59,780 bases of DNA. Origin: an uncultured Holosporaceae bacterium (lineage in GTDB: Bacteria; Pseudomonadota; Alphaproteobacteria; UBA3830). This document shows positions 1 through 59,780 of the stretch, piece by piece. Position numbers and translations under genes: made by a program. Under the pieces are notes generated by a model. It had not been told where the DNA came from. It did not search any database and worked only from the letters and a program-made list of their open reading frames with translations. Within the stretch, counting starts at the first letter, position 1, and every line of letters begins with the position of its first letter. The stretch is from positions 1-59,780 of the forward strand of contig CAZEAT010000001.1 of the NCBI GenBank assembly GCA_964510175.1, given 5' to 3'.

Positions 1-1
1 T

Positions 2-340
2 GAAGTGACGGAGGAGACGGCAGCGACGATAAACCGCACGAAAGAAAAAGGCGGGCGGGTAATCTGTGTGGGTACCACAAGCTGCCGGACCGTGGAGAGC
101 GCGGCGGGGGAGGATGGCAGAGTAAAGGCCGGATGCGGAAATACAGAGATCTTTATCTATCCGGGATATCGTTTTAAAGTGCTGGACTGTCTGATCACGA
201 ACTTTCATCTGCCGGAGTCTACCCTGGTGATGTTAGTTTCCGCACTGGCGGGTAGGGAGCAGGTGATGGCGGCGTATCAGAAAGCGATTGAGGAACGTTA
301 TCGGTTTTGCAGTTTTGGGGATGCAATGTTTATCTATTAA
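2..340 (+). CDS. queA: S-adenosylmethionine:tRNA ribosyltransferase-isomerase (QueA), C-terminal part; 5' end outside window
   Basis: ORF open to window start, stop at 338-340. C-terminal sequence ([40 protein letters not shown]) matches the conserved QueA C-terminus. Confidence 0.85.
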
Positions 341-384
341 CACCGTTTTCGTACATTTGTAAACAACAGAATATAGAGGAAATG

Positions 385-416
385 AGCTGGAGTTGCTGAT
401 TCTCCAGCTTTTTTTC
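385..416 (+). terminator. rho-independent terminator after queA
   Basis: AGCTGGAG (385-392) pairs with CTCCAGCT (402-409), followed by a T-run. Confidence 0.75.
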
Positions 417-442
417 ATTCTAAAAGAAAAATCAAATACTGC

Positions 443-472
443 TTGACGTGAGGCATACCCGCACGCTAAAGT
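443..472 (+). promoter_or_regulatory. sigmaA-type promoter P1 upstream of the Rha-like gene
   Basis: TTGACG (443-448), 18 nt, TAAAGT (467-472). Shares the block TTGAC(G/A)-N16-GCTAAAGTA with promoters at 4255, 44033 and 50842. Confidence 0.5.
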
Positions 473-625
473 ATAATCACACAGAGCAAAAAAATAAGAG
501 CAACTGGACGCCCTACCAAAGCAACAGTTACTCTTATACCCTCACCCTACAACGTAGGTGAAAGGATGATGCAATTATATTATCATCCTTTTATCGAATA
601 TTCAAGAGAGAAAGGATGTTTTTCT

Positions 626-1267
626 ATGTCAAAAGCAAAAATTGAAAAAGATATAGCCGTAAACACTATCCAGATTGCGGAAATGCTGAAATGCCAACAC
701 CACAAGATCATGAAGCGGATAGAAGCCTACCTGAAAAGGCACCCTGAACATAAAGAAAACTTTATTCTGACAGATTATGAAGTGGGTACGGGAAGATTTT
801 ACAAAATGTATGCCCTGACGCAAAAGGGGCTCCAGATTTACTTGAAAATGCGATATGAGGATGCAGGAAGAAACAGCCCCCAGACAATGGCAGGATTGCA
901 GCAGCTTGGAAAACTTCTGAAAGAGGAGGAGCCGGTGACGGGTGAGGCTCCCGATCCGGGGAGCAACGTTCTTCCGAAAGCCCAGGGATGCCCCCAGGTT
1001 GCCGGGGTGGATGAACTGTATCAATTATACCGAGATAAGGCAAATACCCGTCCTGATCCCTCTAATGTGAGAGTGGCAGAGGAGGAGTGCGAAAGATGGG
1101 CGAGGAGTGCATCGCTTAATAGCGGCCAGGAATGGAGCCGCATAATGGAATCTGTATATGAATATGGTGATAGCCGGGAACAAAACGGGTATCGGGCAGG
1201 ATTCTATATGGCTTTCCAGATTGTAATGGGATTGCTCACATTCAGCGCTGAAACTATAAAATGTTAA
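626..1267 (+). CDS. Rha/ORF6N-like phage regulatory protein (putative)
   Basis: 213 aa from ATG 626, preceded by the purine-rich GAGAGAAAGGA. N-terminal region (IAVNTIQIAEMLKCQHHKIMKRIEAYL..YKMYALTQKGLQIYL) resembles the Rha-type DNA-binding domain. Confidence 0.45.
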   Translation: MSKAKIEKDIAVNTIQIAEMLKCQHHKIMKRIEAYLKRHPEHKENFILTDYEVGTGRFYKMYALTQKGLQIYLKMRYEDAGRNSPQTMAGLQQLGKLLKEEEPVTGEAPDPGSNVLPKAQGCPQVAGVDELYQLYRDKANTRPDPSNVRVAEEECERWARSASLNSGQEWSRIMESVYEYGDSREQNGYRAGFYMAFQIVMGLLTFSAETIKC

Positions 1268-1301
1268 AAAGGAGCCAGGGAAGAAAACACCCTGGCTTTT
1301 C
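1266..1301. terminator. bidirectional terminator between the convergent Rha-like and integrase genes
   Basis: AGCCAGGG (1273-1280) pairs with CCCTGGCT (1290-1297), flanked by an A-run on the left and a T-run on the right. Confidence 0.7.
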
Positions 1302-3050
1302 TTATGCTTTGTAAATGAATTTATGTGTAAGGCCGTTCCGGAATACGATAGAGGATATGCGCCCGTCAATAACCATCACAGAATCAAGGATTGTTTCCAT
1401 GTAGGTTTGTAATATCTCTGGAGATACCGACTGCGCAAGTTTCTTGAAATAAATATACTGCCGATCAGAAAGCTCTTTGGAAATCAAAAGGTGGCTTGCC
1501 TGTTTTACAAATTCTTCATCGGTCAGAATAGAATCCGTTCCCCTGGAAACCATGCCGAGCATAGAGTTTACCTCCTCCAGATTTTTTGATATTTCATTCT
1601 TTTTGATGATAAAATCCTTTTCTGACATGGAAGAATCAGAGTAAAGGAAAAGGTTCTGGAGGCGTTTCAATGCTCTTTCGTGCTTTTCCTTTTCCCTCCG
1701 GAGCTTTTCAATTTCAGGATCAACAGCGGCTTTCTTTTTTCGTGGCTTCCGGATTGCAAAGGCATAGGAATCATCGGAGCCATACCTGGAGAGGAGATTG
1801 TAAAATTCATTCAGGCCGCTTTGCTCCACATGTTCCACATCCGCAAAGGTTGATCCAAATAGCAGTCTTTTCTCTAGGGCTTCCGGATTCCGTATCTTTG
1901 AGAATCCTGATTTTGCATTGAGCATATTTAGGATGTAGTTCATGACAAATTCACCGATTATCAGGTCATTTACAGATGGATTATCACAATCATTTGTCTT
2001 TCTTTTCTTCGGGCAACTATACGTGGAGGTCCTATACCCGTCAGCATGGAGCCTCCCAGGAGTAGATACCAGCTTGCTTCCGCATTTTCCGCAATAGGCA
2101 ATTCCGGAAAATATATGGATTTTTTCGGTAAGATGCTGCCGACCTGAGTAATTGAAAAAACTCCGGGAATTATTTTTCAGTAATTGCGCCATAGCCTCAT
2201 GATCCTCCAGAGTGAATATTGCCGGGTGGTGATCCGGGACAAGTACCCATTCTTCTGCAGGATTTTCTACACGGTGATCCGTCCCTTTATAGCGGTTGTA
2301 TCTGTATATACCTGCATAAAAAGGACTAGAGGCTATGATCCATACCGCAGTAGGCGACCATTCAGCATCCGCACGAGTTCTATATCCGGATTCGTTCAGG
2401 AACCTTGCAGTATGGGTGAGCGATTTGTTTTCCAGATAATCTTTTTTGAGGAGCTGGCATACTTTTTCTTCGTCCTCCCTGATAGAAAACTCCCTGGCTT
2501 CCGGATCATAGTCGTATCCGTAAGGAATCCGGCCACCGTTCCACTGACCGTTATTTGCCCTGGAGATCATGGCAGCGGTGACACGTTCAGAGGTCATATT
2601 CCGCTCCAGTTCTGCAAACACCAGGATAATTTTAAGCATGGCTTCACCTATGGCGGTGGAAGTGTCAAATTGCTCATTCTTACTGACAAAGGTAACACGC
2701 AACTCCTGAAGTTCCTCGTACATTTCTGCAAAGTCCAGCAGGTTCCGGGATATGCGGTCAATTTTCCATACCAGGATGTGGGAAAATTCCCCTTTTCTGG
2801 TCCTCTGCATCATTTCTTGAAATGCCGGACGGTCAGTGTTTTTTCCGGAGTACCCGGCATCCTCGAATATTTCATAGTCTGCTATTCCCAGAACCAACTC
2901 CGAATATGCGGCCAGGTCTTTTCGCTGCATCGGCAGAGAATCCCGGTCAATCTGATATGTGGTTGATACCCGGATATAGATTGCTACTTTTTTTGGTCTG
3001 GAAAGTTTCTGAATGGCTTTTCCTGGCCTTTTTCTTCTTGCACTACTCAT
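1302..3050 (-). CDS. large serine recombinase (phage integrase)
   Basis: N-terminal resolvase-type catalytic domain (VAIYIRVSTTYQ..DSLPMQ), recombinase domain, Zn-ribbon (CGKCGSKL..YSCPKK) and C-terminal coiled coil. ATG 3050 preferred over TTG 3065 because of the GGAGGG SD. Confidence 0.9.
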   Translation of the reverse strand: MSSARRKRPGKAIQKLSRPKKVAIYIRVSTTYQIDRDSLPMQRKDLAAYSELVLGIADYEIFEDAGYSGKNTDRPAFQEMMQRTRKGEFSHILVWKIDRISRNLLDFAEMYEELQELRVTFVSKNEQFDTSTAIGEAMLKIILVFAELERNMTSERVTAAMISRANNGQWNGGRIPYGYDYDPEAREFSIREDEEKVCQLLKKDYLENKSLTHTARFLNESGYRTRADAEWSPTAVWIIASSPFYAGIYRYNRYKGTDHRVENPAEEWVLVPDHHPAIFTLEDHEAMAQLLKNNSRSFFNYSGRQHLTEKIHIFSGIAYCGKCGSKLVSTPGRLHADGYRTSTYSCPKKRKTNDCDNPSVNDLIIGEFVMNYILNMLNAKSGFSKIRNPEALEKRLLFGSTFADVEHVEQSGLNEFYNLLSRYGSDDSYAFAIRKPRKKKAAVDPEIEKLRREKEKHERALKRLQNLFLYSDSSMSEKDFIIKKNEISKNLEEVNSMLGMVSRGTDSILTDEEFVKQASHLLISKELSDRQYIYFKKLAQSVSPEILQTYMETILDSVMVIDGRISSIVFRNGLTHKFIYKA

Positions 3051-3062
3051 TCTATCCCTCCA

Positions 3063-3088
3063 CAAAGAAAAAGCCCCTCCTGGGGCTA
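3063..3088 (-). terminator. rho-independent terminator between the nuclease-like gene and int
   Basis: On the minus strand: AGCCCC-agga-GGGGCT followed by TTTTTCTTT. The stem overlaps the stop codon of ORF 3086-3823. Confidence 0.6.
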
Positions 3089-3823
3089 TATTCTATCTAT
3101 TTGGCTTGCATATTTGTTCAGGGCAGCCCACACCACATTTTTATCATCTGGACTTGCTACCTGATAACAGGCAATAAGACGCTGTAATTCGATTTTTTCT
3201 GCTTCCCTGTCAGCAGGAGCCGCCTTTTCGGTATTTGGATCATATGACATATCAATTCCTCCTTTTATGATTAAGTCTATATATGCACGAATTTCAGAGT
3301 ATTTTTTCGGGGGGGGGGTAAAACGCCTTATGGCAGAGAGGGACAAAGTTTTCTGATTCCCAAAAGCCTTATTGATAGTTTCAGTCGGAATGATGTAAAA
3401 TTCCCATTTTGCCAGATTGGAAATATCCATGTCCGAAATAAGGGTAAAAATATAAATATCAGAGTTCCGTTTCCTGGAAGTCCAGTCCCCACCGATAACG
3501 TGATTGTGTTTCGGCTCTATGCTATATGTAATTCTCCGGTTTTCTGTGTACTCATGATGAAAACCGTGCCGGTTTTTGCAAGTGAAACGAGAAGCTGATT
3601 TTATTTCAATGCGCTTTCCCTTATATTCCAAATCGTAAGAATCCCAGATGTTCCGCTCATGCTTAATTCCAAGAGCTTTCATGATTATAAATTCTGCCAT
3701 TCCTCCACGGATGGAGCCATCAAGCGTATAAGATGCATACCATTCCCAAAAATCAATAGAACCAAAACCGGCAGGAGTTCCGGAAATATGAAATTGTGTG
3801 GTGCGGTCAAAATCATACATCAC
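3086..3823 (-). CDS. PD-(D/E)XK (restriction-endonuclease-fold)-like protein; C-terminal 54 aa may be a separate mini-gene
   Basis: Motif order E (GGMAEFIIMKALG), D (WDSYDLEY), ExK (RIEIKSAS). Co-oriented with and downstream of the CI-like repressor. Contains a C10 tract and an internal SD+ATG at 3250. Confidence 0.55.
   Translation of the reverse strand: MMYDFDRTTQFHISGTPAGFGSIDFWEWYASYTLDGSIRGGMAEFIIMKALGIKHERNIWDSYDLEYKGKRIEIKSASRFTCKNRHGFHHEYTENRRITYSIEPKHNHVIGGDWTSRKRNSDIYIFTLISDMDISNLAKWEFYIIPTETINKAFGNQKTLSLSAIRRFTPPPKKYSEIRAYIDLIIKGGIDMSYDPNTEKAAPADREAEKIELQRLIACYQVASPDDKNVVWAALNKYASQIDRI
3309..3318. repeat. G10/C10 homopolymer inside ORF 3086-3823
   Basis: Ten consecutive G on the plus strand, counted directly; they encode TPPP on the minus strand. 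Confidence 0.95.
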
Positions 3824-3872
3824 TTATTCCCTCTTTTCTGGTCGATTTTCCACAAAAAATATTCCGGGGAAA

Positions 3873-4214
3873 TTATGCTTTTTTCTGATCTGCAAATTTT
3901 TCTGGTACTACTATATGGGTACGCAGAAAATCTTTGCACATTTCCTGTTTGTCCTCTGGGATAAGGGCAATAATATTTAGCCACTCACGATCTGATTCAG
4001 ACAACGCACTATCGTGCGGCGGTTTTTCCAAAGTTATTAAATAGTCAAGAGATACTCCGAGTTTACGGGCAATGGCAAGAGCCATTTCTATATTCGGGAC
4101 GGAACCGCTTTTCCATTTACTCACGTTCCCTGTGCTATATCCAAGCTCTTTGAGAATGACGGTGGGAGAGGTCCCTTTATCCCGGCAAATCTTGTAGATA
4201 TTATCGTAAAACAT
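3873..4214 (-). CDS. CI-like XRE-family HTH repressor
   Basis: 113 aa from ATG 4214 with SD GAGGAGG. HTH segment (TSPTVILKELGYSTGNVSKWKSG..IEMALAIARKLGVSLDYL). Divergent from the cro-like gene. Confidence 0.8.
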   Translation of the reverse strand: MFYDNIYKICRDKGTSPTVILKELGYSTGNVSKWKSGSVPNIEMALAIARKLGVSLDYLITLEKPPHDSALSESDREWLNIIALIPEDKQEMCKDFLRTHIVVPEKFADQKKA

Positions 4215-4254
4215 AAAAACCTCCTCTTTTAGCGCACCAAAATAAAAATAATGC

Positions 4255-4284
4255 TTGACAGAACGCACCAAAGTACGCTAAAGT
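4255..4284 (+). promoter_or_regulatory. early rightward promoter P2 (cro-like gene)
   Basis: TTGACA (4255-4260), 18 nt, TAAAGT (4279-4284). Contains the GCTAAAGTA core. Confidence 0.55.
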
Positions 4285-4370
4285 AACAAATGTAAAATGA
4301 AATTGAGAACGAAAAACACACTAAAAAACATAATCTATTTCATTTTAGACCAAAACCGTACAAATGTAAA
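4283..4370 (+). promoter_or_regulatory. operator-like repeats in the immunity intergenic region
   Basis: GTAACAAATGTAAA (4283-4296) and GTACAAATGTAAA (4358-4370) are direct repeats. AAAATGAAAT (4294-4303) and ATTTCATTTT (4337-4346) form an inverted repeat. Confidence 0.45.
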
Positions 4371-4388
4371 GAAAAGGAGGGTGTCTGG

Positions 4389-4598
4389 ATGGCAAAAAAG
4401 TTGTCGCCCTGGTGCAAATTAGCGAAAATTACGCTGATTAAAAGGGATTTGGATATAAACGATCTTGCTAGTAATCTGCAAATGTCAAGACCGTATGTAT
4501 CTTCTATCCTGAATGGACGGGTGTACAGCCCAGTTGCCGTAAAAAAAATCAGTGATTTTCTGCAAATACCGGATGCAGAGAGTGAATTGGAAGTCTAA
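4389..4598 (+). CDS. Cro-like small HTH protein
   Basis: 69 aa, SD AAGGAGG. Shows HTH-like residues (INDLASNLQMSRPYVSSILNG). First gene divergent from the repressor. Confidence 0.65.
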   Translation: MAKKLSPWCKLAKITLIKRDLDINDLASNLQMSRPYVSSILNGRVYSPVAVKKISDFLQIPDAESELEV

Positions 4599-4630
4599 GG
4601 ATATTATACGGTAACGGAGGGTTGAAGAAA

Positions 4631-5143
4631 ATGGAGAGTAACTGTACGAAATGCAACGAAAACATATACTTTGCCTGCAGAAAAGCGGCGGCATCATACA
4701 ATGACAAATTGAGCAGCCGGGAAAGCGCAGCGGAGCTTCTGGGAATATCTCCATCAACTCTTGCAAATCACGAGTTGGGGATCACCAAAAATGTTCCCGT
4801 TGACACGGTTGTAATGATGGCTGACCTTTACCATGCCCCACAACTGAAAAATCTGTACTGCAAAAATGAGTGTCCCATCGGAAAAGGGCTTCCGGTCGCT
4901 ACGGAGTTTAATAGCCTGGAGGGGATCACCGTAAGGCTCCTGAACAATCTGGATGATGAAGAAATCCGGAATATGAAAAAGAGGCTTTTAAGTATTGCGG
5001 AAGATGGAAAGGTTGATGAACGGGAAAAGGAAGAATTTGCAGTAATCATGAAAAATCTGGACGCTCTCGCTGAAACAATATCCGAATTGCGGATGCTGGC
5101 AGAAAAGTATTCAGAAAGGAGCGGAGGAAATGGAGCTGATTGA
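4631..5143 (+). CDS. XRE-family HTH protein
   Basis: HTH (SSRESAAELLGISPSTLANHELG). ATG 4631 lies 9 nt after GGAGGG; an alternative TTG start is at 4622. Confidence 0.65.
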   Translation: MESNCTKCNENIYFACRKAAASYNDKLSSRESAAELLGISPSTLANHELGITKNVPVDTVVMMADLYHAPQLKNLYCKNECPIGKGLPVATEFNSLEGITVRLLNNLDDEEIRNMKKRLLSIAEDGKVDEREKEEFAVIMKNLDALAETISELRMLAEKYSERSGGNGAD

Positions 5144-5288
5144 CAGGTTGAGGGAGGCTATGGAAAGGGAGTTTGGAATCAAAACGGATGCTGATCTCAT
5201 TGAGGCGGTTGAAAATCATCCGGGAATTGACCTGGGGATATTCGTAACGCCGCTCCAGGAGGAGGCAGTATGCGTAAATGCCATTTAA
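5130..5288 (+). CDS. hypothetical small protein (52 aa)
   Basis: ATG after GGAGGAAA; not in the ORF track because it is under 60 aa; overlaps its neighbours as is typical of this operon. Confidence 0.35.
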   Translation: MELIDRLREAMEREFGIKTDADLIEAVENHPGIDLGIFVTPLQEEAVCVNAI

Positions 5289-6034
5289 AAATAGCCGTTG
5301 TGGTGGCGTCGGCGGTTGTGCTGATGATCCAGGTAAAAGGGGTGATGAATACAGAGATAGAGGCTTTGGAACTATCTAAACCGGAAACGTTAAGAGTGAA
5401 AGAAACAGCATTTCTCCAGGAAGAACCGGAGGAACCAGAGGAACCGGAGGAAACGATCCAGAAATTGACGCCGGAGAGTGAGGGCTTAATCTGGTGCATG
5501 GATTCAGGAAGCGAGGAGGAGCCATTTTCAAGGATGAAAATATCTGCATCCTGGAATCTGGAGGGATTTGTCCCCGTAAGCATTCCGGAGAATTACGCAA
5601 GAAACGGAGGAGAATTTCCGGTAATCGTTCAAATGTATACATACAGCCTATGCAAAGAAAAAGGCATATCCTATCCGTTGATTGTTTCGATGATCGAGTA
5701 CGAGAGTGGGTATAGGTGGTACATCCTGGGAGATTCGGAACGGAGTTACGGCTATATGCAGATACAGCCCCGATATTATCAGGATGTAGCAGACCAGACA
5801 GGGGACGGTGATCTCCTGAACCCCTACACAAACATAGCAACGGGAATAACCATTCTGGAGGAACTTTTCTGGAAATACGGCGAGGTTTCGGATGTTCTTA
5901 TGGTTTACAACTGTGGAGCTGGTTTAGCTTCCGAATTTTGGGATAGCGGAATCTACGAAACAGAGTACACAAAGGAAATTCTGGAGAGAGCTGCCGAGAT
6001 TGAGGAGGTAATCTATGAAAACGTGGGTGATTAA
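5270..6034 (+). CDS. membrane-anchored lytic transglycosylase (SLT-domain) protein
   Basis: N-terminal hydrophobic anchor; SLT-like catalytic region (MIEYESGY..SYGYMQIQP..NPYTNIATGITIL). Confidence 0.65.
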   Translation: MRKCHLKIAVVVASAVVLMIQVKGVMNTEIEALELSKPETLRVKETAFLQEEPEEPEEPEETIQKLTPESEGLIWCMDSGSEEEPFSRMKISASWNLEGFVPVSIPENYARNGGEFPVIVQMYTYSLCKEKGISYPLIVSMIEYESGYRWYILGDSERSYGYMQIQPRYYQDVADQTGDGDLLNPYTNIATGITILEELFWKYGEVSDVLMVYNCGAGLASEFWDSGIYETEYTKEILERAAEIEEVIYENVGD

Positions 6035-6206
6035 AAACTGGATATTGGTTTCTTCTGGATTGCTCCTGACCGCAAGATTCGTAAATGTAGCTTATGAGGA
6101 AAGAGGATATGTCGCTTGTGGCGGCGAATGGCTGACTCTCCCGATCATGATAATGATAAAATTGCTGATTCATGATTTTGCAAAGGAGATTAGACAATGG
6201 CTTTAA
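6015..6206 (+). CDS. small membrane protein, hypothetical
   Basis: SD GAGGAGG; two hydrophobic segments. Confidence 0.45.
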   Translation: MKTWVIKNWILVSSGLLLTARFVNVAYEERGYVACGGEWLTLPIMIMIKLLIHDFAKEIRQWL

Positions 6207-6424
6207 AGTATCAGGGAATCCGGGAACGGATGGAGGCAGACGGTTACAAGGTGGGTGATGATGAATTTCCAAAAATCGTATCATACGCCAAGAGGAAAGC
6301 CGAGACTGCCGGGAAAGATGAAACATATCTTCCGTTGCTTCTGCCAGATGTGATCCGGGAATGGGTGATAAGGCAGACTGTGAACCGGTACAGTTTTGCA
6401 ATGATGGAGATTTTGAGAGATTGA
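6197..6424 (+). CDS. hypothetical protein
   Basis: SD AAGGAG; in-operon ORF of 75 aa. Confidence 0.45.
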   Translation: MALKYQGIRERMEADGYKVGDDEFPKIVSYAKRKAETAGKDETYLPLLLPDVIREWVIRQTVNRYSFAMMEILRD

Positions 6425-6446
6425 AAAGCAGGAGGTAAAAAGGTAA

Positions 6447-7463
6447 ATGGCAAATGCACAGCAGCAACAGCAAAGACAGCAGCAAGGGCAACAACAGCAG
6501 CAAGGAAAACAGGTAACAACGGCTGAATACCTGCAGAACATCCAGAGCGCACTTATGAAACAGATTGCGGAGAAAATAGGGGCAATGCCGGAGGGATTCA
6601 ACAAAGACCGGTTCGTCCTCAACTGTATTACACTGATCCGGGATATGCTGAAAGACAAAAAGAAGCGTGAAAACCTGAACGGAATTTCAGCAGATTCTAT
6701 TGCACTCTGCATGATAAAGGGGGCTTTCCTGGGACTGGACTTTTTAAGCGGAGAATGTTATGCGATCCCGTATGGCGGTGAAATGAATTTCCAGACCGAC
6801 TACAAAGGAGAGATAAAGGTTTGCAAGAAGCACAGCATCCAGCCCATTAAGGACATTTTTGCAAAGGTTGTCCGGGAGGGTGATATGTATGACGAGGGAG
6901 TCGATGATGGAAAGCAGAACCTTACATTCAAGCCAATTCCGTTCAATAACGGGAAAATGATTGGAGCTTTTGCTATCGTCACTTTTAAAGACGGCTCCAT
7001 GCTTTATGAGAGCATGAGTGCGGAGGAAATAGAGGGAGTGCGTAAGAACTACTCAAAGGCGAAAGATAGTGATGCCTGGAAGAACTCCTCCGGAGAAATG
7101 TACCGGAAAACGGTTATTCGTAGGTTGAGTAAATATATCGAAAAGGATTTTGATAAGGTTGAACAACTGATGGCCTATGACGAGGGAGGCGGCGTAGAGT
7201 TCCAGAATGGGCTTCTTTCAACAAGCAGACAGCAGACGGCGGCACTTCCGGATCACGGGGAGCCGGTGAACGTATTTAACCAGATCAAACAGGCACAGCA
7301 GAACCGGAGAGAGCCGGAGCCGGTAAATCAGGGGAGAGATACGCAGTATGATGAAGAATTTGCACAGTTCGAGCAGCAGAACTATGGAAATGGCGGTTAT
7401 GACGGTTACAATCCGGATTTTGATATTCCGGATGAAATAGACGGCGAATTGCCGTTCAGATAA
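6447..7463 (+). CDS. recT: RecT-family single-strand annealing recombinase with poly-Q N-terminus
   Basis: RecT core (CYAIPYGGEMNFQTDYKGEIKV..). Followed by a DUF1351-like gene and an exonuclease gene, as in RecT modules. Confidence 0.8.
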   Translation: MANAQQQQQRQQQGQQQQQGKQVTTAEYLQNIQSALMKQIAEKIGAMPEGFNKDRFVLNCITLIRDMLKDKKKRENLNGISADSIALCMIKGAFLGLDFLSGECYAIPYGGEMNFQTDYKGEIKVCKKHSIQPIKDIFAKVVREGDMYDEGVDDGKQNLTFKPIPFNNGKMIGAFAIVTFKDGSMLYESMSAEEIEGVRKNYSKAKDSDAWKNSSGEMYRKTVIRRLSKYIEKDFDKVEQLMAYDEGGGVEFQNGLLSTSRQQTAALPDHGEPVNVFNQIKQAQQNRREPEPVNQGRDTQYDEEFAQFEQQNYGNGGYDGYNPDFDIPDEIDGELPFR

Positions 7464-7478
7464 GAGGAGGATAACGGG

Positions 7479-8531
7479 ATGAATGAGATTAGCGTAGTAG
7501 TAAACCAGAAACCGGGTACAATTTCCTGGAATTTTGAGGAAATCAAGAAACGTCTGAATGAGGAGCTGGAGGTATACCAGAAAACAGCCTATACGGATGA
7601 TACTATCAAGACCGCAAAGGGTGATGTTGCTGATCTCCGGAAATTGGCAAAAGCCATTGAGGATAGGAGAAAAGAAGTAAAAGAAAAGTGCCTGGAACCT
7701 TATGCACCTATCGAGGCACAGGCGAAAGAGCTTATTGACCTGATAGAGAAGCCGATCCAGGCTATCAACGATCAGGTCAAAGACTATGAAAAACGCCGTA
7801 AAGAAAAGGCCAGGGCTGAAATCAATGCCTACTGGACGCAGAAAGCGGAAAAGCTCCCGGAGGATATACGGGAAAAGGCGAAAAAGGCTATCTATGATGA
7901 CCGGTGGGAAAATGCAACAGCTACAAAAAAGAGCTGGAGGGAGGGCATTGAAAACGGCATTCAGAAAATCCTGGATGAAATCGGCACAATCAAATCTTTT
8001 GCCAGTGAATTTGAGGAGGATATGCTGACCGTATACAAGATTGATCTTTCTCTCCAGAAAGCTATCCAGAAAATGAATGAGCTGAACGCTCAAAAGGAAA
8101 GGATTCTGGAGCAGGAGAGGAAACGCCGGGAAGCTGAGGAGGCAGAACGGAAACGCCAGGAGGAGGAAAAACAGCGCCGGGAGGAATTGGCGAGACAGAA
8201 AGCCCAGGAAGAACAGCAGCAGACCGAAACTCCGAAAATTCCGGAAAAGCAGAGCTTTGTTCCCGTAGGCGGTATACCTACCGGAAGAATCCCACAGCCA
8301 CAGGCGGCGGCTCAAATGGGACACCAGGGGACGCCCGTAAACAGTGGGATTTCTGGAGGATATGTACCACACCCGGAGGAACCGGTAAAAATGGGACAGA
8401 ATCCGGAACCGGCAACAAAGGCATATCCCAACGGAGAAATGCGTACAGTCCGCATTCTGGGGACAAAGGAGCAGATCACAAAGATTTTAAACTATATCCG
8501 GTTTACCGGAGCGACTTACGAGGAGGTATAG
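7479..8531 (+). CDS. DUF1351-like phage protein (RecT-associated)
   Basis: N-terminal sequence (ISVVVNQKPGTISWNFEEIKKRL..YTDDTIKTAKGDVADLRKL) and its position next to recT. Confidence 0.55.
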   Translation: MNEISVVVNQKPGTISWNFEEIKKRLNEELEVYQKTAYTDDTIKTAKGDVADLRKLAKAIEDRRKEVKEKCLEPYAPIEAQAKELIDLIEKPIQAINDQVKDYEKRRKEKARAEINAYWTQKAEKLPEDIREKAKKAIYDDRWENATATKKSWREGIENGIQKILDEIGTIKSFASEFEEDMLTVYKIDLSLQKAIQKMNELNAQKERILEQERKRREAEEAERKRQEEEKQRREELARQKAQEEQQQTETPKIPEKQSFVPVGGIPTGRIPQPQAAAQMGHQGTPVNSGISGGYVPHPEEPVKMGQNPEPATKAYPNGEMRTVRILGTKEQITKILNYIRFTGATYEEV

Positions 8532-8534
8532 AGC

Positions 8535-9365
8535 ATGAAGTTGACAGCAGAGAATTATTATTCGCAGGAGGCAAATTTTGAGTATATGTCCGTTTCACAG
8601 TTCAAGGATTTTGCCGGAACCTATGGACAGGTAAGGTGTGAAGCCCTGGCAATGGCGAAACTCCGGGGAGAATACCAGGAGGAGAAAACAACCGCTTTGT
8701 TGGTTGGAAGCTATGTAGATGCTCATTTTGAGGGCACTCTGGATAAATTCAAAATGGAGAATCCGGAGATATTCACCAAAACATCACAGAAGAAATACCC
8801 GGATGATCCGGAAAAGTGGGAGCTTCTGTCAGATTATAAACAGGCAAACAATATTATTGCCAGAATAGAGCGTGACGAGTTCTTTATGGCTCATATGTCC
8901 GGAGAAAAACAGGTTATCATGACCGGTGAGTTGTTCGGGCTTCCCTGGAAGATAAAAATTGATTCATACCTGGAGGGTGTTGCAATCGTAGATTTAAAGG
9001 TCATGGCATCCCTGACAAAACATGAATGGGTGAGAGATATAGGTTATCTGGATTTTGTACGGTATTGGGGCTATGACATTCAGGCTGCGGTATATCAGGA
9101 GATCGTGTACCAGAATACCGGAAAGCGGCTTCCTTTCTACATTGCCGGTGCCAGCAAAGAAAAGGCTACCAACATTAAGATTGTCCATGTCCAGGACAAT
9201 TATTTGCAGGAAGCATTGAACATTGTTAAATACAACATCGAGAGGGTAAAACAGGTCAAGTATGGTGAGGTTGCCCCTGACAGATGCGGAAATTGTGACT
9301 ACTGCCGGGAAACAGAGGTATTGACTGCCCCTATTACGATTGCTGATCTGGTGGCTGACATTTGA
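8535..9365 (+). CDS. PD-(D/E)XK exonuclease (RecE/Cas4-like partner of RecT)
   Basis: KIDSY..IVDLK nuclease motif and a C-terminal Cys cluster (CGNCDYC). Confidence 0.7.
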   Translation: MKLTAENYYSQEANFEYMSVSQFKDFAGTYGQVRCEALAMAKLRGEYQEEKTTALLVGSYVDAHFEGTLDKFKMENPEIFTKTSQKKYPDDPEKWELLSDYKQANNIIARIERDEFFMAHMSGEKQVIMTGELFGLPWKIKIDSYLEGVAIVDLKVMASLTKHEWVRDIGYLDFVRYWGYDIQAAVYQEIVYQNTGKRLPFYIAGASKEKATNIKIVHVQDNYLQEALNIVKYNIERVKQVKYGEVAPDRCGNCDYCRETEVLTAPITIADLVADI

Positions 9366-9401
9366 TGATTTTAAGATTTTGCGGAATGGTGGTGGGAACG
9401 A

Positions 9402-10223
9402 ATGGCATGGATCAGCGTAGACCAAAAGCTGATAGGTGGAAAATTAAGAAGTCTATATAAGGCGATTGGATGCTCACAGAATGAGGCCATTGGTATTCTA
9501 ATCACTCTATGGCTCTGGGGCATTGATAACGCCGAAATGGACGGATTGATCGTAAGTGCAGACCGGAGCGACATTGCCGGAGTTCTGCAGACCGGGCTTT
9601 CCTCTACTCTGGAGGCTGAAAGTGTGGTGGAGAGCCTGATAGATTCCGGATGGATAGATGATGTTGGAGGTCAACTGTACCTGCATGATTGGGAAGATTG
9701 GAGGTCTTACTATAACAGGTACATCAAAGAGAAAGAGGGTAATGCAAAGAGGCAGTCAAAATATAAGGCACGGAAAAGAATGGAAAAGGAAGAAAACGGA
9801 AGAAATAACGTTACTGGTGATGTGACGGGTAACGTTACCGAAAACGGTCAAGATCAGGGAGAACAGCTAGAGAATCCGGAACAATCTGGAGGAAAGACGG
9901 AAAGTAAGTACGGTCCGGAGTTTGAGGAGTTCTGGAAGATATACCCCCGGAAAGTGGATAAAGGCCAGGCTTATAAAACATATAAAGCCAGGATAAATGA
10001 CGGTTTTTCTCCGGATGATTTGAAAGCAGCAGCAGAGGCGTACCGGAGGCAATGCGAGAGGGAACACACGGAGCAGAAATATATCAAACATGCAAAGACG
10101 TTCCTGGGGACAAATCTTTCTTTTACCGAGTACATCCCGAAAAAGACAGAGGCAGACCAACAGCAGCCGGGAGGAGTAACTACCGGCCAAGACGCAAATC
10201 CATTCAGGAGAGGAGGCCAGTGA
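9402..10223 (+). CDS. phage replisome organizer / DnaD-like protein
   Basis: N-terminal replisome-organizer-like region (WISVDQKLIGGKL..ILITLWLWG) plus a C-terminal FEEFWKIYPRK..KAR segment. Sits upstream of the DnaC-like ATPase. Confidence 0.6.
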   Translation: MAWISVDQKLIGGKLRSLYKAIGCSQNEAIGILITLWLWGIDNAEMDGLIVSADRSDIAGVLQTGLSSTLEAESVVESLIDSGWIDDVGGQLYLHDWEDWRSYYNRYIKEKEGNAKRQSKYKARKRMEKEENGRNNVTGDVTGNVTENGQDQGEQLENPEQSGGKTESKYGPEFEEFWKIYPRKVDKGQAYKTYKARINDGFSPDDLKAAAEAYRRQCEREHTEQKYIKHAKTFLGTNLSFTEYIPKKTEADQQQPGGVTTGQDANPFRRGGQ

Positions 10224-10224
10224 T

Positions 10225-11094
10225 ATGTCAGATATGAAAGAGGCGGCAGGTTCCGCGCTGGATCATATCATCCAGGAAACGGCAAAAGAACTGGAGGACG
10301 GGGACTATATAGGTGAGAATGGACTGATCTATTGCGGAAAATGCAACACCCACAAAGAGCGGATCATTGACCTACCGGAAAGCCTTTACGGTCCAGGGCA
10401 AAAGCGGAAAGTACATTGCATGTGTAAATGTGAGCAGGAAGCCCAGGAACGCCGGAAGAAAAAAGAACAGTATGAGGAGGAAATGGCAAGGATCAGGCAG
10501 ATGCGAGACGCCTCACTGATGGATTCTAAGTACCGGGAAGCCACATTCTCCAATTACCGGATTTTTGAGCAGAATAGAAAGGCTTTCAGGATTGCAAGGA
10601 AGTATACAGACCAGTTTCCGGAAATGCTGGAGAGAAACCAGGGGATCATCTTCTATGGTCCGGTAGGCACAGGAAAGAGCTTCACATCGGCATGTATCGC
10701 AAATGAGCTACTGGATAAAAAGGTATCTGTTATCATGACTTCTTTCGTGAAGATACTGCAGAACATCCAGACACAGGATGAAGCGGCATACATATCCATG
10801 CTGAATAGTGCAAAGCTCCTGATCCTGGATGATCTGGGGACGGAACGCAATACAGATTATGCACTTGAAAAGGTCTATAACATCATAGACAGTCGCTCCA
10901 GGGCGTCAAAGCCTATGGTATTGACAACAAACCTGATCTTATCGGAAATGTTGGAAGCGGAAGATATTCGTTATAAACGTATTTATGATCGTATCTTTGA
11001 AACCTGTTTCCCGGTGGAGATTCCAGGAGAGTCTTTTCGGAGGAAAGAAGCAGAGCAGAGGTTTGATACAATGAGTAAATTTATGGAGGGTTGA
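10225..11094 (+). CDS. DnaC/IstB-like AAA+ helicase-loader ATPase
   Basis: Walker A GPVGTGKSF and Walker B LLILDDLG. Confidence 0.8.
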   Translation: MSDMKEAAGSALDHIIQETAKELEDGDYIGENGLIYCGKCNTHKERIIDLPESLYGPGQKRKVHCMCKCEQEAQERRKKKEQYEEEMARIRQMRDASLMDSKYREATFSNYRIFEQNRKAFRIARKYTDQFPEMLERNQGIIFYGPVGTGKSFTSACIANELLDKKVSVIMTSFVKILQNIQTQDEAAYISMLNSAKLLILDDLGTERNTDYALEKVYNIIDSRSRASKPMVLTTNLILSEMLEAEDIRYKRIYDRIFETCFPVEIPGESFRRKEAEQRFDTMSKFMEG

Positions 11095-11498
11095 ATATTT
11101 TGGAGGAGAAAATCAGAGCAAACATTAAGAAATTTAGGGAGGAGGCCGGGCTGACACAGAAAGCACTTGCTGACCGGATCGGGAAATCAGAGAGCGCAAT
11201 CCAGGCATACGAGAGCGGAAAGACAGATATTCCTTTAAGCGGATTGGTGGCTATCCTGAAAGCGTTGAAAATTTCCCTGGCAGACCTGGAGAGAGGGAGC
11301 CGGGAAGACGCACAGGAGAGTAAACCGGTTGAAATTCTGATATACAATCAGGACGATAGACTGAATACAGCCGCTATCCTGATAAAGAACGGATATACAG
11401 TAGAACAGGGGAAACGGCAGCGGACACAGACCGGGAAAGCCCTGGACTACTTTTTGAGAATCAGGAAATATTCTGAAACCGCTGATACAAGCAGATAG
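11091..11498 (+). CDS. XRE-family HTH protein
   Basis: HTH (REEAGLTQKALADRIGKSESAIQAYESG). TTG start overlaps the upstream stop (TTGA). Confidence 0.6.
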   Translation: MNILEEKIRANIKKFREEAGLTQKALADRIGKSESAIQAYESGKTDIPLSGLVAILKALKISLADLERGSREDAQESKPVEILIYNQDDRLNTAAILIKNGYTVEQGKRQRTQTGKALDYFLRIRKYSETADTSR

Positions 11499-11507
11499 GA
11501 GGACTAC

Positions 11508-11651
11508 ATGAGTAAATCAAGGTATTCCAAAACAAAAGCAGCAGGAGAGGCGGTAGGACTGACCCGGTACGGGAAGCAGTTCAACCAGAAACCGAACCTG
11601 GTACCTATGAAAAACCGGCAGAGACGGAGAATGGAGAGCAGAGGGAGGTAA
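11508..11651 (+). CDS. hypothetical small basic protein (47 aa)
   Basis: ATG after AGGAGGA; fills an otherwise empty 150-nt gap. Confidence 0.3.
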   Translation: MSKSRYSKTKAAGEAVGLTRYGKQFNQKPNLVPMKNRQRRRMESRGR

Positions 11652-11654
11652 GAT

Positions 11655-11840
11655 ATGCAGACATATTACAAGCTGAAAGTCCTTTTTGACTACGTTATCC
11701 CGTTAGGGATTCTGGCGGCTGTAATCTTGTTTTGGGTAATCTACATTGCATATATCTTTATCCGGGAAAAAATAAGAAAGCGTAGGAGGGAAAAGAAAGG
11801 TGAGATACAGAACAAAACAGGGAAATACGATAACGGTTGA
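11655..11840 (+). CDS. small membrane protein, hypothetical
   Basis: One TM segment followed by a basic tail; SD GGGAGG. Confidence 0.45.
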   Translation: MQTYYKLKVLFDYVIPLGILAAVILFWVIYIAYIFIREKIRKRRREKKGEIQNKTGKYDNG

Positions 11841-12267
11841 TGCTTTTGAATACAAAGGGGAGTTGTCTATTCCTGCCTGTGACAAAGATATTGATGAAAG
11901 TAAACATACACCGGAATGGGTTGCAACGGCTTTCATATCCGGAAATCTCTATCTGGAGGATGGAGAGAGGCAGCTTTGGTTAAAAATGAATGGAGTAGTA
12001 GTTCCGGTGCCGGTAGGCTCTTTCATAGTCCGGAAAGAAAATGGAGAAATAGTCATGTGTCCCGGATGGATATTCAAAAAGAGTTTTGAACCGGAAATTG
12101 TGGGAGCTGATAGAGCCGCCAAGAATTGGGAGTTTGAAAAGGCGGTGAAGCCTATCCATGATTGGATTTGTAAATACGGCGATCCTTATACGGCTGTTGT
12201 GGTGATGCAGGACAGGGCAACGGTCCACCAGGAATACATGACAACTCCGCTTCCGGTTCCGGATTGA
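11800..12267 (+). CDS. hypothetical protein
   Basis: GTG start 9 nt after AGGAGGG; 155 aa. Confidence 0.45.
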   Translation: MRYRTKQGNTITVDAFEYKGELSIPACDKDIDESKHTPEWVATAFISGNLYLEDGERQLWLKMNGVVVPVPVGSFIVRKENGEIVMCPGWIFKKSFEPEIVGADRAAKNWEFEKAVKPIHDWICKYGDPYTAVVVMQDRATVHQEYMTTPLPVPD

Positions 12268-12278
12268 GGGGTGAGGAT

Positions 12279-12713
12279 ATGGCGGTAAAATTTACGGTTC
12301 TGGGAGAACCAAAAGGGAAAGGCAGACCCAGGTTTATTCCCCAGACAGGCAGAGCGATCACCCCAAAAGATACGGCAAATTATGAAACACTGGTTCGCAT
12401 GGAATACATGGCACAATGCCAGGGCTTTAAATTTCCAGATGGAACCATGCTGGATATGCGGATATTGGCTTTTTACAGCATTCCAAAGAGCGCAAGCAAG
12501 AAGAATAAGGAGCTGATGAAAAAACAGCTCCTACGGCCTACAAAGAAGCCAGACATGGATAATGTGGTTAAGATCATAGCCGACAGTTTGAACCAGGTAG
12601 CGTATAGGGATGATACCCAGATAGTGGACTGCCAGTGCAGGAAATTCTACTCTGAAAATCCCAGGGTGGAAGTAATCATACAGGAGGTAAAAACGGATGG
12701 CAACAAGCAATGA
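12279..12713 (+). CDS. rusA: RusA-family Holliday junction resolvase
   Basis: FTVLGEPKGKGRPRF and KKPDMDNVVKIIADSLNQVAYRDDTQIV motifs. Confidence 0.8.
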   Translation: MAVKFTVLGEPKGKGRPRFIPQTGRAITPKDTANYETLVRMEYMAQCQGFKFPDGTMLDMRILAFYSIPKSASKKNKELMKKQLLRPTKKPDMDNVVKIIADSLNQVAYRDDTQIVDCQCRKFYSENPRVEVIIQEVKTDGNKQ

Positions 12714-13170
12714 GGAAAGGGGTATTTTCAGAACGGGCTTAACGGCTGAACGGGCGATATTTCCCGAAATGCCTATGACATATCTGGAAATGCTTTCGCT
12801 GGTACCTATTGACATTTTGAAACCGAATCACCCGAAACATAAAAAAGTTGTCGGATTGATCCAGGCAATGGCTAGACACCTGGAGGATGCCCGGACGGTT
12901 TCTAAGATGCCGGCGAGTCAGTATTCAAAAGGTTTCTCAAAAGAGGAGGAACCGGCAAAGGTAGCATTCCGGATCACCGGAATACAGCAGCAAATGTCAG
13001 CAGTACGGTTCCGGCTGGATATTCACGATTATAGAGGGAACCTGGAAAGAGATATTCTGCAGGACAGATTGTATGAGCTTTACTACCAGGCAAAGGAAAT
13101 TGATCCGGAGGGAACCGCACGTTTTGAGCGGATGATTGATAAAAGAATGAGGAAAGCGAGGAGAGTTTAA
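12697..13170 (+). CDS. hypothetical protein
   Basis: In-operon ORF that overlaps its neighbours. Confidence 0.45.
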   Translation: MATSNEERGIFRTGLTAERAIFPEMPMTYLEMLSLVPIDILKPNHPKHKKVVGLIQAMARHLEDARTVSKMPASQYSKGFSKEEEPAKVAFRITGIQQQMSAVRFRLDIHDYRGNLERDILQDRLYELYYQAKEIDPEGTARFERMIDKRMRKARRV

Positions 13171-13847
13171 TGAGCGAGATTAGCAAACAGGAAAGAGAAG
13201 CAATGATTGAAGTTTTTGAGGGGCATCTTTCACGGGTACAGAGGGAGGGAGTGGATCGGCTCCTGGACTACATCCGGAAAAGCGATTTTTACACGGCGCC
13301 GGCATCCACAAAGTATCACAGTTCCATTGAGGGAGGGCTTCTGTATCACAGCCTCCAGGTTTATGAATGTCTGGATAAAAAGACCAGCGGATCAGAGTAC
13401 AACATATGGAGAGAGCAGCTTGACAGTGACAAGGTTGACGCAGATAGCATTATCATTGTCGGATTGCTTCATGACATATGCAAGACCTATTTCTATGGTT
13501 CGGAGCTGAGAAACCAGAAAACCTATGATCCGGATAAGGTGGCAACCGCTGAAAGATGGCAGGTGAAACATGATAACAACGGTGATTTTATCTGGGAAAC
13601 GGTCCCGGTTTATACGGTGGATGATAAGATTCCCTACGGACACGGCGAAAAGTCCGTAATGATGATTGAGGAATATATCAAGCTGAAACCGGTGGAGAGA
13701 TATGCTATCCGCTGGCACATGGGATTCACAGAGCCTAAAGAGAGTTGGAACACCCTGAAAGAAGCGATCAAGAAATACCCTCTTGTGCTGGCAATGATAG
13801 AGGCAGACCTGGAAGCGACCTTTATCACAGAGGGCTACGATGAATAG
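13170..13847 (+). CDS. HD-domain phosphohydrolase
   Basis: H..(LLHD) metal-binding motif (YHSSIEGGLLYHSLQV..VGLLHDICK). Confidence 0.7.
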   Translation: MSEISKQEREAMIEVFEGHLSRVQREGVDRLLDYIRKSDFYTAPASTKYHSSIEGGLLYHSLQVYECLDKKTSGSEYNIWREQLDSDKVDADSIIIVGLLHDICKTYFYGSELRNQKTYDPDKVATAERWQVKHDNNGDFIWETVPVYTVDDKIPYGHGEKSVMMIEEYIKLKPVERYAIRWHMGFTEPKESWNTLKEAIKKYPLVLAMIEADLEATFITEGYDE

Positions 13848-14088
13848 CGAAAAAAAGCCGGTTTCAAATCTGGAGTTTTTGATTGAGTCCGGTGTTCTTC
13901 CAAAAGATACTACCCTGGATGATGCTGTTTTCACCCTGACCGATCCTTTGAATTGTGTGGAGTGCATAGCTTTAGAACAATGTGCAGACCGGTACGGAAC
14001 AAAGGTAGGAGAGGCAACCGAAGCGGACTGCCTGGAGGTAGTAAATGCGTTTTTAAATCAAGACCATAAGGAGGAGAGCAAGAAATGA
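13840..14088 (+). CDS. hypothetical protein
   Basis: In-operon ORF of 82 aa. Confidence 0.4.
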   Translation: MNSEKKPVSNLEFLIESGVLPKDTTLDDAVFTLTDPLNCVECIALEQCADRYGTKVGEATEADCLEVVNAFLNQDHKEESKK

Positions 14089-14783
14089 TAATGGATAATA
14101 TGCAGGAGCTTGTTATCGAGGACGTGACTTTTGAGGAGGCCAGGCAGAATTTCAACCGGGTATTACAGAGGCTTTTCAGGAGTATGCTTGACAGCGGATC
14201 ATCGGAGGGCTCCATTACCTTAAAAGTTGATGTATCTCTGACAAGGGAATACATACCAAACAATGATCCGGATGTTGAGGGAGAGAGTCGGGAAATCCAG
14301 AAACCGAAATTCGATCACAAGGTTTCCTCTACCGTAACAGTCAAAGATGAATTGAAAGGTAATAAAAATCCGGAAATGGAGCTTGTCTGGGATGAAGAAA
14401 AACAGATGTATGTTCTGGCATATATCGCAAATACCGGACAGAGGAGCATTTTTGACAAAGATCAGCCGTGGAATCAGGACGGAAAGCAGCCGGACGGGGA
14501 CGGCCAGGAACGTCTTGAAACCGATCCGGAAAAAACCTGGATGAATACACCGTTGCTTCCGGGAGAAGTAGCTGACGAGACGGCGCTTCCTGGGGAAGTG
14601 CAGAATCCGGATGATAATGTGATTGACGGTTCTTTCCGGGAAGTCGGAGAGGCTGAAAATGAGGCCAGAGAGGACGCAAGCGGAGAAAATACCGGGGAGG
14701 AGCTGCAAACGTCTCCTGGAGGCGATAACGAAGCCGAGAACGATGATTACGGCTACGAGGAGCCAGCGGAACCGGAGGAGTAA
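14085..14783 (+). CDS. hypothetical protein with a strongly acidic C-terminal half
   Basis: ATGA overlap with the upstream gene; D/E-rich tail. Confidence 0.45.
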   Translation: MIMDNMQELVIEDVTFEEARQNFNRVLQRLFRSMLDSGSSEGSITLKVDVSLTREYIPNNDPDVEGESREIQKPKFDHKVSSTVTVKDELKGNKNPEMELVWDEEKQMYVLAYIANTGQRSIFDKDQPWNQDGKQPDGDGQERLETDPEKTWMNTPLLPGEVADETALPGEVQNPDDNVIDGSFREVGEAENEAREDASGENTGEELQTSPGGDNEAENDDYGYEEPAEPEE

Positions 14784-14803
14784 AAAGAGAGGAGGAGCCG
14801 AGA

Positions 14804-15064
14804 ATGGCAGTAGGTGATTTTGGACAGTGTAGAGGGTGCGGTTGCCGCATCCTCTGGATAAGGACTAAGGCAGGAAAGAACATGCCTTGCAATCCTACGT
14901 TGATAAATTACCGGAAAGAAACCGGAGGAAAAGAAAAGATTGTTACCCAGGAGGGAGAGGTTGTTTCCGGGATCACCGGAGTAGATCAGGAGGAGGCTGA
15001 CGGAATAGGGTATATTTCCCATTTCGCAACATGTATCCAGGCAAAGAATTTCAGAAAAAGATAG
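14804..15064 (+). CDS. small Zn-finger-like protein, hypothetical
   Basis: CRGCGC..C motif; SD GAGGAGG. Confidence 0.45.
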   Translation: MAVGDFGQCRGCGCRILWIRTKAGKNMPCNPTLINYRKETGGKEKIVTQEGEVVSGITGVDQEEADGIGYISHFATCIQAKNFRKR

Positions 15065-15078
15065 GAGGAATAGCAAAA

Positions 15079-15582
15079 ATGAACCACGAAAAAATGTGGA
15101 ATGATTTTAAAGGGCATCTTGCCAGGGAAGCTAAGAAGATGGAGAGAGGCGGTCAGTACATATCCATGCACAAAGAACTCCTGGCACATATGGCTGTAAT
15201 GGAGGCAGAGGAGTACGGGAGGGCGTCCGCTGGATGCTGCGGAATGTGTGAACCTGATAAAAACGCCGGCAGGAAAGAATCGGAGAAGAAACCGGATCAG
15301 AACCAGGGAGCAGAGCGGAAGCCGGAAACTGCTGAAATTCTGAAAAAGATTTTCGGGAGTAAGTGTGATTACGCTGACAGCCTGAGAAGCCTGGAAAAGA
15401 AAATGCAAGGCAGAACGGGAGGGATGATTTTTGTGGAGCCCGGAGTTGAATTTACGGATGAAATTCTGAAAGATGCAAAGGCTAGAGGAATCAGTCTTGC
15501 ACATGCCTCTATCCAGGAGATTCACATGGAATCATCCGAGTTGCCGTTTCCTCCATTCCTGAACGGGGGACGGTTCGCATAA
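15079..15582 (+). CDS. hypothetical protein
   Basis: ATG 15079 after TAGGAGGAA; the upstream ATG 15031 lacks an SD. Confidence 0.45.
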   Translation: MNHEKMWNDFKGHLAREAKKMERGGQYISMHKELLAHMAVMEAEEYGRASAGCCGMCEPDKNAGRKESEKKPDQNQGAERKPETAEILKKIFGSKCDYADSLRSLEKKMQGRTGGMIFVEPGVEFTDEILKDAKARGISLAHASIQEIHMESSELPFPPFLNGGRFA

Positions 15583-15722
15583 GAGCCAGAAAGAAAACTG
15601 AATAAAAAAACGAGAGTCCAGCTCATACCCACCAAAAGGAACTTGCCGAACTCCACGAAAACGGTAATGCCATTGTATGGCATATTCGAGGAAAAGTCAA
15701 GTAAAAAATGGAGGTATGGGCT

Positions 15723-16313
15723 ATGGCTGGCAAAGGCGGTAAAACATTCAATATATCGGAGAGGCAGTTAGAGGAAATGGTTAAAAAGGCATCCCAGGCA
15801 GGAATTGAGGCTTACAAGAAAGAACACCAGGAAGCCGCAAAGGAAAGGGTGCAGAAACTCCTCTACCGGACAAAGACGCTTCTGGAGAAATACCGGGAGC
15901 TGAAAGCGTATGAAGAAAATGCGGTGTATACCCTGGAAATGGCAGAGGACGCCAACGGGGATATTGCTGATCTGGAGGTTCTGACAAAGTTTGGTATCTT
16001 TGATGATGATAGGACACTCCACAGACTGAAAAGAAGCGTGGTGACGGTGAGCATGGTAATGACACATGTAGATACCATGCTGGAGGTTTACCGGAAAACC
16101 TGCGAAAGCTCCGCATCGGAAGTGAAGCAGAGACAGTACCGGGTAATTGAGCGGTTATATCTTTCTGAAAAGAGGATGAATACAAAAGAGATAGCGGAAC
16201 TGGAGGGGGAGGACATACGCACGATCCAGAATGACGCCAAAGCAGCCAGGGAGGACTTGACAGCCCTTATTTTCGGCTTAGATGGAGTTTTGACAAGAAT
16301 ACTTAGGGAGTAA
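15723..16313 (+). CDS. sigma-70 region-4-like / ArpU-type phage late transcription regulator (putative)
   Basis: C-terminal HTH resembling sigma region 4 (RQYRVIERLYLSEKRMNTKEIAELEGEDIRTIQNDAKAAREDL). Sits at the early/late boundary. Confidence 0.5.
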   Translation: MAGKGGKTFNISERQLEEMVKKASQAGIEAYKKEHQEAAKERVQKLLYRTKTLLEKYRELKAYEENAVYTLEMAEDANGDIADLEVLTKFGIFDDDRTLHRLKRSVVTVSMVMTHVDTMLEVYRKTCESSASEVKQRQYRVIERLYLSEKRMNTKEIAELEGEDIRTIQNDAKAAREDLTALIFGLDGVLTRILRE

Positions 16314-16320
16314 CCGGGGA

Positions 16321-16342
16321 AAGGCTACATAAGGCTATAACG
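16321..16342 (+). promoter_or_regulatory. copy 1 of the AAGGCT-N5/6-AG(C/G)CTATAACG motif
   Basis: AAGGCTACATAAGGCTATAACG, located 8 nt after the regulator's stop codon. Confidence 0.4.
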
Positions 16343-16376
16343 AAGCCACAGGCATATGATTTTCGTTTTTTTTACG

Positions 16377-16406
16377 TTGACATTACATTTTCCCCGATGA
16401 TATAGT
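16377..16406 (+). promoter_or_regulatory. sigmaA-type promoter with extended -10
   Basis: TTGACA (16377-16382), 18 nt ending in TGA, TATAGT (16401-16406). Confidence 0.55.
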
Positions 16407-16636
16407 GTAAGCGGCAAGTACCACTTGCTGGCTGTTGTAATCTGACCCGGTAAACAGATTACGCTATGCTCAATATCCCCTCACGGGAGGAGAGGCAAAC
16501 GCTTCTCCTCTCTGGATAAAAGAGCGGCCAGGCATGATGTACAGCTACTCCTACAAAAAGGAATACCCCCAAGAAAGGGCTATGCAGAGAGCATGGCTCT
16601 TTTATTTTACGCTGAAACCAGAGAGGATGTGAGAGA

Positions 16637-17242
16637 ATGAGCGAAGCAGCAGAAAAGAGTTTACCGGAAGATTTACCGGAAAAGAGAATAGAGGTTCTCA
16701 CCATGAGGGTAGGTGACATTAAGACCGGATTTGGCAATCCCCGGAAGATTGGAAAGAAGAAACGGGAGGAGCTGAAAAGGTCCCTGGAGCAGTTCGGGGA
16801 TTTCGGTATCTTCCTGATTGATGAACAGGACAACGTAATTGCCGGGAACATGCGGCAAGCGATTCTGAATGAAATAAATCCGGATCAGGAAGTCACCTGC
16901 AAACGCCTGATAGGATATACCGAGGCAGAGTTACGGGCAATCAATATCAAAGACAATACCCACGCCGGGGAGTGGGATATGGATTTGCTGGCCGACTGGA
17001 CGGCTGATCTGAATATGGATTTAGGTCTTGACTTGCAGGAGGGAAGCCCAGGAGAGCGGAAGATTAAGGAAATGGAGCTTCTCAACTATGAGAAGTACAA
17101 TTATGTGATGATCGTCTGCAAGAATGAAATGGATTTTAACGAGCTTTCCCGGAGGTTAGGTATTGACGGGGCAAAGGTCAAGATCAATGACAAAAAGAAA
17201 ATTAAAGCAAGGGCGGTGTGGTATCATGAGTCAGGATTGTAA
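16637..17242 (+). CDS. ParB N-terminal-domain (ParB-like nuclease) protein
   Basis: GNPRKI and VIAGNMRQ motifs of the ParB/Srx fold. Confidence 0.65.
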   Translation: MSEAAEKSLPEDLPEKRIEVLTMRVGDIKTGFGNPRKIGKKKREELKRSLEQFGDFGIFLIDEQDNVIAGNMRQAILNEINPDQEVTCKRLIGYTEAELRAINIKDNTHAGEWDMDLLADWTADLNMDLGLDLQEGSPGERKIKEMELLNYEKYNYVMIVCKNEMDFNELSRRLGIDGAKVKINDKKKIKARAVWYHESGL

Positions 17243-17948
17243 AACCATAGGAATTTACGTTCCGTCCTATAAGCGGTATGACCGGATCATGACCTGGAAC
17301 ATCCTGAATGATTGTACCTACGTTGTGAGGGAATCGGAGGAGGAGGCGTACCGGGCAGCCGGGATAACAAAGATACTGACCGGCCCGGATGAAGAAATAA
17401 ACAGTCTGGCAAAGGTCAGACAGTGGATCATCGACAATACCCCGGAGGATATTGTTATCCAGTGTGACGATGATATTTCCATGATGATATACAAGGGCAA
17501 AAACAATAAGGTTGAAATCACCGACAAAGACACCATAGATATGGAGTTTGAGAGGGTTGCACAAATCCTGGAGGATTTACGCCTGGGATTTGCTTCATGC
17601 ACCATGACCGGGGACGTCCGGAAATTCAATGCCGAGTTTCTGTTTAAGGGAATCACCGGAGGAATTTGCTGGTTCAATAAAGAGCATCTGAAAAGCCGGT
17701 TCGATAATATGACCTACATTAAAGAGGACACCGACTTTGTTCTGCAGGAGCTTCTCCAGAATCGGATCATTATCATACCTGATTATTTCGGTATGCAGAA
17801 TCAGTACGATAAGAACGCCGGAGGAAATAACGAGAATAAGAACCTACGGGCATTGAATCAGACAGTGGAGTACATGAAAAACAAGTGGGGGAAATATTAC
17901 GATCACAATTTCAGGACGAACCAGAGCCGTATAAATGTCAAAAGATAA
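17226..17948 (+). CDS. hypothetical protein, possibly a GT-A-like transferase
   Basis: IGIYVPSYKRYD..VIQCDDDI pattern resembles a Rossmann-like beta-strand plus a DxD motif. The assignment is weak. Confidence 0.3.
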   Translation: MSQDCKTIGIYVPSYKRYDRIMTWNILNDCTYVVRESEEEAYRAAGITKILTGPDEEINSLAKVRQWIIDNTPEDIVIQCDDDISMMIYKGKNNKVEITDKDTIDMEFERVAQILEDLRLGFASCTMTGDVRKFNAEFLFKGITGGICWFNKEHLKSRFDNMTYIKEDTDFVLQELLQNRIIIIPDYFGMQNQYDKNAGGNNENKNLRALNQTVEYMKNKWGKYYDHNFRTNQSRINVKR

Positions 17949-18020
17949 GTTTCCGGAAAGTATTGAAAATGTACAATATGCTGAAAAGGTAAACTTGACG
18001 AAAAATCGGTTGTTTTCGCC

Positions 18021-18048
18021 TTGAAATCATGTGAAAAACTGCTAAAGT
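18021..18048 (+). promoter_or_regulatory. candidate promoter P3 ahead of the packaging block
   Basis: TTGAAA (18021-18026), 16 nt, TAAAGT (18043-18048) within GCTAAAGT. Confidence 0.4.
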
Positions 18049-18104
18049 TAAGCTCAAGTTAAGGGGAACCGAGCTTAAAATCATTTTGTAGGAGGAATGA
18101 AACA

Positions 18105-18752
18105 ATGGCATATAACCAGTTAATCACAAAGAGCGGACATTCTCTTTTTACCATGTCCAGCTTATACCAGAAAGCAATAAGGCGGTGTGATGTGAGAGCA
18201 GCCGGGTACGCCGCAAATGAATTGTTCGACAAATACGAGCATTACCTTTGGAAAAGAACGCTGGTAATCTCCGCAGAGGATTGTTACGGAGAATGTACCC
18301 AGGAAATCCTTGCTTTATATTGGGCGAGCAATGAAGTGAACAAAGGGAAGAAAGGGGAGCAGCGGACAAAGATTTTCATATCCAAGGCAATCACCATCCT
18401 CTTGTATCATGCAAAGAGCCGGGATTCGGATTTCTTCGCAAATGAGCTGATGGATGATAAGAATAAGTTACCCGGTATCAATAATTACTTTGAGCCGGGA
18501 GAGTTGCTGAATCTGGAGAAAGGGTTGGATAAGGCGATCAACCTGGCAGAGTTCCAGCGGCTTGACGGGGATAAAATCCCGAAATACGTCTATGACTGTC
18601 ACACCCTGGAGGGAAAGAGGGCAGGAAAGACAAAAGAGGACTTCATGAGAGAGGAGGAGGCAGAGTTGCAGTACAAACAGCTTTCCTTTTTCGACATGGA
18701 GGGAATAAAGGACAGCATGGGAAGCACTGGAAATTTTAGATATGCCTATTGA
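18105..18752 (+). CDS. stand-alone MgsA/WRNIP1 C-terminal-domain-like protein
   Basis: SSLYQKAIRRCDVRAAGYAANEL .. LWKRTLVISAEDCYG .. IFISKAITILLYHAKSRDS is collinear with conserved MgsA_C helices. No AAA+ module is present. Confidence 0.5.
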   Translation: MAYNQLITKSGHSLFTMSSLYQKAIRRCDVRAAGYAANELFDKYEHYLWKRTLVISAEDCYGECTQEILALYWASNEVNKGKKGEQRTKIFISKAITILLYHAKSRDSDFFANELMDDKNKLPGINNYFEPGELLNLEKGLDKAINLAEFQRLDGDKIPKYVYDCHTLEGKRAGKTKEDFMREEEAELQYKQLSFFDMEGIKDSMGSTGNFRYAY

Positions 18753-18772
18753 GGCGGAGAGGAGGAACCAGC

Positions 18773-19003
18773 ATGGTGAAGAAAACAGAGCAGGTGCGGA
18801 AAATGGTAGCACAGGGGCAGTACAAAGAGGCATTGCGGATAGCAAAGGGCTTCCGGTTAGGAATCACCCAGGAGCAGAGCAGCACGCTCACACGGGCTTA
18901 TGAGTGCATGGTTCATCCGGATTTCTACCGCAGCATAGGCAAAAACATCCAGGAGTGCATTGACGGAGGGGTAGCCGTCCTGCACGAGTTGTACGCTTCC
19001 TGA
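18773..19003 (+). CDS. hypothetical protein
   Basis: 76 aa from ATG 18773. Confidence 0.4.
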   Translation: MVKKTEQVRKMVAQGQYKEALRIAKGFRLGITQEQSSTLTRAYECMVHPDFYRSIGKNIQECIDGGVAVLHELYAS

Positions 19004-19032
19004 ATCCTGATTCCGAAAAATAAGGCGAAAGC

Positions 19033-19076
19033 AAAAGGCATCATCCCACGCACACACGGGACGGTGCCTTTTTTCG
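19033..19076 (+). terminator. terminator-like hairpin before the terminase genes
   Basis: AAAAGGCA (19033-19040) pairs with TGCCTTTT (19065-19072), with an inner TCCC..GGGA stem, followed by a T-run. Confidence 0.5.
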
Positions 19077-19098
19077 TAACAAAATGGTAGGTGGTGAG

Positions 19099-19539
19099 AT
19101 GGCAAATGAGGGAAACCTGAAAAAATTCGGAAGCGAGAGGGAACCGAGAGAGGCAGGACGGAAAGGCGGTAAGGCATCCGGGGAAGCCAGACGGAAAAAA
19201 CGGCAGATGCAACAAGCCGCAAAGTTGCTTCTGAATATGCCGGTAGTTGGCGAAAATGCGGTCAAGAATCTGGAAACGCTGGGCTTTTCAGAGGAGGACA
19301 TGACTAACCAGATGGCGTTACTGGTACGGGTTTTCCAAAAAGCCCTCCAGACCGGGGATGTAAGAGCGGCAGAGTTCCTCCGGGACACAGCCGGTTACAA
19401 TCCGGAAACGAACCTGAAAGAACGGCAGTTCAAGTATGAAAAGGACAAAGAGAAAGGCATAAATCAAGAAATAGAGGACACGTCCGAAACGGACGATAGC
19501 ATATATGGCAATCCGGAAGAAAAAGACAATACCGTTTAA
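19099..19539 (+). CDS. terminase small subunit
   Basis: Basic N-terminus (GRKGGKASGEARRKKRQ) and position immediately upstream of the large terminase. Start ambiguous (19084 or 19099). Confidence 0.6.
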   Translation: MANEGNLKKFGSEREPREAGRKGGKASGEARRKKRQMQQAAKLLLNMPVVGENAVKNLETLGFSEEDMTNQMALLVRVFQKALQTGDVRAAEFLRDTAGYNPETNLKERQFKYEKDKEKGINQEIEDTSETDDSIYGNPEEKDNTV

Positions 19540-20872
19540 TTTCGGCCCGAAACATAGAGCTTATATTTATGCCTGTCAGTTCAACACATACAATATCCTG
19601 GAGGGAGCCGTCCGATCAGGAAAGACCATTGATAACGTATACGCTTTCGCCCATGAGCTGAAAACCTGCCCCGATAAAATCCACCTAGCCACCGGTTCCA
19701 CAATGGCAAATGCAAAGCTGAATATAGGCGATGCAAACGGCTTCGGCCTGGAGTACATTTTCAGAGGTCAATGCCGATGGAGTAAATATAAAGACAATGA
19801 TTGTCTCCGGATAAAAGGCCCGGACACCGGGTACAAAGAGAAGATAGTCATTTTTGCCGGGGGTAAATCCTCTGACAGCTATAAAAAAATCCGTGGTAAT
19901 TCCTACGGTATGTGGATTGCGACAGAGATCAATCTGCATCATGACAACACCATAAAAGAGGCGTTCAACCGCCAGCTTGCAGCAAAACGCCGTAAGATAT
20001 TCTGGGATTTGAACCCGGAGCATCCTAAAGCACCGATATATAAAGACTACCTGGATGTATACGCAAAGAAAGCGGAAGCCGGGGAACTCCTGGGAGGGTA
20101 TAACTACCAGCATTTTAATATCTTCGAGAATATCAACATAAGCAAACAGAGGCTTGCGGAGATTATCAGTCAGTATGATCCGGGGAGTATCTGGTATATC
20201 CGGGACATTGAGGGAAAGAGAAGTATTGCTGACGGTCTTATTTACACCAGATTGGCTACTTCCATAGCGGCAAGCGACAATCTATACCTGATACCCGTAA
20301 AGGCAGTTCAGGAGCTTAATAAACGTGGTGAATTGATAGAAATAAATGTTGGCGTGGACTTTGGAGGGAATGGCTCCGGACACGCCTTTGTTGCATCCGC
20401 TCCCACCCTGGGATATGAGAAGTTGATTGCTCTTTCCTCTGAATGGCATGATGCAGAGGGAACCGATCCGGAGGATTTGGCAGACATGTTTGTAAAATTC
20501 ATTAAACGGATCATCAAGACCTACGGGTATGTAACACATGTTTACTGTGATTCTGCCGAGCAGGTTCTTATGAGGGGGCTTGAAAAAGCACTGGTCAGAA
20601 ATGACATGGGAGATATTAAGATCAAGAACGCTATCAAGGATGTAATCACAGACCGTATTTTCACTGTAACCGCATTGACGGCACAGGAAAGATTTTTCTA
20701 TACCGAGGACTGCCAGACACTCACAGAGGCTATCAGTATGGCGGTATGGAATCCTAAGAACATGAAGCTGGAGCGTCTGGATGATGGCACCAGCGATATT
20801 GATTCTCTGGATGCGTTCGAGTATTCGTATGAACGTGACTGGAAGAAATTCATCAAGAAGAAAGCCAGTTAG
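19505..20872 (+). CDS. terminase large subunit (PBSX/terminase_3-like)
   Basis: Walker A GAVRSGKT; C-terminal nuclease region. Confidence 0.85.
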   Translation: MAIRKKKTIPFNFGPKHRAYIYACQFNTYNILEGAVRSGKTIDNVYAFAHELKTCPDKIHLATGSTMANAKLNIGDANGFGLEYIFRGQCRWSKYKDNDCLRIKGPDTGYKEKIVIFAGGKSSDSYKKIRGNSYGMWIATEINLHHDNTIKEAFNRQLAAKRRKIFWDLNPEHPKAPIYKDYLDVYAKKAEAGELLGGYNYQHFNIFENINISKQRLAEIISQYDPGSIWYIRDIEGKRSIADGLIYTRLATSIAASDNLYLIPVKAVQELNKRGELIEINVGVDFGGNGSGHAFVASAPTLGYEKLIALSSEWHDAEGTDPEDLADMFVKFIKRIIKTYGYVTHVYCDSAEQVLMRGLEKALVRNDMGDIKIKNAIKDVITDRIFTVTALTAQERFFYTEDCQTLTEAISMAVWNPKNMKLERLDDGTSDIDSLDAFEYSYERDWKKFIKKKAS

Positions 20873-20887
20873 GAGGCGATAAAAGAA

Positions 20888-22330
20888 ATGGCACTGACAG
20901 ATTTTTTTAAAAAGGCATGGAGCAGCCTGACACCAAAAAAGAATATTGAAAAACAGCTCAATGTTTCCATTGCCACCTCTGGCACGATGGAAAACGCAAT
21001 AGAGCTGTGGAACCAGATGTATAAAAATGAACCGCCCTGGAGGGGAGGAAAAGCGAATGTAATACCGCTGAATCTTCCATCGGCAATTTCAGAGGAGCTT
21101 GCAAGGCTGATCCTGACGGAGTTTAAAATTGAGATTACCGGAAGTGCAAGGGCTGATTTCATAAACAAGATTGTTTCCGGATTCCTCCAGAATCTCCCGA
21201 CTTATGTAGAGCTTTACTGTGCAATGGGGGCTATCTGCATGAAACCGTATCGGTCCGGGGACACAATCAAGATTGATTTTACCGAGGCTGACAGGTTTTA
21301 TCCTACTGCATACGATACCAACAAAGAGATCACCGGAGGAGTATTTGTAGACAGTAGGCTCCAGGGAGATTATATATACACCCGTATGGAATCCCACAAC
21401 CTGGTAGGCACTGACTACACAATAACAAATACGGCTTTCAGGTCGGAGAGGCTGTACCTGGAGCAGTTCGGGGATGATCCGATAGTTGCAAGCTATCCAT
21501 TTATGACGCCGGTTCCGCTGGCAGAGGTTGAGGATTGGGCAGAGTTATCAGAGGAGCCGGTTGTTATCAATAACATTGAAAAACCGCTTTTTATTTATAT
21601 CAGAGTTCCCAGGGCAAACAATGTAGACTTAAAATCACCCCTGGGAGCTTCCGTATTTTCCAGGGCGGTTGATGTTATTGAACAGGCAGACAGGCAATTT
21701 TCCCGTATACTTTGGGAGTATGAAGCTACGGAAGCGGCAATACACGCCTCCGAGGAGTTGTTTGATTCTGACAAGAAAGGAAAACCTATTCTCCCGGAGG
21801 GGAGAGAGAGGCTGTACCGGGCATTTGATTTCAACGGGAAAGAGTCTGGATCATTCATAAAAGAGTACGCCCCGGAAATCCGGGACAACAGCTTGTTTGC
21901 TGGACTGAATAAATATTTCCAGAGGATAGAGTTTCTTTGTGGGCTTTCCTATGGGACAATATCCGATCCGCAGCAGATAGAAAAGACGGCGGAGGAAATC
22001 CGGACGTCAAAGCAGAGGTCATTCACAGTTGTTTCAAAGATGCAAGAATCCTGGGACACAGGCTTTGAGCATCTTATTTACGTTCTGGATGTGATATGTA
22101 CCCTTTACAACCTGGCACCGCCCGGAGTTGCAGAAAAGAGCGCAACCTGGGGGGATGGAGTTCTGGAGGACACCGACAAGGAATTTCAAAGGCGGTGGGC
22201 TATGGTTATTGCAGGAAAATATAAGCTGGAAATGTTTTATGCCTGGTATTTTGGTTGTTCAGAGGAGGAGGCAAAGAAATATATCCCAGAGGCTCCAAAA
22301 GGCAGCACTCCATTTCCTCCGGAAGAATAG
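20888..22330 (+). CDS. portal protein (SPP1 gp6-like)
   Basis: 480 aa directly after the terminase. The portal-like assignment is by recall. Confidence 0.75.
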   Translation: MALTDFFKKAWSSLTPKKNIEKQLNVSIATSGTMENAIELWNQMYKNEPPWRGGKANVIPLNLPSAISEELARLILTEFKIEITGSARADFINKIVSGFLQNLPTYVELYCAMGAICMKPYRSGDTIKIDFTEADRFYPTAYDTNKEITGGVFVDSRLQGDYIYTRMESHNLVGTDYTITNTAFRSERLYLEQFGDDPIVASYPFMTPVPLAEVEDWAELSEEPVVINNIEKPLFIYIRVPRANNVDLKSPLGASVFSRAVDVIEQADRQFSRILWEYEATEAAIHASEELFDSDKKGKPILPEGRERLYRAFDFNGKESGSFIKEYAPEIRDNSLFAGLNKYFQRIEFLCGLSYGTISDPQQIEKTAEEIRTSKQRSFTVVSKMQESWDTGFEHLIYVLDVICTLYNLAPPGVAEKSATWGDGVLEDTDKEFQRRWAMVIAGKYKLEMFYAWYFGCSEEEAKKYIPEAPKGSTPFPPEE

Positions 22331-22343
22331 GAGGTAATGCCAC

Positions 22344-23609
22344 ATGCTGACACCTGAATATCTGGAGGCTTGCTGTGATGATGTCCTGGGACTTTATGAC
22401 GCATTGAATGAGTCCATTATCCGGGATATTTCCCGGAGGATTGTCAAAACCGGCAAAATAACGGATTCTGCATGGTGGCAGTTGAAACAGGTCCAGGAAT
22501 CCGGAAAGCTCCTGGAGGAGATCATCCAGGAGGTAGCAAGCGTGACAAAGTTCTCCGACAGCTACATAAGCGAGCTTTTCAACGAATCCGGGGTTATCTC
22601 TCTGAAATACGAGGGGGATATTTGTTCTGCAGCAGGTCTTACACCTATAAGCCTGAAACAATCCCCGGCCATGATGCAGACATTGGCGGCGGCTATTGAG
22701 AAAACACAGGGGAACATAAACAACCTGACATTGACAACGGCGGTAGCTTCCCAGAATTTGTATCTGCAATATACAAATCTTGCATACATGCAGGTAACAT
22801 CCGGAGCCTTTTCATACCAGGAGGCAATAAAACAGGCGGTAAAGGCAGCGGCGATTGACGGTGGAAAGGTTCTCTACCAGAAAGGTTATTCCTCTAAGCT
22901 GGATGTGGCAGTCCGGAGATCACTTCTGACCGGAGTAAATCAGACAGCCGGGAAGCTCACTGAAATGTACGCTGATGAAATGGGCTGTGATTATTTTGAA
23001 ACCACCGCACACCTGGGAGCCAGGAATACCGGAGCCGGTTATAACAATCATGAGAGCTGGCAAGGCCAGGTCTTTTGTATTTCCGGAAAGGATAAGAGAT
23101 ACCGGCAGTTCAGGGAAGCAACGGGCTATGGAGAGGGTGGAGGTCTTTGCGGATGGAATTGCAGACATAATTTTCACATGTTTTTCCTGGGACTTTCAAA
23201 ACCGGCATACAGCCGGGAAGTTTTGGAGGGATATGCAAAGAAAACGCACCAGTACAAAGACGCTTCCGGGAACATCCAGACATTATCAGAGTATGAATGT
23301 ACCCAGATACAACGGGCATACGAAAGGCAGATCAGAGAATCTAAGAGCCTGTTAGCCGGGTATGATTCTGGAATTAAGGCGGCTCCTGATGAAAAGACAG
23401 AAAACGCTCTCCGGGAGGAGTTCAAAACCGAAAGCGTGAATCTGAAAAGGATAGAGGCAGAAATGAAAGATTTCTGCAAGCAGACAAACAGGGCGGTTGA
23501 TTCTGCCAGGACACAAGTACACGCCGTAAAGGATGATAACGGCAAAATCGTGAATTTCAATAAGTCTGTCAGTCAAAAGGCTGTCTGGGCTAATAAAAAA
23601 TCAAGCTAG
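22344..23609 (+). CDS. minor head protein (SPP1 gp7 / Mu F-like)
   Basis: Follows the portal gene; conserved CGWNCRHNF segment. Confidence 0.7.
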   Translation: MLTPEYLEACCDDVLGLYDALNESIIRDISRRIVKTGKITDSAWWQLKQVQESGKLLEEIIQEVASVTKFSDSYISELFNESGVISLKYEGDICSAAGLTPISLKQSPAMMQTLAAAIEKTQGNINNLTLTTAVASQNLYLQYTNLAYMQVTSGAFSYQEAIKQAVKAAAIDGGKVLYQKGYSSKLDVAVRRSLLTGVNQTAGKLTEMYADEMGCDYFETTAHLGARNTGAGYNNHESWQGQVFCISGKDKRYRQFREATGYGEGGGLCGWNCRHNFHMFFLGLSKPAYSREVLEGYAKKTHQYKDASGNIQTLSEYECTQIQRAYERQIRESKSLLAGYDSGIKAAPDEKTENALREEFKTESVNLKRIEAEMKDFCKQTNRAVDSARTQVHAVKDDNGKIVNFNKSVSQKAVWANKKSS

Positions 23610-23766
23610 GAGGAGGAAAACGTGAGAACAGTATTGCAGATCATCAAGACAGGAAATCAGGTATAGGGAGGAGGTGGTCCGAATATCTCCCAGTCATGGG
23701 TTAAATGATAAGCCGATTTAAGGCAAAACAGAGTTTCAAGCTACAAATTACCACTGGCAAACGAAA

Positions 23767-23789
23767 AAGGCTGTCATGAGCCTATAACG
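23767..23789 (+). promoter_or_regulatory. copy 2 of the AAGGCT-N5/6-AG(C/G)CTATAACG motif
   Basis: AAGGCTGTCATGAGCCTATAACG; part of a 32-nt exact repeat with 54731-54762. Confidence 0.4.
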
Positions 23790-23990
23790 CAGTCAGGAGG
23801 CAAGTAAAAACAGAATACGGCACGGTGAAAACCGGGTGTCTTTCCATTCTGGAGGATGCCCGTTTTTATTGCCCTGGAGGAATGGCATATAAACTACTCA
23901 AATTTCCGTTCATGGGCGGATATATCCCATGATAGCAGAGCCGGAGTGAACCGGAACATAAACAAAATCAGCGAATAAGGAGGTACAGAC

Positions 23991-24683
23991 ATGTACGAGT
24001 ATTTAAAGAAACTTTTCAAGGAAGTAGACGGACAGCCGGAAGCGATCACAGCGGAGGAGCTTATCAAGAGGATTCAGGCAGATAAAAACCTGAACCTTGT
24101 AAACCTGAAAGATGGCGGCTATGTATCGAAAGATAAATTCGATGCTAAGGAAACAGAGCTTGCCGGGGTAAAGACGCAGCTTTCCGATGCGAATAAAGAA
24201 ATCCAGTCCTATAAGGATATGGATATTGACGGCATCAAGAAGTCAGCCAAGGAATGGGAGGAGAAATACAAGACCGACACAGCGGCGCTCAATCAGAAAT
24301 TGGAATCCCAGGAGAGAGCGCACCAGACGGATATGTTTTTCTCTGGATATAAGTTTACTTCCAAAGCGGCACAGGCAGGAATCCGGATGGAGTTTGATAA
24401 AAAGGCGTTCAAGCTGGAGGACGGTGTTTTCCAGGGAGCTTCTGACTACATGAAATCGCTTATGGAGAATGAGGACTATAAGGGTGCCTTTGTTCTGGAG
24501 GAGGAAAACAAGCCTGATGAAACGGATCAGGGAGGCGGTGCTGGAGCTGGAACCGGAGGGAACCAGAAACCACTTCCGCAGTTTGCCACCGGAGCCAACG
24601 GAGGAAATGCCGGTGCAGGAACCGACAAAAACATTTTTAATTTCGGCTTCCAGAGATTGAGAGAGCCGGAAAACAAAGAATAA
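23991..24683 (+). CDS. head scaffolding protein (DUF4355-like)
   Basis: Coiled-coil protein directly upstream of the major capsid gene, with a Gly-rich C-terminus. Confidence 0.65.
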   Translation: MYEYLKKLFKEVDGQPEAITAEELIKRIQADKNLNLVNLKDGGYVSKDKFDAKETELAGVKTQLSDANKEIQSYKDMDIDGIKKSAKEWEEKYKTDTAALNQKLESQERAHQTDMFFSGYKFTSKAAQAGIRMEFDKKAFKLEDGVFQGASDYMKSLMENEDYKGAFVLEEENKPDETDQGGGAGAGTGGNQKPLPQFATGANGGNAGAGTDKNIFNFGFQRLREPENKE

Positions 24684-24697
24684 GGAGGAATGTCTAA

Positions 24698-25660
24698 ATG
24701 GCAGCAGCAAAATTGAATTACGCAACAGAGTATCAGAGCGCATTGGAGCAGGAGTTCCCGTATGTCCTCTATTTCGGTGATTTGTTTGCCACTCCGAACA
24801 ATGGCCGGTACAGATGGGTAAATTCCAACGTGATTGAAATTCCCACGATCAAGACAACCGGGCGTGTTGACGGTGACAGGGACACCATCGGAACCAAGAA
24901 ACGTAACTATACAAATTCCTGGACGCCTCTTGCGGTGACAAATCACAGAACATGGGGAACACTGGTACATCCCCGTGACATTCAGGAAACCAACAAGGTG
25001 GCGAGCATTGCGAATATCACCAGGGTATTCAATGAGGAGCAGAAATTCCCGGAAATGAACGCATACCTGATTTCCAAGCTCTTTGCTGATTATACCGGAT
25101 TCGGTAAGACAGCAGACACAACCGTTTTGACTACTGAAAACGTCCTGGAGGTATTCGATAAGTTCATGACCTACATGGATAATAAGAGAGTGCCGAGAGC
25201 CGGACGTATCTTGTACGTCACTCCTGAAACCAGGACGCTTATCAACAACGCAAAGCAGATTGTAAAGACCATGGATGTGAGCAAACGGTCCGAGGCAATC
25301 AAGAGGGCGATCACGTCCATTGATGAAGTACGGATTCCGGACAGCGTTCCCTCTGACATGATGAAAACAGTCTATGACTTTACGGAGGGTTGGGCTATTG
25401 ATGAATCTGCACAGCAGATCAACATGTGCCTGGTTCATCCTCTGGCAGTCATTACCCCGATTCATTACGAATTTGCACAGCTTGATCCGCCGTCTGCAGG
25501 TTCCGAGGGTAAGTGGGACTACTTCGAGGAGTCTTTCGAGGATGTTTTCTTGCTTCCTAACAAGGTTGATGCGATTGCTTTCAACGTGTCTCCTATTACG
25601 GATGATTCCGGTAAAGATGATACGGATAATACGGATGATTCCGGCAAAGAAAACCAGTAA
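24698..25660 (+). CDS. major capsid protein
   Basis: 320 aa, between the scaffold and connector genes; strong SD. Confidence 0.75.
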   Translation: MAAAKLNYATEYQSALEQEFPYVLYFGDLFATPNNGRYRWVNSNVIEIPTIKTTGRVDGDRDTIGTKKRNYTNSWTPLAVTNHRTWGTLVHPRDIQETNKVASIANITRVFNEEQKFPEMNAYLISKLFADYTGFGKTADTTVLTTENVLEVFDKFMTYMDNKRVPRAGRILYVTPETRTLINNAKQIVKTMDVSKRSEAIKRAITSIDEVRIPDSVPSDMMKTVYDFTEGWAIDESAQQINMCLVHPLAVITPIHYEFAQLDPPSAGSEGKWDYFEESFEDVFLLPNKVDAIAFNVSPITDDSGKDDTDNTDDSGKENQ

Positions 25661-25718
25661 ACCATGAGTGAGCCGGGGCTGATGATTCAGTCCTGGCTTT
25701 ATAACAGGAGGATGCAAT

Positions 25719-26174
25719 ATGTTAAAGGCAGCAAAAGGAAACCGGGTGGTTAGAATCCCGGACGAAAAAAGAAAAGAGTATGAGATTTTAGGATATAAGA
25801 TCAGCGATATGAAAGGAAATGTACTCTATACGCCGACAGACCCCAAGAAAGAAAATGAATCCCTGAAAGAGCAGCTTGACGCTATGCGGAAAGAAAAATC
25901 TGACCTGGAGGAAAAGCTGAAAGAGGCAGAGGAGGCGGCTACAGCCAGAGTTGATTTATTCAATTCCACCAGGGATGAAAACGAGTCTCTGAAAGCTGAA
26001 AACGCTGATCTGAAAGGCAAGCTGGAGGAGGCTTCGGCTTATGCTGAAAAGGCAGATAAGAAGATCGAGGAGCTGGAGGGTAAGCTGAAAGAGGCAGAGA
26101 AAACAGCAAAGGCATCCGGGACTAAGAAAACGGAAGCGGCTGAAAAGGCTTCTGACGCAGGCAATAAGGCATGA
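25719..26174 (+). CDS. coiled-coil head-associated protein, hypothetical
   Basis: E/K-rich heptad-like sequence. Confidence 0.4.
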   Translation: MLKAAKGNRVVRIPDEKRKEYEILGYKISDMKGNVLYTPTDPKKENESLKEQLDAMRKEKSDLEEKLKEAEEAATARVDLFNSTRDENESLKAENADLKGKLEEASAYAEKADKKIEELEGKLKEAEKTAKASGTKKTEAAEKASDAGNKA

Positions 26175-26215
26175 AAAATATCCAGGTAGAGAAATAATGA
26201 GGGGAGTGATTTAAA

Positions 26216-26602
26216 ATGTCCCACAAGGCTGTAAAAAGTCCATACGTGGACTACAAGTATTATGAGAAGTGCTTTTTCGGCAAAAAGATACCGGAGAAGT
26301 CTTTTCCAGGATATGAGATGCAGGCAGAGGCTTTTGTAAACCGGATCACCTTTGGTCGGGTAAAGAGGCTCCCGAAAGTTCCGGATGAAGTGAAAAAGGC
26401 TATTTGTGCAGTAGCAGAGTTCATTTTCCAGGAGGACAAAAAGACGCCAGGTGCAAAGTCGGAAAATATTGACGGCTATTCGGTCACATACGAGGATGCC
26501 GGGGCAGGTTCCCAGGAAACCGGAATGTACCAGAAAGCAAAGATTTTTCTATCAGATACCGGCTTGCTATACAGAGGGAGGTCCAGCAAATATGATTGTT
26601 AA
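26216..26602 (+). CDS. head-tail connector/adaptor protein
   Basis: Position and size (128 aa) in an SPP1-like head-completion cluster. Confidence 0.5.
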   Translation: MSHKAVKSPYVDYKYYEKCFFGKKIPEKSFPGYEMQAEAFVNRITFGRVKRLPKVPDEVKKAICAVAEFIFQEDKKTPGAKSENIDGYSVTYEDAGAGSQETGMYQKAKIFLSDTGLLYRGRSSKYDC

Positions 26603-27014
26603 TGCTGACATTACAATTTTCAATAAACGCTATATCCGGGAGGAAAGGACGGAGAAACTTGTTGCTTCCCGGATTCATGGCGTTAGTCTGCATCTAAAGA
26701 AAGATACATCATCCGGAGATAAAGAGCTGACAAAGAGCGATCCTTGCACTATCCGTATTCCGATAGATGCGGATATGGAGGGCAAGGAATATGCAGATCA
26801 GCGGTCATATGAGGTTATGGATGATGAAACCTATCCCGGTTACTGGACTTTGCAGCCTGGAGCATTTATTGTCAACGGACTTTCAGACCTGGAGACAGCA
26901 ACGGAAACGGAGCTGAAAGAAAAATATCCGGATGTGATCCTGATTAGAAACTTTACAGATAACCGTGATCGTTGTTCAGATGCCATGAAACACTGGAGGA
27001 TAGGCGGTGAGTAA
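26592..27014 (+). CDS. head closure / minor capsid protein
   Basis: ATG 26592 after GGGAGG; the upstream part of ORF 26451 overlaps the previous gene. Confidence 0.5.
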   Translation: MIVNADITIFNKRYIREERTEKLVASRIHGVSLHLKKDTSSGDKELTKSDPCTIRIPIDADMEGKEYADQRSYEVMDDETYPGYWTLQPGAFIVNGLSDLETATETELKEKYPDVILIRNFTDNRDRCSDAMKHWRIGGE

Positions 27015-27403
27015 TGGCAATAGAGATAAAAACACCCAGAGGGCAGATCATCCAGACCACCACAAAATCCGGAAAGGTAAAAGCGGAATTGACCTGGAAT
27101 CGCAATTTTGCACCGAAAAGAACAGCCAACTTCTCACGAGCGCAGAAATTTGTTGACAGTGAGGTATTGAGGTATTGTAGTGCATTGATTCCATTTCAGA
27201 CAGGTATGCTTGACCGATCCGGGAAATTGGGTACGGTGATAGGAAGTGGACTGGTTCAGTACATAGCTCCATATGCGGCAAAACAATATTATGATACGGC
27301 AGAGAGCCGTCCCTACGATTCAAATAGAGGGGCTAAATGGTTCGAGCGTATGAAAGTAGCGCATAAAACGGACATACTGAACGGTGCAAAAAAACTGATG
27401 TGA
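27014..27403 (+). CDS. HK97 gp10-like head-tail joining protein
   Basis: 129 aa; position; gp10-like C-terminal segment (YIAPYAAKQYY). Confidence 0.5.
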   Translation: MAIEIKTPRGQIIQTTTKSGKVKAELTWNRNFAPKRTANFSRAQKFVDSEVLRYCSALIPFQTGMLDRSGKLGTVIGSGLVQYIAPYAAKQYYDTAESRPYDSNRGAKWFERMKVAHKTDILNGAKKLM

Positions 27404-27413
27404 GGAGGCGAGC

Positions 27414-27872
27414 ATGGCAAAATCTATCATTGAGGGGCTGGAGAAGTATTTTCTCCAGTGCGATATGCTGAAAGATGGATGTTTGCGAGTGGATTTCATG
27501 GGCGAGAAACCGGTGGAGTATTCCATTGAGGTATTACCCTGTGATCCGATTATAAAGAGATACGTCAACGGTGATACCGTCCGGCAGTATCTCTTTGCTT
27601 TTGGCTCCAGGGAATATTACAGCCAGGAGCGACTGCAGAACATCGAAAACAGCGCTTTTTATGAAAGGTTTTCGGATTGGGTGGAGGCCCAGAACTTTTC
27701 CGGGAATCTTCCGGAGCTTCCGGAGGGAAAGGAAGCAACGGGAATATATGTGGTATCATCTGGTTATTTGTTCGGAGAATCAAAGACAAGTGCCAGGTAC
27801 CAGATACAGTTACGATTAGAATATTTTAAGGAGGCAGACACAACATGGCAGGAAACGCAAAAAGAGACGTAG
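27414..27872 (+). CDS. tail completion/terminator protein
   Basis: Position immediately before the major tail protein gene. Confidence 0.45.
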   Translation: MAKSIIEGLEKYFLQCDMLKDGCLRVDFMGEKPVEYSIEVLPCDPIIKRYVNGDTVRQYLFAFGSREYYSQERLQNIENSAFYERFSDWVEAQNFSGNLPELPEGKEATGIYVVSSGYLFGESKTSARYQIQLRLEYFKEADTTWQETQKET

Positions 27873-28381
27873 TAAAACGTCACCAGTTCGCAGATTACCT
27901 GAACGTGGCGACAGAGGATGCTCCGGAGTTTGTCCTTATGGGAACCGGCTTTAAAACGCTGGATGAAGAACCGGGAGCGCAGACGGATAAAAAGAAATAC
28001 GTCAATGAAAAAGCAAGCTCCTCTTCCGTGGTAGGGTATGAAACGGTATTCCCGTTTGAATCCGATCTGATTAAGGAGCAGGAGGCGGTAATTGCCCTCT
28101 ACAATGTAGGGAGAAACCACTACACCGGTTCCGACGCAGAGTTTGAGTATGTAAGAGTAGAACTCTGGGAGCCGGCAGAGGGTAAACCGAATGAATTTGC
28201 CGCAAGAAAATTCATTGTTTCTACGGAAGTTTCCGAGATCAGCGGAGAAAATGACATTTCCGTTTCCGGAAACCTGAACGCAGTAGGTGACTTTGTTCCT
28301 GGAACATTCAACACAAAAACCAGGACATTCACACCGGCAGACGATGAAGCCGAGGAGGAGCAGGAGGGAGGCACCGAGTAA
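27845..28381 (+). CDS. major tail protein
   Basis: 178 aa, upstream of the chaperones and tape measure gene. Confidence 0.7.
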   Translation: MAGNAKRDVVKRHQFADYLNVATEDAPEFVLMGTGFKTLDEEPGAQTDKKKYVNEKASSSSVVGYETVFPFESDLIKEQEAVIALYNVGRNHYTGSDAEFEYVRVELWEPAEGKPNEFAARKFIVSTEVSEISGENDISVSGNLNAVGDFVPGTFNTKTRTFTPADDEAEEEQEGGTE

Positions 28382-28433
28382 AGGTGCCTTTCTCTTTGAA
28401 CTGTAAACAATAATCAACCATAGGAGGTAGGAT

Positions 28434-28868
28434 ATGAACATTTTAGGCGTAGAATTAGAGTTAGATTTATTTGATGCGGATGTACTGGAGGTATACGAGA
28501 AAGAGAACAAGAGAGTTGTCGATAGAATCCAGGACAAAGGACAGTATGCCGGAAAAAACACGGCTGATTCTATCAGGTACCAGTGTGGTGTTGTGAATGA
28601 TTTCTTCAATGCCCTTTTTGGGGACGGAACCGCAGAGAAAATCTTCAAGGGTAAAAACAACATCAAGGATCACATGGAGGCTTTCGGAATTGTAGCAAAG
28701 CAAGCTGAGGAGTCCAATGTGGAATTTGACGGCATTCTTGACAAGTACACCCCGAACAGAGCAGAAAGACGCCAGGCAGATAAACAGCAGCAGAAACAGG
28801 GCTCCAGGAATTACCAGAGAAATTATGCCGCAATTAACGGTAATGGTGGGAAGAAACATAAGAAATGA
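28434..28868 (+). CDS. tail assembly chaperone
   Basis: Position between the major tail and tape measure genes. Confidence 0.55.
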   Translation: MNILGVELELDLFDADVLEVYEKENKRVVDRIQDKGQYAGKNTADSIRYQCGVVNDFFNALFGDGTAEKIFKGKNNIKDHMEAFGIVAKQAEESNVEFDGILDKYTPNRAERRQADKQQQKQGSRNYQRNYAAINGNGGKKHKK

Positions 28869-29467
28869 ATCTCCTGGTAGATGAACTTCCGGAGTCTGTC
28901 ATGGTGGACGGCGAGGAGTTTAGAATCCGAACTAACTTCCGGATTTTTATATTGTTTGAGCTTCTATGGCAGGATGATAGCCTGGAGCTGAAAGAGAAAC
29001 TCCGGAGATCATTTAAGTTGTGCTATCTTGACAGAATACCCAGGAACTACGAGGAGGCGGCAAACGCCCTTATGTGGTTTTACAAATGCGGCAAAGAGGA
29101 TAACCCACAGAAAAAGGCTATTGCTGCCAAGAGAGGGAAAACCCGGATATATTCGTTTGACTATGACGATGATTATATATTCGCCGCTTTCATGTCACAG
29201 TACAAAATCAACCTCCAGAGGGTAAAGTATCTTCACTGGTGGGAGTTCCGGGCAATGTTTAATTCCCTTACGAATAGCAATGAATTTGTGAAAATCATGG
29301 AGTACCGCAGCATTGACCTGAAAGAAGATATGCCAAAAGAACAAAAGGCTTTCTACCGGAAAATGAAGCTGATCCATGATCTCCCGTTACCGAAAGACGA
29401 GGAGGAGAAACAACAGGCTATTGAGGATGCTTTGATGAACGGCGGCGATCTGACAGGTATTCTTTAG
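28865..29467 (+). CDS. Gp15-family tail assembly protein
   Basis: ATGA overlap with the upstream gene. N-terminal EFRIRTNFRIFILFE pattern of the Gp15 family (by recall). Confidence 0.5.
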   Translation: MNLLVDELPESVMVDGEEFRIRTNFRIFILFELLWQDDSLELKEKLRRSFKLCYLDRIPRNYEEAANALMWFYKCGKEDNPQKKAIAAKRGKTRIYSFDYDDDYIFAAFMSQYKINLQRVKYLHWWEFRAMFNSLTNSNEFVKIMEYRSIDLKEDMPKEQKAFYRKMKLIHDLPLPKDEEEKQQAIEDALMNGGDLTGIL

Positions 29468-29483
29468 AACGGAGGCGGTACAG

Positions 29484-29663
29484 ATTGAGAAAATAACAGA
29501 AAAAGAAGAATTGAACCGGGTAAAATGCCCGGATTGTGATTACCAGATGCCGATTTTTTACGGCGAAAATGCAAATTGTTCAGGTGTGATGGTCCCATGC
29601 AAGGGGAGAAGCTGTCACACCTTTTTTGAAATAAAAATAAAAGACGGAAAGCAAATCAAGTAG
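29484..29663 (+). CDS. Cys-rich KTR-like Zn-ribbon mini-protein; start codon uncertain
   Basis: Frame ..VKCPDCDYQMP..CSGVMVPCKGRSCHTFFEIKIKDGK.. has no in-frame ATG/GTG upstream of the Cys motifs. GGAGG lies 8 nt before ATT 29484; TTG at 29511 is the alternative. Confidence 0.35.
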   Translation: MEKITEKEELNRVKCPDCDYQMPIFYGENANCSGVMVPCKGRSCHTFFEIKIKDGKQIK

Positions 29664-29701
29664 TGCCATTATGAGCCGATGATTTTAGCCCCGAAAGTGA
29701 G

Positions 29702-32700
29702 GTGAGGACATTGGCTAATGATGGCACATTAAAATTTGATACCGCCATAGACGCAAGCGGATTTCAGGACGGCATAAGCTCCATCGGGAGTATGGCTGAA
29801 AAAGGCTTGAAAGCCACTATGACAATTCTTACCGGAGCGGCTACCACAATCGGGACTTTAGGGACGGCGGCTATCAAGGTAGGCTCCGACTTTGAGAGTG
29901 CTATGTCAAAGGTAGAGGCTATTTCTGGAGCCACAGGAAGCGATCTGGAAGCCCTAACAAACAAGGCTAAACAGATGGGAGCCTCTACGAAATTCAGTGC
30001 CACAGAATCAGCTAACGCTTTTGAATATATGGCAATGGCCGGCTGGAAAACAGCGGATATGTTGGACGGCATAGAGGGTATTATGAACCTGGCCGCAGCA
30101 TCCGGGGAAGATTTGGCAACGACTTCTGACATTGTGACAGACGCTCTAACGGCATTTGGACTGTCAGCACAGGATTCCACACACTTTGCGGACGTTTTGG
30201 CGGCGGCATCTGCCAACGCAAATACCAATGTGGGATTGTTAGGTGAAACATTCAAGTACGTTGCTCCCGTGGCTGGTGCCCTGGGATATTCCGCAGAGGA
30301 CACAGCGACAGCGATTGGCTTAATGGCAAATGCCGGAATCAAAGGATCACAGGCCGGTACTTCTTTACGGTCCATTATGTCAAGGCTGGCAAAGCCTACG
30401 GATGAAGTTCAGGCGGCTATGGATGCCCTGGGAATTTCCCTGACAGACGATCATGGGAAAATGAAAACCCTTAATGAAATTATGGGCGATCTCCGGACGG
30501 GATTCTCTGGATTGTCGGAAGCGGAAGCCGCACAGATGGCGGCGGCCCTGGGAGGACAGGAGGCAATGTCGGGACTTTTGGCAATCGTGAACGCCTCCGA
30601 TGCAGATTTTGATAAGCTCCAGTCCTCTATTTATTCTTGTGACGGTGCAGCCGCACAAATGGCTGAAACCATGAATGACAACCTGCAAGGCCAGCTTACA
30701 ATCCTGAAATCAGGATTAGAGGGGTTGGGTATCTCTTTCTATGAGAACATCCAGACACCATTAAAAGATATAGCGGTAGAAGCCCAGGGAATGGTTCAGC
30801 AACTCCAGGACGCTTTTAATGAGGACGGCCTTACCGGACTGGTTACGGCTTTCGGTGACGTCTTGGCACAGATAGTTGAGAGGGTAGCCGGAGCGGCTCC
30901 AGAACTGATAAATGCGGCAACCGGACTTGTAAGTTCATTTTGTGATTCATTAAAGAGCAGTACGGGAATAGGTGAAGCGGCGGCAAGCCTGATTACCTCC
31001 CTGGTTACGGCTCTTTTCAGTTGTGCTGATGATATTTGGACTACGGCTATTGTATTGGCCGGGAAAATGGCACAAGGAATAGCAGACGGCGCACCGGAAA
31101 TGGTACAGTCCGTTGCAACTTGCGTGACTGATATATTCGAGTGCTTGTCAGAATGGGCTCCAGATTTTGTTGACGCTGGAGTGCAGATCATAGGTTCGGT
31201 AGCCCAGGGATTGGCAGATACGCTTCCCACTATTCTGCAGCATGGAATTGATATAGTCCTGGAATTAGGACGGGGAATAGCCGAGAGCGTCCCGTCTTTG
31301 ATACCCCTTGCGGTTGACTGCATCCTGAATTTATTCGACACATTTGTAAGCAATCTCGATTCCATAGTCGATGTTGGAATCGAAATAATTATGGCAATAG
31401 CCGATGGCATCATTCAGGCATTGCCTATTTTGATTCAGAAAGCTCCAGACATAATTGTGAATTTCTGGAAAGCGCTGGACAAAAATCTTGTAAAAATCCT
31501 GAAAGCCGGAGTTGACCTGATCGTAAAACTGGTCGAGGGCATTATTTCGGCAATTCCGGAGCTGATAAAGAACCTCCCTAAAATCCTAGAGGCAATCGTT
31601 CTTACAATCCAGCATTTTAACTTTCTGCAGGCAGGTAAGAGTATCATAACCTCCATAGGTGAGGGTATAAAATCCGCTGGAGGATCACTGATCCAGGCGG
31701 TAAAAAATATAAATTGGGCGTCCGTTGCCTCCAGTATAGGAGCCATGGCCTCTAATGCCCTGAATGTGGTTAAGACCTATCTTGCAGAGGCTATTGTGAA
31801 TCTCGTAACGGCGTCTGGAGAGTTTTTCTCCGAGCTTCCGGGGAAAGTATGGGACGGTATTGTTTCTGCCGTTACAAAGATAGCTGAATGGGGAATCCAG
31901 ATGCGAGAAGCCGTCTCCGATGCGGCTAGCAACTGTATAGATTCGGCTGTTACATGGTTCTCTGAACTTCCGGAGAAAATCGGAACATGGCTGACCGGGG
32001 TAGTAAACCGGATAGTAACCTGGGGATCTGAAATGCTTGCATCTGCCGGAGAGGCAGCAAGCAACGTAATTTCCGGAGTGGTTGACTTTTTCTCCGAACT
32101 TCCGAACAAAATCGCCTACTGGCTAGGATACGCCATAGGCACAGTAATTAAGTGGGGAGTTGAACTCTACACCTGGGTAACAACAGAAATCCCGAATATC
32201 ATTCAAAACGTGGTTGACTTTTTCGCACAGCTTCCCGGAAAAATCTGGACGTGGCTTGTCGAGACGGTCAATAAAGCTGTACAGTGGGGAATCAACCTGA
32301 AAAACACAGCGGACACATGGGTTACTAACACCATCAATTCCGTTGTAAACTTCTTTTCCACACTTCCCGGAAAGGTATGGACGTGGTTAGTCGAAACTGT
32401 GAACCGGGTAGTACAGTGGGGAATCAACCTAAAGAATGAGGCTGAAACCTGGGTAACAAATACGATCAATTCCGTTGTGAATTTCTTTTCACAATTACCG
32501 GGGAGAGTCTGGACGTGGTTAGTTGATACGGTCAATAAGGTAACTCAATGGGGAGCTAACCTTTTATCCACAGCGAGTACGGCAGCATCGAATACTGTCA
32601 ACAAAGTAGTGGAGTGGTTTTCACAGCTTCCGGGGAAAATCTGGACGTGGCTCCAGAACACCATAACAAAGGTGATCCAATTTGGCGCCGACATGGCTTC

Positions 32701-33256
32701 TAAGGCAACATCGGCGGCACAGGGATTTGTTACCAATATCGTAAATGGATTAAGCGGACTTCCCGGCCAGATGGTCACGATAGGCAGCAATATAGTAACC
32801 GGAATCTGGAACGGTATTTCTTCCGGGTGGAATTGGCTGGTTGACAAAGTAAAGAGCCTGGCAAATAGCTTATTCGAGGGAGCGAAAGATGCACTAGGCA
32901 TCAATAGCCCGTCACGAGTTTTCGCTAGGGAAGTGGGACGCTGGATTCCTCCAGGGATAGGCGTCGGGATAGATGATGCAATGCCTGATCTGGAAAACCA
33001 GATGGGTGACGATATGGAGAGAATCGCCCAGAAAATGCAGGCGGCGGTTGAGGTTGAAACTGGAAAGATTACAGTAAAAACCAAATCTAAAGCACAGCAT
33101 ACAGCCGATACGGAATATCCAACAGGCGGCGGCGATACCTATTACGATCAGCACATAGAGCAGGAGAATAATTACCATGTGCCGGTAGCAACTCCGAGCG
33201 AAACCAGCAAGGCACAGAGAGAGGCAGCAAGAAACTTGTTAGGGGGTGTGAAATAG
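29702..33256 (+). CDS. tape measure protein
   Basis: 1184 aa, Ala/Gly-rich helical protein with internal tandem repeats; sits upstream of the distal tail protein gene. Confidence 0.9.
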   Translation: MRTLANDGTLKFDTAIDASGFQDGISSIGSMAEKGLKATMTILTGAATTIGTLGTAAIKVGSDFESAMSKVEAISGATGSDLEALTNKAKQMGASTKFSATESANAFEYMAMAGWKTADMLDGIEGIMNLAAASGEDLATTSDIVTDALTAFGLSAQDSTHFADVLAAASANANTNVGLLGETFKYVAPVAGALGYSAEDTATAIGLMANAGIKGSQAGTSLRSIMSRLAKPTDEVQAAMDALGISLTDDHGKMKTLNEIMGDLRTGFSGLSEAEAAQMAAALGGQEAMSGLLAIVNASDADFDKLQSSIYSCDGAAAQMAETMNDNLQGQLTILKSGLEGLGISFYENIQTPLKDIAVEAQGMVQQLQDAFNEDGLTGLVTAFGDVLAQIVERVAGAAPELINAATGLVSSFCDSLKSSTGIGEAAASLITSLVTALFSCADDIWTTAIVLAGKMAQGIADGAPEMVQSVATCVTDIFECLSEWAPDFVDAGVQIIGSVAQGLADTLPTILQHGIDIVLELGRGIAESVPSLIPLAVDCILNLFDTFVSNLDSIVDVGIEIIMAIADGIIQALPILIQKAPDIIVNFWKALDKNLVKILKAGVDLIVKLVEGIISAIPELIKNLPKILEAIVLTIQHFNFLQAGKSIITSIGEGIKSAGGSLIQAVKNINWASVASSIGAMASNALNVVKTYLAEAIVNLVTASGEFFSELPGKVWDGIVSAVTKIAEWGIQMREAVSDAASNCIDSAVTWFSELPEKIGTWLTGVVNRIVTWGSEMLASAGEAASNVISGVVDFFSELPNKIAYWLGYAIGTVIKWGVELYTWVTTEIPNIIQNVVDFFAQLPGKIWTWLVETVNKAVQWGINLKNTADTWVTNTINSVVNFFSTLPGKVWTWLVETVNRVVQWGINLKNEAETWVTNTINSVVNFFSQLPGRVWTWLVDTVNKVTQWGANLLSTASTAASNTVNKVVEWFSQLPGKIWTWLQNTITKVIQFGADMASKATSAAQGFVTNIVNGLSGLPGQMVTIGSNIVTGIWNGISSGWNWLVDKVKSLANSLFEGAKDALGINSPSRVFAREVGRWIPPGIGVGIDDAMPDLENQMGDDMERIAQKMQAAVEVETGKITVKTKSKAQHTADTEYPTGGGDTYYDQHIEQENNYHVPVATPSETSKAQREAARNLLGGVK
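31835..32780 (+). repeat. about 8 tandem repeats of ~41 aa (123 nt) inside the tape measure gene
   Basis: Recurring ..FFSxLPGK(I/V)WTWLVxTVNxxxQWGxNL.. units. Copies at about 32206-32330 and 32329-32452 are closest at the DNA level. Confidence 0.8.
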
Positions 33257-34173
33257 TGGCAAATTTTATAGACCTTACACTTGAATGTAATGGTATGACA
33301 ATGAGGTTTGGAAAATCTGAAACCGGAATAAGGCGTGAATTTGGCATTACCAAGATAACGGGTCTGGAATCCTCTGACCTTGAAATAAGCACCACCGACA
33401 ACGCTCTTGTGGATGGCTCAACAGTGGATGGGAAACGTATAAAAAAACGTCCCATCCACATAGAGGCTACCTTACGGGATGATCGGAACAATGAAGCAAA
33501 CCGGCAGAGGATAATAAAATTCTTCAATCCCAAATACGCCGGAAAACTGACGGTTAATTACAGCGGAACAAAAAGAAATATTGAGTATGAACTGGAGGGC
33601 TGGAATTTCGTTGCGACAAGCAATGTATATAACCAGCTCTCCATTGTTGTTGACCTGATGTGTCCTGATCCTTTCATGAAGAATATAGACAATTTCGGAC
33701 AGAACATGGCCGACATAAGCAAGCACATAGCTTTCCCCTGGAGGGTAGTAAAACAGAAAGTTGTTGTCCCGGAACCATATAAGGGGCTGACGCTTCCCGG
33801 ACAGATAACCGGGTATAGGACATTGACAAAAGAAGTGCATCTTCCGAATGACGGGGATGTGCCTACCGGATTGCAGATACAGTTTATCGCAGAGAGAGGT
33901 CCGGCGAAAAATCCAAAGATTACCCTGGTAGGATCCGGGCAGTTTGTCAGGGTGAAAATCGACATGGAGCAAGGGGATGTCCTGATGATTGACACCAACA
34001 AGCGGCATCAGGTGATAGAGCTGAACGGCGAAAACATTTACCAGAGAATTGACCGGCTTTCAGAACCTTTCGAGCTGGAAGTCGGGAGTAATTACCTGGA
34101 GTATGATGCTGACGAAAATTATACAAATCTGGACGTAAGGCTATACTATACGCCCTTGTATCTGGGGGTGTAA
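33256..34173 (+). CDS. distal tail protein (Sipho_tail family)
   Basis: GTG start overlaps the tape measure stop; follows the tape measure gene. Confidence 0.7.
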   Translation: MANFIDLTLECNGMTMRFGKSETGIRREFGITKITGLESSDLEISTTDNALVDGSTVDGKRIKKRPIHIEATLRDDRNNEANRQRIIKFFNPKYAGKLTVNYSGTKRNIEYELEGWNFVATSNVYNQLSIVVDLMCPDPFMKNIDNFGQNMADISKHIAFPWRVVKQKVVVPEPYKGLTLPGQITGYRTLTKEVHLPNDGDVPTGLQIQFIAERGPAKNPKITLVGSGQFVRVKIDMEQGDVLMIDTNKRHQVIELNGENIYQRIDRLSEPFELEVGSNYLEYDADENYTNLDVRLYYTPLYLGV

Positions 34174-34175
34174 TT

Positions 34176-35267
34176 ATGAAACTTATTGTACTGGATGAAA
34201 ATTTTGACACCATCGGAAGCATCCCTTTATTCCGGACGCTGATCTGGGTGCGGAGATATGAAAAGTTGGGATGCTTCGAGCTGTATACCGCAAAATCCTA
34301 TTTCGATTTGCTGAACTCCGGGAGGTATCTATACCGGAATGACGCTGACGAGTTGGGGGTGATTGATGAAGTGAATTATTCCCAGGATGAAAACGGAGCC
34401 AGAGAAGTCTATGCGAAAGGAAATTTTGCTGAAATCCTGTTATATGACAGGGTAATCGAAAGTACCGTCACTCTGAATGGAAATATAGAGGAGTCTATGA
34501 GGTATCTTGTGACAAGAACAGCCATTGATCCGGAAGAAAAAGACCGGATCATAAAGCATTTGAGGTTAGGGAGCGTAAACGGAATCTCCGGGACGCTGAA
34601 CATGCAGACCACCGGCGTAAATTTGAGTGAGAAGCTGTATGACATAGGGAACACCCAGGAGATCAGCCACCGGGTACGTTACGACTATCTGACGAATGAC
34701 CTTGCTTTTGAGGTATGGCAAGGAAAAGACCGGAGAGATACCCAGGAGGTAAACAGTTGGGCGATCTTCTCTAATTCCTTTTATAACATCCGGAATGTGG
34801 TCTACAACAGAAACAGCAGCTCATACAGAAACTACGCCTATGTTGCAGGAGCTGGAGAGGGAGCTGACCGGGTAATAGTGATAGTTGACCTCCGGCAACC
34901 TGGAGAGGAGAGGAAAGAGCTGTATGTGGATGCTAGGGATTTACAGCAGGAGGACGGAAACGGAAAGGTGATTCCGCTGGCAACGTATAAATCACAGCTC
35001 ACCCAGAGAGGCCGGGAGAAGCTGGCAGAATACCGGAAAGTGGAAATTATCAACAGTGGAGTAGATTCAAACGCTAATCTGGTTTATAAAAAAGATTTTG
35101 ACCTGGGAGATTTTTGTACCTACATCAACACAGAGATCAATATTGCCACCGATAAGCGGATAACGGAAGTAATGGAAACCTACGAGGGAGGGGCAACGGA
35201 ATTGTCCGTCACCTTTGGAACCGATGAAGTATCAACGGTTAAACAGTTAATCAAAAGGGAGGTATAA
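34176..35267 (+). CDS. tail-tip protein (ReqiPepy6 Gp37-like)
   Basis: Follows the distal tail protein; N-terminal IVLDENFDTIGSIPLFRTLIWVRRYEKLGCFEL pattern. Confidence 0.55.
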   Translation: MKLIVLDENFDTIGSIPLFRTLIWVRRYEKLGCFELYTAKSYFDLLNSGRYLYRNDADELGVIDEVNYSQDENGAREVYAKGNFAEILLYDRVIESTVTLNGNIEESMRYLVTRTAIDPEEKDRIIKHLRLGSVNGISGTLNMQTTGVNLSEKLYDIGNTQEISHRVRYDYLTNDLAFEVWQGKDRRDTQEVNSWAIFSNSFYNIRNVVYNRNSSSYRNYAYVAGAGEGADRVIVIVDLRQPGEERKELYVDARDLQQEDGNGKVIPLATYKSQLTQRGREKLAEYRKVEIINSGVDSNANLVYKKDFDLGDFCTYINTEINIATDKRITEVMETYEGGATELSVTFGTDEVSTVKQLIKREV

Positions 35268-35270
35268 GCA

Positions 35271-36341
35271 TTGTTAAGATACGGTTTTTTCGACAGTGAA
35301 ATAATCGGCTACGATGATGAGGGTATGCCTATATTTGATAGGGCTGAATCCTCTGATTTTCTGGCTATGTTTATTTCAAACATTATAAGCGATGGCGTTC
35401 TTGCTTTGCCGGGCGATTGTTTTCAGGTAATGGCTTTTGAGGGAATGAACCTGAAAGTAAGGCCCGGATTTGGCATTGTAAAGGGCAGATTCGCAGCAGA
35501 CACACACGACTTCGATCTCACAGTTTCAAAGGCTCCATCGGCCTATAAACGCATTGACAGGGTAGTTTTGAGAGCTAACTACCTGCAAAGGTTATGCGAG
35601 ATTGTAATAAAAGAGGGTGAGCCAGCGGCGAACCCGGTTCCTCCGGAGCTGATCCAGCCGGCATCCGGAGATTATTACGAATTATGCCTTGCTACGATTG
35701 CGATAAATTCAAATCAGACCGTAATCATGCAGAGCAACATCACAGATACCAGGTATGACAGTTCTGTATGCGGACTGGTAACACAGTTGATAGATCACCT
35801 GGACACATCCGTTTTCTTTACACAGTTAAATGCTTTTTACAACGAATATGTAAAGAAATTCAATGATAATTACGCAGATTTTATCCTGAAAATGGATAGT
35901 GCCTACCAGAATTTTTATACAAAACTGAATGACCTCTACAACGGTTATATTGACAAGTACAATACGGACTATGAGGACTTTTCAAATAAGATGCTGACGG
36001 CATATAACCAGTATCTCACCGATTTAGACGTTTATTTTGAGTCCCTGCAGAAGAAAGCCTACGGAGATATGACCGACATTGTAAAGCGGTTATCGGAGTT
36101 TGAGGTAGAGCAGGAAGCCATCTGGAACGCCTGGTTTGATTCCGTAAAAGGAAAAATGGAGGGCGATTTAGGGGCAAGAGTTATCCTGATGCTGGAAGAA
36201 CAGGATAAAAGGCTGGAGGAGCTGGAAGTTATGCTCATAAGCGGAAAGATTCATGCACCGCTTTCCACAGAGGACGGAGACGCCCTGACAACTGAAAACG
36301 GTGATGTGATAGAGGCATTTTGGTATTACGCCACAAAGTAA
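35271..36341 (+). CDS. tail/baseplate-associated protein, hypothetical
   Basis: TTG start; sits between the tail-tip and fibre genes. Confidence 0.45.
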   Translation: MLRYGFFDSEIIGYDDEGMPIFDRAESSDFLAMFISNIISDGVLALPGDCFQVMAFEGMNLKVRPGFGIVKGRFAADTHDFDLTVSKAPSAYKRIDRVVLRANYLQRLCEIVIKEGEPAANPVPPELIQPASGDYYELCLATIAINSNQTVIMQSNITDTRYDSSVCGLVTQLIDHLDTSVFFTQLNAFYNEYVKKFNDNYADFILKMDSAYQNFYTKLNDLYNGYIDKYNTDYEDFSNKMLTAYNQYLTDLDVYFESLQKKAYGDMTDIVKRLSEFEVEQEAIWNAWFDSVKGKMEGDLGARVILMLEEQDKRLEELEVMLISGKIHAPLSTEDGDALTTENGDVIEAFWYYATK

Positions 36342-36363
36342 AGATAAGGAGGAAAATAAGAGA

Positions 36364-38385
36364 ATGGCAAACAAACCAATTAGTACGCTCCCGGAGGCGA
36401 CGAGTATTCCGGACGGTTCAGTAATGGCTATGGTAATGGGTGACGGAACCGGGACAAAACAGGTGACAAAAGAGCTTATGAAACAGGAGTTCGGAGGCTC
36501 TGATCCTGAAAATATGATTGCTACCACAGAAAAGGCAGGAACCGTGAAGCCTGACGGAAAAACCATTGTTGTTGAGGAGGACGGCACGATCAGGTGTGAG
36601 GGTACAGCAGAGGGAAATTCCGGAATCAAACTTGCCAACCCGTCAAATGTCAGTATCACCAATTTTGACCAGGCAGCAAAGATTACCTGGACTGATCCGG
36701 AGGATGTTGTTTATGAGGGTGCAAGACTGGCAACATGGCAAGGAACGGTCATTGTCAGGAAAGAGGGTGGGACGCCCCAGGACTGGACGGACGGCGTTCT
36801 CATTGAGAGGGTGGAGGAAAAGAACAAATACAAAGACACACCGCTCATTGACGGCAATCTGACAAACGGAGTTGAATACTGCTATGGTATTTTCCCTTAT
36901 TCAGATCAGATTGTTTATAACTACGATTTTACACAGTCTTTTGTTCCGGAAGAAATACGTCCGGAAATTCCGGTAATCGCAAGTGCAAAAGGCTCCGATG
37001 AAGCCGTTACTCTGGAGATTGAGAGTGCAACGGAGGATGCCCTGGTTAAAGTCGTGTATAAAGCCGGATCGGCTCCTACCAGTGGAACGGACGGCATTAT
37101 CATTGACGGTTTATCCGGAGGAGAGGTTGTTATTGACGGGCTTACAAACCTGACGGAATATTTCTTTGTTGCCTATGCTTATACAAACCTCAGAACATCC
37201 TCTGCATCCGAGGCAGTTTCGGTGACACCCAGGGCATATACGCTCCTGGGATTCAGGATGAAAAAATCAGAGAGCGATCCGGAAACAAAGGTAGAATATA
37301 CAGAGGGAGCCGTTGGCCTTACTCCAGCAAGTGTGAATCTCACCACAGGAGTATTTGACTACGGCTCTTTTGCAAATTTCTGGTTTGTCAAAGACAACAA
37401 GCCGGTCATGCTGAATAATGACGGTACAGAGGCGTATGAGCTTGATCCTGATGATTACACAAAGAAGAAAGACGGTACGGCTTCCGATGTGGCGAATAGC
37501 TCTTTTGCTGGTAACGCAATGAGCAGGATTCCGAAAGTATATCTGAAAATGTGGGAGGCAGACGGGTACGAGTATTGCAACATATGTGATGTGAAACTGG
37601 ATGATGATTACCACGCATACGCTCATACCAGGGCAGACGGTTCAGAAATGGACTATCTGTATCTTTCTATGTTTGAGGGCTCTCTTGTGGCAAATAAAGT
37701 CCGGTCAATCAAAGGGCTCAATCCGATGAACACCCAGACCGGTTCAAATGAGCTGACCTATGCAAAGGCAAACGGTTCCGGATGGAGTACCCGGTCATGG
37801 TCCCAGAGAAACCTTATCAATATGTTGTTGATCCTGATGGGTAAGACCACCAACACACAGGAGGCTTTCGGTTATGGATATTATACGGGAGGCACATCCA
37901 GCGCACCGAACTACCTGACAACTGGTGGGGCATCCAATAAAGGCCAGTTCTACGGAACAAACAAGACCAGGGACTATGTAAAGGTGTTCCATATTGAAAA
38001 CTGGTGGGGTGACGTATGGGAGAGAATAGAGGGATGTGTGACGAATAGCAGCGTCCGGATTCTGGTAAAGAGTACAGCTCCATACAATACCACAGGAGCC
38101 GGGTATGTAGATACTGGAGTCACTCCTGGAGGAACATCTGGAGGATATATCAGTGCTTGTAAAATGACAGCACATGGGCTGGTACCTATGACTGCATCCG
38201 GAAGCGAAACCACACAGTACCCGGACGGCTTATGGTTTGCGAAAGACTGTTATGCGCTCGTCGGCGGCTCCTCCGCCTATGCGCTTCCTGTGGGCGCTTT
38301 GGCGTTGACTGTGTCCGATGCGCTGTCGGTTTCCAACTGGCACATCGGGGCGGCCCTTTCTTGCGAACAGCCTTTAGCGGCGTAG
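36364..38385 (+). CDS. tail fibre / receptor-binding protein; DGR target gene
   Basis: 673 aa with an FN3-like segment. The C-terminal ~34 codons form the VR matching the downstream TR. Confidence 0.85.
   Translation: MANKPISTLPEATSIPDGSVMAMVMGDGTGTKQVTKELMKQEFGGSDPENMIATTEKAGTVKPDGKTIVVEEDGTIRCEGTAEGNSGIKLANPSNVSITNFDQAAKITWTDPEDVVYEGARLATWQGTVIVRKEGGTPQDWTDGVLIERVEEKNKYKDTPLIDGNLTNGVEYCYGIFPYSDQIVYNYDFTQSFVPEEIRPEIPVIASAKGSDEAVTLEIESATEDALVKVVYKAGSAPTSGTDGIIIDGLSGGEVVIDGLTNLTEYFFVAYAYTNLRTSSASEAVSVTPRAYTLLGFRMKKSESDPETKVEYTEGAVGLTPASVNLTTGVFDYGSFANFWFVKDNKPVMLNNDGTEAYELDPDDYTKKKDGTASDVANSSFAGNAMSRIPKVYLKMWEADGYEYCNICDVKLDDDYHAYAHTRADGSEMDYLYLSMFEGSLVANKVRSIKGLNPMNTQTGSNELTYAKANGSGWSTRSWSQRNLINMLLILMGKTTNTQEAFGYGYYTGGTSSAPNYLTTGGASNKGQFYGTNKTRDYVKVFHIENWWGDVWERIEGCVTNSSVRILVKSTAPYNTTGAGYVDTGVTPGGTSGGYISACKMTAHGLVPMTASGSETTQYPDGLWFAKDCYALVGGSSAYALPVGALALTVSDALSVSNWHIGAALSCEQPLAA
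38253..38355 (+). repeat. DGR variable region (VR)
   Basis: Gap-free 103-nt alignment to 38518-38620; the 13 differences are all at TR adenines. Confidence 0.9.
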
Positions 38386-38449
38386 CCGCATAGGGGGACC
38401 GGGGGACACTCCCCCGGATAACTTTCAGCAAGAAAAAGAGTAGATTTTA

Positions 38450-38484
38450 TTCAGGAATCGTGGTTGCGGTTCCTGAAATTTTTT
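38450..38484 (+). terminator. rho-independent terminator after the tail fibre gene, just upstream of TR
   Basis: TTCAGGAA (38450-38457) pairs with TTCCTGAA (38470-38477), followed by ATTTTTT. Confidence 0.65.
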
Positions 38485-38517
38485 AGGGGAAATGGTGTCT
38501 GTCCTTGCCTCGTTCCG

Positions 38518-38620
38518 TGCGCTCGTCGGCGGCAACTCCAACAATGCGCTTCATGTGGGCGCTTTGGCGTTGAATGTGAACAATGCGCTGTCGAATTCCA
38601 ACTGGAACATCGGGGCGGCC
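38518..38620 (+). repeat. DGR template region (TR)
   Basis: Non-coding copy of VR, rich in AAC/AAT codons when read in the fibre frame. Confidence 0.9.
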
Positions 38621-38777
38621 TAATTCTTATAGAATCGGAAGATTAACCAAAGACACTGTTTTCCTACACCGCAGGCGGTTGAAATACCGCTAACCAGTGG
38701 AAATGAAACCGATAAAAGGCATGGTTTAGTAAGCAGAAATGCCCAGGAACCATGAGGTAATAAGAAAGAGAGAAAAC

Positions 38778-39041
38778 ATGAGAAGTTTTCGTATCAGCCA
38801 GAATGATATGCTGTCACATGACAGTATAGAAAAATCGTTCCTGGTACCCTCCCGTGGAAAGAGGAGCAGACCGGACGTGAAAGCCGTTCTTGACAACCTG
38901 GAAAATGAAATCCGGATAGTTCAGGAAATGCTCCTGAATGGAGAATTTACGCCTACCGATCATGAGGCAGTAAAAATCAATGAAAGGAATTACCAGAAAG
39001 TCCGGAAAATTGTAAAACCGACTATAAATATGAGCAGGTGA
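38778..39041 (+). CDS. DGR reverse transcriptase, N-terminal fragment (frame-shifted relative to the core)
   Basis: ..SRGKRSRPDVKAVLDNLENEIRIVQEMLLNGEF..KVRKIVKP is the typical N-terminal region of DGR-type RTs. It stops at 39039-39041. Confidence 0.7.
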   Translation: MRSFRISQNDMLSHDSIEKSFLVPSRGKRSRPDVKAVLDNLENEIRIVQEMLLNGEFTPTDHEAVKINERNYQKVRKIVKPTINMSR

Positions 39042-40141
39042 TCCACCACGTTGTTGTCCAGGCAATACGGCCTGGAATAGAAACCGGGATGTATCAATAT
39101 GTTTTAGGTTCCATACCAGGCAGAGGCCAGCACATGGGAGCAAAGCGGATTGAGAAATGGATAAGGACAGACCCGGCAAATACAAAGTATGTTCTGAAAA
39201 TGGATATACGACATTTCTTTGAAAGCGTGGATCATGATATTTTGAAAGCCTGGCTCAAAAAGAAATTCCGGGATGCTTTTGTCCTGGATTTGCTATTCCT
39301 GATAATTGATGCCATTGATACGGGACTACCGCTCGGCTATTATACAAGCCAGTGGTTCGCTAATTTTCTTTTACAACCTTTAGACCACTACATCAAGGAA
39401 AATCTAAATGTGAAATACGATGGTAGGTACATGGATGATATAACTTGCTTTGGTCGAAACAAGAAAGAGCTGCATAGGGTCCGGGAGGCAATAAACTCCT
39501 ACCTGAATGAAGAATTGCATCTCACTATGAAAGGGAATTGGCAGATATTCCGGTTTGAGTACGAAGTGGAAGAATACGCCATAGAGTGTCAGACCATGAG
39601 GGAGCTGAAAGCTCTGGAGGACGATCTGGTAAAAGCAAGAATTAGGCATAAAATGAAAACTCACAAAAACCGCTGGAAAATATTTATTAAGGTGGCGAGT
39701 GTGAGGAGTAAAACAGATAAGCTGGAGCGGCTCCTGACAAAATACCGGGGAAAGAGTGAGATACTCACGATGGTATACGGCAGACCGCTTGATTTTATGG
39801 GCTTTGAATTTCATAGAAACAGAACGATCATGAGGAAAGGTATCATGATCCGTTTGAACAGAAAAGCGAAGCAGGTGTCTAAGCAGGAGAAAATCAATCC
39901 GAAAGATGCCGCTTCGCTTTTGTCCTCTATGGGATGGGTGAAACATACGGACACATACGGGATGTATGAGGAGCGTATCAAGCCTATTGTCAATATAAAG
40001 AAGCTGAAAAAGATTGTCAGCAAAAACCAGAAACGTAAGAACCAGGAGGAAAAGGATAAGCAAAGGAGGCAGGAAAAGGAAAATGGAAATCAGGTGGAAA
40101 ACAGTAACGGGATCACAGGAGGAACGCCCGGAAGTGATTGA
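39038..40141 (+). CDS. DGR reverse transcriptase, core (motifs 1-7, YMDD)
   Basis: VIHHVVVQAI, MDIRHFFESVDH, GLPLGYYTSQWFANF and GRYMDDITCFG motifs; very basic C-terminal tail. Confidence 0.85.
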   Translation: MIHHVVVQAIRPGIETGMYQYVLGSIPGRGQHMGAKRIEKWIRTDPANTKYVLKMDIRHFFESVDHDILKAWLKKKFRDAFVLDLLFLIIDAIDTGLPLGYYTSQWFANFLLQPLDHYIKENLNVKYDGRYMDDITCFGRNKKELHRVREAINSYLNEELHLTMKGNWQIFRFEYEVEEYAIECQTMRELKALEDDLVKARIRHKMKTHKNRWKIFIKVASVRSKTDKLERLLTKYRGKSEILTMVYGRPLDFMGFEFHRNRTIMRKGIMIRLNRKAKQVSKQEKINPKDAASLLSSMGWVKHTDTYGMYEERIKPIVNIKKLKKIVSKNQKRKNQEEKDKQRRQEKENGNQVENSNGITGGTPGSD

Positions 40142-40433
40142 CAAGACTTCCAGCGGAAAATATGTGTATCTCCGCAGGAACATTGAGAGGATCACCAAAG
40201 AGGACACCCAGGGAGAACAACCGGTACAGCTCTGGAAATATGAGGAGGCGGCAGTTCTTCAGGAGGAATATGCACAGTATGACACAGTTGTTATGGAAAT
40301 CGTCCGGGCAGAATTAAGTGATTTTGCGAGTGTTCAGGCAGAACAGACCGCAATCATGCAAGCAAACATTGAGTATGTTCAGGCAAATATGGAATATATC
40401 GCTATGATGGCAGATGTTGATCTGGAGGTGTAA
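40083..40433 (+). CDS. hypothetical acidic protein in the XkdW position
   Basis: 116 aa from ATG 40083; precedes the XkdX-like gene. Confidence 0.45.
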   Translation: MEIRWKTVTGSQEERPEVIDKTSSGKYVYLRRNIERITKEDTQGEQPVQLWKYEEAAVLQEEYAQYDTVVMEIVRAELSDFASVQAEQTAIMQANIEYVQANMEYIAMMADVDLEV

Positions 40434-40436
40434 GGG

Positions 40437-40592
40437 ATGGAACACAGTAAGAATTTTCAAAAGGTAAAAGGCTACTATGACAAGGGGCTCTGGAGCGAAC
40501 AGAAAGTAAGAAATGCAGTAACAAGTCCGGCATCTAACCCCTGGATAACCAAAGAGGAGTATGAGGAAATCACAGGTGAGGCTTATGAGTAA
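40437..40592 (+). CDS. XkdX-family small phage protein (51 aa)
   Basis: ..KVKGYYDKGLWSEQKVRNAV..WITKEEYEEITG.. is the XkdX signature. Under 60 aa, so absent from the ORF track. Confidence 0.65.
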   Translation: MEHSKNFQKVKGYYDKGLWSEQKVRNAVTSPASNPWITKEEYEEITGEAYE

Positions 40593-40773
40593 TTCAGGTG
40601 ATTCATGCAGAACCGTACTGGAGCTGCAGAATGACATAATAGAGGGGCAAAGGGACATTATCGGGGAACTTGTGAAACTGTACTGTACGGAGCCAGTCTT
40701 TGAGCTTCCGGAGGAATTGCAAGGCAGGATCAGGGAAGTAAACCGGATGTACCGGGAGCTGAACACACCATGA
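40585..40773 (+). CDS. hypothetical protein
   Basis: ATG 40585 after AGGTGAGG; 62 aa. Confidence 0.4.
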   Translation: MSNSGDSCRTVLELQNDIIEGQRDIIGELVKLYCTEPVFELPEELQGRIREVNRMYRELNTP

Positions 40774-40794
40774 CCGGAGAAAGGAGTTGAGAGT

Positions 40795-41115
40795 ATGGAT
40801 ATTACAACGATTGTAGTCGCAGCGAGCATCCCGTCCGGGATCACCGGTTTCTGTTTTTGGCTTTTAGAGCGGAGGATGGAAAAGAGGGAAAAGGAACGGG
40901 CAAAGAAAGAAGCTAATCTGGAAATGCAGGAGTTTCTTGTTGTTAAGAGCATCGGGGCGGCTATTGCCCTGGGAGAAGCTACGGCAGAGGCAGTTGCAAG
41001 AATCCCGGATGCACATTGCAACGGGGATATGCACAAGGCGCTGGAGTATGCAAGGCAAGTCAAGCATGAGCAGAAAGATTTCCTGGAAAAACAGGGTATC
41101 GAAGCTATATACTGA
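40795..41115 (+). CDS. membrane protein (N-terminal TM), possibly lysis-associated
   Basis: One N-terminal TM helix followed by a charged helix; lies upstream of the holin gene. Confidence 0.4.
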   Translation: MDITTIVVAASIPSGITGFCFWLLERRMEKREKERAKKEANLEMQEFLVVKSIGAAIALGEATAEAVARIPDAHCNGDMHKALEYARQVKHEQKDFLEKQGIEAIY

Positions 41116-41186
41116 CACGCCCCGGAATTGTACTTATTTAGGCGATTTACGCCGTTGGTGGAGATTTACCCACCTAAACACTTTCA

Positions 41187-41208
41187 AAGGCTCCACAAGC
41201 CTATAACG
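41187..41208 (+). promoter_or_regulatory. copy 3 of the AAGGCT-N5/6-AG(C/G)CTATAACG motif
   Basis: AAGGCTCCACAAGCCTATAACG, ending 40 nt upstream of the holin ATG. Confidence 0.4.
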
Positions 41209-41248
41209 GCTTTTGAGGCATACAAAAAATTAAGGAGGACTATGTAAC

Positions 41249-41488
41249 ATGATGAAAGGAATTAACTGGACAAGGAAACTGACAAGCAGGAAGTTTTGGA
41301 CGGCGGTAGCATCGTTCACTTCTATGATGATCCTGGCTACTGGAGGTACGGACAGCACCGCTACCCAGGTAACGGCTTTGATTATGGCCGGAGCTTCTGT
41401 CGTGGCTTACATCATCGGAGAGGGGCTGACGGATTCCGCAAACGTGGAAACGGAAACAACCGTGGAAATCGAGGAGAAAGCAGAGTAA
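41249..41488 (+). CDS. holin
   Basis: 79 aa with two hydrophobic segments. N-terminal INWTRKLTSRKFWTAV resembles LL-H/phi-LC3-type holins. Sits upstream of the endolysin gene. Confidence 0.65.
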   Translation: MMKGINWTRKLTSRKFWTAVASFTSMMILATGGTDSTATQVTALIMAGASVVAYIIGEGLTDSANVETETTVEIEEKAE

Positions 41489-41508
41489 TTTCATAAGATC
41501 AGGAGAGG

Positions 41509-41537
41509 AGCCCAGGTGTAAAAGCCTGGGCTTTTTC
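41509..41537 (+). terminator. terminator-like hairpin between holin and endolysin
   Basis: AGCCCAGG (41509-41516) pairs with CCTGGGCT (41525-41532), followed by TTTTT. Confidence 0.6.
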
Positions 41538-41559
41538 TGTATCTGGAAAGGAGCAGAGA

Positions 41560-43125
41560 ATGAACGAACAGAAAATATTTGACTTTTTCACCAGTAAAGG
41601 TTTTACTCCTGCCGGCATTTATGGGATGTTGGGTAATATCAAAGACGAGAGCGGCGGCAATCCCCGGAACCTCCAGAACAGTTATGAGAAAAAGCTGGGG
41701 TACACGGATGATTCCTACACGGAGTCCGTTGATTCCGGAGCTTATACCAATTTTGTCCATGATGCCGCAGGTTACGGCCTGGCACAGTGGACGTATTCTA
41801 CCAGGAAAGAAAATCTTCTGAAATACGCCCGGTACAAAGGGGAATCAATCGGGAGTTTTGATATGCAGCTTGCTTTCATGTATCAGGAATTACAGGGCTA
41901 CAAGGCTTTGTTTGCAATCCTGAAAACCACAAACTCTATCCGGGAGGCATCCGACGCCTTTATGACGCAGTACGAGAAACCGGCAGACCAGAGCGAGAAC
42001 GCAAAGAAGCGCCGGGCATCCTACGGCGAAGAGATATGCGCAATGCTCACCGGCGTAGAAAATGATTCAGTGGTATACATTACCGAAGCAGAGATACGGC
42101 AGAAAATAATTTCCGTTGCCGTTGGCTGGTACGGACGGAAAGAGGCTGACGGTTCCCACAAGTTTATCATTGACTTATATAACAGTCATACTCCGCTTGC
42201 CAGAGGCTACAAGGTCAAGTATACGGATGCCTGGTGCGCAACCTTTGGTTCTGCAGCAGCTATCGCCGCAGGACTTACAGATATTATTCCTACGGAGTGT
42301 GGATGCGGACAGATGATAGCCGCTTTCCAGGCTATGAATCGTTGGGTGGAGAATGATGCTTACATCCCGTCTCCGGGAGACTATATTTTCTATGATTGGG
42401 ATGATACCGGAGCTGGTGACTGCACAGGCTGGCCGGAGCATGTGGGAATTGTTATTTCTGTATTCGATAATGTGATTAAGGTTATCGAGGGCAATAAGGA
42501 TGATGCAGTCGGGTATCGTGAAATCAAAGTAAATGGCCGTTACATCCGGGGCTATGGTGTTCCTGATTATGCGGCAAAAGCCGGAACGGAACCGCATAAA
42601 ACCGGATCAAATGGCGGCAAAACTGAATCAGAACCGGTAAAAACCGGAACATCCGGAAGCCTCTGCATGGCTCCACAGTGGGTAGGAAAAATCACCGGTG
42701 ATGATCTGAACGTCCGGAAGTGGGCTGGTACCGAGTATGACAATATAAAGAGCTGGCCGAAACTTTCAAAGGGGAACCTGGTGGACGTATGCGACAGCGT
42801 AAAGGCAAAGGACGGCTCCACCTGGTATTACATCCGGATAGATGGTCGCATTTATGGCTTTGTTCATGCGGACTACGTTACCAGATCAGACAATGGTACG
42901 GCTACCGGTGGTAGAAATATTTCCATAGGTGAGGAGGTAAATTTCACAGGTAGCACTCATTATACCAGTTCAGGAGGAAATGCAAACGGGAAGCGGTGTA
43001 AATCCGGACGTGCAAAAGTGACCGCAGTAAACATGAGCGGTGTACATCAATATCACATTGTAGCAGTTCCGGGAGGCGGTTCTACTGTTTATGGATGGGT
43101 GGATGCTTCCGACATTTCCTCATAA
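41560..43125 (+). CDS. endolysin: lysozyme-like N-domain + CHAP + SH3-like repeats
   Basis: N-terminal GMLGNIKDESGGNP..GYGLAQWT (phage tail-lysozyme-like). CHAP segment (DAWCATFGS..WPEHVGIV). C-terminal repeated ..W..I..G..YG(F/W)V modules. Confidence 0.8.
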   Translation: MNEQKIFDFFTSKGFTPAGIYGMLGNIKDESGGNPRNLQNSYEKKLGYTDDSYTESVDSGAYTNFVHDAAGYGLAQWTYSTRKENLLKYARYKGESIGSFDMQLAFMYQELQGYKALFAILKTTNSIREASDAFMTQYEKPADQSENAKKRRASYGEEICAMLTGVENDSVVYITEAEIRQKIISVAVGWYGRKEADGSHKFIIDLYNSHTPLARGYKVKYTDAWCATFGSAAAIAAGLTDIIPTECGCGQMIAAFQAMNRWVENDAYIPSPGDYIFYDWDDTGAGDCTGWPEHVGIVISVFDNVIKVIEGNKDDAVGYREIKVNGRYIRGYGVPDYAAKAGTEPHKTGSNGGKTESEPVKTGTSGSLCMAPQWVGKITGDDLNVRKWAGTEYDNIKSWPKLSKGNLVDVCDSVKAKDGSTWYYIRIDGRIYGFVHADYVTRSDNGTATGGRNISIGEEVNFTGSTHYTSSGGNANGKRCKSGRAKVTAVNMSGVHQYHIVAVPGGGSTVYGWVDASDISS

Positions 43126-43148
43126 GTTGTAGAGGGAGGAATGGAATC

Positions 43149-43265
43149 ATGTGTTTTTTAAAACCACTTGTAACGATTGCTATTTCGGTTGCAGTAATTC
43201 TTATTTCATCTGCTGTATTAGGAACGGCATTATTTTGTTGTTCGCTCAATGAAATGCTGGACTAG
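43149..43265 (+). CDS. 38-aa hydrophobic peptide (MCFLKPLVTIAISVAVILISSAVLGTALFCCSLNEMLD)
   Basis: GGGAGGA SD 8 nt upstream of the ATG; single TM-like helix; directly after the endolysin gene. Confidence 0.35.
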   Translation: MCFLKPLVTIAISVAVILISSAVLGTALFCCSLNEMLD

Positions 43266-43701
43266 GCATGTATGAGAGTAGTATCAACTGAAACGTAAAA
43301 ACAAGTCATTTTTGACCTTATGCGGTCATGGCAAAGCAAGGAAAGATATATCACAGAACTAAGAGTTGTTTGTCGGGTGCTGGTTTTATAGCATATGTTA
43401 TAACATTTGCTATAACATCCAGACCGGCAGACCTCTTTCTATTCTCTATATTCTCAAAATTCGTTGAACAAAGTTTTCAAAAAGAGCAATATCAAAAATG
43501 TACAAATCGGCTGGCTTCCATTTGGGTAAAATTTCAAATCGGTGCGAAAATGATTGTCTTGATATAATTATCCACCGTGGCAAAAAACGCAAATACGGGC
43601 ATTTTAGGCACTGTCTCGCAGGTTGCCGATTTTGCAAAATCCGGATTTCGCTTCTGTACTGTCAACATGCACAATTCCCAGGTTTCAAAATGTAATCAAT
43701 G

Positions 43702-43991
43702 CACAACGTACTAAATAACGTTACAAATAACGTTATCATTTTGTTATTTTCATAAAATAGCAGAAAAAAATACTCCAGGAGCAAGCCTGTTTCCCCTGGT
43801 TAGATATTTCCGGACGCCTACTTATTTTAAATGATGGCTTAAATGAGTTTCTTCCTTATTATATAACGGTAAAAATAACGTTACCCGTAACGTGACCTAC
43901 ACCGTTACAATAAACAAAACAAAATAGATATTTTTTATATATATAATATATTCTCTGAATTTCCCAGGTGACGTTATTTCTGCCGTTACCT
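43702..43991. repeat. three arrays (3+4+2 copies) of the TAACGTTA-type palindromic 8-mer in 12-bp register, with an AT-rich block
   Basis: Perfect copies start at 43716, 43728 and 43876. Degenerate copies start at 43704, 43864, 43888, 43901, 43969 and 43981. The AT-rich stretch is 43909-43953. Confidence 0.8.
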
Positions 43992-44032
43992 TTTCCCATT
44001 GAAAAAATTTTTTAAGAAAAGCAAAAATAGGC

Positions 44033-44062
44033 TTGACGTAACGCACTGTAGTGCGCTAAAGT
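44033..44062 (+). promoter_or_regulatory. promoter P4 of accessory operon 1
   Basis: TTGACG (44033-44038), 18 nt, TAAAGT (44057-44062). Part of the ~98-nt cassette duplicated at 50827-50925. Confidence 0.55.
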
Positions 44063-44115
44063 ATAGCCATGGAACACACCAAAGGAAAGTGAACACACGA
44101 AACGGGAGGTATATC

Positions 44116-45120
44116 ATGAAATATTTTAAGAATGTAAAGAGCTTTGAGGATTTAAAAAATCAGTTTAGAGAGTTGGCAAGAAAAAATCATCCGGACGCTG
44201 GCGGCGATCCTGAAATAATGAAAGCAATCAATCAAGAGTACGATCAGTTATTTCCGGTTTGGAAGAAACGCCATAACATGTCAACGGGAGAGTCCACAAC
44301 CGAAACAGCAGATACCTTTAGAAATGAGTTTTATACACAAAACGGCTGGAAAGGCAGCAACCATGACTGGAACCGCAGTTTGAAAGAAGTCGCACAGATT
44401 GTCAGAACATATGTTAAGGAGCAGTACCCCACATATAAATTCAGTGTTCGTACAGAATACGCTTCTATGTGCCAGGAACTCCATGTTGATTTAAAAGAAA
44501 GCCCTATCGAAATTTATAAGACTTTCGAGGAGCTTACAGATGATGATAAGCACCGCTTAATTAGCAAAATGGATCATAACTGGTTGTTCAAACTTACATC
44601 GTGGAATGACAGCGAATTGAAAGCAGAGTTTGAACGGATATGGAATGAGAACGGCAATTTTTATAAATGCCTGAATGAAGCCACACAGGCGGTTATCGAG
44701 GATGTAGATGCTTTCGTAAAGTCCTACAATTACGAAGATTGCGACGGTATGATTGATTACTTCCATGTTGATTTTTACTACTTCGGATGCGCACAGAATA
44801 ACGGGAGAAACATCAAAGTTGTTCCCAAAACTGCCAGAATCAAAAATAAACCAGAAGTAACAGCGCCGGCCACCACAAAGGAAGATAAAACCAGTAATGA
44901 AAAGGTAGAGGTTGCTGAAATCGAGCAGGAGTATGAAATCAAAGAAACTAAGCATACAAAAACCAATGAAGTGATCTTTGTGGTAAAGATTGTTCGCACA
45001 CTCACCAGAGAGGAATATAAAAAGGTTGCTGAAAAAATGAACCAGCTTGGAGGGTATTACTCAAAATTTGTTCATGGATTTGTGTTTAAAGAAAATCCGA
45101 CACCATTGTTGGTTTCATAG
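44116..45120 (+). CDS. J-domain (DnaJ-like) protein with a large uncharacterised C-terminal region
   Basis: J-domain with HPD motif (FEDLKNQFRELARKNHPDAGGDPEIMKAINQEYDQL). ATG 44116 after GGGAGG. Confidence 0.7.
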   Translation: MKYFKNVKSFEDLKNQFRELARKNHPDAGGDPEIMKAINQEYDQLFPVWKKRHNMSTGESTTETADTFRNEFYTQNGWKGSNHDWNRSLKEVAQIVRTYVKEQYPTYKFSVRTEYASMCQELHVDLKESPIEIYKTFEELTDDDKHRLISKMDHNWLFKLTSWNDSELKAEFERIWNENGNFYKCLNEATQAVIEDVDAFVKSYNYEDCDGMIDYFHVDFYYFGCAQNNGRNIKVVPKTARIKNKPEVTAPATTKEDKTSNEKVEVAEIEQEYEIKETKHTKTNEVIFVVKIVRTLTREEYKKVAEKMNQLGGYYSKFVHGFVFKENPTPLLVS

Positions 45121-45193
45121 GAGTAAGAGAGCTTGCTGGATTGATAACAACGCCGACCGGAGGCGGCTGACCTCCGGAGAGAGTGAGGAGAAT

Positions 45194-45550
45194 ATGCAGA
45201 CAATAAAGAGCGGAGAGCATGTATTTGAGTTAGTTGACAAGGTTCCCTATGGTTACATGATCTGGAATATCGGGAAAAATATGGTTGATGGCTACCTTCC
45301 TTTATGCAGACTGAAAGCGGTTCAACCTTTTCCGGGAGGCAGAGATATTGAGGTTGATACTCTGAAAGCAATTAAGGTTGAGGGAGCGCAGATTATCCTT
45401 GATGCAGTCGGAGGAGGACAGAACACGCCGGAGCAGATGGAAGCCTATATAAAGAGATACAGAAACGCAAAACCGGGTACATGGTCATACAGACAGGTTC
45501 AGAGGATGAAAGCGGCGCTTCCGATTATGCGGCAAATTGCGTGGAGCTGA
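45194..45550 (+). CDS. hypothetical protein
   Basis: ATG after GAGGAG; 118 aa. Confidence 0.45.
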   Translation: MQTIKSGEHVFELVDKVPYGYMIWNIGKNMVDGYLPLCRLKAVQPFPGGRDIEVDTLKAIKVEGAQIILDAVGGGQNTPEQMEAYIKRYRNAKPGTWSYRQVQRMKAALPIMRQIAWS

Positions 45551-45579
45551 ATTTTCAGTATAGAGGAGGAAAAGAGTTT

Positions 45580-45855
45580 ATGAGATTCAAACATACAGAG
45601 CAGACAGCAGCAATTTACAATTCCATGATAAAGGAGTACCGGGAAATACAGTCAGACAGTGATCTTGAACATGCTGGACTGTCATACGATGATTACCGCA
45701 GTTCGGATTTTGGTCTTTTCCTGGATATGCTCAGGTTTGATGGAAAGGGAGTTACATCATCCCGGAATGTAATGGAGTGGGCGAAACGTCACGGATGCGC
45801 CGTAACAGGAGAGGAAAATAACTGGAAAGTAAGTCTGGAGGAGGTAAAGGGATGA
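45580..45855 (+). CDS. hypothetical protein
   Basis: ATG after AGAGGAGGA; 91 aa. Confidence 0.45.
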   Translation: MRFKHTEQTAAIYNSMIKEYREIQSDSDLEHAGLSYDDYRSSDFGLFLDMLRFDGKGVTSSRNVMEWAKRHGCAVTGEENNWKVSLEEVKG

Positions 45856-46157
45856 AATTAGAAATTGAGGTAAAGCGGATTAGAAACAGTGTCACCCAGG
45901 GAGAGGCGGCGGTCTATGTAAACGGGGAAAAGGTAATTCAGTTCGGGGATGATATTCAGATGGTAAAGCCCGGACAGAAGTATTACGGTGAGAAAATCGG
46001 TAATTGGGCGAGTACGAAACCGGATGCGAATTTCATAAAAGGTCTGTTATATCATCCATTCGATGATATGTACCATTACAGCGACAAGGTAAAGGAAATT
46101 CTGGAGAAAAGCATAGAGGAGGACGGGCAGGTATGGGAAGAACCGGAGAAAATATAA
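45852..46157 (+). CDS. hypothetical protein
   Basis: ATGA overlap with the upstream gene. Confidence 0.45.
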   Translation: MKLEIEVKRIRNSVTQGEAAVYVNGEKVIQFGDDIQMVKPGQKYYGEKIGNWASTKPDANFIKGLLYHPFDDMYHYSDKVKEILEKSIEEDGQVWEEPEKI

Positions 46158-46183
46158 CTTGTAGCAAGGGAGTCCAGGAAGAA

Positions 46184-46396
46184 ATGCAAATCTTCCCGGA
46201 CTTTCGGGACTTTGTAACAAAATCTTACATGCGGTTCATTATGGGAGATTGGGGAGAGGTTGATCCGGAGGATGCAGAGCATAACCGGAAGAACCCAGGG
46301 GCGGCAATCGGAGCCTATACATACAATGGCGAAATCAAGATTTATATAAAAAGTGAGTTCCTGGGGACAACGGTATTTTTTCCGGACGAATATTAG
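46184..46396 (+). CDS. small GDWG-motif protein of a kind seen in plasmid/ICE leading regions (by recall)
   Basis: ..FIMGDWGEVDPEDAEHN..AIGAYTYNGEIKIYIKSE..TTVFFPDEY pattern. The family name is not recalled with certainty. Confidence 0.35.
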   Translation: MQIFPDFRDFVTKSYMRFIMGDWGEVDPEDAEHNRKNPGAAIGAYTYNGEIKIYIKSEFLGTTVFFPDEY

Positions 46397-46407
46397 GAGG
46401 GGATAAG

Positions 46408-46599
46408 GTGGTAAAACTGGCAGAGCATACATACGGCAGACATATCTATATGCGGATGATGCTGGACAATAAACGCATTGAGGAGATAGACGTTTACATC
46501 GGTCAAAACGGAGAAGAAACCTACAAAACGTCCGCTGATCCTGGGGGACACCTGGAAGTCAGGGAGCAGATAATAGATGCTTTTAAAAAATTATATTAG
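46408..46599 (+). CDS. hypothetical protein
   Basis: GTG start after AGGAGGGG. Confidence 0.4.
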   Translation: MVKLAEHTYGRHIYMRMMLDNKRIEEIDVYIGQNGEETYKTSADPGGHLEVREQIIDAFKKLY

Positions 46600-46621
46600 G
46601 CAAAGGGAGGCATAAATAAAA

Positions 46622-46954
46622 GTGAGGTATAAGATTCTTTACTGGAAGTGTAAAAAGAAGCTGAAAAAGCAGATGGAGGCAGTTTTCAGGCTAACAAAGG
46701 AAAGATGGGAAAACCGGAGTGAGATAAAACGCCTCCGGAAAATGGTTGCATCACTGGAGGATGGGTATGTGGTGGAGTGGTGCGACAACTGCAAAAACCA
46801 GATTGTTATGTTATGGAATCCTGGAAAAGACGGTCTTTTAGCATATTGTCCGGTGTGCGGAAGTGAAATGATGTTATGCGATTCGTGCCACTGGAAATGC
46901 GACTATGATTTCGGGAATGATGATTGCATCGGAAAGAGGTTCAGCGGAAAATGA
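46622..46954 (+). CDS. Cys-rich Zn-ribbon protein
   Basis: CDNCKN..CPVCGSEMMLCDSCHWKC. Start uncertain (GTG 46622 or ATG 46673). Confidence 0.45.
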   Translation: MRYKILYWKCKKKLKKQMEAVFRLTKERWENRSEIKRLRKMVASLEDGYVVEWCDNCKNQIVMLWNPGKDGLLAYCPVCGSEMMLCDSCHWKCDYDFGNDDCIGKRFSGK

Positions 46955-48303
46955 AAGGACAATTAAGTTTATTCAACGAGGAGTACATAAAGGATTCAGA
47001 CTGCACAAAAGAAACGCCGGTGATATATGGGAAGCCAGACGATCCGATCTATGGCACAGGTACCAGGATAACACCCAGATTAAAAGGCCGGGAAGATTCG
47101 GAACATATGAAAAATATTTTGCTTCCTGAATTGTTGCCGCTGGAGGAGTACGATCTGATTGCAATTTTGCTATCAGGAGGAAAAGACAGTATCGCATGTT
47201 ATTATAAGCTCCTGGAGCTTGGGGTGCCAAAGGAAAAAATGGAGTTCTGGCATCACGATATAGACGGAGGACATCCGAGCCGCCGTATGGACTGGCGATG
47301 TACACATAATTATGTTAAGTCTTTTTCGGAAGTGGAGGGAGTGCCACTTCGGTTATCCTGGAGGATAAACGGATTTTTCGGTGAGTTATATCGTGTTGGA
47401 GCATCGGAGCCGGTAGAATGGATGGAACCAGATACCGGAGAAATTATGCAATGCAAGCTATCTTCCAATTACCTGAAATGCAAGGAATTAAAAGAACAAA
47501 GTGCGGATGAAATGGAGGAGCTGTTAAAACAATACGGCTACCGCATGAAATTTCCTGCAAAGACGGGAGATTTGAGCCGTAGGTGGTGCAGTGCTTATCT
47601 GAAAATTATGGTTGCTGATTCCGTTATGAGTAATTTAAGCAGTCTGGGGAAACTGGAGGAAATCGGAGGGAAAAGGGGTAAGTTCCCGGCAAAGGGAAGC
47701 ACCCACCAGGGGCGTTGGTGCAGCGGAAACTTGAAAGCGGCGGTCCAGGACAGTGTAACATCGAATCTGGAAAAGACCAGGCAAAACGTAAAAGTCCTTG
47801 TTGTTTCCGGAGAACGTCGTGGAGAATCTGCCGGGAGATCAAAATATAATGAAATGGAGATTCACCGGACAAACGCAGAAAAGAAAGCGCACAGGATAGT
47901 GCATCAGTGGAGGCCGGTAATTGATTATTCAGAAAAGGATGTTTGGGAGGTTCTGAAAAGGCATAATGTGAATCCTCACCCTTGTTATCGGGCCGGATGG
48001 AACCGCTGTTCATGCGCTATGTGTATCTTCTCTACCCCGAAACTGTTTGCCGGAATAAAAGAGCTATATCCAGAAGATTTCGACTTATTAAAACAAGATG
48101 AATCAATTTTAGGCTTTACCCTGGATAACAAGTGCGACCTGGAAACATTCATAAAAGGGGCTGAATCGTGTGTATATCATGGCGATCTCCAGGCAATAAG
48201 GAGCCTTGTCACAGGGGAGTTTGCTGTTGATGATGTATATGTAAAGGGACGCTGGATGTACCAGGCAGGAGCTTTTCACGGGGCAGAGGGAGGCCCATGT
48301 TAG
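46951..48303 (+). CDS. PP-loop ATP pyrophosphatase of the PAPS-reductase/DndC-like family
   Basis: SGGKDS PP-loop (AILLSGGKDSIACYY). C-terminal WRPVIDYSEKDVW..CYRAGWNRCSCAMC. Internal 30-aa duplication. ATGA coupling to the upstream gene. Confidence 0.7.
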   Translation: MKGQLSLFNEEYIKDSDCTKETPVIYGKPDDPIYGTGTRITPRLKGREDSEHMKNILLPELLPLEEYDLIAILLSGGKDSIACYYKLLELGVPKEKMEFWHHDIDGGHPSRRMDWRCTHNYVKSFSEVEGVPLRLSWRINGFFGELYRVGASEPVEWMEPDTGEIMQCKLSSNYLKCKELKEQSADEMEELLKQYGYRMKFPAKTGDLSRRWCSAYLKIMVADSVMSNLSSLGKLEEIGGKRGKFPAKGSTHQGRWCSGNLKAAVQDSVTSNLEKTRQNVKVLVVSGERRGESAGRSKYNEMEIHRTNAEKKAHRIVHQWRPVIDYSEKDVWEVLKRHNVNPHPCYRAGWNRCSCAMCIFSTPKLFAGIKELYPEDFDLLKQDESILGFTLDNKCDLETFIKGAESCVYHGDLQAIRSLVTGEFAVDDVYVKGRWMYQAGAFHGAEGGPC

Positions 48304-48311
48304 GAGGAGAA

Positions 48312-49247
48312 ATGAAAATCGGGTTGCATGATGCAGAAAAAGAGGTATTTAAACACGGAAAGTCTTTTCCTAATTACGCATTGATGAAAATTGCCGCATA
48401 CCATAAATCGCAAGGGGATCATGTGGAGTGGTGGAATCCGTTGAAAAGGTATGACAAGGTTTACAGCAGCAAGGTATTCGATTTTACTCCGAATGATCCA
48501 TATTTGCCGGATAATGCGATCAGAGGAGGAACCGGCTATCTGGATTTGCCTGTCAATAATACGCTACCTGCAGAAATAGATAATATGTTTCCAGATTATA
48601 GCCTTTACCCAGAGTGCGATTACGCAATAGGCTATATCACGAGAGGGTGTCCTAATAAATGCCGGTGGTGCGTGGTTCCCAGGAAAGAGGGGAAAATCAG
48701 ACTGTACCGAACATGGAAAGACCTTGTAAGGCAAGATTCGGATAAGCTCGTGCTGATGGATAATAATATTTTGGCTTGTGAATATGGAATAGAGCAGTTA
48801 GAGGAGCTTTCGGGAAGCGGTTATCAGATTGACTTGAATCAGGGGATGGATGCTAGGCTGGTAAACGACCGGATAGCTGAAATTCTTTCACGGCTTAAAT
48901 GGATAAGATTTATACGCTTTAGTTGCGATCAAAAGAGCCAGATAGAGCCGATAAAAAATACGGTGGATTTACTCGGAAAATATGGAGTGAGGCCATACAG
49001 AATTTTTATATATATTCTCGTAACAAAGAATGTCCAGGACGCAGCGGATCGGGTGGAGGCTTTGAAAGGGTACAAAGCTATCAATCTTTATGCACAGGCT
49101 GAACGGAATGAAAGAATAGGAATTATTCCAAATTCTGAACAGTTGGAGTTCCAACAACGCTATGTTTACGGAGGTTGCTACCGAAAGGAAACCTGGGAGG
49201 AATACTGCCAGCGTAGAAAATTGGTTTTTCGGCAGGAGGGCTTATGA
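48312..49247 (+). CDS. radical SAM enzyme
   Basis: CX3CX2C cluster (GCPNKCRWCVV); SD AGGAGGAG. Confidence 0.7.
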   Translation: MKIGLHDAEKEVFKHGKSFPNYALMKIAAYHKSQGDHVEWWNPLKRYDKVYSSKVFDFTPNDPYLPDNAIRGGTGYLDLPVNNTLPAEIDNMFPDYSLYPECDYAIGYITRGCPNKCRWCVVPRKEGKIRLYRTWKDLVRQDSDKLVLMDNNILACEYGIEQLEELSGSGYQIDLNQGMDARLVNDRIAEILSRLKWIRFIRFSCDQKSQIEPIKNTVDLLGKYGVRPYRIFIYILVTKNVQDAADRVEALKGYKAINLYAQAERNERIGIIPNSEQLEFQQRYVYGGCYRKETWEEYCQRRKLVFRQEGL

Positions 49248-49633
49248 TACTTGACTGTTTAATTGTGAAAGAGAAGTGGCTGAACATGATACTTGACGGG
49301 TACAAGTCTCTGGAGATCAGGGGAGGCCGGACGCATAAAAGGGGACTTATCGGGCTGATCCAGAGCGGAACCGGGGAAGTAAAGGGGATTGCATCCCTGA
49401 CAGACTGCCAGGAGCTGAATAAAAAAGATTTTGAACGTCTCCAGGGATTCCACCAGATAAAAGACCGGGAGTGGGAGGAGCTTCCCTACAAAAAGGTTTA
49501 CGGGTGGAAATTGGAGGAGCGCAGGAGGTTGAAAACGCCGGTTAGATATAATCATCCCAGAGGGGCGGTAATTTGGGTAAAGGTTGATATTCCGGAGGAG
49601 GTATTGTATGGCAAAGAAAAATATGATAAATAA
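49244..49633 (+). CDS. ASCH-domain (PUA-like) protein
   Basis: IKEKWLNMILDGYKSLEIRGGRTHKRG..GWKLEE.. is typical of the ASCH beta-barrel. ATGA overlap with the upstream gene. Confidence 0.6.
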   Translation: MILDCLIVKEKWLNMILDGYKSLEIRGGRTHKRGLIGLIQSGTGEVKGIASLTDCQELNKKDFERLQGFHQIKDREWEELPYKKVYGWKLEERRRLKTPVRYNHPRGAVIWVKVDIPEEVLYGKEKYDK

Positions 49634-50390
49634 GAGCTGTGAAAATTGCGGATGCCTGAACAGAAATATATCAAAGAAAGGCCGGATAGAAAACAGGGAA
49701 TTATTGTATTATGGGTGCAGTAAGGCTTACGGGGGATTCTCAACAGCTTTTTCCCTGGATAATAAATGTGAGGGATGTTGCGGAGGCTGGGAGGCTACTA
49801 TGGAGGAAAAGGCGAAAAATGCTGGGATGTCAAAAGAGCTGGGAGCGGAAATACGAAAAAGCCTTGATCGGTGGGAGTATCTTCAAGTGCATGGAGGCTC
49901 TGATCCAAATTGGGAAGATGGCAGCAATATGAATCTGGTAAGAAATCATGTCTTTTACTGGAAAAGCCAGTGCAAGGCATTGTTGCTTCCAGAAGATTAT
50001 CCGGAGGAGTATTTTCTGGAAACTCCACCGGAGGTAGATAATAAATATATGGCTAGAGTTGAGGAAATCCGGGAAAGGTCAAAGAAAAGCCTGGAGGTAT
50101 ACAAAGCTGATTCTGATTACCAGTTTATTTTGCAGGCTGTAAACAGGCTTACAAAGCAGCAAAACGAACAGACACACGCAAGCTCTTTCCTCCGGTATGT
50201 TTCCGGTCTGGAGGATTCCATCCGGAATGATAGGTTGGTGGAAATGCGGAAACACGAAAACCCGGATCGTTATCTTGACAGCTTCCGGGAATGTCGAAAA
50301 CGAATAGAGGAAATTCTGGGTAAACCTGAACCGGAGCCGGTTCTTCCGATGGGTCAGTTGTCTTTATTTGATTTATACGGATTGACATGA
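49608..50390 (+). CDS. hypothetical protein with an N-terminal Cys cluster
   Basis: CENCGC..C..CEGCCGGW; ATG after GGAGGAGG. Confidence 0.45.
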   Translation: MAKKNMINKSCENCGCLNRNISKKGRIENRELLYYGCSKAYGGFSTAFSLDNKCEGCCGGWEATMEEKAKNAGMSKELGAEIRKSLDRWEYLQVHGGSDPNWEDGSNMNLVRNHVFYWKSQCKALLLPEDYPEEYFLETPPEVDNKYMARVEEIRERSKKSLEVYKADSDYQFILQAVNRLTKQQNEQTHASSFLRYVSGLEDSIRNDRLVEMRKHENPDRYLDSFRECRKRIEEILGKPEPEPVLPMGQLSLFDLYGLT

Positions 50391-50432
50391 TCCAGAAAAT
50401 AAGTTAGCATACGGGAAAAGGGAGGCGATTCT

Positions 50433-50759
50433 TTGAGAGCAGTAGATTTTATCGTGAAACACATAGAAGATCATGGAATGACACAGGCACAGGCGGCGGC
50501 AGTGGTCGGATGGAGCCGTCAAAATTTATGGGATAAGCTGAATAATCGGAACCCACGGTTTAATACCATGCTTCACATACTAACAGCTTTTGGATATGAG
50601 TTACATGTGGTGCGTAAGGATGGGCTATCACCGGATTGTTTTGACGAGAGAGATTTTTTTGAGGTGGCAAAAGAAAAAAATATATATTATGACGATCTGG
50701 AGGATTTAATTGCCGCCATGGGGCATAAGTTAATAATTGAGAAAAAGCCGGAAGAATAA
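50433..50759 (+). CDS. HTH (XRE-like) protein, last gene of accessory operon 1
   Basis: HTH (HGMTQAQAAAVVGWSRQNLWDKLNN); TTG start after GGGAGG. Confidence 0.55.
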   Translation: MRAVDFIVKHIEDHGMTQAQAAAVVGWSRQNLWDKLNNRNPRFNTMLHILTAFGYELHVVRKDGLSPDCFDERDFFEVAKEKNIYYDDLEDLIAAMGHKLIIEKKPEE

Positions 50760-50808
50760 GTTTTCCGGCTTATATTTTTTTGACGTCCTGGGAGGGCGTC
50801 TTTTTTTA
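50746..50808 (+). terminator. tandem rho-independent terminators
   Basis: AGCCGGAA pairs with TTCCGGCT (50746-50770), followed by a T-run. A second hairpin, GACGTCC..GGGCGTC (50782-50800), is followed by T7. Confidence 0.75.
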
Positions 50809-50841
50809 TTTTAAAATTTTTCAAAAAAAGCAAAAATAGGC

Positions 50842-50871
50842 TTGACGTAACGCACCGTAGTGCGCTAAAGT
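50842..50871 (+). promoter_or_regulatory. promoter P5 of accessory operon 2
   Basis: TTGACG (50842-50847), 18 nt, TAAAGT (50866-50871). Duplicate of the P4 cassette. Confidence 0.55.
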
Positions 50872-50925
50872 ATAGCCATGGAACACACCAAAGGAAAGCG
50901 AACACACGAAACGGGAGGTTATATT

Positions 50926-51132
50926 ATGATCGGGACATATGAAATTACAGGAGAATGGTTCGGAAGATTAGAGGAACTTGTAGAGGATATAGAGGAAAAG
51001 GGTTATGAGGTCTTAGAAGCAAACAGAGAATATGTTTCCTTTTCCGATCCAGAGGATGAAGATACAGAATACGTTGCTTATCTAGGTGGAACTGAAAAAA
51101 CAATCTACATTGACAGAATAGAGGAGGTATAA
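50926..51132 (+). CDS. hypothetical acidic protein
   Basis: ATG 50926 after GGGAGG, at the position equivalent to 44116 in the duplicated cassette. Confidence 0.45.
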   Translation: MIGTYEITGEWFGRLEELVEDIEEKGYEVLEANREYVSFSDPEDEDTEYVAYLGGTEKTIYIDRIEEV

Positions 51133-51136
51133 GGTT

Positions 51137-51736
51137 ATGATGATGTCAGAGTTTATCGAAAGAACAGGTTTTGAACCTACAGCAGAGGAGTACGAACAGA
51201 TCGAGGAGGCTTACTATGAGTTTTCCGGAGATAAAAATGCCTTTTGTAAAGACTTCCTGAAAAATAAGGGAGTGGAGAGGCTGATTCGTGGCAGAGCCTC
51301 CAAAATCGAGGAGCTGAAAAAAGAGCTGGAGGATATGGAGAAAAAGTTGGATGCAGAGAAGAAAGTCTCTGAAAAAGAAATAAATTCTTTAAAAGAGCAG
51401 CTTGACAAAGAACTTGAATGGAAGCCTTGCGAGGGCGGAACCACGATGGAGCAGAAAAGATATGAGGAGCTTGCTACCGCTTGGGGAACACGGGTTCTGA
51501 CAGAGCAGGAAGCAAAAGACCTGATTTATAGAGAGTTCGGATTTGCTCCGGAAAAGATACGGATCATCAATACTGTACACACCTACGAGGCAAACAAATA
51601 TCACCGGATGCGGAAAGCAAACGAGTACACCAGGAAACCGGTCTACAATGCTTCCGACTGGAACTATGTAAGGTTTGATTGCGCTGGATGGCAGTATGAA
51701 ATGGTAAATTGCAGCTTAGAGAGATATGAAAATTAA
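51137..51736 (+). CDS. hypothetical protein
   Basis: 199 aa with a central coiled coil. Confidence 0.45.
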   Translation: MMMSEFIERTGFEPTAEEYEQIEEAYYEFSGDKNAFCKDFLKNKGVERLIRGRASKIEELKKELEDMEKKLDAEKKVSEKEINSLKEQLDKELEWKPCEGGTTMEQKRYEELATAWGTRVLTEQEAKDLIYREFGFAPEKIRIINTVHTYEANKYHRMRKANEYTRKPVYNASDWNYVRFDCAGWQYEMVNCSLERYEN

Positions 51737-51754
51737 ATAAAGGAGGATGCAAGA

Positions 51755-52015
51755 ATGGCAGACAAAAAGGTTTCTATGACAGAGGATGATTTCAGGGGAT
51801 TGTGCAAGGCGGTATATCCGCTTTTGCACAAGGTTACGGAGGAGTTGAAAAAACACGATGTTCCGGATATGGCATCGGTTTCGCTTTCCAAAGATGGTTA
51901 TATCAATTTATCGGTATATGAAACGGGATGGAGCCTGATTCGGACAAGCGGAGAAAAAGAGGCAAGAATGAGGCACGACTACCAGGAGCCTATTTCTTTA
52001 GAGGAGGGTAAGTAA
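51755..52015 (+). CDS. hypothetical protein
   Basis: SD AAGGAGGA. Confidence 0.45.
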   Translation: MADKKVSMTEDDFRGLCKAVYPLLHKVTEELKKHDVPDMASVSLSKDGYINLSVYETGWSLIRTSGEKEARMRHDYQEPISLEEGK

Positions 52016-52016
52016 G

Positions 52017-52187
52017 ATGGCATACAGAGGAAACAAAAGGCTTAATGCTGAAATTGAACGCCAGATCAGCGCATGGAGCGGAACCGTCCACGGCCAGGCA
52101 ATCAAGAATATGTATGAAAACGGTTCTGAATATGAGGGGATCTGTGAGCTTATGGGTATTGACTATGAAGATTATGAGGAGGAATGA
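52017..52187 (+). CDS. hypothetical small protein (56 aa)
   Basis: ATG 52017 after GAGGAGGG; under 60 aa, so absent from the ORF track. Confidence 0.35.
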   Translation: MAYRGNKRLNAEIERQISAWSGTVHGQAIKNMYENGSEYEGICELMGIDYEDYEEE

Positions 52188-52189
52188 GT

Positions 52190-52570
52190 ATGGTTAAAAC
52201 AGTGAAAATCACATCAAAAAATACAATATTAGTTGTAGAGCTTCCGAACTGGAGCCTGGAGGATCAAGAACGGGAAATAGGAGCAGATTGCACCGAAACT
52301 GTAAAGACGCAGCGGATGTATGACCTTTTCAAAGATACAATCGTGATGATCGTGGACGAATCCGGCCTGATAAAGAACAGGCTTTCTAATCCAGTGGCAT
52401 CGTTCCTTTATGGTTCAGACTTACACGGCTCTATAATTGCCGGGGATGTTTTATTCGGGGTACAAAGAGGCCCGGACATTCTGCCTCCGGAAAATCCGGA
52501 GTTGCTGAAATTCTTTTTGCTGGATCATTTCCACGAACTCCGGGAGGTTCGGGGGGGTGAAAGCCTGTGA
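52190..52570 (+). CDS. DUF3846-like protein
   Basis: ..IVMIVDESGLIKNRLSNPVAS..GSIIAGDVLF.. pattern (by recall). Start is 52190 or 52184. Confidence 0.45.
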   Translation: MVKTVKITSKNTILVVELPNWSLEDQEREIGADCTETVKTQRMYDLFKDTIVMIVDESGLIKNRLSNPVASFLYGSDLHGSIIAGDVLFGVQRGPDILPPENPELLKFFLLDHFHELREVRGGESL

Positions 52571-52809
52571 AAAACAAATTGATTGACCTAAATAATCATC
52601 TTTTTGCAGAACTGGAGCGGCTTTCGGATGAAGATTTGACAGGAGAGGCGTTAGAGAAAGAAATCCAGAGGGCAAATGCGATATGCGGAGTATCAACGCA
52701 GATCATAGCAAATGGACAGCTTGCATTGAACGCCGAGAGATTGAAACAGAACGCTATTTCCGCAGATTTCAAAGTCCCGTCATTCCTGGAGGATAAAGGC
52801 GATGCGTGA
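52567..52809 (+). CDS. hypothetical protein
   Basis: GTG start overlaps the upstream stop (GTGA). Confidence 0.4.
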   Translation: MKNKLIDLNNHLFAELERLSDEDLTGEALEKEIQRANAICGVSTQIIANGQLALNAERLKQNAISADFKVPSFLEDKGDA

Positions 52810-53452
52810 TATTCATAATTGGACGGATGAAGAAAAAGAGTTCCTCCGCAGATACGTCCGGGATCACACCTGGAGGGAAACGGCAGAGGAGTTCAACCGG
52901 AAATTTGATTGTTCTCTATCCAGGGACGCAATCAAGGCGGCTGGTGACAGGTACGGGATCAGGACGGGGAGAAACGGGAGGTTTGAAAAAGGCAGCATCC
53001 CGGCGAATAAGGGGAAGAAAATGTCCGCAGATGCTTACAAGAAATGCGCTCCGACTATGTTCTACAAAGGACAGCCACCAACTAACCATAAGCCGGTAGG
53101 AACGATCAGCGTCCGGAACAACTACAAAAGAGGGACAAAATGTGTTTATGAAAAGGTGGCAGAGCCTAATGTTTGGAGGAGAAAATCCGTCCTGGAATGG
53201 GAAAGACACAACGGCCAGGTTCCTAAAGGCAAAATGATTATTTTTGCAGATGGTGATCCTCTGAATACAGATATTTCTAACCTGATGATGATAGACATGT
53301 CACAAAATGCGGTGATGAATCACCAGGGAATAAGGGGAACCGACAGGGAAAGCATGGAAGCCGCCGTAAACGTGGCCTCTATAAAGATAAAAATATCAGA
53401 GAGAAAGAGAGGAATAAAAAAGCATGGCAGTAATAAAAGAGCTGAACGCTGA
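52802..53452 (+). CDS. HNH endonuclease
   Basis: ..WERHNGQVPKGKMIIFADGDPLNTDISNLMMI.. is an HNH_3-type motif. Confidence 0.7.
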   Translation: MRDIHNWTDEEKEFLRRYVRDHTWRETAEEFNRKFDCSLSRDAIKAAGDRYGIRTGRNGRFEKGSIPANKGKKMSADAYKKCAPTMFYKGQPPTNHKPVGTISVRNNYKRGTKCVYEKVAEPNVWRRKSVLEWERHNGQVPKGKMIIFADGDPLNTDISNLMMIDMSQNAVMNHQGIRGTDRESMEAAVNVASIKIKISERKRGIKKHGSNKRAER

Positions 53453-54209
53453 CCTGATACACCAGGCAAATTATAACAGTATGGGAGGAAAGAGAGGCGA
53501 TCTCTCTAATGCTTCTTACAAGGAGTGTGCAGAAAAAATTTTATCATGGCCGGTATCTGAGGAGAAGAAACAGAAGCTCCTGGATAAGCTGTATGAGAAA
53601 CGGAGTGAAATCCTGAAATATGAGGCGCAGCATGTAAGCGTTATGGTTGCCGGTCCGGCAAGATACAATTCCCGGAAGCTGGATAAATCAGACCGCATAA
53701 TAGAATTAACGTCGGAGCTTCACCAGTGGTTTAAAGACCTGGAGGAGCAGGTCCAGGAGAGCCAGAGGAAAGACAACAAGGCAGAGAGCCTTCTGAAAAC
53801 AATAGAGTTCTGCAGAAAGTCGGACAATCCATGTGATCCGACAGGCTACCTGGCAGAATTGGCAATGTACGATAACCAGTCCTTTATCCGGATATATGAG
53901 GAACTGTACCCGGAATACAAGTGGAGGAAAAACAGTAACATAGCAAAACTGTATCAGAAATCCGTTGCCGGTGAAATTAAGGAAATCCGGAAAGAGGTTT
54001 TCTTTGAGGATGAAAACCTGACCGCATACATGGAGGGCGACAGGGCATATATCAAATTCGTTATGAAGCCGAAAAGACAGCTCCACATTGCGCTGAAAAG
54101 CCGGGGATGGTGGTGGAATAGTTACCAGAGAGCATACAGCACATATCCGGATAGGCTGGATAAAGAGTGGGTTTCCTCTATCAGCTCCAGATATGCAAAT
54201 TACATTTAG
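53424..54209 (+). CDS. hypothetical protein
   Basis: 261 aa in-operon ORF. Confidence 0.45.
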   Translation: MAVIKELNADLIHQANYNSMGGKRGDLSNASYKECAEKILSWPVSEEKKQKLLDKLYEKRSEILKYEAQHVSVMVAGPARYNSRKLDKSDRIIELTSELHQWFKDLEEQVQESQRKDNKAESLLKTIEFCRKSDNPCDPTGYLAELAMYDNQSFIRIYEELYPEYKWRKNSNIAKLYQKSVAGEIKEIRKEVFFEDENLTAYMEGDRAYIKFVMKPKRQLHIALKSRGWWWNSYQRAYSTYPDRLDKEWVSSISSRYANYI

Positions 54210-54220
54210 GAGGAAAAGGG

Positions 54221-54466
54221 ATGGCACATAATTTGTATTGCGGAAATGGGAAATGCTCCGATTGCGGAAAAGATTGCCGTATTGATGAAGCTATTCCATG
54301 TTCTCCGGATTGTGAAAATCTGACCGTGGACGGAAAAATCAAGGTAAGGGAATGTCTGAAATCTGGATGTGATGAAATTAGGTACATCCTGGATATGGTC
54401 GGTAAGAGTGATTCTGAAATACTGGAGGAATACGGAGATATTACAGAGTACCCGTATAGCCTGTAA
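54221..54466 (+). CDS. Cys-rich small protein
   Basis: ATG after TAGGAGGAAAAGGG; CGNGKCSDCGKDC..CSPDC. Confidence 0.45.
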   Translation: MAHNLYCGNGKCSDCGKDCRIDEAIPCSPDCENLTVDGKIKVRECLKSGCDEIRYILDMVGKSDSEILEEYGDITEYPYSL

Positions 54467-54479
54467 GGAGGAGAGTATC

Positions 54480-54698
54480 ATGATACAGATTGAAGATATG
54501 ACCGGGAAAACCGGTGCATTATGTGAGGGAGTGAGGTTTAAGGCAAAGGATAAGTTGGGAAATGAGTACCAGTATCGGTACGAGGGAACCGAAAACACGC
54601 AGAACGGGTACAACATACATCTGCATAACCTGACAAATGGAACGGAAACGTATGTTGAAAAAGAGTGGTTCAGACAAAGGAAAATAGGCATTTTATAA
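54480..54698 (+). CDS. hypothetical protein
   Basis: ATG after AAGGAGGAG. Confidence 0.45.
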   Translation: MIQIEDMTGKTGALCEGVRFKAKDKLGNEYQYRYEGTENTQNGYNIHLHNLTNGTETYVEKEWFRQRKIGIL

Positions 54699-54707
54699 GG
54701 GGGAAGC

Positions 54708-55046
54708 ATGGAAATTACACCTACATCAATAAAAGGCTGTCATGAGCCTATAACGCAGTCAGAGAGTATGGAAGTGTTCGATCTGGTAAGGATGGTTGCA
54801 GACCAGCTTTCCAGGGCGATAGATACATCAATAATTTGCTTTCTGAATGACGTGATAGGCGGTGACTGGAGATATGAGGATGTTGTTCTGGAGAAGATAC
54901 CAGAGAGTCCAGACATTCCGGGAATGGCATGTTTTATTCTGTACCAGGAGAAACCGGTAGGGAGGATTCGACACACGGTAAATTCAGAGGGGCAAAAAAT
55001 AACAGCAGATATTCACATAGAAATCATGGAGGAGGTAAAAACGTGA
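54708..55046 (+). CDS. hypothetical protein (alternative start at 54768)
   Basis: ATG 54708 follows AAGGGGGAAG, but the first 60 nt contain the 32-nt repeat found in intergenic DNA at 23765. ATG 54768 (MEVFDLV..) is the alternative. Confidence 0.4.
   Translation: MEITPTSIKGCHEPITQSESMEVFDLVRMVADQLSRAIDTSIICFLNDVIGGDWRYEDVVLEKIPESPDIPGMACFILYQEKPVGRIRHTVNSEGQKITADIHIEIMEEVKT
54733..54755 (+). promoter_or_regulatory. copy 4 of the AAGGCT-N5/6-AG(C/G)CTATAACG motif
   Basis: Identical to copy 2 over 32 nt (54731-54762). Confidence 0.4.
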
Positions 55047-55333
55047 AAAGAGGAGATTTTAACAGAAAGCAGTATGACAGAGTGCGGAAGATGGATCACC
55101 GCCAGATGCAGGATTTTTTCAACCAGGTATATGATTCTGGGTATGTTGACGGGAAAAAGGAATCCCAGGAGGAGAGGCAGGTCCCGGAACTGATCGGACT
55201 GGAGGAGAAGTTGCAGGAAATCCGGGGAATAGGAGGAGCGAAAGCCAGGGCGATATGTGAGGCGGTAAAAGATTTTCTGAAAAGAAAGGTATCGGGAGCC
55301 GATGAAAACAGTTCTGCAGTATCCAGGGAGTAA
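55043..55333 (+). CDS. helix-hairpin-helix-containing small protein
   Basis: GTG start (GTGA overlap); HhH-like LQEIRGIGGAKARAI. Confidence 0.4.
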   Translation: MKRGDFNRKQYDRVRKMDHRQMQDFFNQVYDSGYVDGKKESQEERQVPELIGLEEKLQEIRGIGGAKARAICEAVKDFLKRKVSGADENSSAVSRE

Positions 55334-56117
55334 ATGGAATATATCACCGGAGATTGTGAAAAGAATACCAGAACATCATACATATTGTGAGCCTTATTTC
55401 GGAAGTGGTGCGGTATTTTTCAGCAAATCTCCAAGTGCTATTGAGCTTATAAATGACCTGGATAATAATGTGCCGACATTGTTCCGTTGCATCCGGGATG
55501 ATCCGGAGAAGCTGGCCGGAATTGTGGTGGCTATACCTTACAGCCGTTTTGAATACGAAAGAGCCTTTTATGCTGATGATGAAACAGACGATTTTTTGAG
55601 GGCAGCAAACTTCCTGATTACATGCTGGCAAGGTCACGGATTCAGGACAAACGGCTATCGGGTAGGGTGAAAAAATGATGTGCATGGTAGGGAGAGTATG
55701 TACGCCCTCCGGAATTGGTACAATCTTCCTGGAAAGATACTGGAGGTTGCTGAACGTCTCCGGTGCGTCCAGATAGATAACAGGCCGGCTCTGGAGGTTA
55801 TAAAACGGTTCAATTATCCGGATGTTTTCATGTATATTGATCCTCCCTATCTCTGGAAAACCAGGACGGCAAAACAGTACCGGCATGAAATGACGGATGC
55901 AGACCATGAACAGCTCCTCCGGGAGCTTCTTGAAACTAAGGCAATGGTGATGATAAGCGGCTATGAATCGGACATGTACAATGATATTCTGAAAGGCTGG
56001 CATAAAGAGCAATTCAAGTCACATGCCGAATATGGAGGTAACAGGATAGAAACTGTCTGGATGAATTACGAAAGGCAGCTTACTATACAAGAATTTCAGC
56101 AACAAAAATTATTTTAA
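55302..56117 (+). pseudogene. dam: Dam-family (D12 class) N6-adenine DNA methyltransferase interrupted by an in-frame TGA at 55668-55670
   Basis: N-terminal LQYPGSKW..EPYFGSGAVFF (AdoMet motif) in ORF 55302-55670. DPPY motif (YIDPPYL) in ORF 55680-56117. Both ORFs are in the same frame and separated only by a TGA where the family normally has Trp (..GYRVG*KNDV..). Confidence 0.7.
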
Positions 56118-56136
56118 ACCAGGAGGTAAAAGGAAA

Positions 56137-56484
56137 ATGAGCAATGTAGAAAGAAGAGTTTACAGTTCTTATGCTTTCAAAGAGGATGAAAGGGAAAAGA
56201 GCAAAATCAATCACGAGATATACGAGGAGCTGAAAGAACGGTATCGCATATCATCCAGCCGGGACAGATACAACATGGAAACAAAGCAAAGGGAGCCGAT
56301 CAATTTTGATGATTTTGACCTGGTATATGAGAGAAAGGCTTGTTATCATCATGGCGAGTATACGATCCTGAAAAATGAAACGGGTCTGTCCTCTGACGAA
56401 ATCGCTCTCATTCTGGACGGTGGAAATCTTTGCTTTGGTTACACTAGGCAGAGGGAAAATTTCTTTTATATTTTTGAGGATTGA
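56137..56484 (+). CDS. hypothetical protein
   Basis: SD AGGAGG; 115 aa. Confidence 0.45.
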   Translation: MSNVERRVYSSYAFKEDEREKSKINHEIYEELKERYRISSSRDRYNMETKQREPINFDDFDLVYERKACYHHGEYTILKNETGLSSDEIALILDGGNLCFGYTRQRENFFYIFED

Positions 56485-56487
56485 GCT

Positions 56488-56688
56488 ATGGAAAATCAAG
56501 GGATATTACTTTCGCAGAAAGAAAAAGAGATTATAAAAAGCTGTTTTTACATGGCACTGGAGGAGGGTTTATACCACTTTGACAGAATAGACCTTGACGC
56601 CGGAGAGGAGGACATAAAAGGAATTTTATCAAAGTTCGGCATGTCCGATCTGGAAATTGAAAAATTCATGAAAGAAGCAGCATGGTAG
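56488..56688 (+). CDS. hypothetical protein
   Basis: 66 aa in-operon ORF. Confidence 0.4.
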   Translation: MENQGILLSQKEKEIIKSCFYMALEEGLYHFDRIDLDAGEEDIKGILSKFGMSDLEIEKFMKEAAW

Positions 56689-56702
56689 GAGGACGGTAAG
56701 AT

Positions 56703-57302
56703 ATGGATTTATACAGAGGCAAGGCAAAAATGACCGGGGACTGGATCATAGGCGCCGCCGTTGTTATAGGGGAAAAGGCTCATATCCTGGGATCAGAGAG
56801 CTTGTTTCCGGAACGCCCGGCATATCATAGAATGGCTATGGGATGCGGAATCGAGGACAGAAATCTCCAGGAGAACGGCTACGAGGCAGCGGAATACGGC
56901 TGGGAGGAGGCTTTGGAGAGATACGAGGAAAATTTCCCTAAATGGATAGAAATAGAGCCGGAAACAGTCACAAGGTGCTGTGATAAGCACGATGTTCCGG
57001 GAAATGTTCTCTTTGAGGGTGATGTTTTCAGGAATCCGGACAATTTGCTCTTTGAAATCTGCTACGGAAAGTATATGGCTTTTTGTCCTGGGGATAAGGA
57101 GTGGATGGAAAATGTGGGCTTCTTTGCCGTTTCAATGGATGCGGCGAACCTATACGGAGTAAAAGAGCCTATGCCTCTGGGAACGACAGAGGAGTATGCT
57201 TTCCTGGTAGGCAATATATTTGACAATCCGGAATTGAGGCAGAGTGCAGGACAGGAAGCCGGGCAGGATGCGGCACAGCCTTTGCTCATGCCGGCAACAT
57301 AA
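56703..57302 (+). CDS. YopX-family protein
   Basis: ..GDWIIG.. at the N-terminus and the ..VGNIFDNPEL.. signature. Confidence 0.6.
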   Translation: MDLYRGKAKMTGDWIIGAAVVIGEKAHILGSESLFPERPAYHRMAMGCGIEDRNLQENGYEAAEYGWEEALERYEENFPKWIEIEPETVTRCCDKHDVPGNVLFEGDVFRNPDNLLFEICYGKYMAFCPGDKEWMENVGFFAVSMDAANLYGVKEPMPLGTTEEYAFLVGNIFDNPELRQSAGQEAGQDAAQPLLMPAT

Positions 57303-57337
57303 AAATGATAGAAAAAATAGGAGGCTTATGTTATAAT

Positions 57338-57940
57338 ATGCAGAGTATACTAAACAGGGAAAAGACCACAAAAAGGAAGCGTAGTAAAAAGAAAACCATC
57401 GGCATCATTGCGGCGGTAATTGTGATCCTGGGGATCATTGGTTCTGCAAATGGAGGAGAGGCCGCTGAACCGGCAAACGCTCCAGACGTCACAGAAAGCA
57501 CAGAGGAGGTTTTGGAACTGGTAAAGCAGGAAACTACCGATACTGTGATGGAAACGTCCCAGGAGGCTAAAATGGAGCCGGAGGAGGCAAAACCGGAGAG
57601 CGACAACCCTTTGATGAATATTGAAATCCGGATAGAGGACGTCGTGAACGGTGCCAAAACCGAGAAGATAGGAGAATGGGCTGAAATCCAGATCAGAAAG
57701 GAAACGCTGAAAGGAATTACCCAGGAGCAGTTTATCGAGTTCTGTAATGAGGTTGTAAAGGACAGCGGATATAATTGGTTCACAATCTCTTGTGAGGACG
57801 GAACCGGAATACAGTTTGCAGGTTCGATTTCCTATGTTTCTACATATGGCAATCTGGATAATGAGGGCTGTATCGCTGAATCTATCGGTACGATCACGCT
57901 CCAGGAGGACGGAACATACAGCTATACAGAAACAGAGTAA
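57338..57940 (+). CDS. membrane-anchored extracytoplasmic protein (last prophage gene; moron-like)
   Basis: Basic N-terminus plus a TM anchor (KKKTIGIIAAVIVILGIIGSA), then an acidic linker and a globular domain. Start is 57338 or 57305. Confidence 0.5.
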   Translation: MQSILNREKTTKRKRSKKKTIGIIAAVIVILGIIGSANGGEAAEPANAPDVTESTEEVLELVKQETTDTVMETSQEAKMEPEEAKPESDNPLMNIEIRIEDVVNGAKTEKIGEWAEIQIRKETLKGITQEQFIEFCNEVVKDSGYNWFTISCEDGTGIQFAGSISYVSTYGNLDNEGCIAESIGTITLQEDGTYSYTETE

Positions 57941-57954
57941 AAGGCTGGAGGAAT

Positions 57955-58004
57955 CCGGAATGTTTACATTTGTACGTTTTCGGTTACATTTCGTAAACAT
58001 CCGG
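57955..58004. promoter_or_regulatory. 50-nt imperfect palindrome containing an operator-like 13-mer
   Basis: CCGGAATGTTTAC (57955-57967) pairs with GTAAACATCCGG (57993-58004). The inner TTTACATTTGTAC (57963-57975) is the reverse complement of 4358-4370. Confidence 0.45.
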
Positions 58005-58068
58005 GATGCGATGCTGATCATATGACAGTTTTCTATTTCTCAGAAAATTGCGGCTGTGTAATAACCTA

Positions 58069-58095
58069 AATCGAGTGCGCGGTACTCGATTTTTG
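58069..58095 (+). terminator. terminator-like hairpin upstream of the cotH-like gene
   Basis: ATCGAGT (58070-58076) pairs with ACTCGAT (58084-58090), followed by TTTT. Confidence 0.55.
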
Positions 58096-58116
58096 CAAAG
58101 GAGATTATATTATACG

Positions 58117-59780
58117 ATGAAGATGAAACAGCGTGCAGTTCTGCTGATAGGACTTTTGATCATTCTTGCCGGGAGTTTTGCCGTGTTTTCAAAGGTTGAT
58201 TCAGCATACAATGCACAAGCGGCTGTAAGTGCATTAAACGAAACAGATCAGGGAAATACCTATATCAGCGTAGCGGGACACAAAATTGCTTTGTGGCGGC
58301 AAGACGGGTTAAGCTACGCTTTTCTTCCGTCAGCCTGTAAGGAAATGGGTTTGGAACCGGAAATATCAGAAGAAACAGATCCTGATTCTATCGTATGGCT
58401 GTATTCTGAAAACATTCCTGCAGTGTTTATTGATACGGAATCGGGGACGGCAGAACAGATCCATGCCGACAAAAATGTAAAAGAGGCAGGGTCCATTTCC
58501 ATTCTGGAGGCCGACAGTGGTGCCGGTTTTTGTATGCCGCTTTCCTATATCAAGAGCAGGGGCAACACTTCTTTTACTGCCTATGATAAAAAGTCTTATC
58601 AGATTAAATTAATGGATTCGGTCCCTTTCTTAGGCATGGATGCTGCTAAAAAGTGGATTTTTATTTCCAATGCATCGGATGCTACGCTCCTCAGGAACGC
58701 ATTGAGCAGAAATCTTGCGGATCATTTGGGTCTGCCGCAGTCAGAAGAAGGCGTTTTTGTGGATTTATATATAGATGGAGAGTATGAGGGAAATTATTAT
58801 GTTACACAAAAAGTGGAAGTGAAGGAAAATCGTCTGCCGATAACAGATCTGGAAGAGACGACCGAAATCGAAAACGATAACGAGGAGTTAGGTTCCTATG
58901 AAACGGTATGGACAGATACTACCAAAGCCAAACAGATTCCAATTGACCCGGAAGATATCACAGGCGGCTATTTAATTGAGAGGGATTTTGATAGTCGTTT
59001 TCTTGCAGAAGTGGAAATAAACAACAGTTATTTTATTACTGATGCAAAAGAGTCCTTTATTGTAAGATCACCGGAGTACGCTTCGGAAAAGCAGATTGCA
59101 TATATTGACGATTATATACAAAGTGTGGAGAATGCTATTTTATCTTATGAGGGAATCGATGGCAATAGCGGAAAATCTTATCAGGACCTAATTGATGTCA
59201 GTTCTTTTGTACGGAAATACCTCCTGGAAGAAGTGACAGCCAATTATGACGGCGGTGTGGCAAGCTCCTATTTTTATAAGGACAGAGATTCTGTCAGCGA
59301 TAAATTATTTGCAGGACCAGTCTGGGATTATGATGTCACATGGGGAAATTCCCCGTCTTATCTGGGGTATCTTTCAAGGTCTCCGAAGCGGTTGACAAGG
59401 CTTGCAGCCCATGATGATTCGTCTGTATGGTTTTCAGCATTATATGAAAAACCGGATTTTTATCAGGAAATGTGTGCCTGTTATGAAAGAGAAATAAGCC
59501 CTTATCTGCCGACGTTAGCATTGCAGGTACTTCCGCAGCTTGAAAAGACCACTGCGGCTTCTGCGGCTATGGACAGGGTTCGATGGGCGGCGCAGTATGC
59601 GGGAAATGAAGCATTGGGAAGCTATGAAGAAGAGATCGCTTTTTTGGAAGATTATATCCTTAGGCGGAAAGCATTTTTGGATCAGGCATGGATCGAGCAA
59701 GTGCCGGTTTATCAGATCGAACTGATAATTGAAAATGCTGTCTATGATACGCTGTATGTTTTTGAAGGGGAACCCATGCC
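58117..59780 (+). CDS. cotH: CotH-family protein (spore-coat kinase-like), 3' end outside window
   Basis: Not in the ORF track because it has no stop within the window. ATG 58117 follows AAGGAG. Signal/anchor MKMKQRAVLLIGLLIILAG. CotH-like segments (..YFYKDRDS..KLFAGPVWDYDVTWGN..). Confidence 0.7.
   Translation, partial: MKMKQRAVLLIGLLIILAGSFAVFSKVDSAYNAQAAVSALNETDQGNTYISVAGHKIALWRQDGLSYAFLPSACKEMGLEPEISEETDPDSIVWLYSENIPAVFIDTESGTAEQIHADKNVKEAGSISILEADSGAGFCMPLSYIKSRGNTSFTAYDKKSYQIKLMDSVPFLGMDAAKKWIFISNASDATLLRNALSRNLADHLGLPQSEEGVFVDLYIDGEYEGNYYVTQKVEVKENRLPITDLEETTEIENDNEELGSYETVWTDTTKAKQIPIDPEDITGGYLIERDFDSRFLAEVEINNSYFITDAKESFIVRSPEYASEKQIAYIDDYIQSVENAILSYEGIDGNSGKSYQDLIDVSSFVRKYLLEEVTANYDGGVASSYFYKDRDSVSDKLFAGPVWDYDVTWGNSPSYLGYLSRSPKRLTRLAAHDDSSVWFSALYEKPDFYQEMCACYEREISPYLPTLALQVLPQLEKTTAASAAMDRVRWAAQYAGNEALGSYEEEIAFLEDYILRRKAFLDQAWIEQVPVYQIELIIENAVYDTLYVFEGEPM

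Follow-up and report, generated by a model that had tools for sequence, protein, structure and literature searches.

The Bordetella BPP-1 diversity-generating retroelement (DGR), with the order mtd-avd-TR-brt, acts on a tail-tip receptor-binding protein bearing its VR in a C-terminal domain of the C-type-lectin (CLec) fold. Its TR is placed downstream of the target gene and upstream of the reverse transcriptase (RT) gene, and mutagenesis is adenine-specific, with the adenines located in AAY codons. The VR/TR homology has a GC-rich end, beyond which a GC-rich hairpin lies close to or across the stop codon, and RNA from upstream and downstream of the TR forms a flanking duplex (cPRT Stop). Simpler elements are also known: 29% of curated DGRs are devoid of accessory genes (PMC5758913), and DGRs whose targets are tail proteins are well known from gut Firmicutes prophages (Wu et al. 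2018, PMC5758913), a Eubacterium rectale example having been included already in Guo et al. 2011 (PMC3240598). Of the Rfam RT motifs, only RT-10 was tied to a DGR by Weinberg et al. 2017 (PMC5737381), the role of the others being a matter of speculation.

The locus described here resides in a 59,780-nt stretch of DNA (hereafter, the window). It is, with high confidence, a DGR of the simple target/VR-TR-RT type without an accessory gene, and belongs to a temperate prophage of the siphovirus type whose host is a member of the Lachnospiraceae. It shares with the BPP-1 element all the features listed above except avd; their RTs share the (I/L)GxxxSQ motif, and the BPP-1 RT (bRT) is its best match by sequence and fold. 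Unlike BPP-1, the window element possesses a larger RT (about 454 vs. 328 aa) with a ~75-aa domain inserted between the palm and the thumb and a basic C-terminal helix, an RT-4 instead of an RT-10 spacer motif, and 3-nt hairpin loops (GTA, CAC) instead of GRNA tetraloops; its RT gene is frameshifted. By gene layout, it resembles the accessory-gene-less Architecture A DGRs, including those of Firmicutes prophages (Wu et al. 2018, PMC5758913): a TR-RT core with an upstream target, a CLec-type C-terminal VR, a prophage location, and no avd, HRDC, MSL, or CH1. The first-pass annotation, made from the sequence alone, had also read the region as a DGR; this reading is supported by the adenine-only realignment, the match to bRT, the CLec fold of the target, and the variation in relatives.

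The VR/TR Repeat Pair and the Target Gene

The target gene and the repeats are arranged as follows:

36364-38385, + strand: target gene, distal tail protein and putative receptor-binding protein, 673 aa (ORF; PHROG 5302)
38253-38355, + strand: VR, in frame at the 3' end of the target ORF, coding for residues 631-664 of 673
38344-38355, + strand: GC-rich 3' end of the VR/TR homology (ATCGGGGCGGCC), candidate IMH-like boundary
38518-38620, + strand: TR, non-coding, 20 adenines

On pairwise realignment, VR and TR are collinear without gaps over 103 nt at an offset of 265 nt. All 13 mismatches coincide with TR adenines and none of the 83 non-adenine positions is changed, so the adenine-only difference claimed in the first-pass annotation is exact; the probability of 13 random mismatches all landing on the 20 TR adenines is 7.2e-12. 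Read in the target frame, the adenines are distributed over codon positions 1/2/3 as 10/10/0 and belong to nine AAY codons, one CAT, and one ATC, which bears out the codon design suggested earlier. Since they occupy only positions 1 and 2 of these codons, 11 residues on the ligand-binding CLec domain can be randomised (636, 638, 639, 642, 649, 651, 652, 656, 658, 660, and 661), giving about 6e11 protein variants with no stop codon reachable.

The homology terminates in the GC-rich GGGGCGGCC; past 38355, the VR flank (CTTTCTTGCGAACAGCC, coding for the conserved LSCEQP) and the TR flank (TAATTCTTATAG) part ways. By analogy with BPP-1 (PMC3240598), this GC-rich end may play an IMH-like role. The T at TR position 38597 is specific to the window (G in relatives) and is also present in the VR at 38332, indicating a TR-to-VR transfer in the lineage of the window.

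The target is the final gene of the tail module, following those of TMP, Dit, and a Sipho_Gp37 protein. PHROG 5302 ("tail protein") matches its product over aa 276-670 (E 1.7e-82), and the protein is putatively the receptor-binding protein of the phage. No Pfam FGE-sulfatase or DUF1566 match was found in it. The AF2 model of its C-terminal domain (about aa 276-673; pLDDT 93.9) displays the C-type-lectin/FGE-like fold that had been expected at the fibre C-terminus, and DGR variable proteins top the Foldseek list, the best PDB matches being TaqVP 5vf4 (E 2.7e-10), Mtd 1yu0-4, and TvpA 2y3c. The fold is thus common to the target and these proteins from Thermus aquaticus, Bordetella, and Treponema, respectively, whereas the sequence identity is 10-15% and the TM score only 0.3-0.47 over the whole 398-aa model, a low value explained by the differing N-terminal half of the modelled region.

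Diversification in Related Loci

Of about 48 related prophage loci (Lachnospiraceae/Clostridia), nearly all have adenine-only VR/TR pairs upstream of the RT gene. Five of these (L007-L011) carry one identical TR and five different VRs that differ at adenine sites only, and the comparison revealed that the non-adenine substitutions of each TR recur in its own VR. In two clusters of target proteins formed at 90% identity, the columns harboring at least four residue types are exactly the 11 predicted residues; the comparison with related assemblies proposed in the first-pass annotation hence yields polymorphism precisely at the adenine-templated residues. In cluster 1, which includes the protein of the window, position 642 is restricted to H/P/R/L and position 661 to I/V/F/L; K, E, Q, M, and W are missing at the AAY sites, as read from the cluster columns.

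Hairpins Downstream of the VR

Three potential stem-loops follow the VR:

38378-38390, + strand: hairpin 1, GCGGC-GTA-GCCGC, over the target stop codon (conserved, stem covariation; DNA fold)
38399-38417, + strand: hairpin 2, CCGGGGGA-CAC-TCCCCCGG, 8-bp GC-rich stem with a 3-nt loop (conserved; DNA fold z = -3.5)
38450-38485, + strand: terminator-like stem-loop with a T-run, lying after the target gene and ahead of the DGR RNA start (from a consensus scan only)

Hairpins 1 and 2 lie 22 and 43 nt downstream of the VR, respectively, and their loops depart from the GRNA consensus. In relatives, hairpin 1 takes the form of 5-10 bp stems with stem covariation and is missing from L024, owing to a 14-nt deletion; hairpin 2 is kept, with varying loops and some stem covariation. 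By analogy to the structures described by Guo et al. 2011, hairpin 2 is a candidate target-recognition hairpin or cruciform.

The Putative DGR RNA and the Absence of Avd

The TR is enclosed by complementary arms and followed by a structured spacer:

38486-38500, + strand: 5' arm of the 15-bp helix bracketing the TR (GGGGAAATGGTGTCT), pairs with 38651-38665
38651-38665, + strand: 3' arm of the same helix (AGACACTGTTTTCCT), pairs with 38486-38500
38665-38765, + strand: structured spacer RNA between TR and RT, Rfam RT-4 motif (RF03025 match; covariation)

In 17 loci, 94.5% of the cells of the bracketing helix are paired, a fraction somewhat inflated by the choice of the 5' arm as the best complement within 80 nt; the covariation, seen in 10 of the 15 pairs, is unaffected by this choice, and none of 500 shuffles matched the helix. 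It appears in the MFE fold as well. Its counterpart in the DGR RNA of Bordetella is the "cPRT Stop" duplex (Handa et al., bioRxiv 10.1101/2023.10.23.563531).

The spacer is matched by RF03025 over its full length (66.4 bits, E 1.2e-11), slightly under the gathering score of 73.5, which is exceeded by the spacer of the related locus L025. In the alifold consensus of 14 loci, 10 of the 24 pairs show compensatory changes. The only Rfam matches within 38200-38900 are RT-4 and RT-18, with no group II intron family among them, and DGR loci related to the window carry RT-4, RT-18, or RT-17 in the TR-RT spacer. Unlike the RT-4, RT-17, and RT-18 motifs reported by Weinberg et al. 2017 (PMC5737381), the RT-4 of the window, although scoring just under the gathering threshold, has an explicit DGR context. 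A scan for a sigma-70-like promoter of the TR RNA returned none.

The target stop codon and the TR are separated by 133 nt with no avd gene between them. No Avd/HRDC ORF was found in or beside the cassette, and neither the flanking ORFs nor 20 other small ORFs of the window have an Avd-like Pfam match. Hence, the Bordetella mechanism, which requires Avd, cannot apply here unchanged. On the 3' side, the cassette is followed by XkdX (40437-40592) and the endolysin gene (41560-43125), in agreement with its original placement ahead of the XkdX and lysin genes.

The Reverse Transcriptase and Its Frameshift

The RT gene is represented by two fragments in different frames:

38778-39041, + strand: RT N-terminal fragment, 87 aa from the ATG at 38778 (ORF 38739/38778-39041, frame 0; homologues start with MRSFRI/MKSFRI)
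39020, + strand: 1-nt deletion, G of CCG|GAC lost within the invariant K80-P81-D-Y motif of the RT (comparison with relatives)
39020-40141, + strand: RT remainder, frame 2 (ORF 39038-40141; Pfam RVT_1 E 1.4e-10, match to bRT 8ub7_A, family alignment)

The first-pass annotation had placed here a single RT with a YMDD box at 38778-40141. The motif GRYMDDITCFG is indeed present, but the interval is not one ORF, its 1364 nt not being a multiple of three. Both the N-terminal extension and the RKIVKP segment with the fingertip Arg fall in the N-terminal fragment, which stops at a premature TGA resulting from the frameshift; the remainder encodes the fingers, the palm (LGYYTSQ, YMDD), the inserted domain of ~75 aa, the thumb, and a basic C-terminal tail. 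Where L024, L005, L001, and L002 have AAACCGGAC/AAACCAGAT, the window has AAACC-GACTAT, one G being absent at 39020. More than 100 RT homologues are single ORFs of about 440-470 aa spanning the whole reconstructed protein, and the frameshift is the only within-gene frame-breaking indel in the 7 kb aligned to L024. An intact RT reading frame, required for a functional DGR, is therefore lacking in the window copy, and since the break is in an invariant motif, mutagenic homing by this copy cannot be assumed. The frameshift bears on the activity of the window copy and not on the kind of element: this copy may have been disabled recently, or the contig may hold a one-base error.

DGR-clade RTs are distinguished by (I/L/V)GxxxSQ, which replaces the QGxxxSP of group II and retron RTs. 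The LGYYTSQ of the window RT aligns with the IGSLTSQ of bRT. Its best PDB sequence match is bRT (8ub7_A, E 5.6e-21), vs. E 2.6e-12 for the group II intron RT GsI-IIC; for an intact homologue 90% identical to it, the best fold match is again bRT (E 2.7e-15, TM 0.75). The comparison with other RT clades called for in the first-pass annotation, carried out with PDB sequence and fold matches, thus places bRT closest. The ~75-aa palm-thumb insertion is lineage-specific and well folded, and the C-terminal helix is long and basic.

Proposed Mechanism and Alternative Explanations

By homology with Bordetella BPP-1, a non-coding RNA would be transcribed over roughly 38486-38770 (approximate ends), in which the 15-bp helix would close the TR into a loop. 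This helix abuts the RT-4 spacer, which would bind and position the RT. The latter would make a cDNA of the TR, presumably by a comparable priming mechanism, misincorporating opposite adenines, and this cDNA would then take the place of the VR in the 3'-terminal part of the tail-tip gene. The GC-rich homology end and, putatively, the downstream hairpins would direct it there. The randomised CLec residues would let the phage retarget its receptor-binding protein. In the window, the element would be newly disabled and its VR frozen as last written, unless a sequencing error or a bypass by rare ribosomal slippage is involved.

That the locus is instead a retron, group II intron, or defence-associated RT next to a fibre 3' end duplicated in tandem by chance is very improbable. 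The NCBIfam matches that speak for it, i.e., those to group II RT/maturase (TIGR04416, 82.9 vs. a cut-off of 300), retron St85 RT (53.5 vs. 235), and Drt3a (54.9 vs. 200), are all weak. Matches of this kind are expected for any prokaryotic RT. All are far below the cut-offs. The non-DGR reading is effectively refuted by bRT being the best match in sequence and fold, by the adenine-only mismatches (P about 7e-12) that recur in about 48 loci, and by the variation at the predicted sites in relatives; it is also at odds with the RT-4/RT-18-only result of the Rfam search.

Within the DGR reading, the state of the window copy is a more balanced matter. One may suppose a decaying remnant, with a pseudogenised RT gene, a fixed VR, and a cassette persisting only as a fossil beside a conventional tail gene. 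The chances of this are about even: the frameshift in the invariant KPDY cuts the palm off from the fingertip Arg and the N-terminal extension, but it is a single lesion, and the TR, spacer RNA, bracketing helix, and hairpins are intact and near those of relatives. There is no non-adenine drift between TR and VR either, which excludes long-term decay and leaves a loss that is at most very recent. The chances that the DGR is fully active fall slightly short of even. In that case, either the G lacking at 39020 reflects an assembly or sequencing error, or Lys-tRNA slips by -1 on the A-AAA-C run (39014-39018) and small amounts of full-length RT are still produced. Apart from the deletion, the RT frame is open and conserved, no other frame-breaking indel affects a gene in the stretch aligned to L024, and an AAAA run directly precedes the deletion. 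Moreover, with no non-adenine TR/VR difference and the lineage-specific TR base borne by the VR, any inactivation must be very recent. On the other hand, the base was lost from a GG dinucleotide instead of a long homopolymer, which is atypical of sequencing errors. As to slippage, the homologues, all with intact frames, have no conserved recoding site, A-AAA-C is not a canonical slippery heptamer, and the slippage would also substitute the invariant Pro.

Implications for the Prophage Family

The finding does not overturn the current understanding: it is a genuine but ordinary DGR in a prophage of a gut bacterium. Still, the Rfam orphan RT-4 (and RT-17/RT-18 in relatives) becomes assignable to the TR-RT spacer of DGRs, and an Avd-less element is seen to retain the TR-bracketing "stop" duplex previously surveyed only in Avd-containing DGRs. 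It is possible, though somewhat less likely than not, that this prophage lineage harbors an Avd-independent DGR made of RT and RNA, where the ~75-aa insertion and the basic C-terminal helix replace Avd, RT-4, RT-17, and RT-18 serve as the DGR RNA scaffolds, and the cPRT-Stop-like helix is kept. [quoted passage not shown] If true, this would provide a function for three orphan RNA families and a more compact DGR chassis for directed evolution.

With its RT broken by one base and the rest pristine, the window copy either captures an inactivation that has only just taken place or contains an assembly error that deserves correction. Overall, the locus is a well-supported DGR that would retarget the putative receptor-binding protein of a temperate phage infecting Lachnospiraceae of the mouse gut, from a family visibly active in nature, which is of use for annotation and for thinking on the host range of gut phages.

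Repeat Pair and Its Coding Frame

The cassette following the phage tail genes is almost certainly a diversity-generating retroelement (DGR), as proposed in the first-pass annotation; this interpretation is supported by the adenine-only differences between its repeats, the kinship of its reverse transcriptase (RT), the fold of its target protein, and the variation among its relatives. In the best-supported reading, mutagenic retrohoming would diversify the ligand-binding face of a distal tail (putative receptor-binding) protein of the phage. The repeats and their target are located as follows:

36364–38385: target tail-protein ORF (673 aa)
38253–38355: variable repeat (VR), in frame at the 3' end of the target ORF (residues 631–664)
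38518–38620: template repeat (TR)

Base-by-base comparison reproduced the reported gapless direct repeat of 103 nt at an offset of 265 nt. Upon realignment, all 13 mismatches coincided with TR adenines (20 in total), and none of the 83 other bases differed; the chance of 13 mismatch positions all landing on the 20 adenine sites is ~7e-12. The adenines had been assigned to AAC, AAT, and CAT codons of the target frame, which holds save for one ATC codon (the tally is nine AAY, one CAT, and one ATC): ten occupy codon position 1, ten position 2, and none position 3. Their randomization gives 15^9 x 4 x 4 = ~6.2e11 protein variants, with a stop codon never reachable. The T at 38597, private to this TR (G in relatives), recurs in the VR at 38332; in this lineage, information has therefore passed between the two repeats. 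Searched with the entire TR and with its 3'-terminal 40 nt (adenines degenerate), the window yielded no VR beyond the known pair.

Variation among Related Elements

The relatives are located in mouse-gut Lachnospiraceae, other Clostridia genomes, and IMG/VR contigs. A scripted search of ~48 related loci found, in nearly all, a VR/TR pair with A-only or almost A-only differences a short distance 5' of the RT. Five of them (L007–L011) have one TR in common and five different VRs, differing solely at A-templated positions, and non-A substitutions that set the TR of one locus apart from that of another recur in the VR of the same locus.

Clustering at 90% identity places the target protein in a group of 181 sequences (cluster 1), 15 of which were compared, along with 15 from sister cluster 2. 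As anticipated, polymorphism followed the template: columns with at least four residue types were 636, 638, 639, 642, 649, 651, 652, 656, 658, 660, and 661, the exceptions being one additional such column in cluster 1 and position 661 in cluster 2, with just three types. In cluster 1, position 642 is occupied by H/P/R/L only (CNT) and position 661 by I/V/F/L only (NTC). According to the cluster listing, K, E, Q, M, and W are absent from the AAY sites, as NNY predicts, with a single Q at 642 in cluster 2 entered as an exception. This Q, in protein P0262, stands at the CAT-templated residue, where adenine mutagenesis yields only H/L/P/R; either that lineage has another TR codon here, or a rare change at a non-A base took place. 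In cluster 1, one VR variant (P0242) is recorded on 145 contigs, one of them of 1.1 Mb; therefore, a widely sequenced strain harbors a prophage closely related to this one.

Reverse Transcriptase: Kinship, Frameshift, and Family-Specific Regions

The assignment of the RT to the DGR type was borne out. The protein reconstructed by repairing the frameshift at 39020 had its best sequence match in 8ub7_A, the Bordetella BPP-1 DGR RT (bRT; E 5.6e-21, vs. 2.6e-12 for a group II intron RT), and its LGYYTSQ aligned to IGSLTSQ of bRT. The model of P0001, an intact homolog (90% identical), also best matched 8ub7_A by fold (E 2.7e-15, TM 0.75), and all scores of the NCBIfam group II, retron, and DRT RT models fell far under their cut-offs. 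What did not stand is the description of the gene as a single ORF at 38778–40141: the span amounts to 1364 nt, and the gene is split in two frames. The pieces and two regions peculiar to the family are:

RT frame-0 piece, ending at TGA 39039–39041
39038–40141: RT frame-2 piece
39551–39778: insertion of ~75 aa (residues ~259–334 of the reconstructed protein), after palm KGNWQIFRFEY and before thumb GRPLDFMGFEF
39989–40138: Lys/Arg/Glu-rich C-terminal tail (KKLKKIVSKNQKRKNQEEKDKQRRQEKENG...), modeled as one long helix, then disorder

Alignment with four related loci revealed one missing base: AAACC-GACTAT in the window corresponds to AAACCGGACTAT in L024 and L005 and to AAACCAGATTAT in L001 and L002. 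The lesion interrupts K-P-D-Y, a motif in which K and P do not vary across 38 aligned family sequences, and falls five residues past the Arg aligned with bRT R74, a fingertip residue contacting the incoming dNTP (Handa et al. bioRxiv 10.1101/2023.10.23.563531). Uninterrupted homologs (>100 proteins of 440–470 aa) span the whole reconstructed sequence, and a programmed frameshift as a conserved feature was rejected, the frame being intact in every homolog. Over 7 kb aligned to L024 at 91% identity, the lesion is the sole frame-breaking indel within any gene.

Two explanations of this copy are about evenly balanced. Either the RT is truly frameshifted, in which case the missing base should abolish the enzyme, or the base at 39020 is merely absent from the assembly. 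Since the TR and VR exhibit no non-A drift and the RNA and DNA elements are intact, any loss of activity must be very recent.

The ~75-aa insertion, a confident alpha/beta model (pLDDT ~93–95), is found neither in bRT nor in two distant family members (P0118, P0120); the long basic C-terminal helix likewise distinguishes this RT family from bRT. As modeled, the tail may bind nucleic acid.

Lack of an Accessory Gene

The DGR accessory protein Avd was not found beside the cassette: neither the ORF after the RT nor 20 further small ORFs in the window gave an Avd-like match, and the target stop and the TR are just 133 nt apart. ORF 38739–39041 was rejected as an Avd-like gene, being the RT N-terminus in all homologs. 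ORF 40014–40433 was likewise discarded as an accessory candidate: Pfam and NCBIfam gave no match, and its one hit is to a PHROG of unknown function, which in relatives precedes XkdX. The Avd-less state is an already known architecture: 29% of curated DGRs are without an accessory gene, and one RT lineage is entirely avd-less (PMC5758913). The ~75-aa insertion may make up for the missing Avd; that it replaces Avd together with the basic C-terminal helix is speculation.

RNA Elements around the Template Repeat

A 15-bp helix (38486–38500 : 38651–38665) encloses the TR and also appears in the MFE structure of the complete putative DGR RNA. Across 17 loci, 94.5% of its cells are paired and 10 of the 15 pairs covary, a level reached in 0 of 500 shuffles; the 5' arm, however, had been selected from an 80-nt stretch as the most complementary segment. 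The Bordetella counterpart of this helix is the avd:Sp "cPRT Stop" duplex, which cryo-EM revealed in the RNP (bioRxiv 10.1101/2023.10.23.563531) and which had previously been surveyed in Avd-containing DGRs only.

The TR-to-RT spacer matches the Rfam motif RT-4 (RF03025) with 66.4 bits (E 1e-11), slightly below the gathering score of 73.5; its fold is backed by 10 compensatory pairs in a 14-locus alignment. Relatives have RT-4, RT-18, or RT-17 in the equivalent position:

L025 5892–5989: RT-4
L016 5912–5993; L045 5904–5978: RT-18
L021 5821–5912; L056 2599–2698: RT-17

The occurrence of three orphan motifs at one site implies that they are lineage variants of a DGR spacer RNA; no publication linking "RT-4" to DGRs turned up in a literature search.

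In the MFE structure, the TR 5' flank (38505–38517, CUUGCCUCGUUCC) is further paired with the TR 3' end (38603–38618, GGAACAUCGGGGCGG), a predicted contact that may bear on priming or initiation. The interval from the target gene to the start of the enclosing helix contains a terminator-like stem-loop and T-run (38450–38485), which suggests that the DGR RNA is either transcribed separately or processed from a read-through; a search for a sigma-70-like promoter of the TR RNA found none nearby.

DNA Elements Following the Variable Repeat

The VR/TR homology ends at the 3' side in GGGGCGGCC and is followed by two conserved hairpins:

38378–38390: hairpin 1, GCGGC-GTA-GCCGC, across the target stop codon
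38399–38417: hairpin 2, CCGGGGGA-CAC-TCCCCCGG

Hairpin 1 reaches 9–10 bp in some relatives; in hairpin 2, relatives vary in the loop and show some stem covariation. A GC-rich hairpin/cruciform is needed for BPP-1 homing and is common after phage VRs (Guo et al., PMC3240598); the consensus loop in that study is a GRNA tetraloop, whereas the loops here are GTA and CAC. In L024, the closest viral-contig relative (95% RT identity), hairpin 1 was lost via a 14-nt deletion (~5005–5015, equivalent to 38376–38389), leaving a protein two residues shorter. Its VR is still diversified (12 A-site differences); therefore, hairpin 1 seems dispensable.

Target Protein and Prophage Setting

The target is the last gene of the tail module (PHROG 5302, "tail protein"), preceded by genes of a tape-measure protein, Dit, and a Sipho_Gp37 tail protein. 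Since a Pfam search of the target returned no domain, its fold was taken from structure prediction: the C-terminal 398 aa are modeled (pLDDT 93.9) with the C-type-lectin fold typical of DGR targets, as had been suspected; the best PDB matches are solved structures of DGR variable proteins, namely TaqVP (E 2.7e-10), Mtd, and TvpA, then FGE-like enzymes. The cassette had been placed between the target and an XkdX/holin/lysin block; the target does precede it, and what follows is XkdX, then a lysozyme/CHAP/GW endolysin. The contig is marked as a temperate phage or prophage by the following genes:

566–1267: Rha regulator
1302–3065 (-): large serine recombinase
6447–7463: RecT
12264–12713: RusA

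Overall, the window is classed as siphovirus-type and temperate, either a prophage or a phage contig. It contains no tRNA and no terminal repeat indicating a circular contig, and megablast of the cassette against a phage collection gave no match, hence no named phage relative. Downstream of the lysis cassette, the block 43999–59780 encodes LPD29/DnaJ-like, PAPS-reductase-like, ASCH, DUF3846, and D12 adenine-methyltransferase-like domains; it may comprise phage early or anti-defence genes, or a neighboring element.

Tail proteins of gut Firmicutes prophages are already well known as DGR targets. The additions made here are modest: the RT frameshift, an Avd-less element retaining the stop duplex, and the assignment of RT-4, RT-17, and RT-18 as DGR spacer RNAs. 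A strain with the P0242-type prophage could serve for experiments.

Follow-up and report, generated by a model that had tools for sequence, protein, structure and literature searches.

Optional pairing of a DndC-like PP-loop gene and a phage radical SAM gene in a probable accessory operon

Do five tightly packed genes, encoding a Zn-ribbon-like protein, a PP-loop protein, a radical SAM enzyme, an ASCH protein, and a Cys-rich protein, constitute one undescribed nucleic acid modification pathway, as a sequence-only reading of this locus had proposed? The genes, termed A to E here (Table 1), lie in a 59,780-nucleotide stretch of DNA, which was analysed as a whole (the window). Only the DndC-like PP-loop gene (B) and the phage radical SAM gene (C) recur together elsewhere, and they do so as an optional pair. 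The string is best explained, with reasonable though not high confidence, as part of an accessory operon whose genes most plausibly serve counter-defence or nucleic acid modification and in which the PP-loop and radical SAM genes form a facultative pair. The host element is probably a temperate siphovirus of gut Clostridia (Lachnospiraceae-type), with the operon located in its post-lysis accessory region.

The gene string and its transcription unit

The ORF listing confirmed five packed genes on the forward strand with the motifs described before, and the earlier domain assignments (PP-loop, radical SAM, and ASCH) agree with Pfam and PHROG matches. The overlaps at 46951 (ATGA), 49244 (ATGA), and 49608 also held, whereas the start of C had to be moved. 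The true start of C is most likely the ATG at 48312, since AGGAGGAG precedes this codon and the homologues begin with MKIGL or MNIGL; B and C would therefore be separated by a gap of 8 nt and not overlap. Two further features of the earlier description were recovered in the window: a Dam gene broken by a single in-frame TGA at the position of a conserved Trp, and a pair formed by a ParB-like gene and a TAGT-type glycosyltransferase gene.

Table 1. Positions of the gene string, its putative operon elements, and other features in the window
Feature	Position	Strand	Description
ParB-like gene	16637-17242		paired with the glycosyltransferase gene
Glycosyltransferase gene	17163-17948		TAGT-type
Promoter/5'UTR repeat, copy 1	44004..44110	+	107 nt; likely operon start
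First operon gene	44116..45120	+	LPD29 (38.2 bits, gathering score 27); weak J-domain-like N-terminus
Gene string A-B-C-D-E	46622-50390	+	five packed ORFs
A	46622-46954	+	110 aa, 8 Cys, Zn-ribbon-like
B	46951-48303	+	450 aa counted from ATG; PAPS-reductase-family PP-loop protein
C, ORF as listed	48297-49247	+	contains CPNKCRWC
C, corrected start	48312-49247	+	311-aa phage radical SAM protein, phrog_9298
D	49244-49633	+	129 aa, ASCH (PUA-like) domain
E	49608-50390	+	260 aa; CENCGC and CEGCCGG
Last operon gene	50433..50759	+	small HTH protein; candidate autoregulator, Aca-like position
Two tandem intrinsic-terminator-like hairpins	50745..50800	+	predicted to close the operon
Promoter/5'UTR repeat, copy 2	50813..50919	+	96% identical; heads next operon
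Interrupted Dam gene	55302-56117		one in-frame TGA

The five genes probably share one transcription unit of ~6.7 kb and 12 genes (roughly 44.1–50.8 kb), because a repeated promoter/5'UTR and terminators frame it, with an LPD29 gene (large polyvalent-protein-associated domain) at the first position and an HTH gene at the last. The putative promoter in copy 1 consists of TTGACG, an 18-nt spacer, and TAAAGT, with the Shine-Dalgarno sequence GGGAGGT, and the spacer holds the inverted repeat CGCAC-N4-GTGCG, whose arms are just 5 bp. HTH(Aca)-regulated anti-defence operons contain PAPS reductases and LPD29 genes (PMC13551039), and the operon resembles them in its strong predicted promoter with a short inverted repeat, its small accessory genes, with LPD29 and PAPS-reductase genes among them, and its HTH gene at the 3' end (PMC13551039). 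It differs from them in its length of 12 genes, in the absence of a validated anti-defence gene or known anti-CRISPR, in an operator that is putative, and in an HTH protein that falls outside any assigned Aca family and scores under the Pfam gathering thresholds. The terminal HTH gene can thus be read as Aca-like by analogy only.

Features of the encoded proteins

Searches against Pfam, PHROG, NCBIfam, and PADLOC profiles returned no family match for A or E, while D matched Pfam ASCH (26.4 bits, gathering score 21.2). E consists of a Cys-rich N-terminal segment of ~65 aa, seen only here and in the closest relative phage (L001, about 92% at the nucleotide level), and a core domain of ~190 aa. 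The core is widespread in mobile elements in unrelated contexts, where it adjoins DUF5688, DUF4942, or helicase genes, and in locus L116 it forms a fusion with an NrS-1 prim-pol domain; it looks replication- or mobile-element-related.

B contains the motifs SGGKDS and CYRAGWNRCSCAMC, and matches Pfam PAPS_reduct (41.8 bits, gathering score 22.5) and phrog_424 (E 2e-31). An internal repeat, the ~44-aa KFPAK..RWCS..LK unit, is present in two copies, and the C-terminus carries a CX7CXCXXC cluster; members of this subtype have two or three copies of the repeat and an invariant C-terminal GGPC. The best PADLOC matches are BrxP (4e-14), DndC (1e-7), and SspD (1e-6). The structure model of B is poor (pLDDT 63), and the fold search yielded no close solved relative for the model of either B or C. 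B is a predicted DndC/SspD-like Fe-S PP-loop ATP pyrophosphatase of phrog_424.

DndC, SspD, and BrxP are DNA phosphorothioation PP-loop proteins with a PAPS-reductase domain that act on DNA in conflict systems, and B shares with them the PF01507 domain, an intact PP-loop, and a Cys cluster at the C-terminus that would fit a [4Fe-4S] site. However, B is phage-encoded, whereas these proteins belong to host defence islands; the alignable stretch covers only about 90–150 residues, DUF4007 is absent, the Cys-Cys dyad of DndC is replaced by RWCS, twice, and the scores are far under the family cut-offs (27.9 for TIGR03183 DndC, cut-off 290). Phosphorothioate synthesis requires the DndD/SspC/BrxC NTPase (PMC12914056), and the window, unlike phosphorothioation systems, has none. 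Consistent with the absence of pathway partners reported earlier, the ORFs scanned (all of at least 300 aa and part of the smaller ones) included no DndD/SspC/BrxC-type ATPase, cysteine desulfurase, TGT/DpdA, QueD, FolE, 5-HMU kinase, or aGPT-Pplase. Every window ORF of at least 300 aa was assigned to another function, and no substrate-defining partner was found among those scanned.

B also resembles the stand-alone PAPS-reductase-like proteins of phages and mobile elements (phrog_424; IbrA-like), both in its phrog_424 match and in its location in a variable phage region, often with ParB_N, methyltransferase, and HTH genes near. To our knowledge, a biochemical activity is established for none of these proteins. 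For one stand-alone member, a PAPS-domain protein that confers escape from Dnd, a role in counter-defence has been demonstrated (bioRxiv 10.1101/2021.05.05.442762); this Vibrio phage protein is a PAPS-Dam fusion of another subfamily than B. Such a role has been proposed for the Aca-regulated members (PMC13551039). The statement that the set matches no pathway therefore needs revision, as stand-alone phage PAPS-reductase-like genes form a known, abundant accessory family with an anti-Dnd precedent (bioRxiv 10.1101/2021.05.05.442762; PMC13551039).

C matches phrog_9298, annotated as 'radical SAM domain protein' (E 5e-76), and scores 20.3 bits against Pfam Radical_SAM, under the gathering score of 29.5. 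The phrog_9298-type family is phage-restricted and comprises over 3,600 clusters at 50% identity, and we know of no characterised member. Residues C113, C117, and C120 are invariant. The modelled protein has a small alpha/beta domain at its N-terminus and a partial TIM barrel. C is a predicted radical SAM enzyme that is specific to phages and has a methylthiotransferase/B12-like fold. Among named proteins, it is matched best, in fold and in sequence, by the tRNA methylthiotransferases MiaB, RimO, and MtaB and the COG1032 B12-binding-like enzymes, which have the same order of alpha/beta domain and radical SAM barrel and the same cluster loop (GC-x3-C-x-(F/W)C-x-VP). These matches are marginal (E 0.03, TM up to 0.57), and C, at only 311 aa, is short by comparison and lacks the auxiliary-cluster cysteines, the TRAM domain, and the B12 motif. 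Phage radical SAM enzymes likewise serve DNA hypermodification in the thymidine systems of M6 and ViI and in the QueC/QueE 7-deazaguanine pathway, where the PP-loop enzyme QueC offers a parallel to B. However, C has no sequence similarity to these systems, their phages are absent among the 16 phage records matched by C, and the family-model search gave no QueC or QueE match for B or C.

Association of PAPS-reductase and radical SAM genes

Analysis of gene neighbourhoods revealed that the proposed link between PP-loop and radical SAM genes recurs. Among the neighbours of the phage radical SAM family, PAPS-reductase-family genes are the commonest, ahead of every methyltransferase cluster; such a gene was found within 3 genes in 21 of 109 distinct contexts and within 8 kb at 33 of 118 loci, co-directional in all. 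The PAPS-reductase ORFs are located upstream in 31 cases and downstream in 4, and the 14 directly upstream often overlap the radical SAM gene or sit a few bases off, whereas the three methyltransferase clusters are divided evenly (28 upstream, 28 downstream). Dereplication at 90% radical SAM identity gave 97 clusters, of which 21 are upstream-only and 4 downstream-only (two-sided binomial about 9e-4, by our own arithmetic), while 72 have no PAPS reductase nearby. The paired PAPS reductases fall into two very different subtypes (lengths about 300 and 450 aa) and come from several phyla; pairs occur in Lachnospiraceae, Bacteroidales phages, the cultured Bacteroides phage LoVEphage, Desulfovibrio, Thermosipho, and others.

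The pair is not obligate. Comparison with L001 revealed that A, C, D, and E are kept and B alone is missing, so that B is a clean 1.4-kb indel, that is, a presence/absence cassette. No radical SAM gene accompanies B at 76 of 80 viral loci (95%), a homologue is solitary in a conjugative (TraG-bearing) element, and elsewhere B adjoins a C5 methyltransferase or ParB_N gene. With each gene usually occurring without the other, with C present and B missing in L001, and with variable neighbourhoods on both sides (109 distinct contexts at 115 loci for C), B and C could be functionally unrelated genes sharing a variable region with methyltransferases. We consider such a hot-spot coincidence unlikely, as no gene family neighbours C more often than PAPS reductase, the two are invariably co-directional, the order bias, which the methyltransferases do not share, argues against pure chance co-location, and the pairing recurs with different subtypes in different phyla.

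Target and role of the operon

ASCH/PUA domains have a classical link to RNA, as has the methylthiotransferase-like fold, and B, or B with C, might modify host or phage RNA instead of DNA. Thiolation or methylthiolation of tRNA, for example, could serve to tune translation or to escape tRNA-targeting defences. The named matches of C, the ASCH/PUA-like gene adjoining it, the weak fold matches of B to the tRNA thiolases TtuA, NcsA, MnmA, and TilS, and an RtcB gene near the LoVEphage radical SAM gene are consistent with such a target. Yet it appears quite improbable: the matches are marginal (E 0.007–0.5, TM 0.15–0.57), C has neither the N-terminal three-Cys auxiliary cluster nor the RNA-binding TRAM domain and scores 14.8 against NCBIfam MiaB/RimO (cut-off 251), the neighbours are DNA methyltransferases and ParB_N, and the closest profile families of B are the DNA enzymes BrxP, DndC, and SspD.

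Very little credence is left for one dedicated five-gene pathway, in which A would be a Zn-ribbon targeting factor, B a PP-loop activator, C the radical SAM enzyme, D an ASCH reader, and E a Cys-rich cofactor protein. The tight packing with overlapping starts and stops and the shared transcription unit would suit it, as would the small Cys-rich ORFs frequent just downstream of radical SAM genes at other loci, the Cys-rich segment fused to radical SAM in protein P0331, and the Zn-ribbon gene between PAPS reductase and radical SAM in LoVEphage. However, phage early regions commonly hold small Zn-ribbon ORFs, and phmmer detected no homology among the E N-terminus, cluster c87, and P0331. Across 118 radical-SAM-anchored and 92 B-anchored loci, homologues of A, D, and E were found only in the near-identical L001, except for the E core in L116 and a fragment in L168, and B is dispensable in L001. 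The five-gene pathway thus appears largely refuted by missing co-conservation, which the sequence-only reading had itself named as evidence against it; of the proposed modification module, the PP-loop/radical SAM link stands and the co-conserved set does not. The Zn-ribbon protein A, the ASCH protein D, and E are more probably separate accessory proteins.

The PP-loop of CysH is degenerate, whereas B retains the canonical ATP-pyrophosphatase motif. That B is a true PAPS reductase (CysH), an auxiliary metabolic gene boosting host sulfate assimilation, is hardly credible: the Pfam match, the PHROG annotation 'auxiliary metabolic gene', and prophage surveys that read such genes as sulfate-assimilation auxiliaries (PMC11318856; bioRxiv 10.64898/2026.02.18.706556) speak for it, but the alignment to the Pfam domain is confined to its C-terminal half, the NCBIfam CysH, APS-reductase, and PAPS-reductase models give 17–33 bits against cut-offs of 154–254, B has additional repeats and Cys clusters, its best defence-library match is BrxP, and it adjoins methyltransferase, ParB, and HTH genes in phage or conjugative variable regions, not sulfur-metabolism genes.

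We therefore return to the accessory operon, which is probably a mosaic of independently exchangeable genes and not a dedicated five-enzyme pathway. B and C would form a facultative two-gene cassette in which each can evidently work without the other and, wherever the two occur together, the PP-loop gene almost always lies immediately upstream of its partner. DNA is the suggested target because C5, N6/N4, and Dam methyltransferase genes surround the radical SAM gene, a radical SAM domain is fused to ParB_N and HTH_ParB in P0331, and the L116 neighbourhood encodes a C5 methyltransferase as well as a giant N6-methyltransferase/SNF2 protein. Both enzymes may act on DNA like the surrounding methyltransferases, with B using ATP for target adenylation or relaying persulfide through its Cys-rich C-terminus, and C performing a SAM-radical step. 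The resulting modification or mimicry would allow the phage to evade host defences that depend on modification, for example Dnd, Ssp, or BREX type 4.

Accessory operon containing genes A–E

The window is essentially one temperate siphovirus. Its gene order begins with a serine recombinase, followed in order by RecT, a PDDEXK exonuclease, a DnaC-like loader and RusA, then by a ParB-like gene with a TAGT-type glycosyltransferase, and then by the terminase, portal, head, tape measure and tail genes. The tail genes are separated from the endolysin by a DGR-type reverse transcriptase gene (phrog_1423, E 1e-81), and past the endolysin about 16 kb of small accessory genes on the + strand hold the five genes A–E. 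Two successive accessory operons are each headed by a copy of a 107-nt direct repeat, which contains a sigma-70-like promoter (TTGACG, an 18-nt spacer and TAAAGT) and then a 5'UTR with a Shine-Dalgarno sequence, and both copies are kept in place in L001, the nearest relative phage locus. The inverted repeat inside the duplicated promoter has arms of 5 bp, and the 5'UTR contains a GAACACAC duplication. From the duplicated promoter segment and the terminator-like hairpins, A–E are placed within a unit of about 12 genes, from about 44.1 to 50.8 kb. The first gene of this operon encodes an LPD29 polyvalent-protein domain (38.2 bits, gathering score 27), and the last encodes a small HTH protein with weak matches (a PHROG regulator at E 1e-5, and Pfam HTH families that miss their gathering scores). 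Phage anti-defence operons controlled by HTH (Aca) proteins are reported to contain PAPS reductases and LPD29 genes (PMC13551039); the architecture of the A–E operon is reminiscent of these, with a putative operator and a weak HTH match. No validated anti-defence gene was found in the operon.

Coordinates of the features in the window
Feature	Position	Strand	Length	Remarks
Serine recombinase	1302–3065	-		First in phage gene order
ParB-like gene and TAGT-type glycosyltransferase	16637–17948	+		After RusA
DGR-type reverse transcriptase	39038–40141	+		
107-nt direct repeat, two copies	44004–44110 and 50813–50919	+	107 nt	96% identity
A (Zn-ribbon-like)	46622–46954	+	110 aa	Eight Cys
B (PP-loop)	46951–48303	+	450 aa	SGGKDS; CYRAGWNRCSCAMC at C-terminal side
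C (radical SAM)	48312–49247	+	311 aa from 48312	CPNKCRWC
D (ASCH)	49244–49633	+	129 aa	ASCH
E (Cys-rich)	49608–50390	+	260 aa	CENCGC...CEGCCGG
Two strong terminator-like hairpins	50745–50800			
Dam-type DNA adenine methyltransferase	55302–56117	+		One in-frame TGA

The ORF listing of the window confirmed A–E as five consecutive genes with the motifs described in the sequence-only reading, whose domain calls for B, C and D also agreed with the profile searches (Pfam, PHROG). A overlaps B, and C overlaps D, at an ATGA. Read at its longest, C would begin at 48297; its start was placed at 48312, since AGGAGGAG precedes the ATG there and all C homologues start with MKIGL or MNIGL at that point. D belongs to the ASCH family (PF04266, 26.4 bits, gathering score 21.2). 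No family match was obtained for A or E in Pfam, PHROG, NCBIfam or PADLOC, and PADLOC returned nothing for C or D either.

Candidate modification genes were also observed elsewhere in the phage. In the Dam-type gene, the TGA (55668–55670) sits exactly at a Trp conserved in homologues (VGWKNDV), and the frame is otherwise uninterrupted (47% identity across 257 aa with an intact homologue). The stop could reflect recoding or a sequencing variant, or else a TGG-to-TGA nonsense mutation that made the gene a pseudogene. The ParB-like gene (phrog_620/498) overlaps that of the TET-associated glycosyltransferase (Pfam TAGT, 36.3 bits, gathering score 27.5; phrog_842, 'beta-glucosyl-HMC-alpha-glucosyltransferase'), and the two are a candidate for a second, separate DNA-modification pair. 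Among the early genes scanned, neither a TET/JBP nor a dCMP hydroxymethylase turned up.

Family assignment of proteins B and C

Profile searches placed B in the PP-loop superfamily by a match to Pfam PAPS_reduct (PF01507, 41.8 bits, gathering score 22.5), in which only the C-terminal half was aligned, and in phrog_424 'PAPS reductase' over most of its length (E 2.3e-31, residues 57–395). The SGGKDS motif is intact in B and invariant in 54 homologues. The closest profile families in PADLOC are the DNA phosphorothioation enzymes BrxP, DndC and SspD. B scores far under every NCBIfam equivalog cut-off, those of CysH and DndC included, and was not assigned to DndC (TIGR03183, 27.9 against 290.4 bits); at the motif where DndC has a Cys-Cys dyad, B has RWCS. 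Phosphorothioate synthesis needs a PAPS-reductase-domain protein together with a DndD, SspC or BrxC NTPase (PMC12914056). In the DndC, SspD and BrxP systems this partner is adjacent, whereas no DndD/SspC/BrxC-type ATPase was found in the operon or among the window ORFs of at least 300 aa, all of which were assigned (recombinase, RecT, DnaC-like, terminase, portal, head, tape measure, tail, reverse transcriptase and endolysin).

Analysis of the B homologues revealed a repeat of about 44 aa (KFPAK-x-RWCS-x2-LK-x-DSV-x-SNL), present in two copies in the 450-aa forms and in three in forms of about 490 aa, and seen in B and in the homologues P0105, P0083, P0084 and P0120. The C-terminus carries a CX7CXCXXC cluster and GGPC, the latter terminal in 120 of 120 among the homologues listed. 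The CC...CXXC pattern in APS reductase and DndC binds a [4Fe-4S] cluster, and the Cys pattern of B is a variant of it. The structural model of B is poor (pLDDT 63), with weak Foldseek matches that are all generic PP-loop enzymes. Homologues at 70–98% identity are very abundant, and B adds a member to a phage family that is known and abundant but lacks biochemical characterisation.

C matches phrog_9298 'radical SAM domain protein' (E 5e-76), with a Pfam Radical_SAM score (PF04055, 20.3 bits) under the gathering score of 29.5. Its cysteines C113, C117 and C120 (CX3CX2C) are invariant in 121 sequences, which together with the fold places C in the radical SAM superfamily. The AF2 model (pLDDT 84) consists of a small N-terminal alpha/beta domain and a beta/alpha barrel. 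The best PDB and BFVD matches of this model in Foldseek are radical SAM enzymes, with nothing in PDB at E ≤ 1e-3 and top TM scores of 0.35–0.40; the best solved relative, which is not a close one, is the radical SAM enzyme BlsE (E 1.4e-3, TM 0.35). Methylthiotransferases and COG1032/B12-like radical SAM enzymes, both longer than C, are the best named matches. C did not join MiaB/RimO (TIGR00089, 14.8 versus 251): these enzymes have an N-terminal three-Cys auxiliary cluster and a TRAM domain, whereas C has no conserved Cys in residues 1–100 and stops at 311 aa without TRAM. Searches of PDB sequences with B and C, by sequence and by profile, yielded marginal matches only, and the Foldseek searches with their models assigned no reaction to either.

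The family of C comprises at least 8,000 proteins in a word-index search and 3,603 clusters at 50% identity in an exhaustive search, ranging over Bacteroides phages, contigs of about 100 kb, Clostridium phage phiCT453B, a Marinitoga virus and Methanomassiliicoccales viruses. Its annotation is always generic, and C is a member of a catalogued PHROG without characterised function. Locus L012 encodes two divergent C paralogues nearly side by side (6622–7554 and 7923–8921), and in P0338 a radical SAM domain is fused to an ABC-type ATPase domain, which could be a gene-call or assembly artefact. A 335-aa sub-family with 45% identity to C (P0122–P0175) occurs on many gut-metagenome contigs of 96–108 kb (L030, L031, L035), usually with a PAPS reductase of about 325 aa directly upstream; divergently oriented genes, including one for a ParA-like ATPase, then follow.

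Gene order of PAPS-reductase and radical SAM genes

The comparison covered 40 viral and 80 species-representative genome loci encoding a C homologue, along with 80 viral loci for B and a dozen contigs for two B homologues. The most frequent neighbour of the radical SAM gene within three genes is a PAPS-reductase-family ORF (21 of 109 distinct contexts), and such an ORF lies within 8 kb in 33 of 118 radical SAM loci. The association is directional: all 35 of these ORFs share the strand of the radical SAM gene, with 31 upstream, 14 of them immediately preceding it, and 4 downstream, against 28 upstream and 28 downstream for three methyltransferase clusters. After dereplication into 97 clusters at 90% radical SAM identity, 21 have the PAPS reductase upstream only, 4 downstream only and 72 none (21 versus 4, two-sided binomial about 9e-4, by hand arithmetic). 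At least two PAPS-reductase subtypes are paired, namely the 450-aa B type and one of about 300–330 aa with RWCC...CxxC. The pairing occurs in prophages of Lachnospiraceae, Clostridia, Bacteroidales, Desulfovibrio, Anaerovorax and Thermosipho, as well as in the cultured Bacteroides phage LoVEphage.

Viewed from B, 76 of 80 viral loci have no radical SAM gene. HTH proteins and a 449-aa ParB_N protein top the list of neighbours, in 15 of 61 distinct contexts, homologues adjoin a C5 methyltransferase or a ParB_N protein on the contigs of two B homologues, and one homologue stands alone in a TraG-bearing conjugative element. Radical SAM genes at 77–78% identity occur both with and without a PAPS-reductase partner. 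This pattern is that of a coupling both facultative and real, and not that of an obligate pathway. That B and C share a hot spot by pure coincidence, a reading to be weighed with these unpaired loci on one side and the shared strand and biased order on the other, is unlikely, though it keeps some weight. No paper was found in the literature on a PAPS reductase and radical SAM pair in phages; one Thermus phage paper has both, at unrelated loci. The ordered pairing is a modest new comparative-genomic observation.

Some loci show longer strings. In L131, three successive PAPS-reductase-family ORFs immediately precede the radical SAM gene (about 5000–8000). In the Clostridia prophage L116 (1089–12229), a single 1,970-aa protein combines an N6-methyltransferase with an SNF2/ResIII helicase; after it come a PAPS reductase, a radical SAM gene and a C5 methyltransferase, then a small ORF and finally a fusion of the E core with an NrS-1 primase-polymerase, an anti-restriction-flavoured neighbourhood. 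L045, L046 and L048 carry B, a 169-aa ORF and a radical SAM gene in sequence (about 10.6–12.1 kb) in a string that also has Tad2-like (anti-Thoeris), YopX and DUF3850 (PUA-like) genes, as would suit an anti-defence region.

After the PAPS reductase, the neighbours seen most often near the radical SAM gene were a C5 methyltransferase (11 of the 109 contexts), another methyltransferase (9) and Dam (7). The 812-aa P0331 of the representative library joins a radical SAM domain (1–306), a Cys-rich segment, ParB_N (560–642) and HTH_ParB in one protein; the phage ParB N-terminal fold typically has DNA methyltransferases as fusion partners (PMC12704722). This fusion and the methyltransferase-rich neighbourhoods point to DNA as the probable substrate of C, and an RNA target seems doubtful beside them, the methylthiotransferase-like matches of C notwithstanding.

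Conservation of the five-gene string and possible roles of B and C

The sequence-only reading had proposed A–E as an undescribed nucleic-acid modification module and had counted a lack of co-conservation in relatives among the results that would refute it; for A, D and E this is what was observed. L001 alone among the fetched loci has A, D and E, with about 92% nucleotide identity across the whole region, and it has C but no B: homology with the window breaks off at 46914 and returns at 48313, precisely the presence or absence of B. Homologues of A, D and E were absent from the other approximately 210 loci, except for the E core in L116, where it is fused to the NrS-1-type primase-polymerase domain, and a fragment in L168. 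At the nucleotide level, a search with the region matched none of 50,697 phage records. The conserved portion of E is residues 67–260; its 90 homologues mostly lack the Cys-rich N-terminus and measure about 190 aa, and they adjoin DUF5688, DUF4942 and helicase genes. Since A, D and E are limited to L001, B is absent there, and B and the E core are found elsewhere, the five-gene string is not a conserved unit, and the claim of an undescribed five-gene module is overstated. A pathway of all five genes, to which their tight packing might seem to point, is very improbable, and the case is a caution that such packing in phage accessory regions should not be taken for a pathway. A small Cys-rich domain common to the E N-terminus, a 54-aa ORF downstream of other radical SAM genes (cluster c87) and the P0331 linker was also considered, and phmmer showed no relationship. 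The operon genes are mosaic and exchangeable, and we regard a mosaic operon with a facultative B–C pair as the probable reading.

Within such a mosaic operon, B and C may be counter-defence or DNA-modification enzymes that would cooperate where both occur, with B as an ATP-dependent activator or sulfur relay and C supplying the radical step. This mechanism is compatible with the experimental finding that a Vibrio phage escapes Dnd after gaining a PAPS-domain gene (bioRxiv 10.1101/2021.05.05.442762) and with a debated proposal in which DndC employs SAM by way of its own cluster (discussed in PMC10853773). A more specific version, which we hold to be improbable, is an undescribed two-enzyme system putting a sulfur-containing or other radical-derived modification on phage DNA, in which B, as ATP-dependent activator and as sulfur relay by way of its invariant C-terminal Cys, would replace the auxiliary cluster absent from C. 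The product might be a thiolated or methylthiolated base, or a phosphorothioate that arises without the DndD/SspC/BrxC ATPase. Thymidine hypermodification and the deazaguanine pathway were rejected for want of homology and partners: B and C have no QueC or QueE match in NCBIfam or Pfam, and no TGT-like gene was found among the scanned ORFs. CysH-type sulfur assimilation, suggested by the family name of B, is ruled out for practical purposes by scores (32.6 versus 154, 31.7 versus 235, 23.3 versus 165 and 17.4 versus 254 bits against the NCBIfam cysH, APS-reductase and PAPS-reductase models), motifs and genomic context.

Phage 'PAPS reductases' are among the commonest accessory genes of gut prophages and usually carry a sulfur-metabolism label, yet the sole functional datum points to counter-defence. 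The family of C is very large, extending from cultured Bacteroides and Clostridium phages to archaeal viruses. The window phage with B and L001 without it provide a natural isogenic contrast, and the directional gene order linking both families offers a concrete pair that may lead toward a new mechanism of DNA or RNA modification or of defence against phosphorothioate systems.
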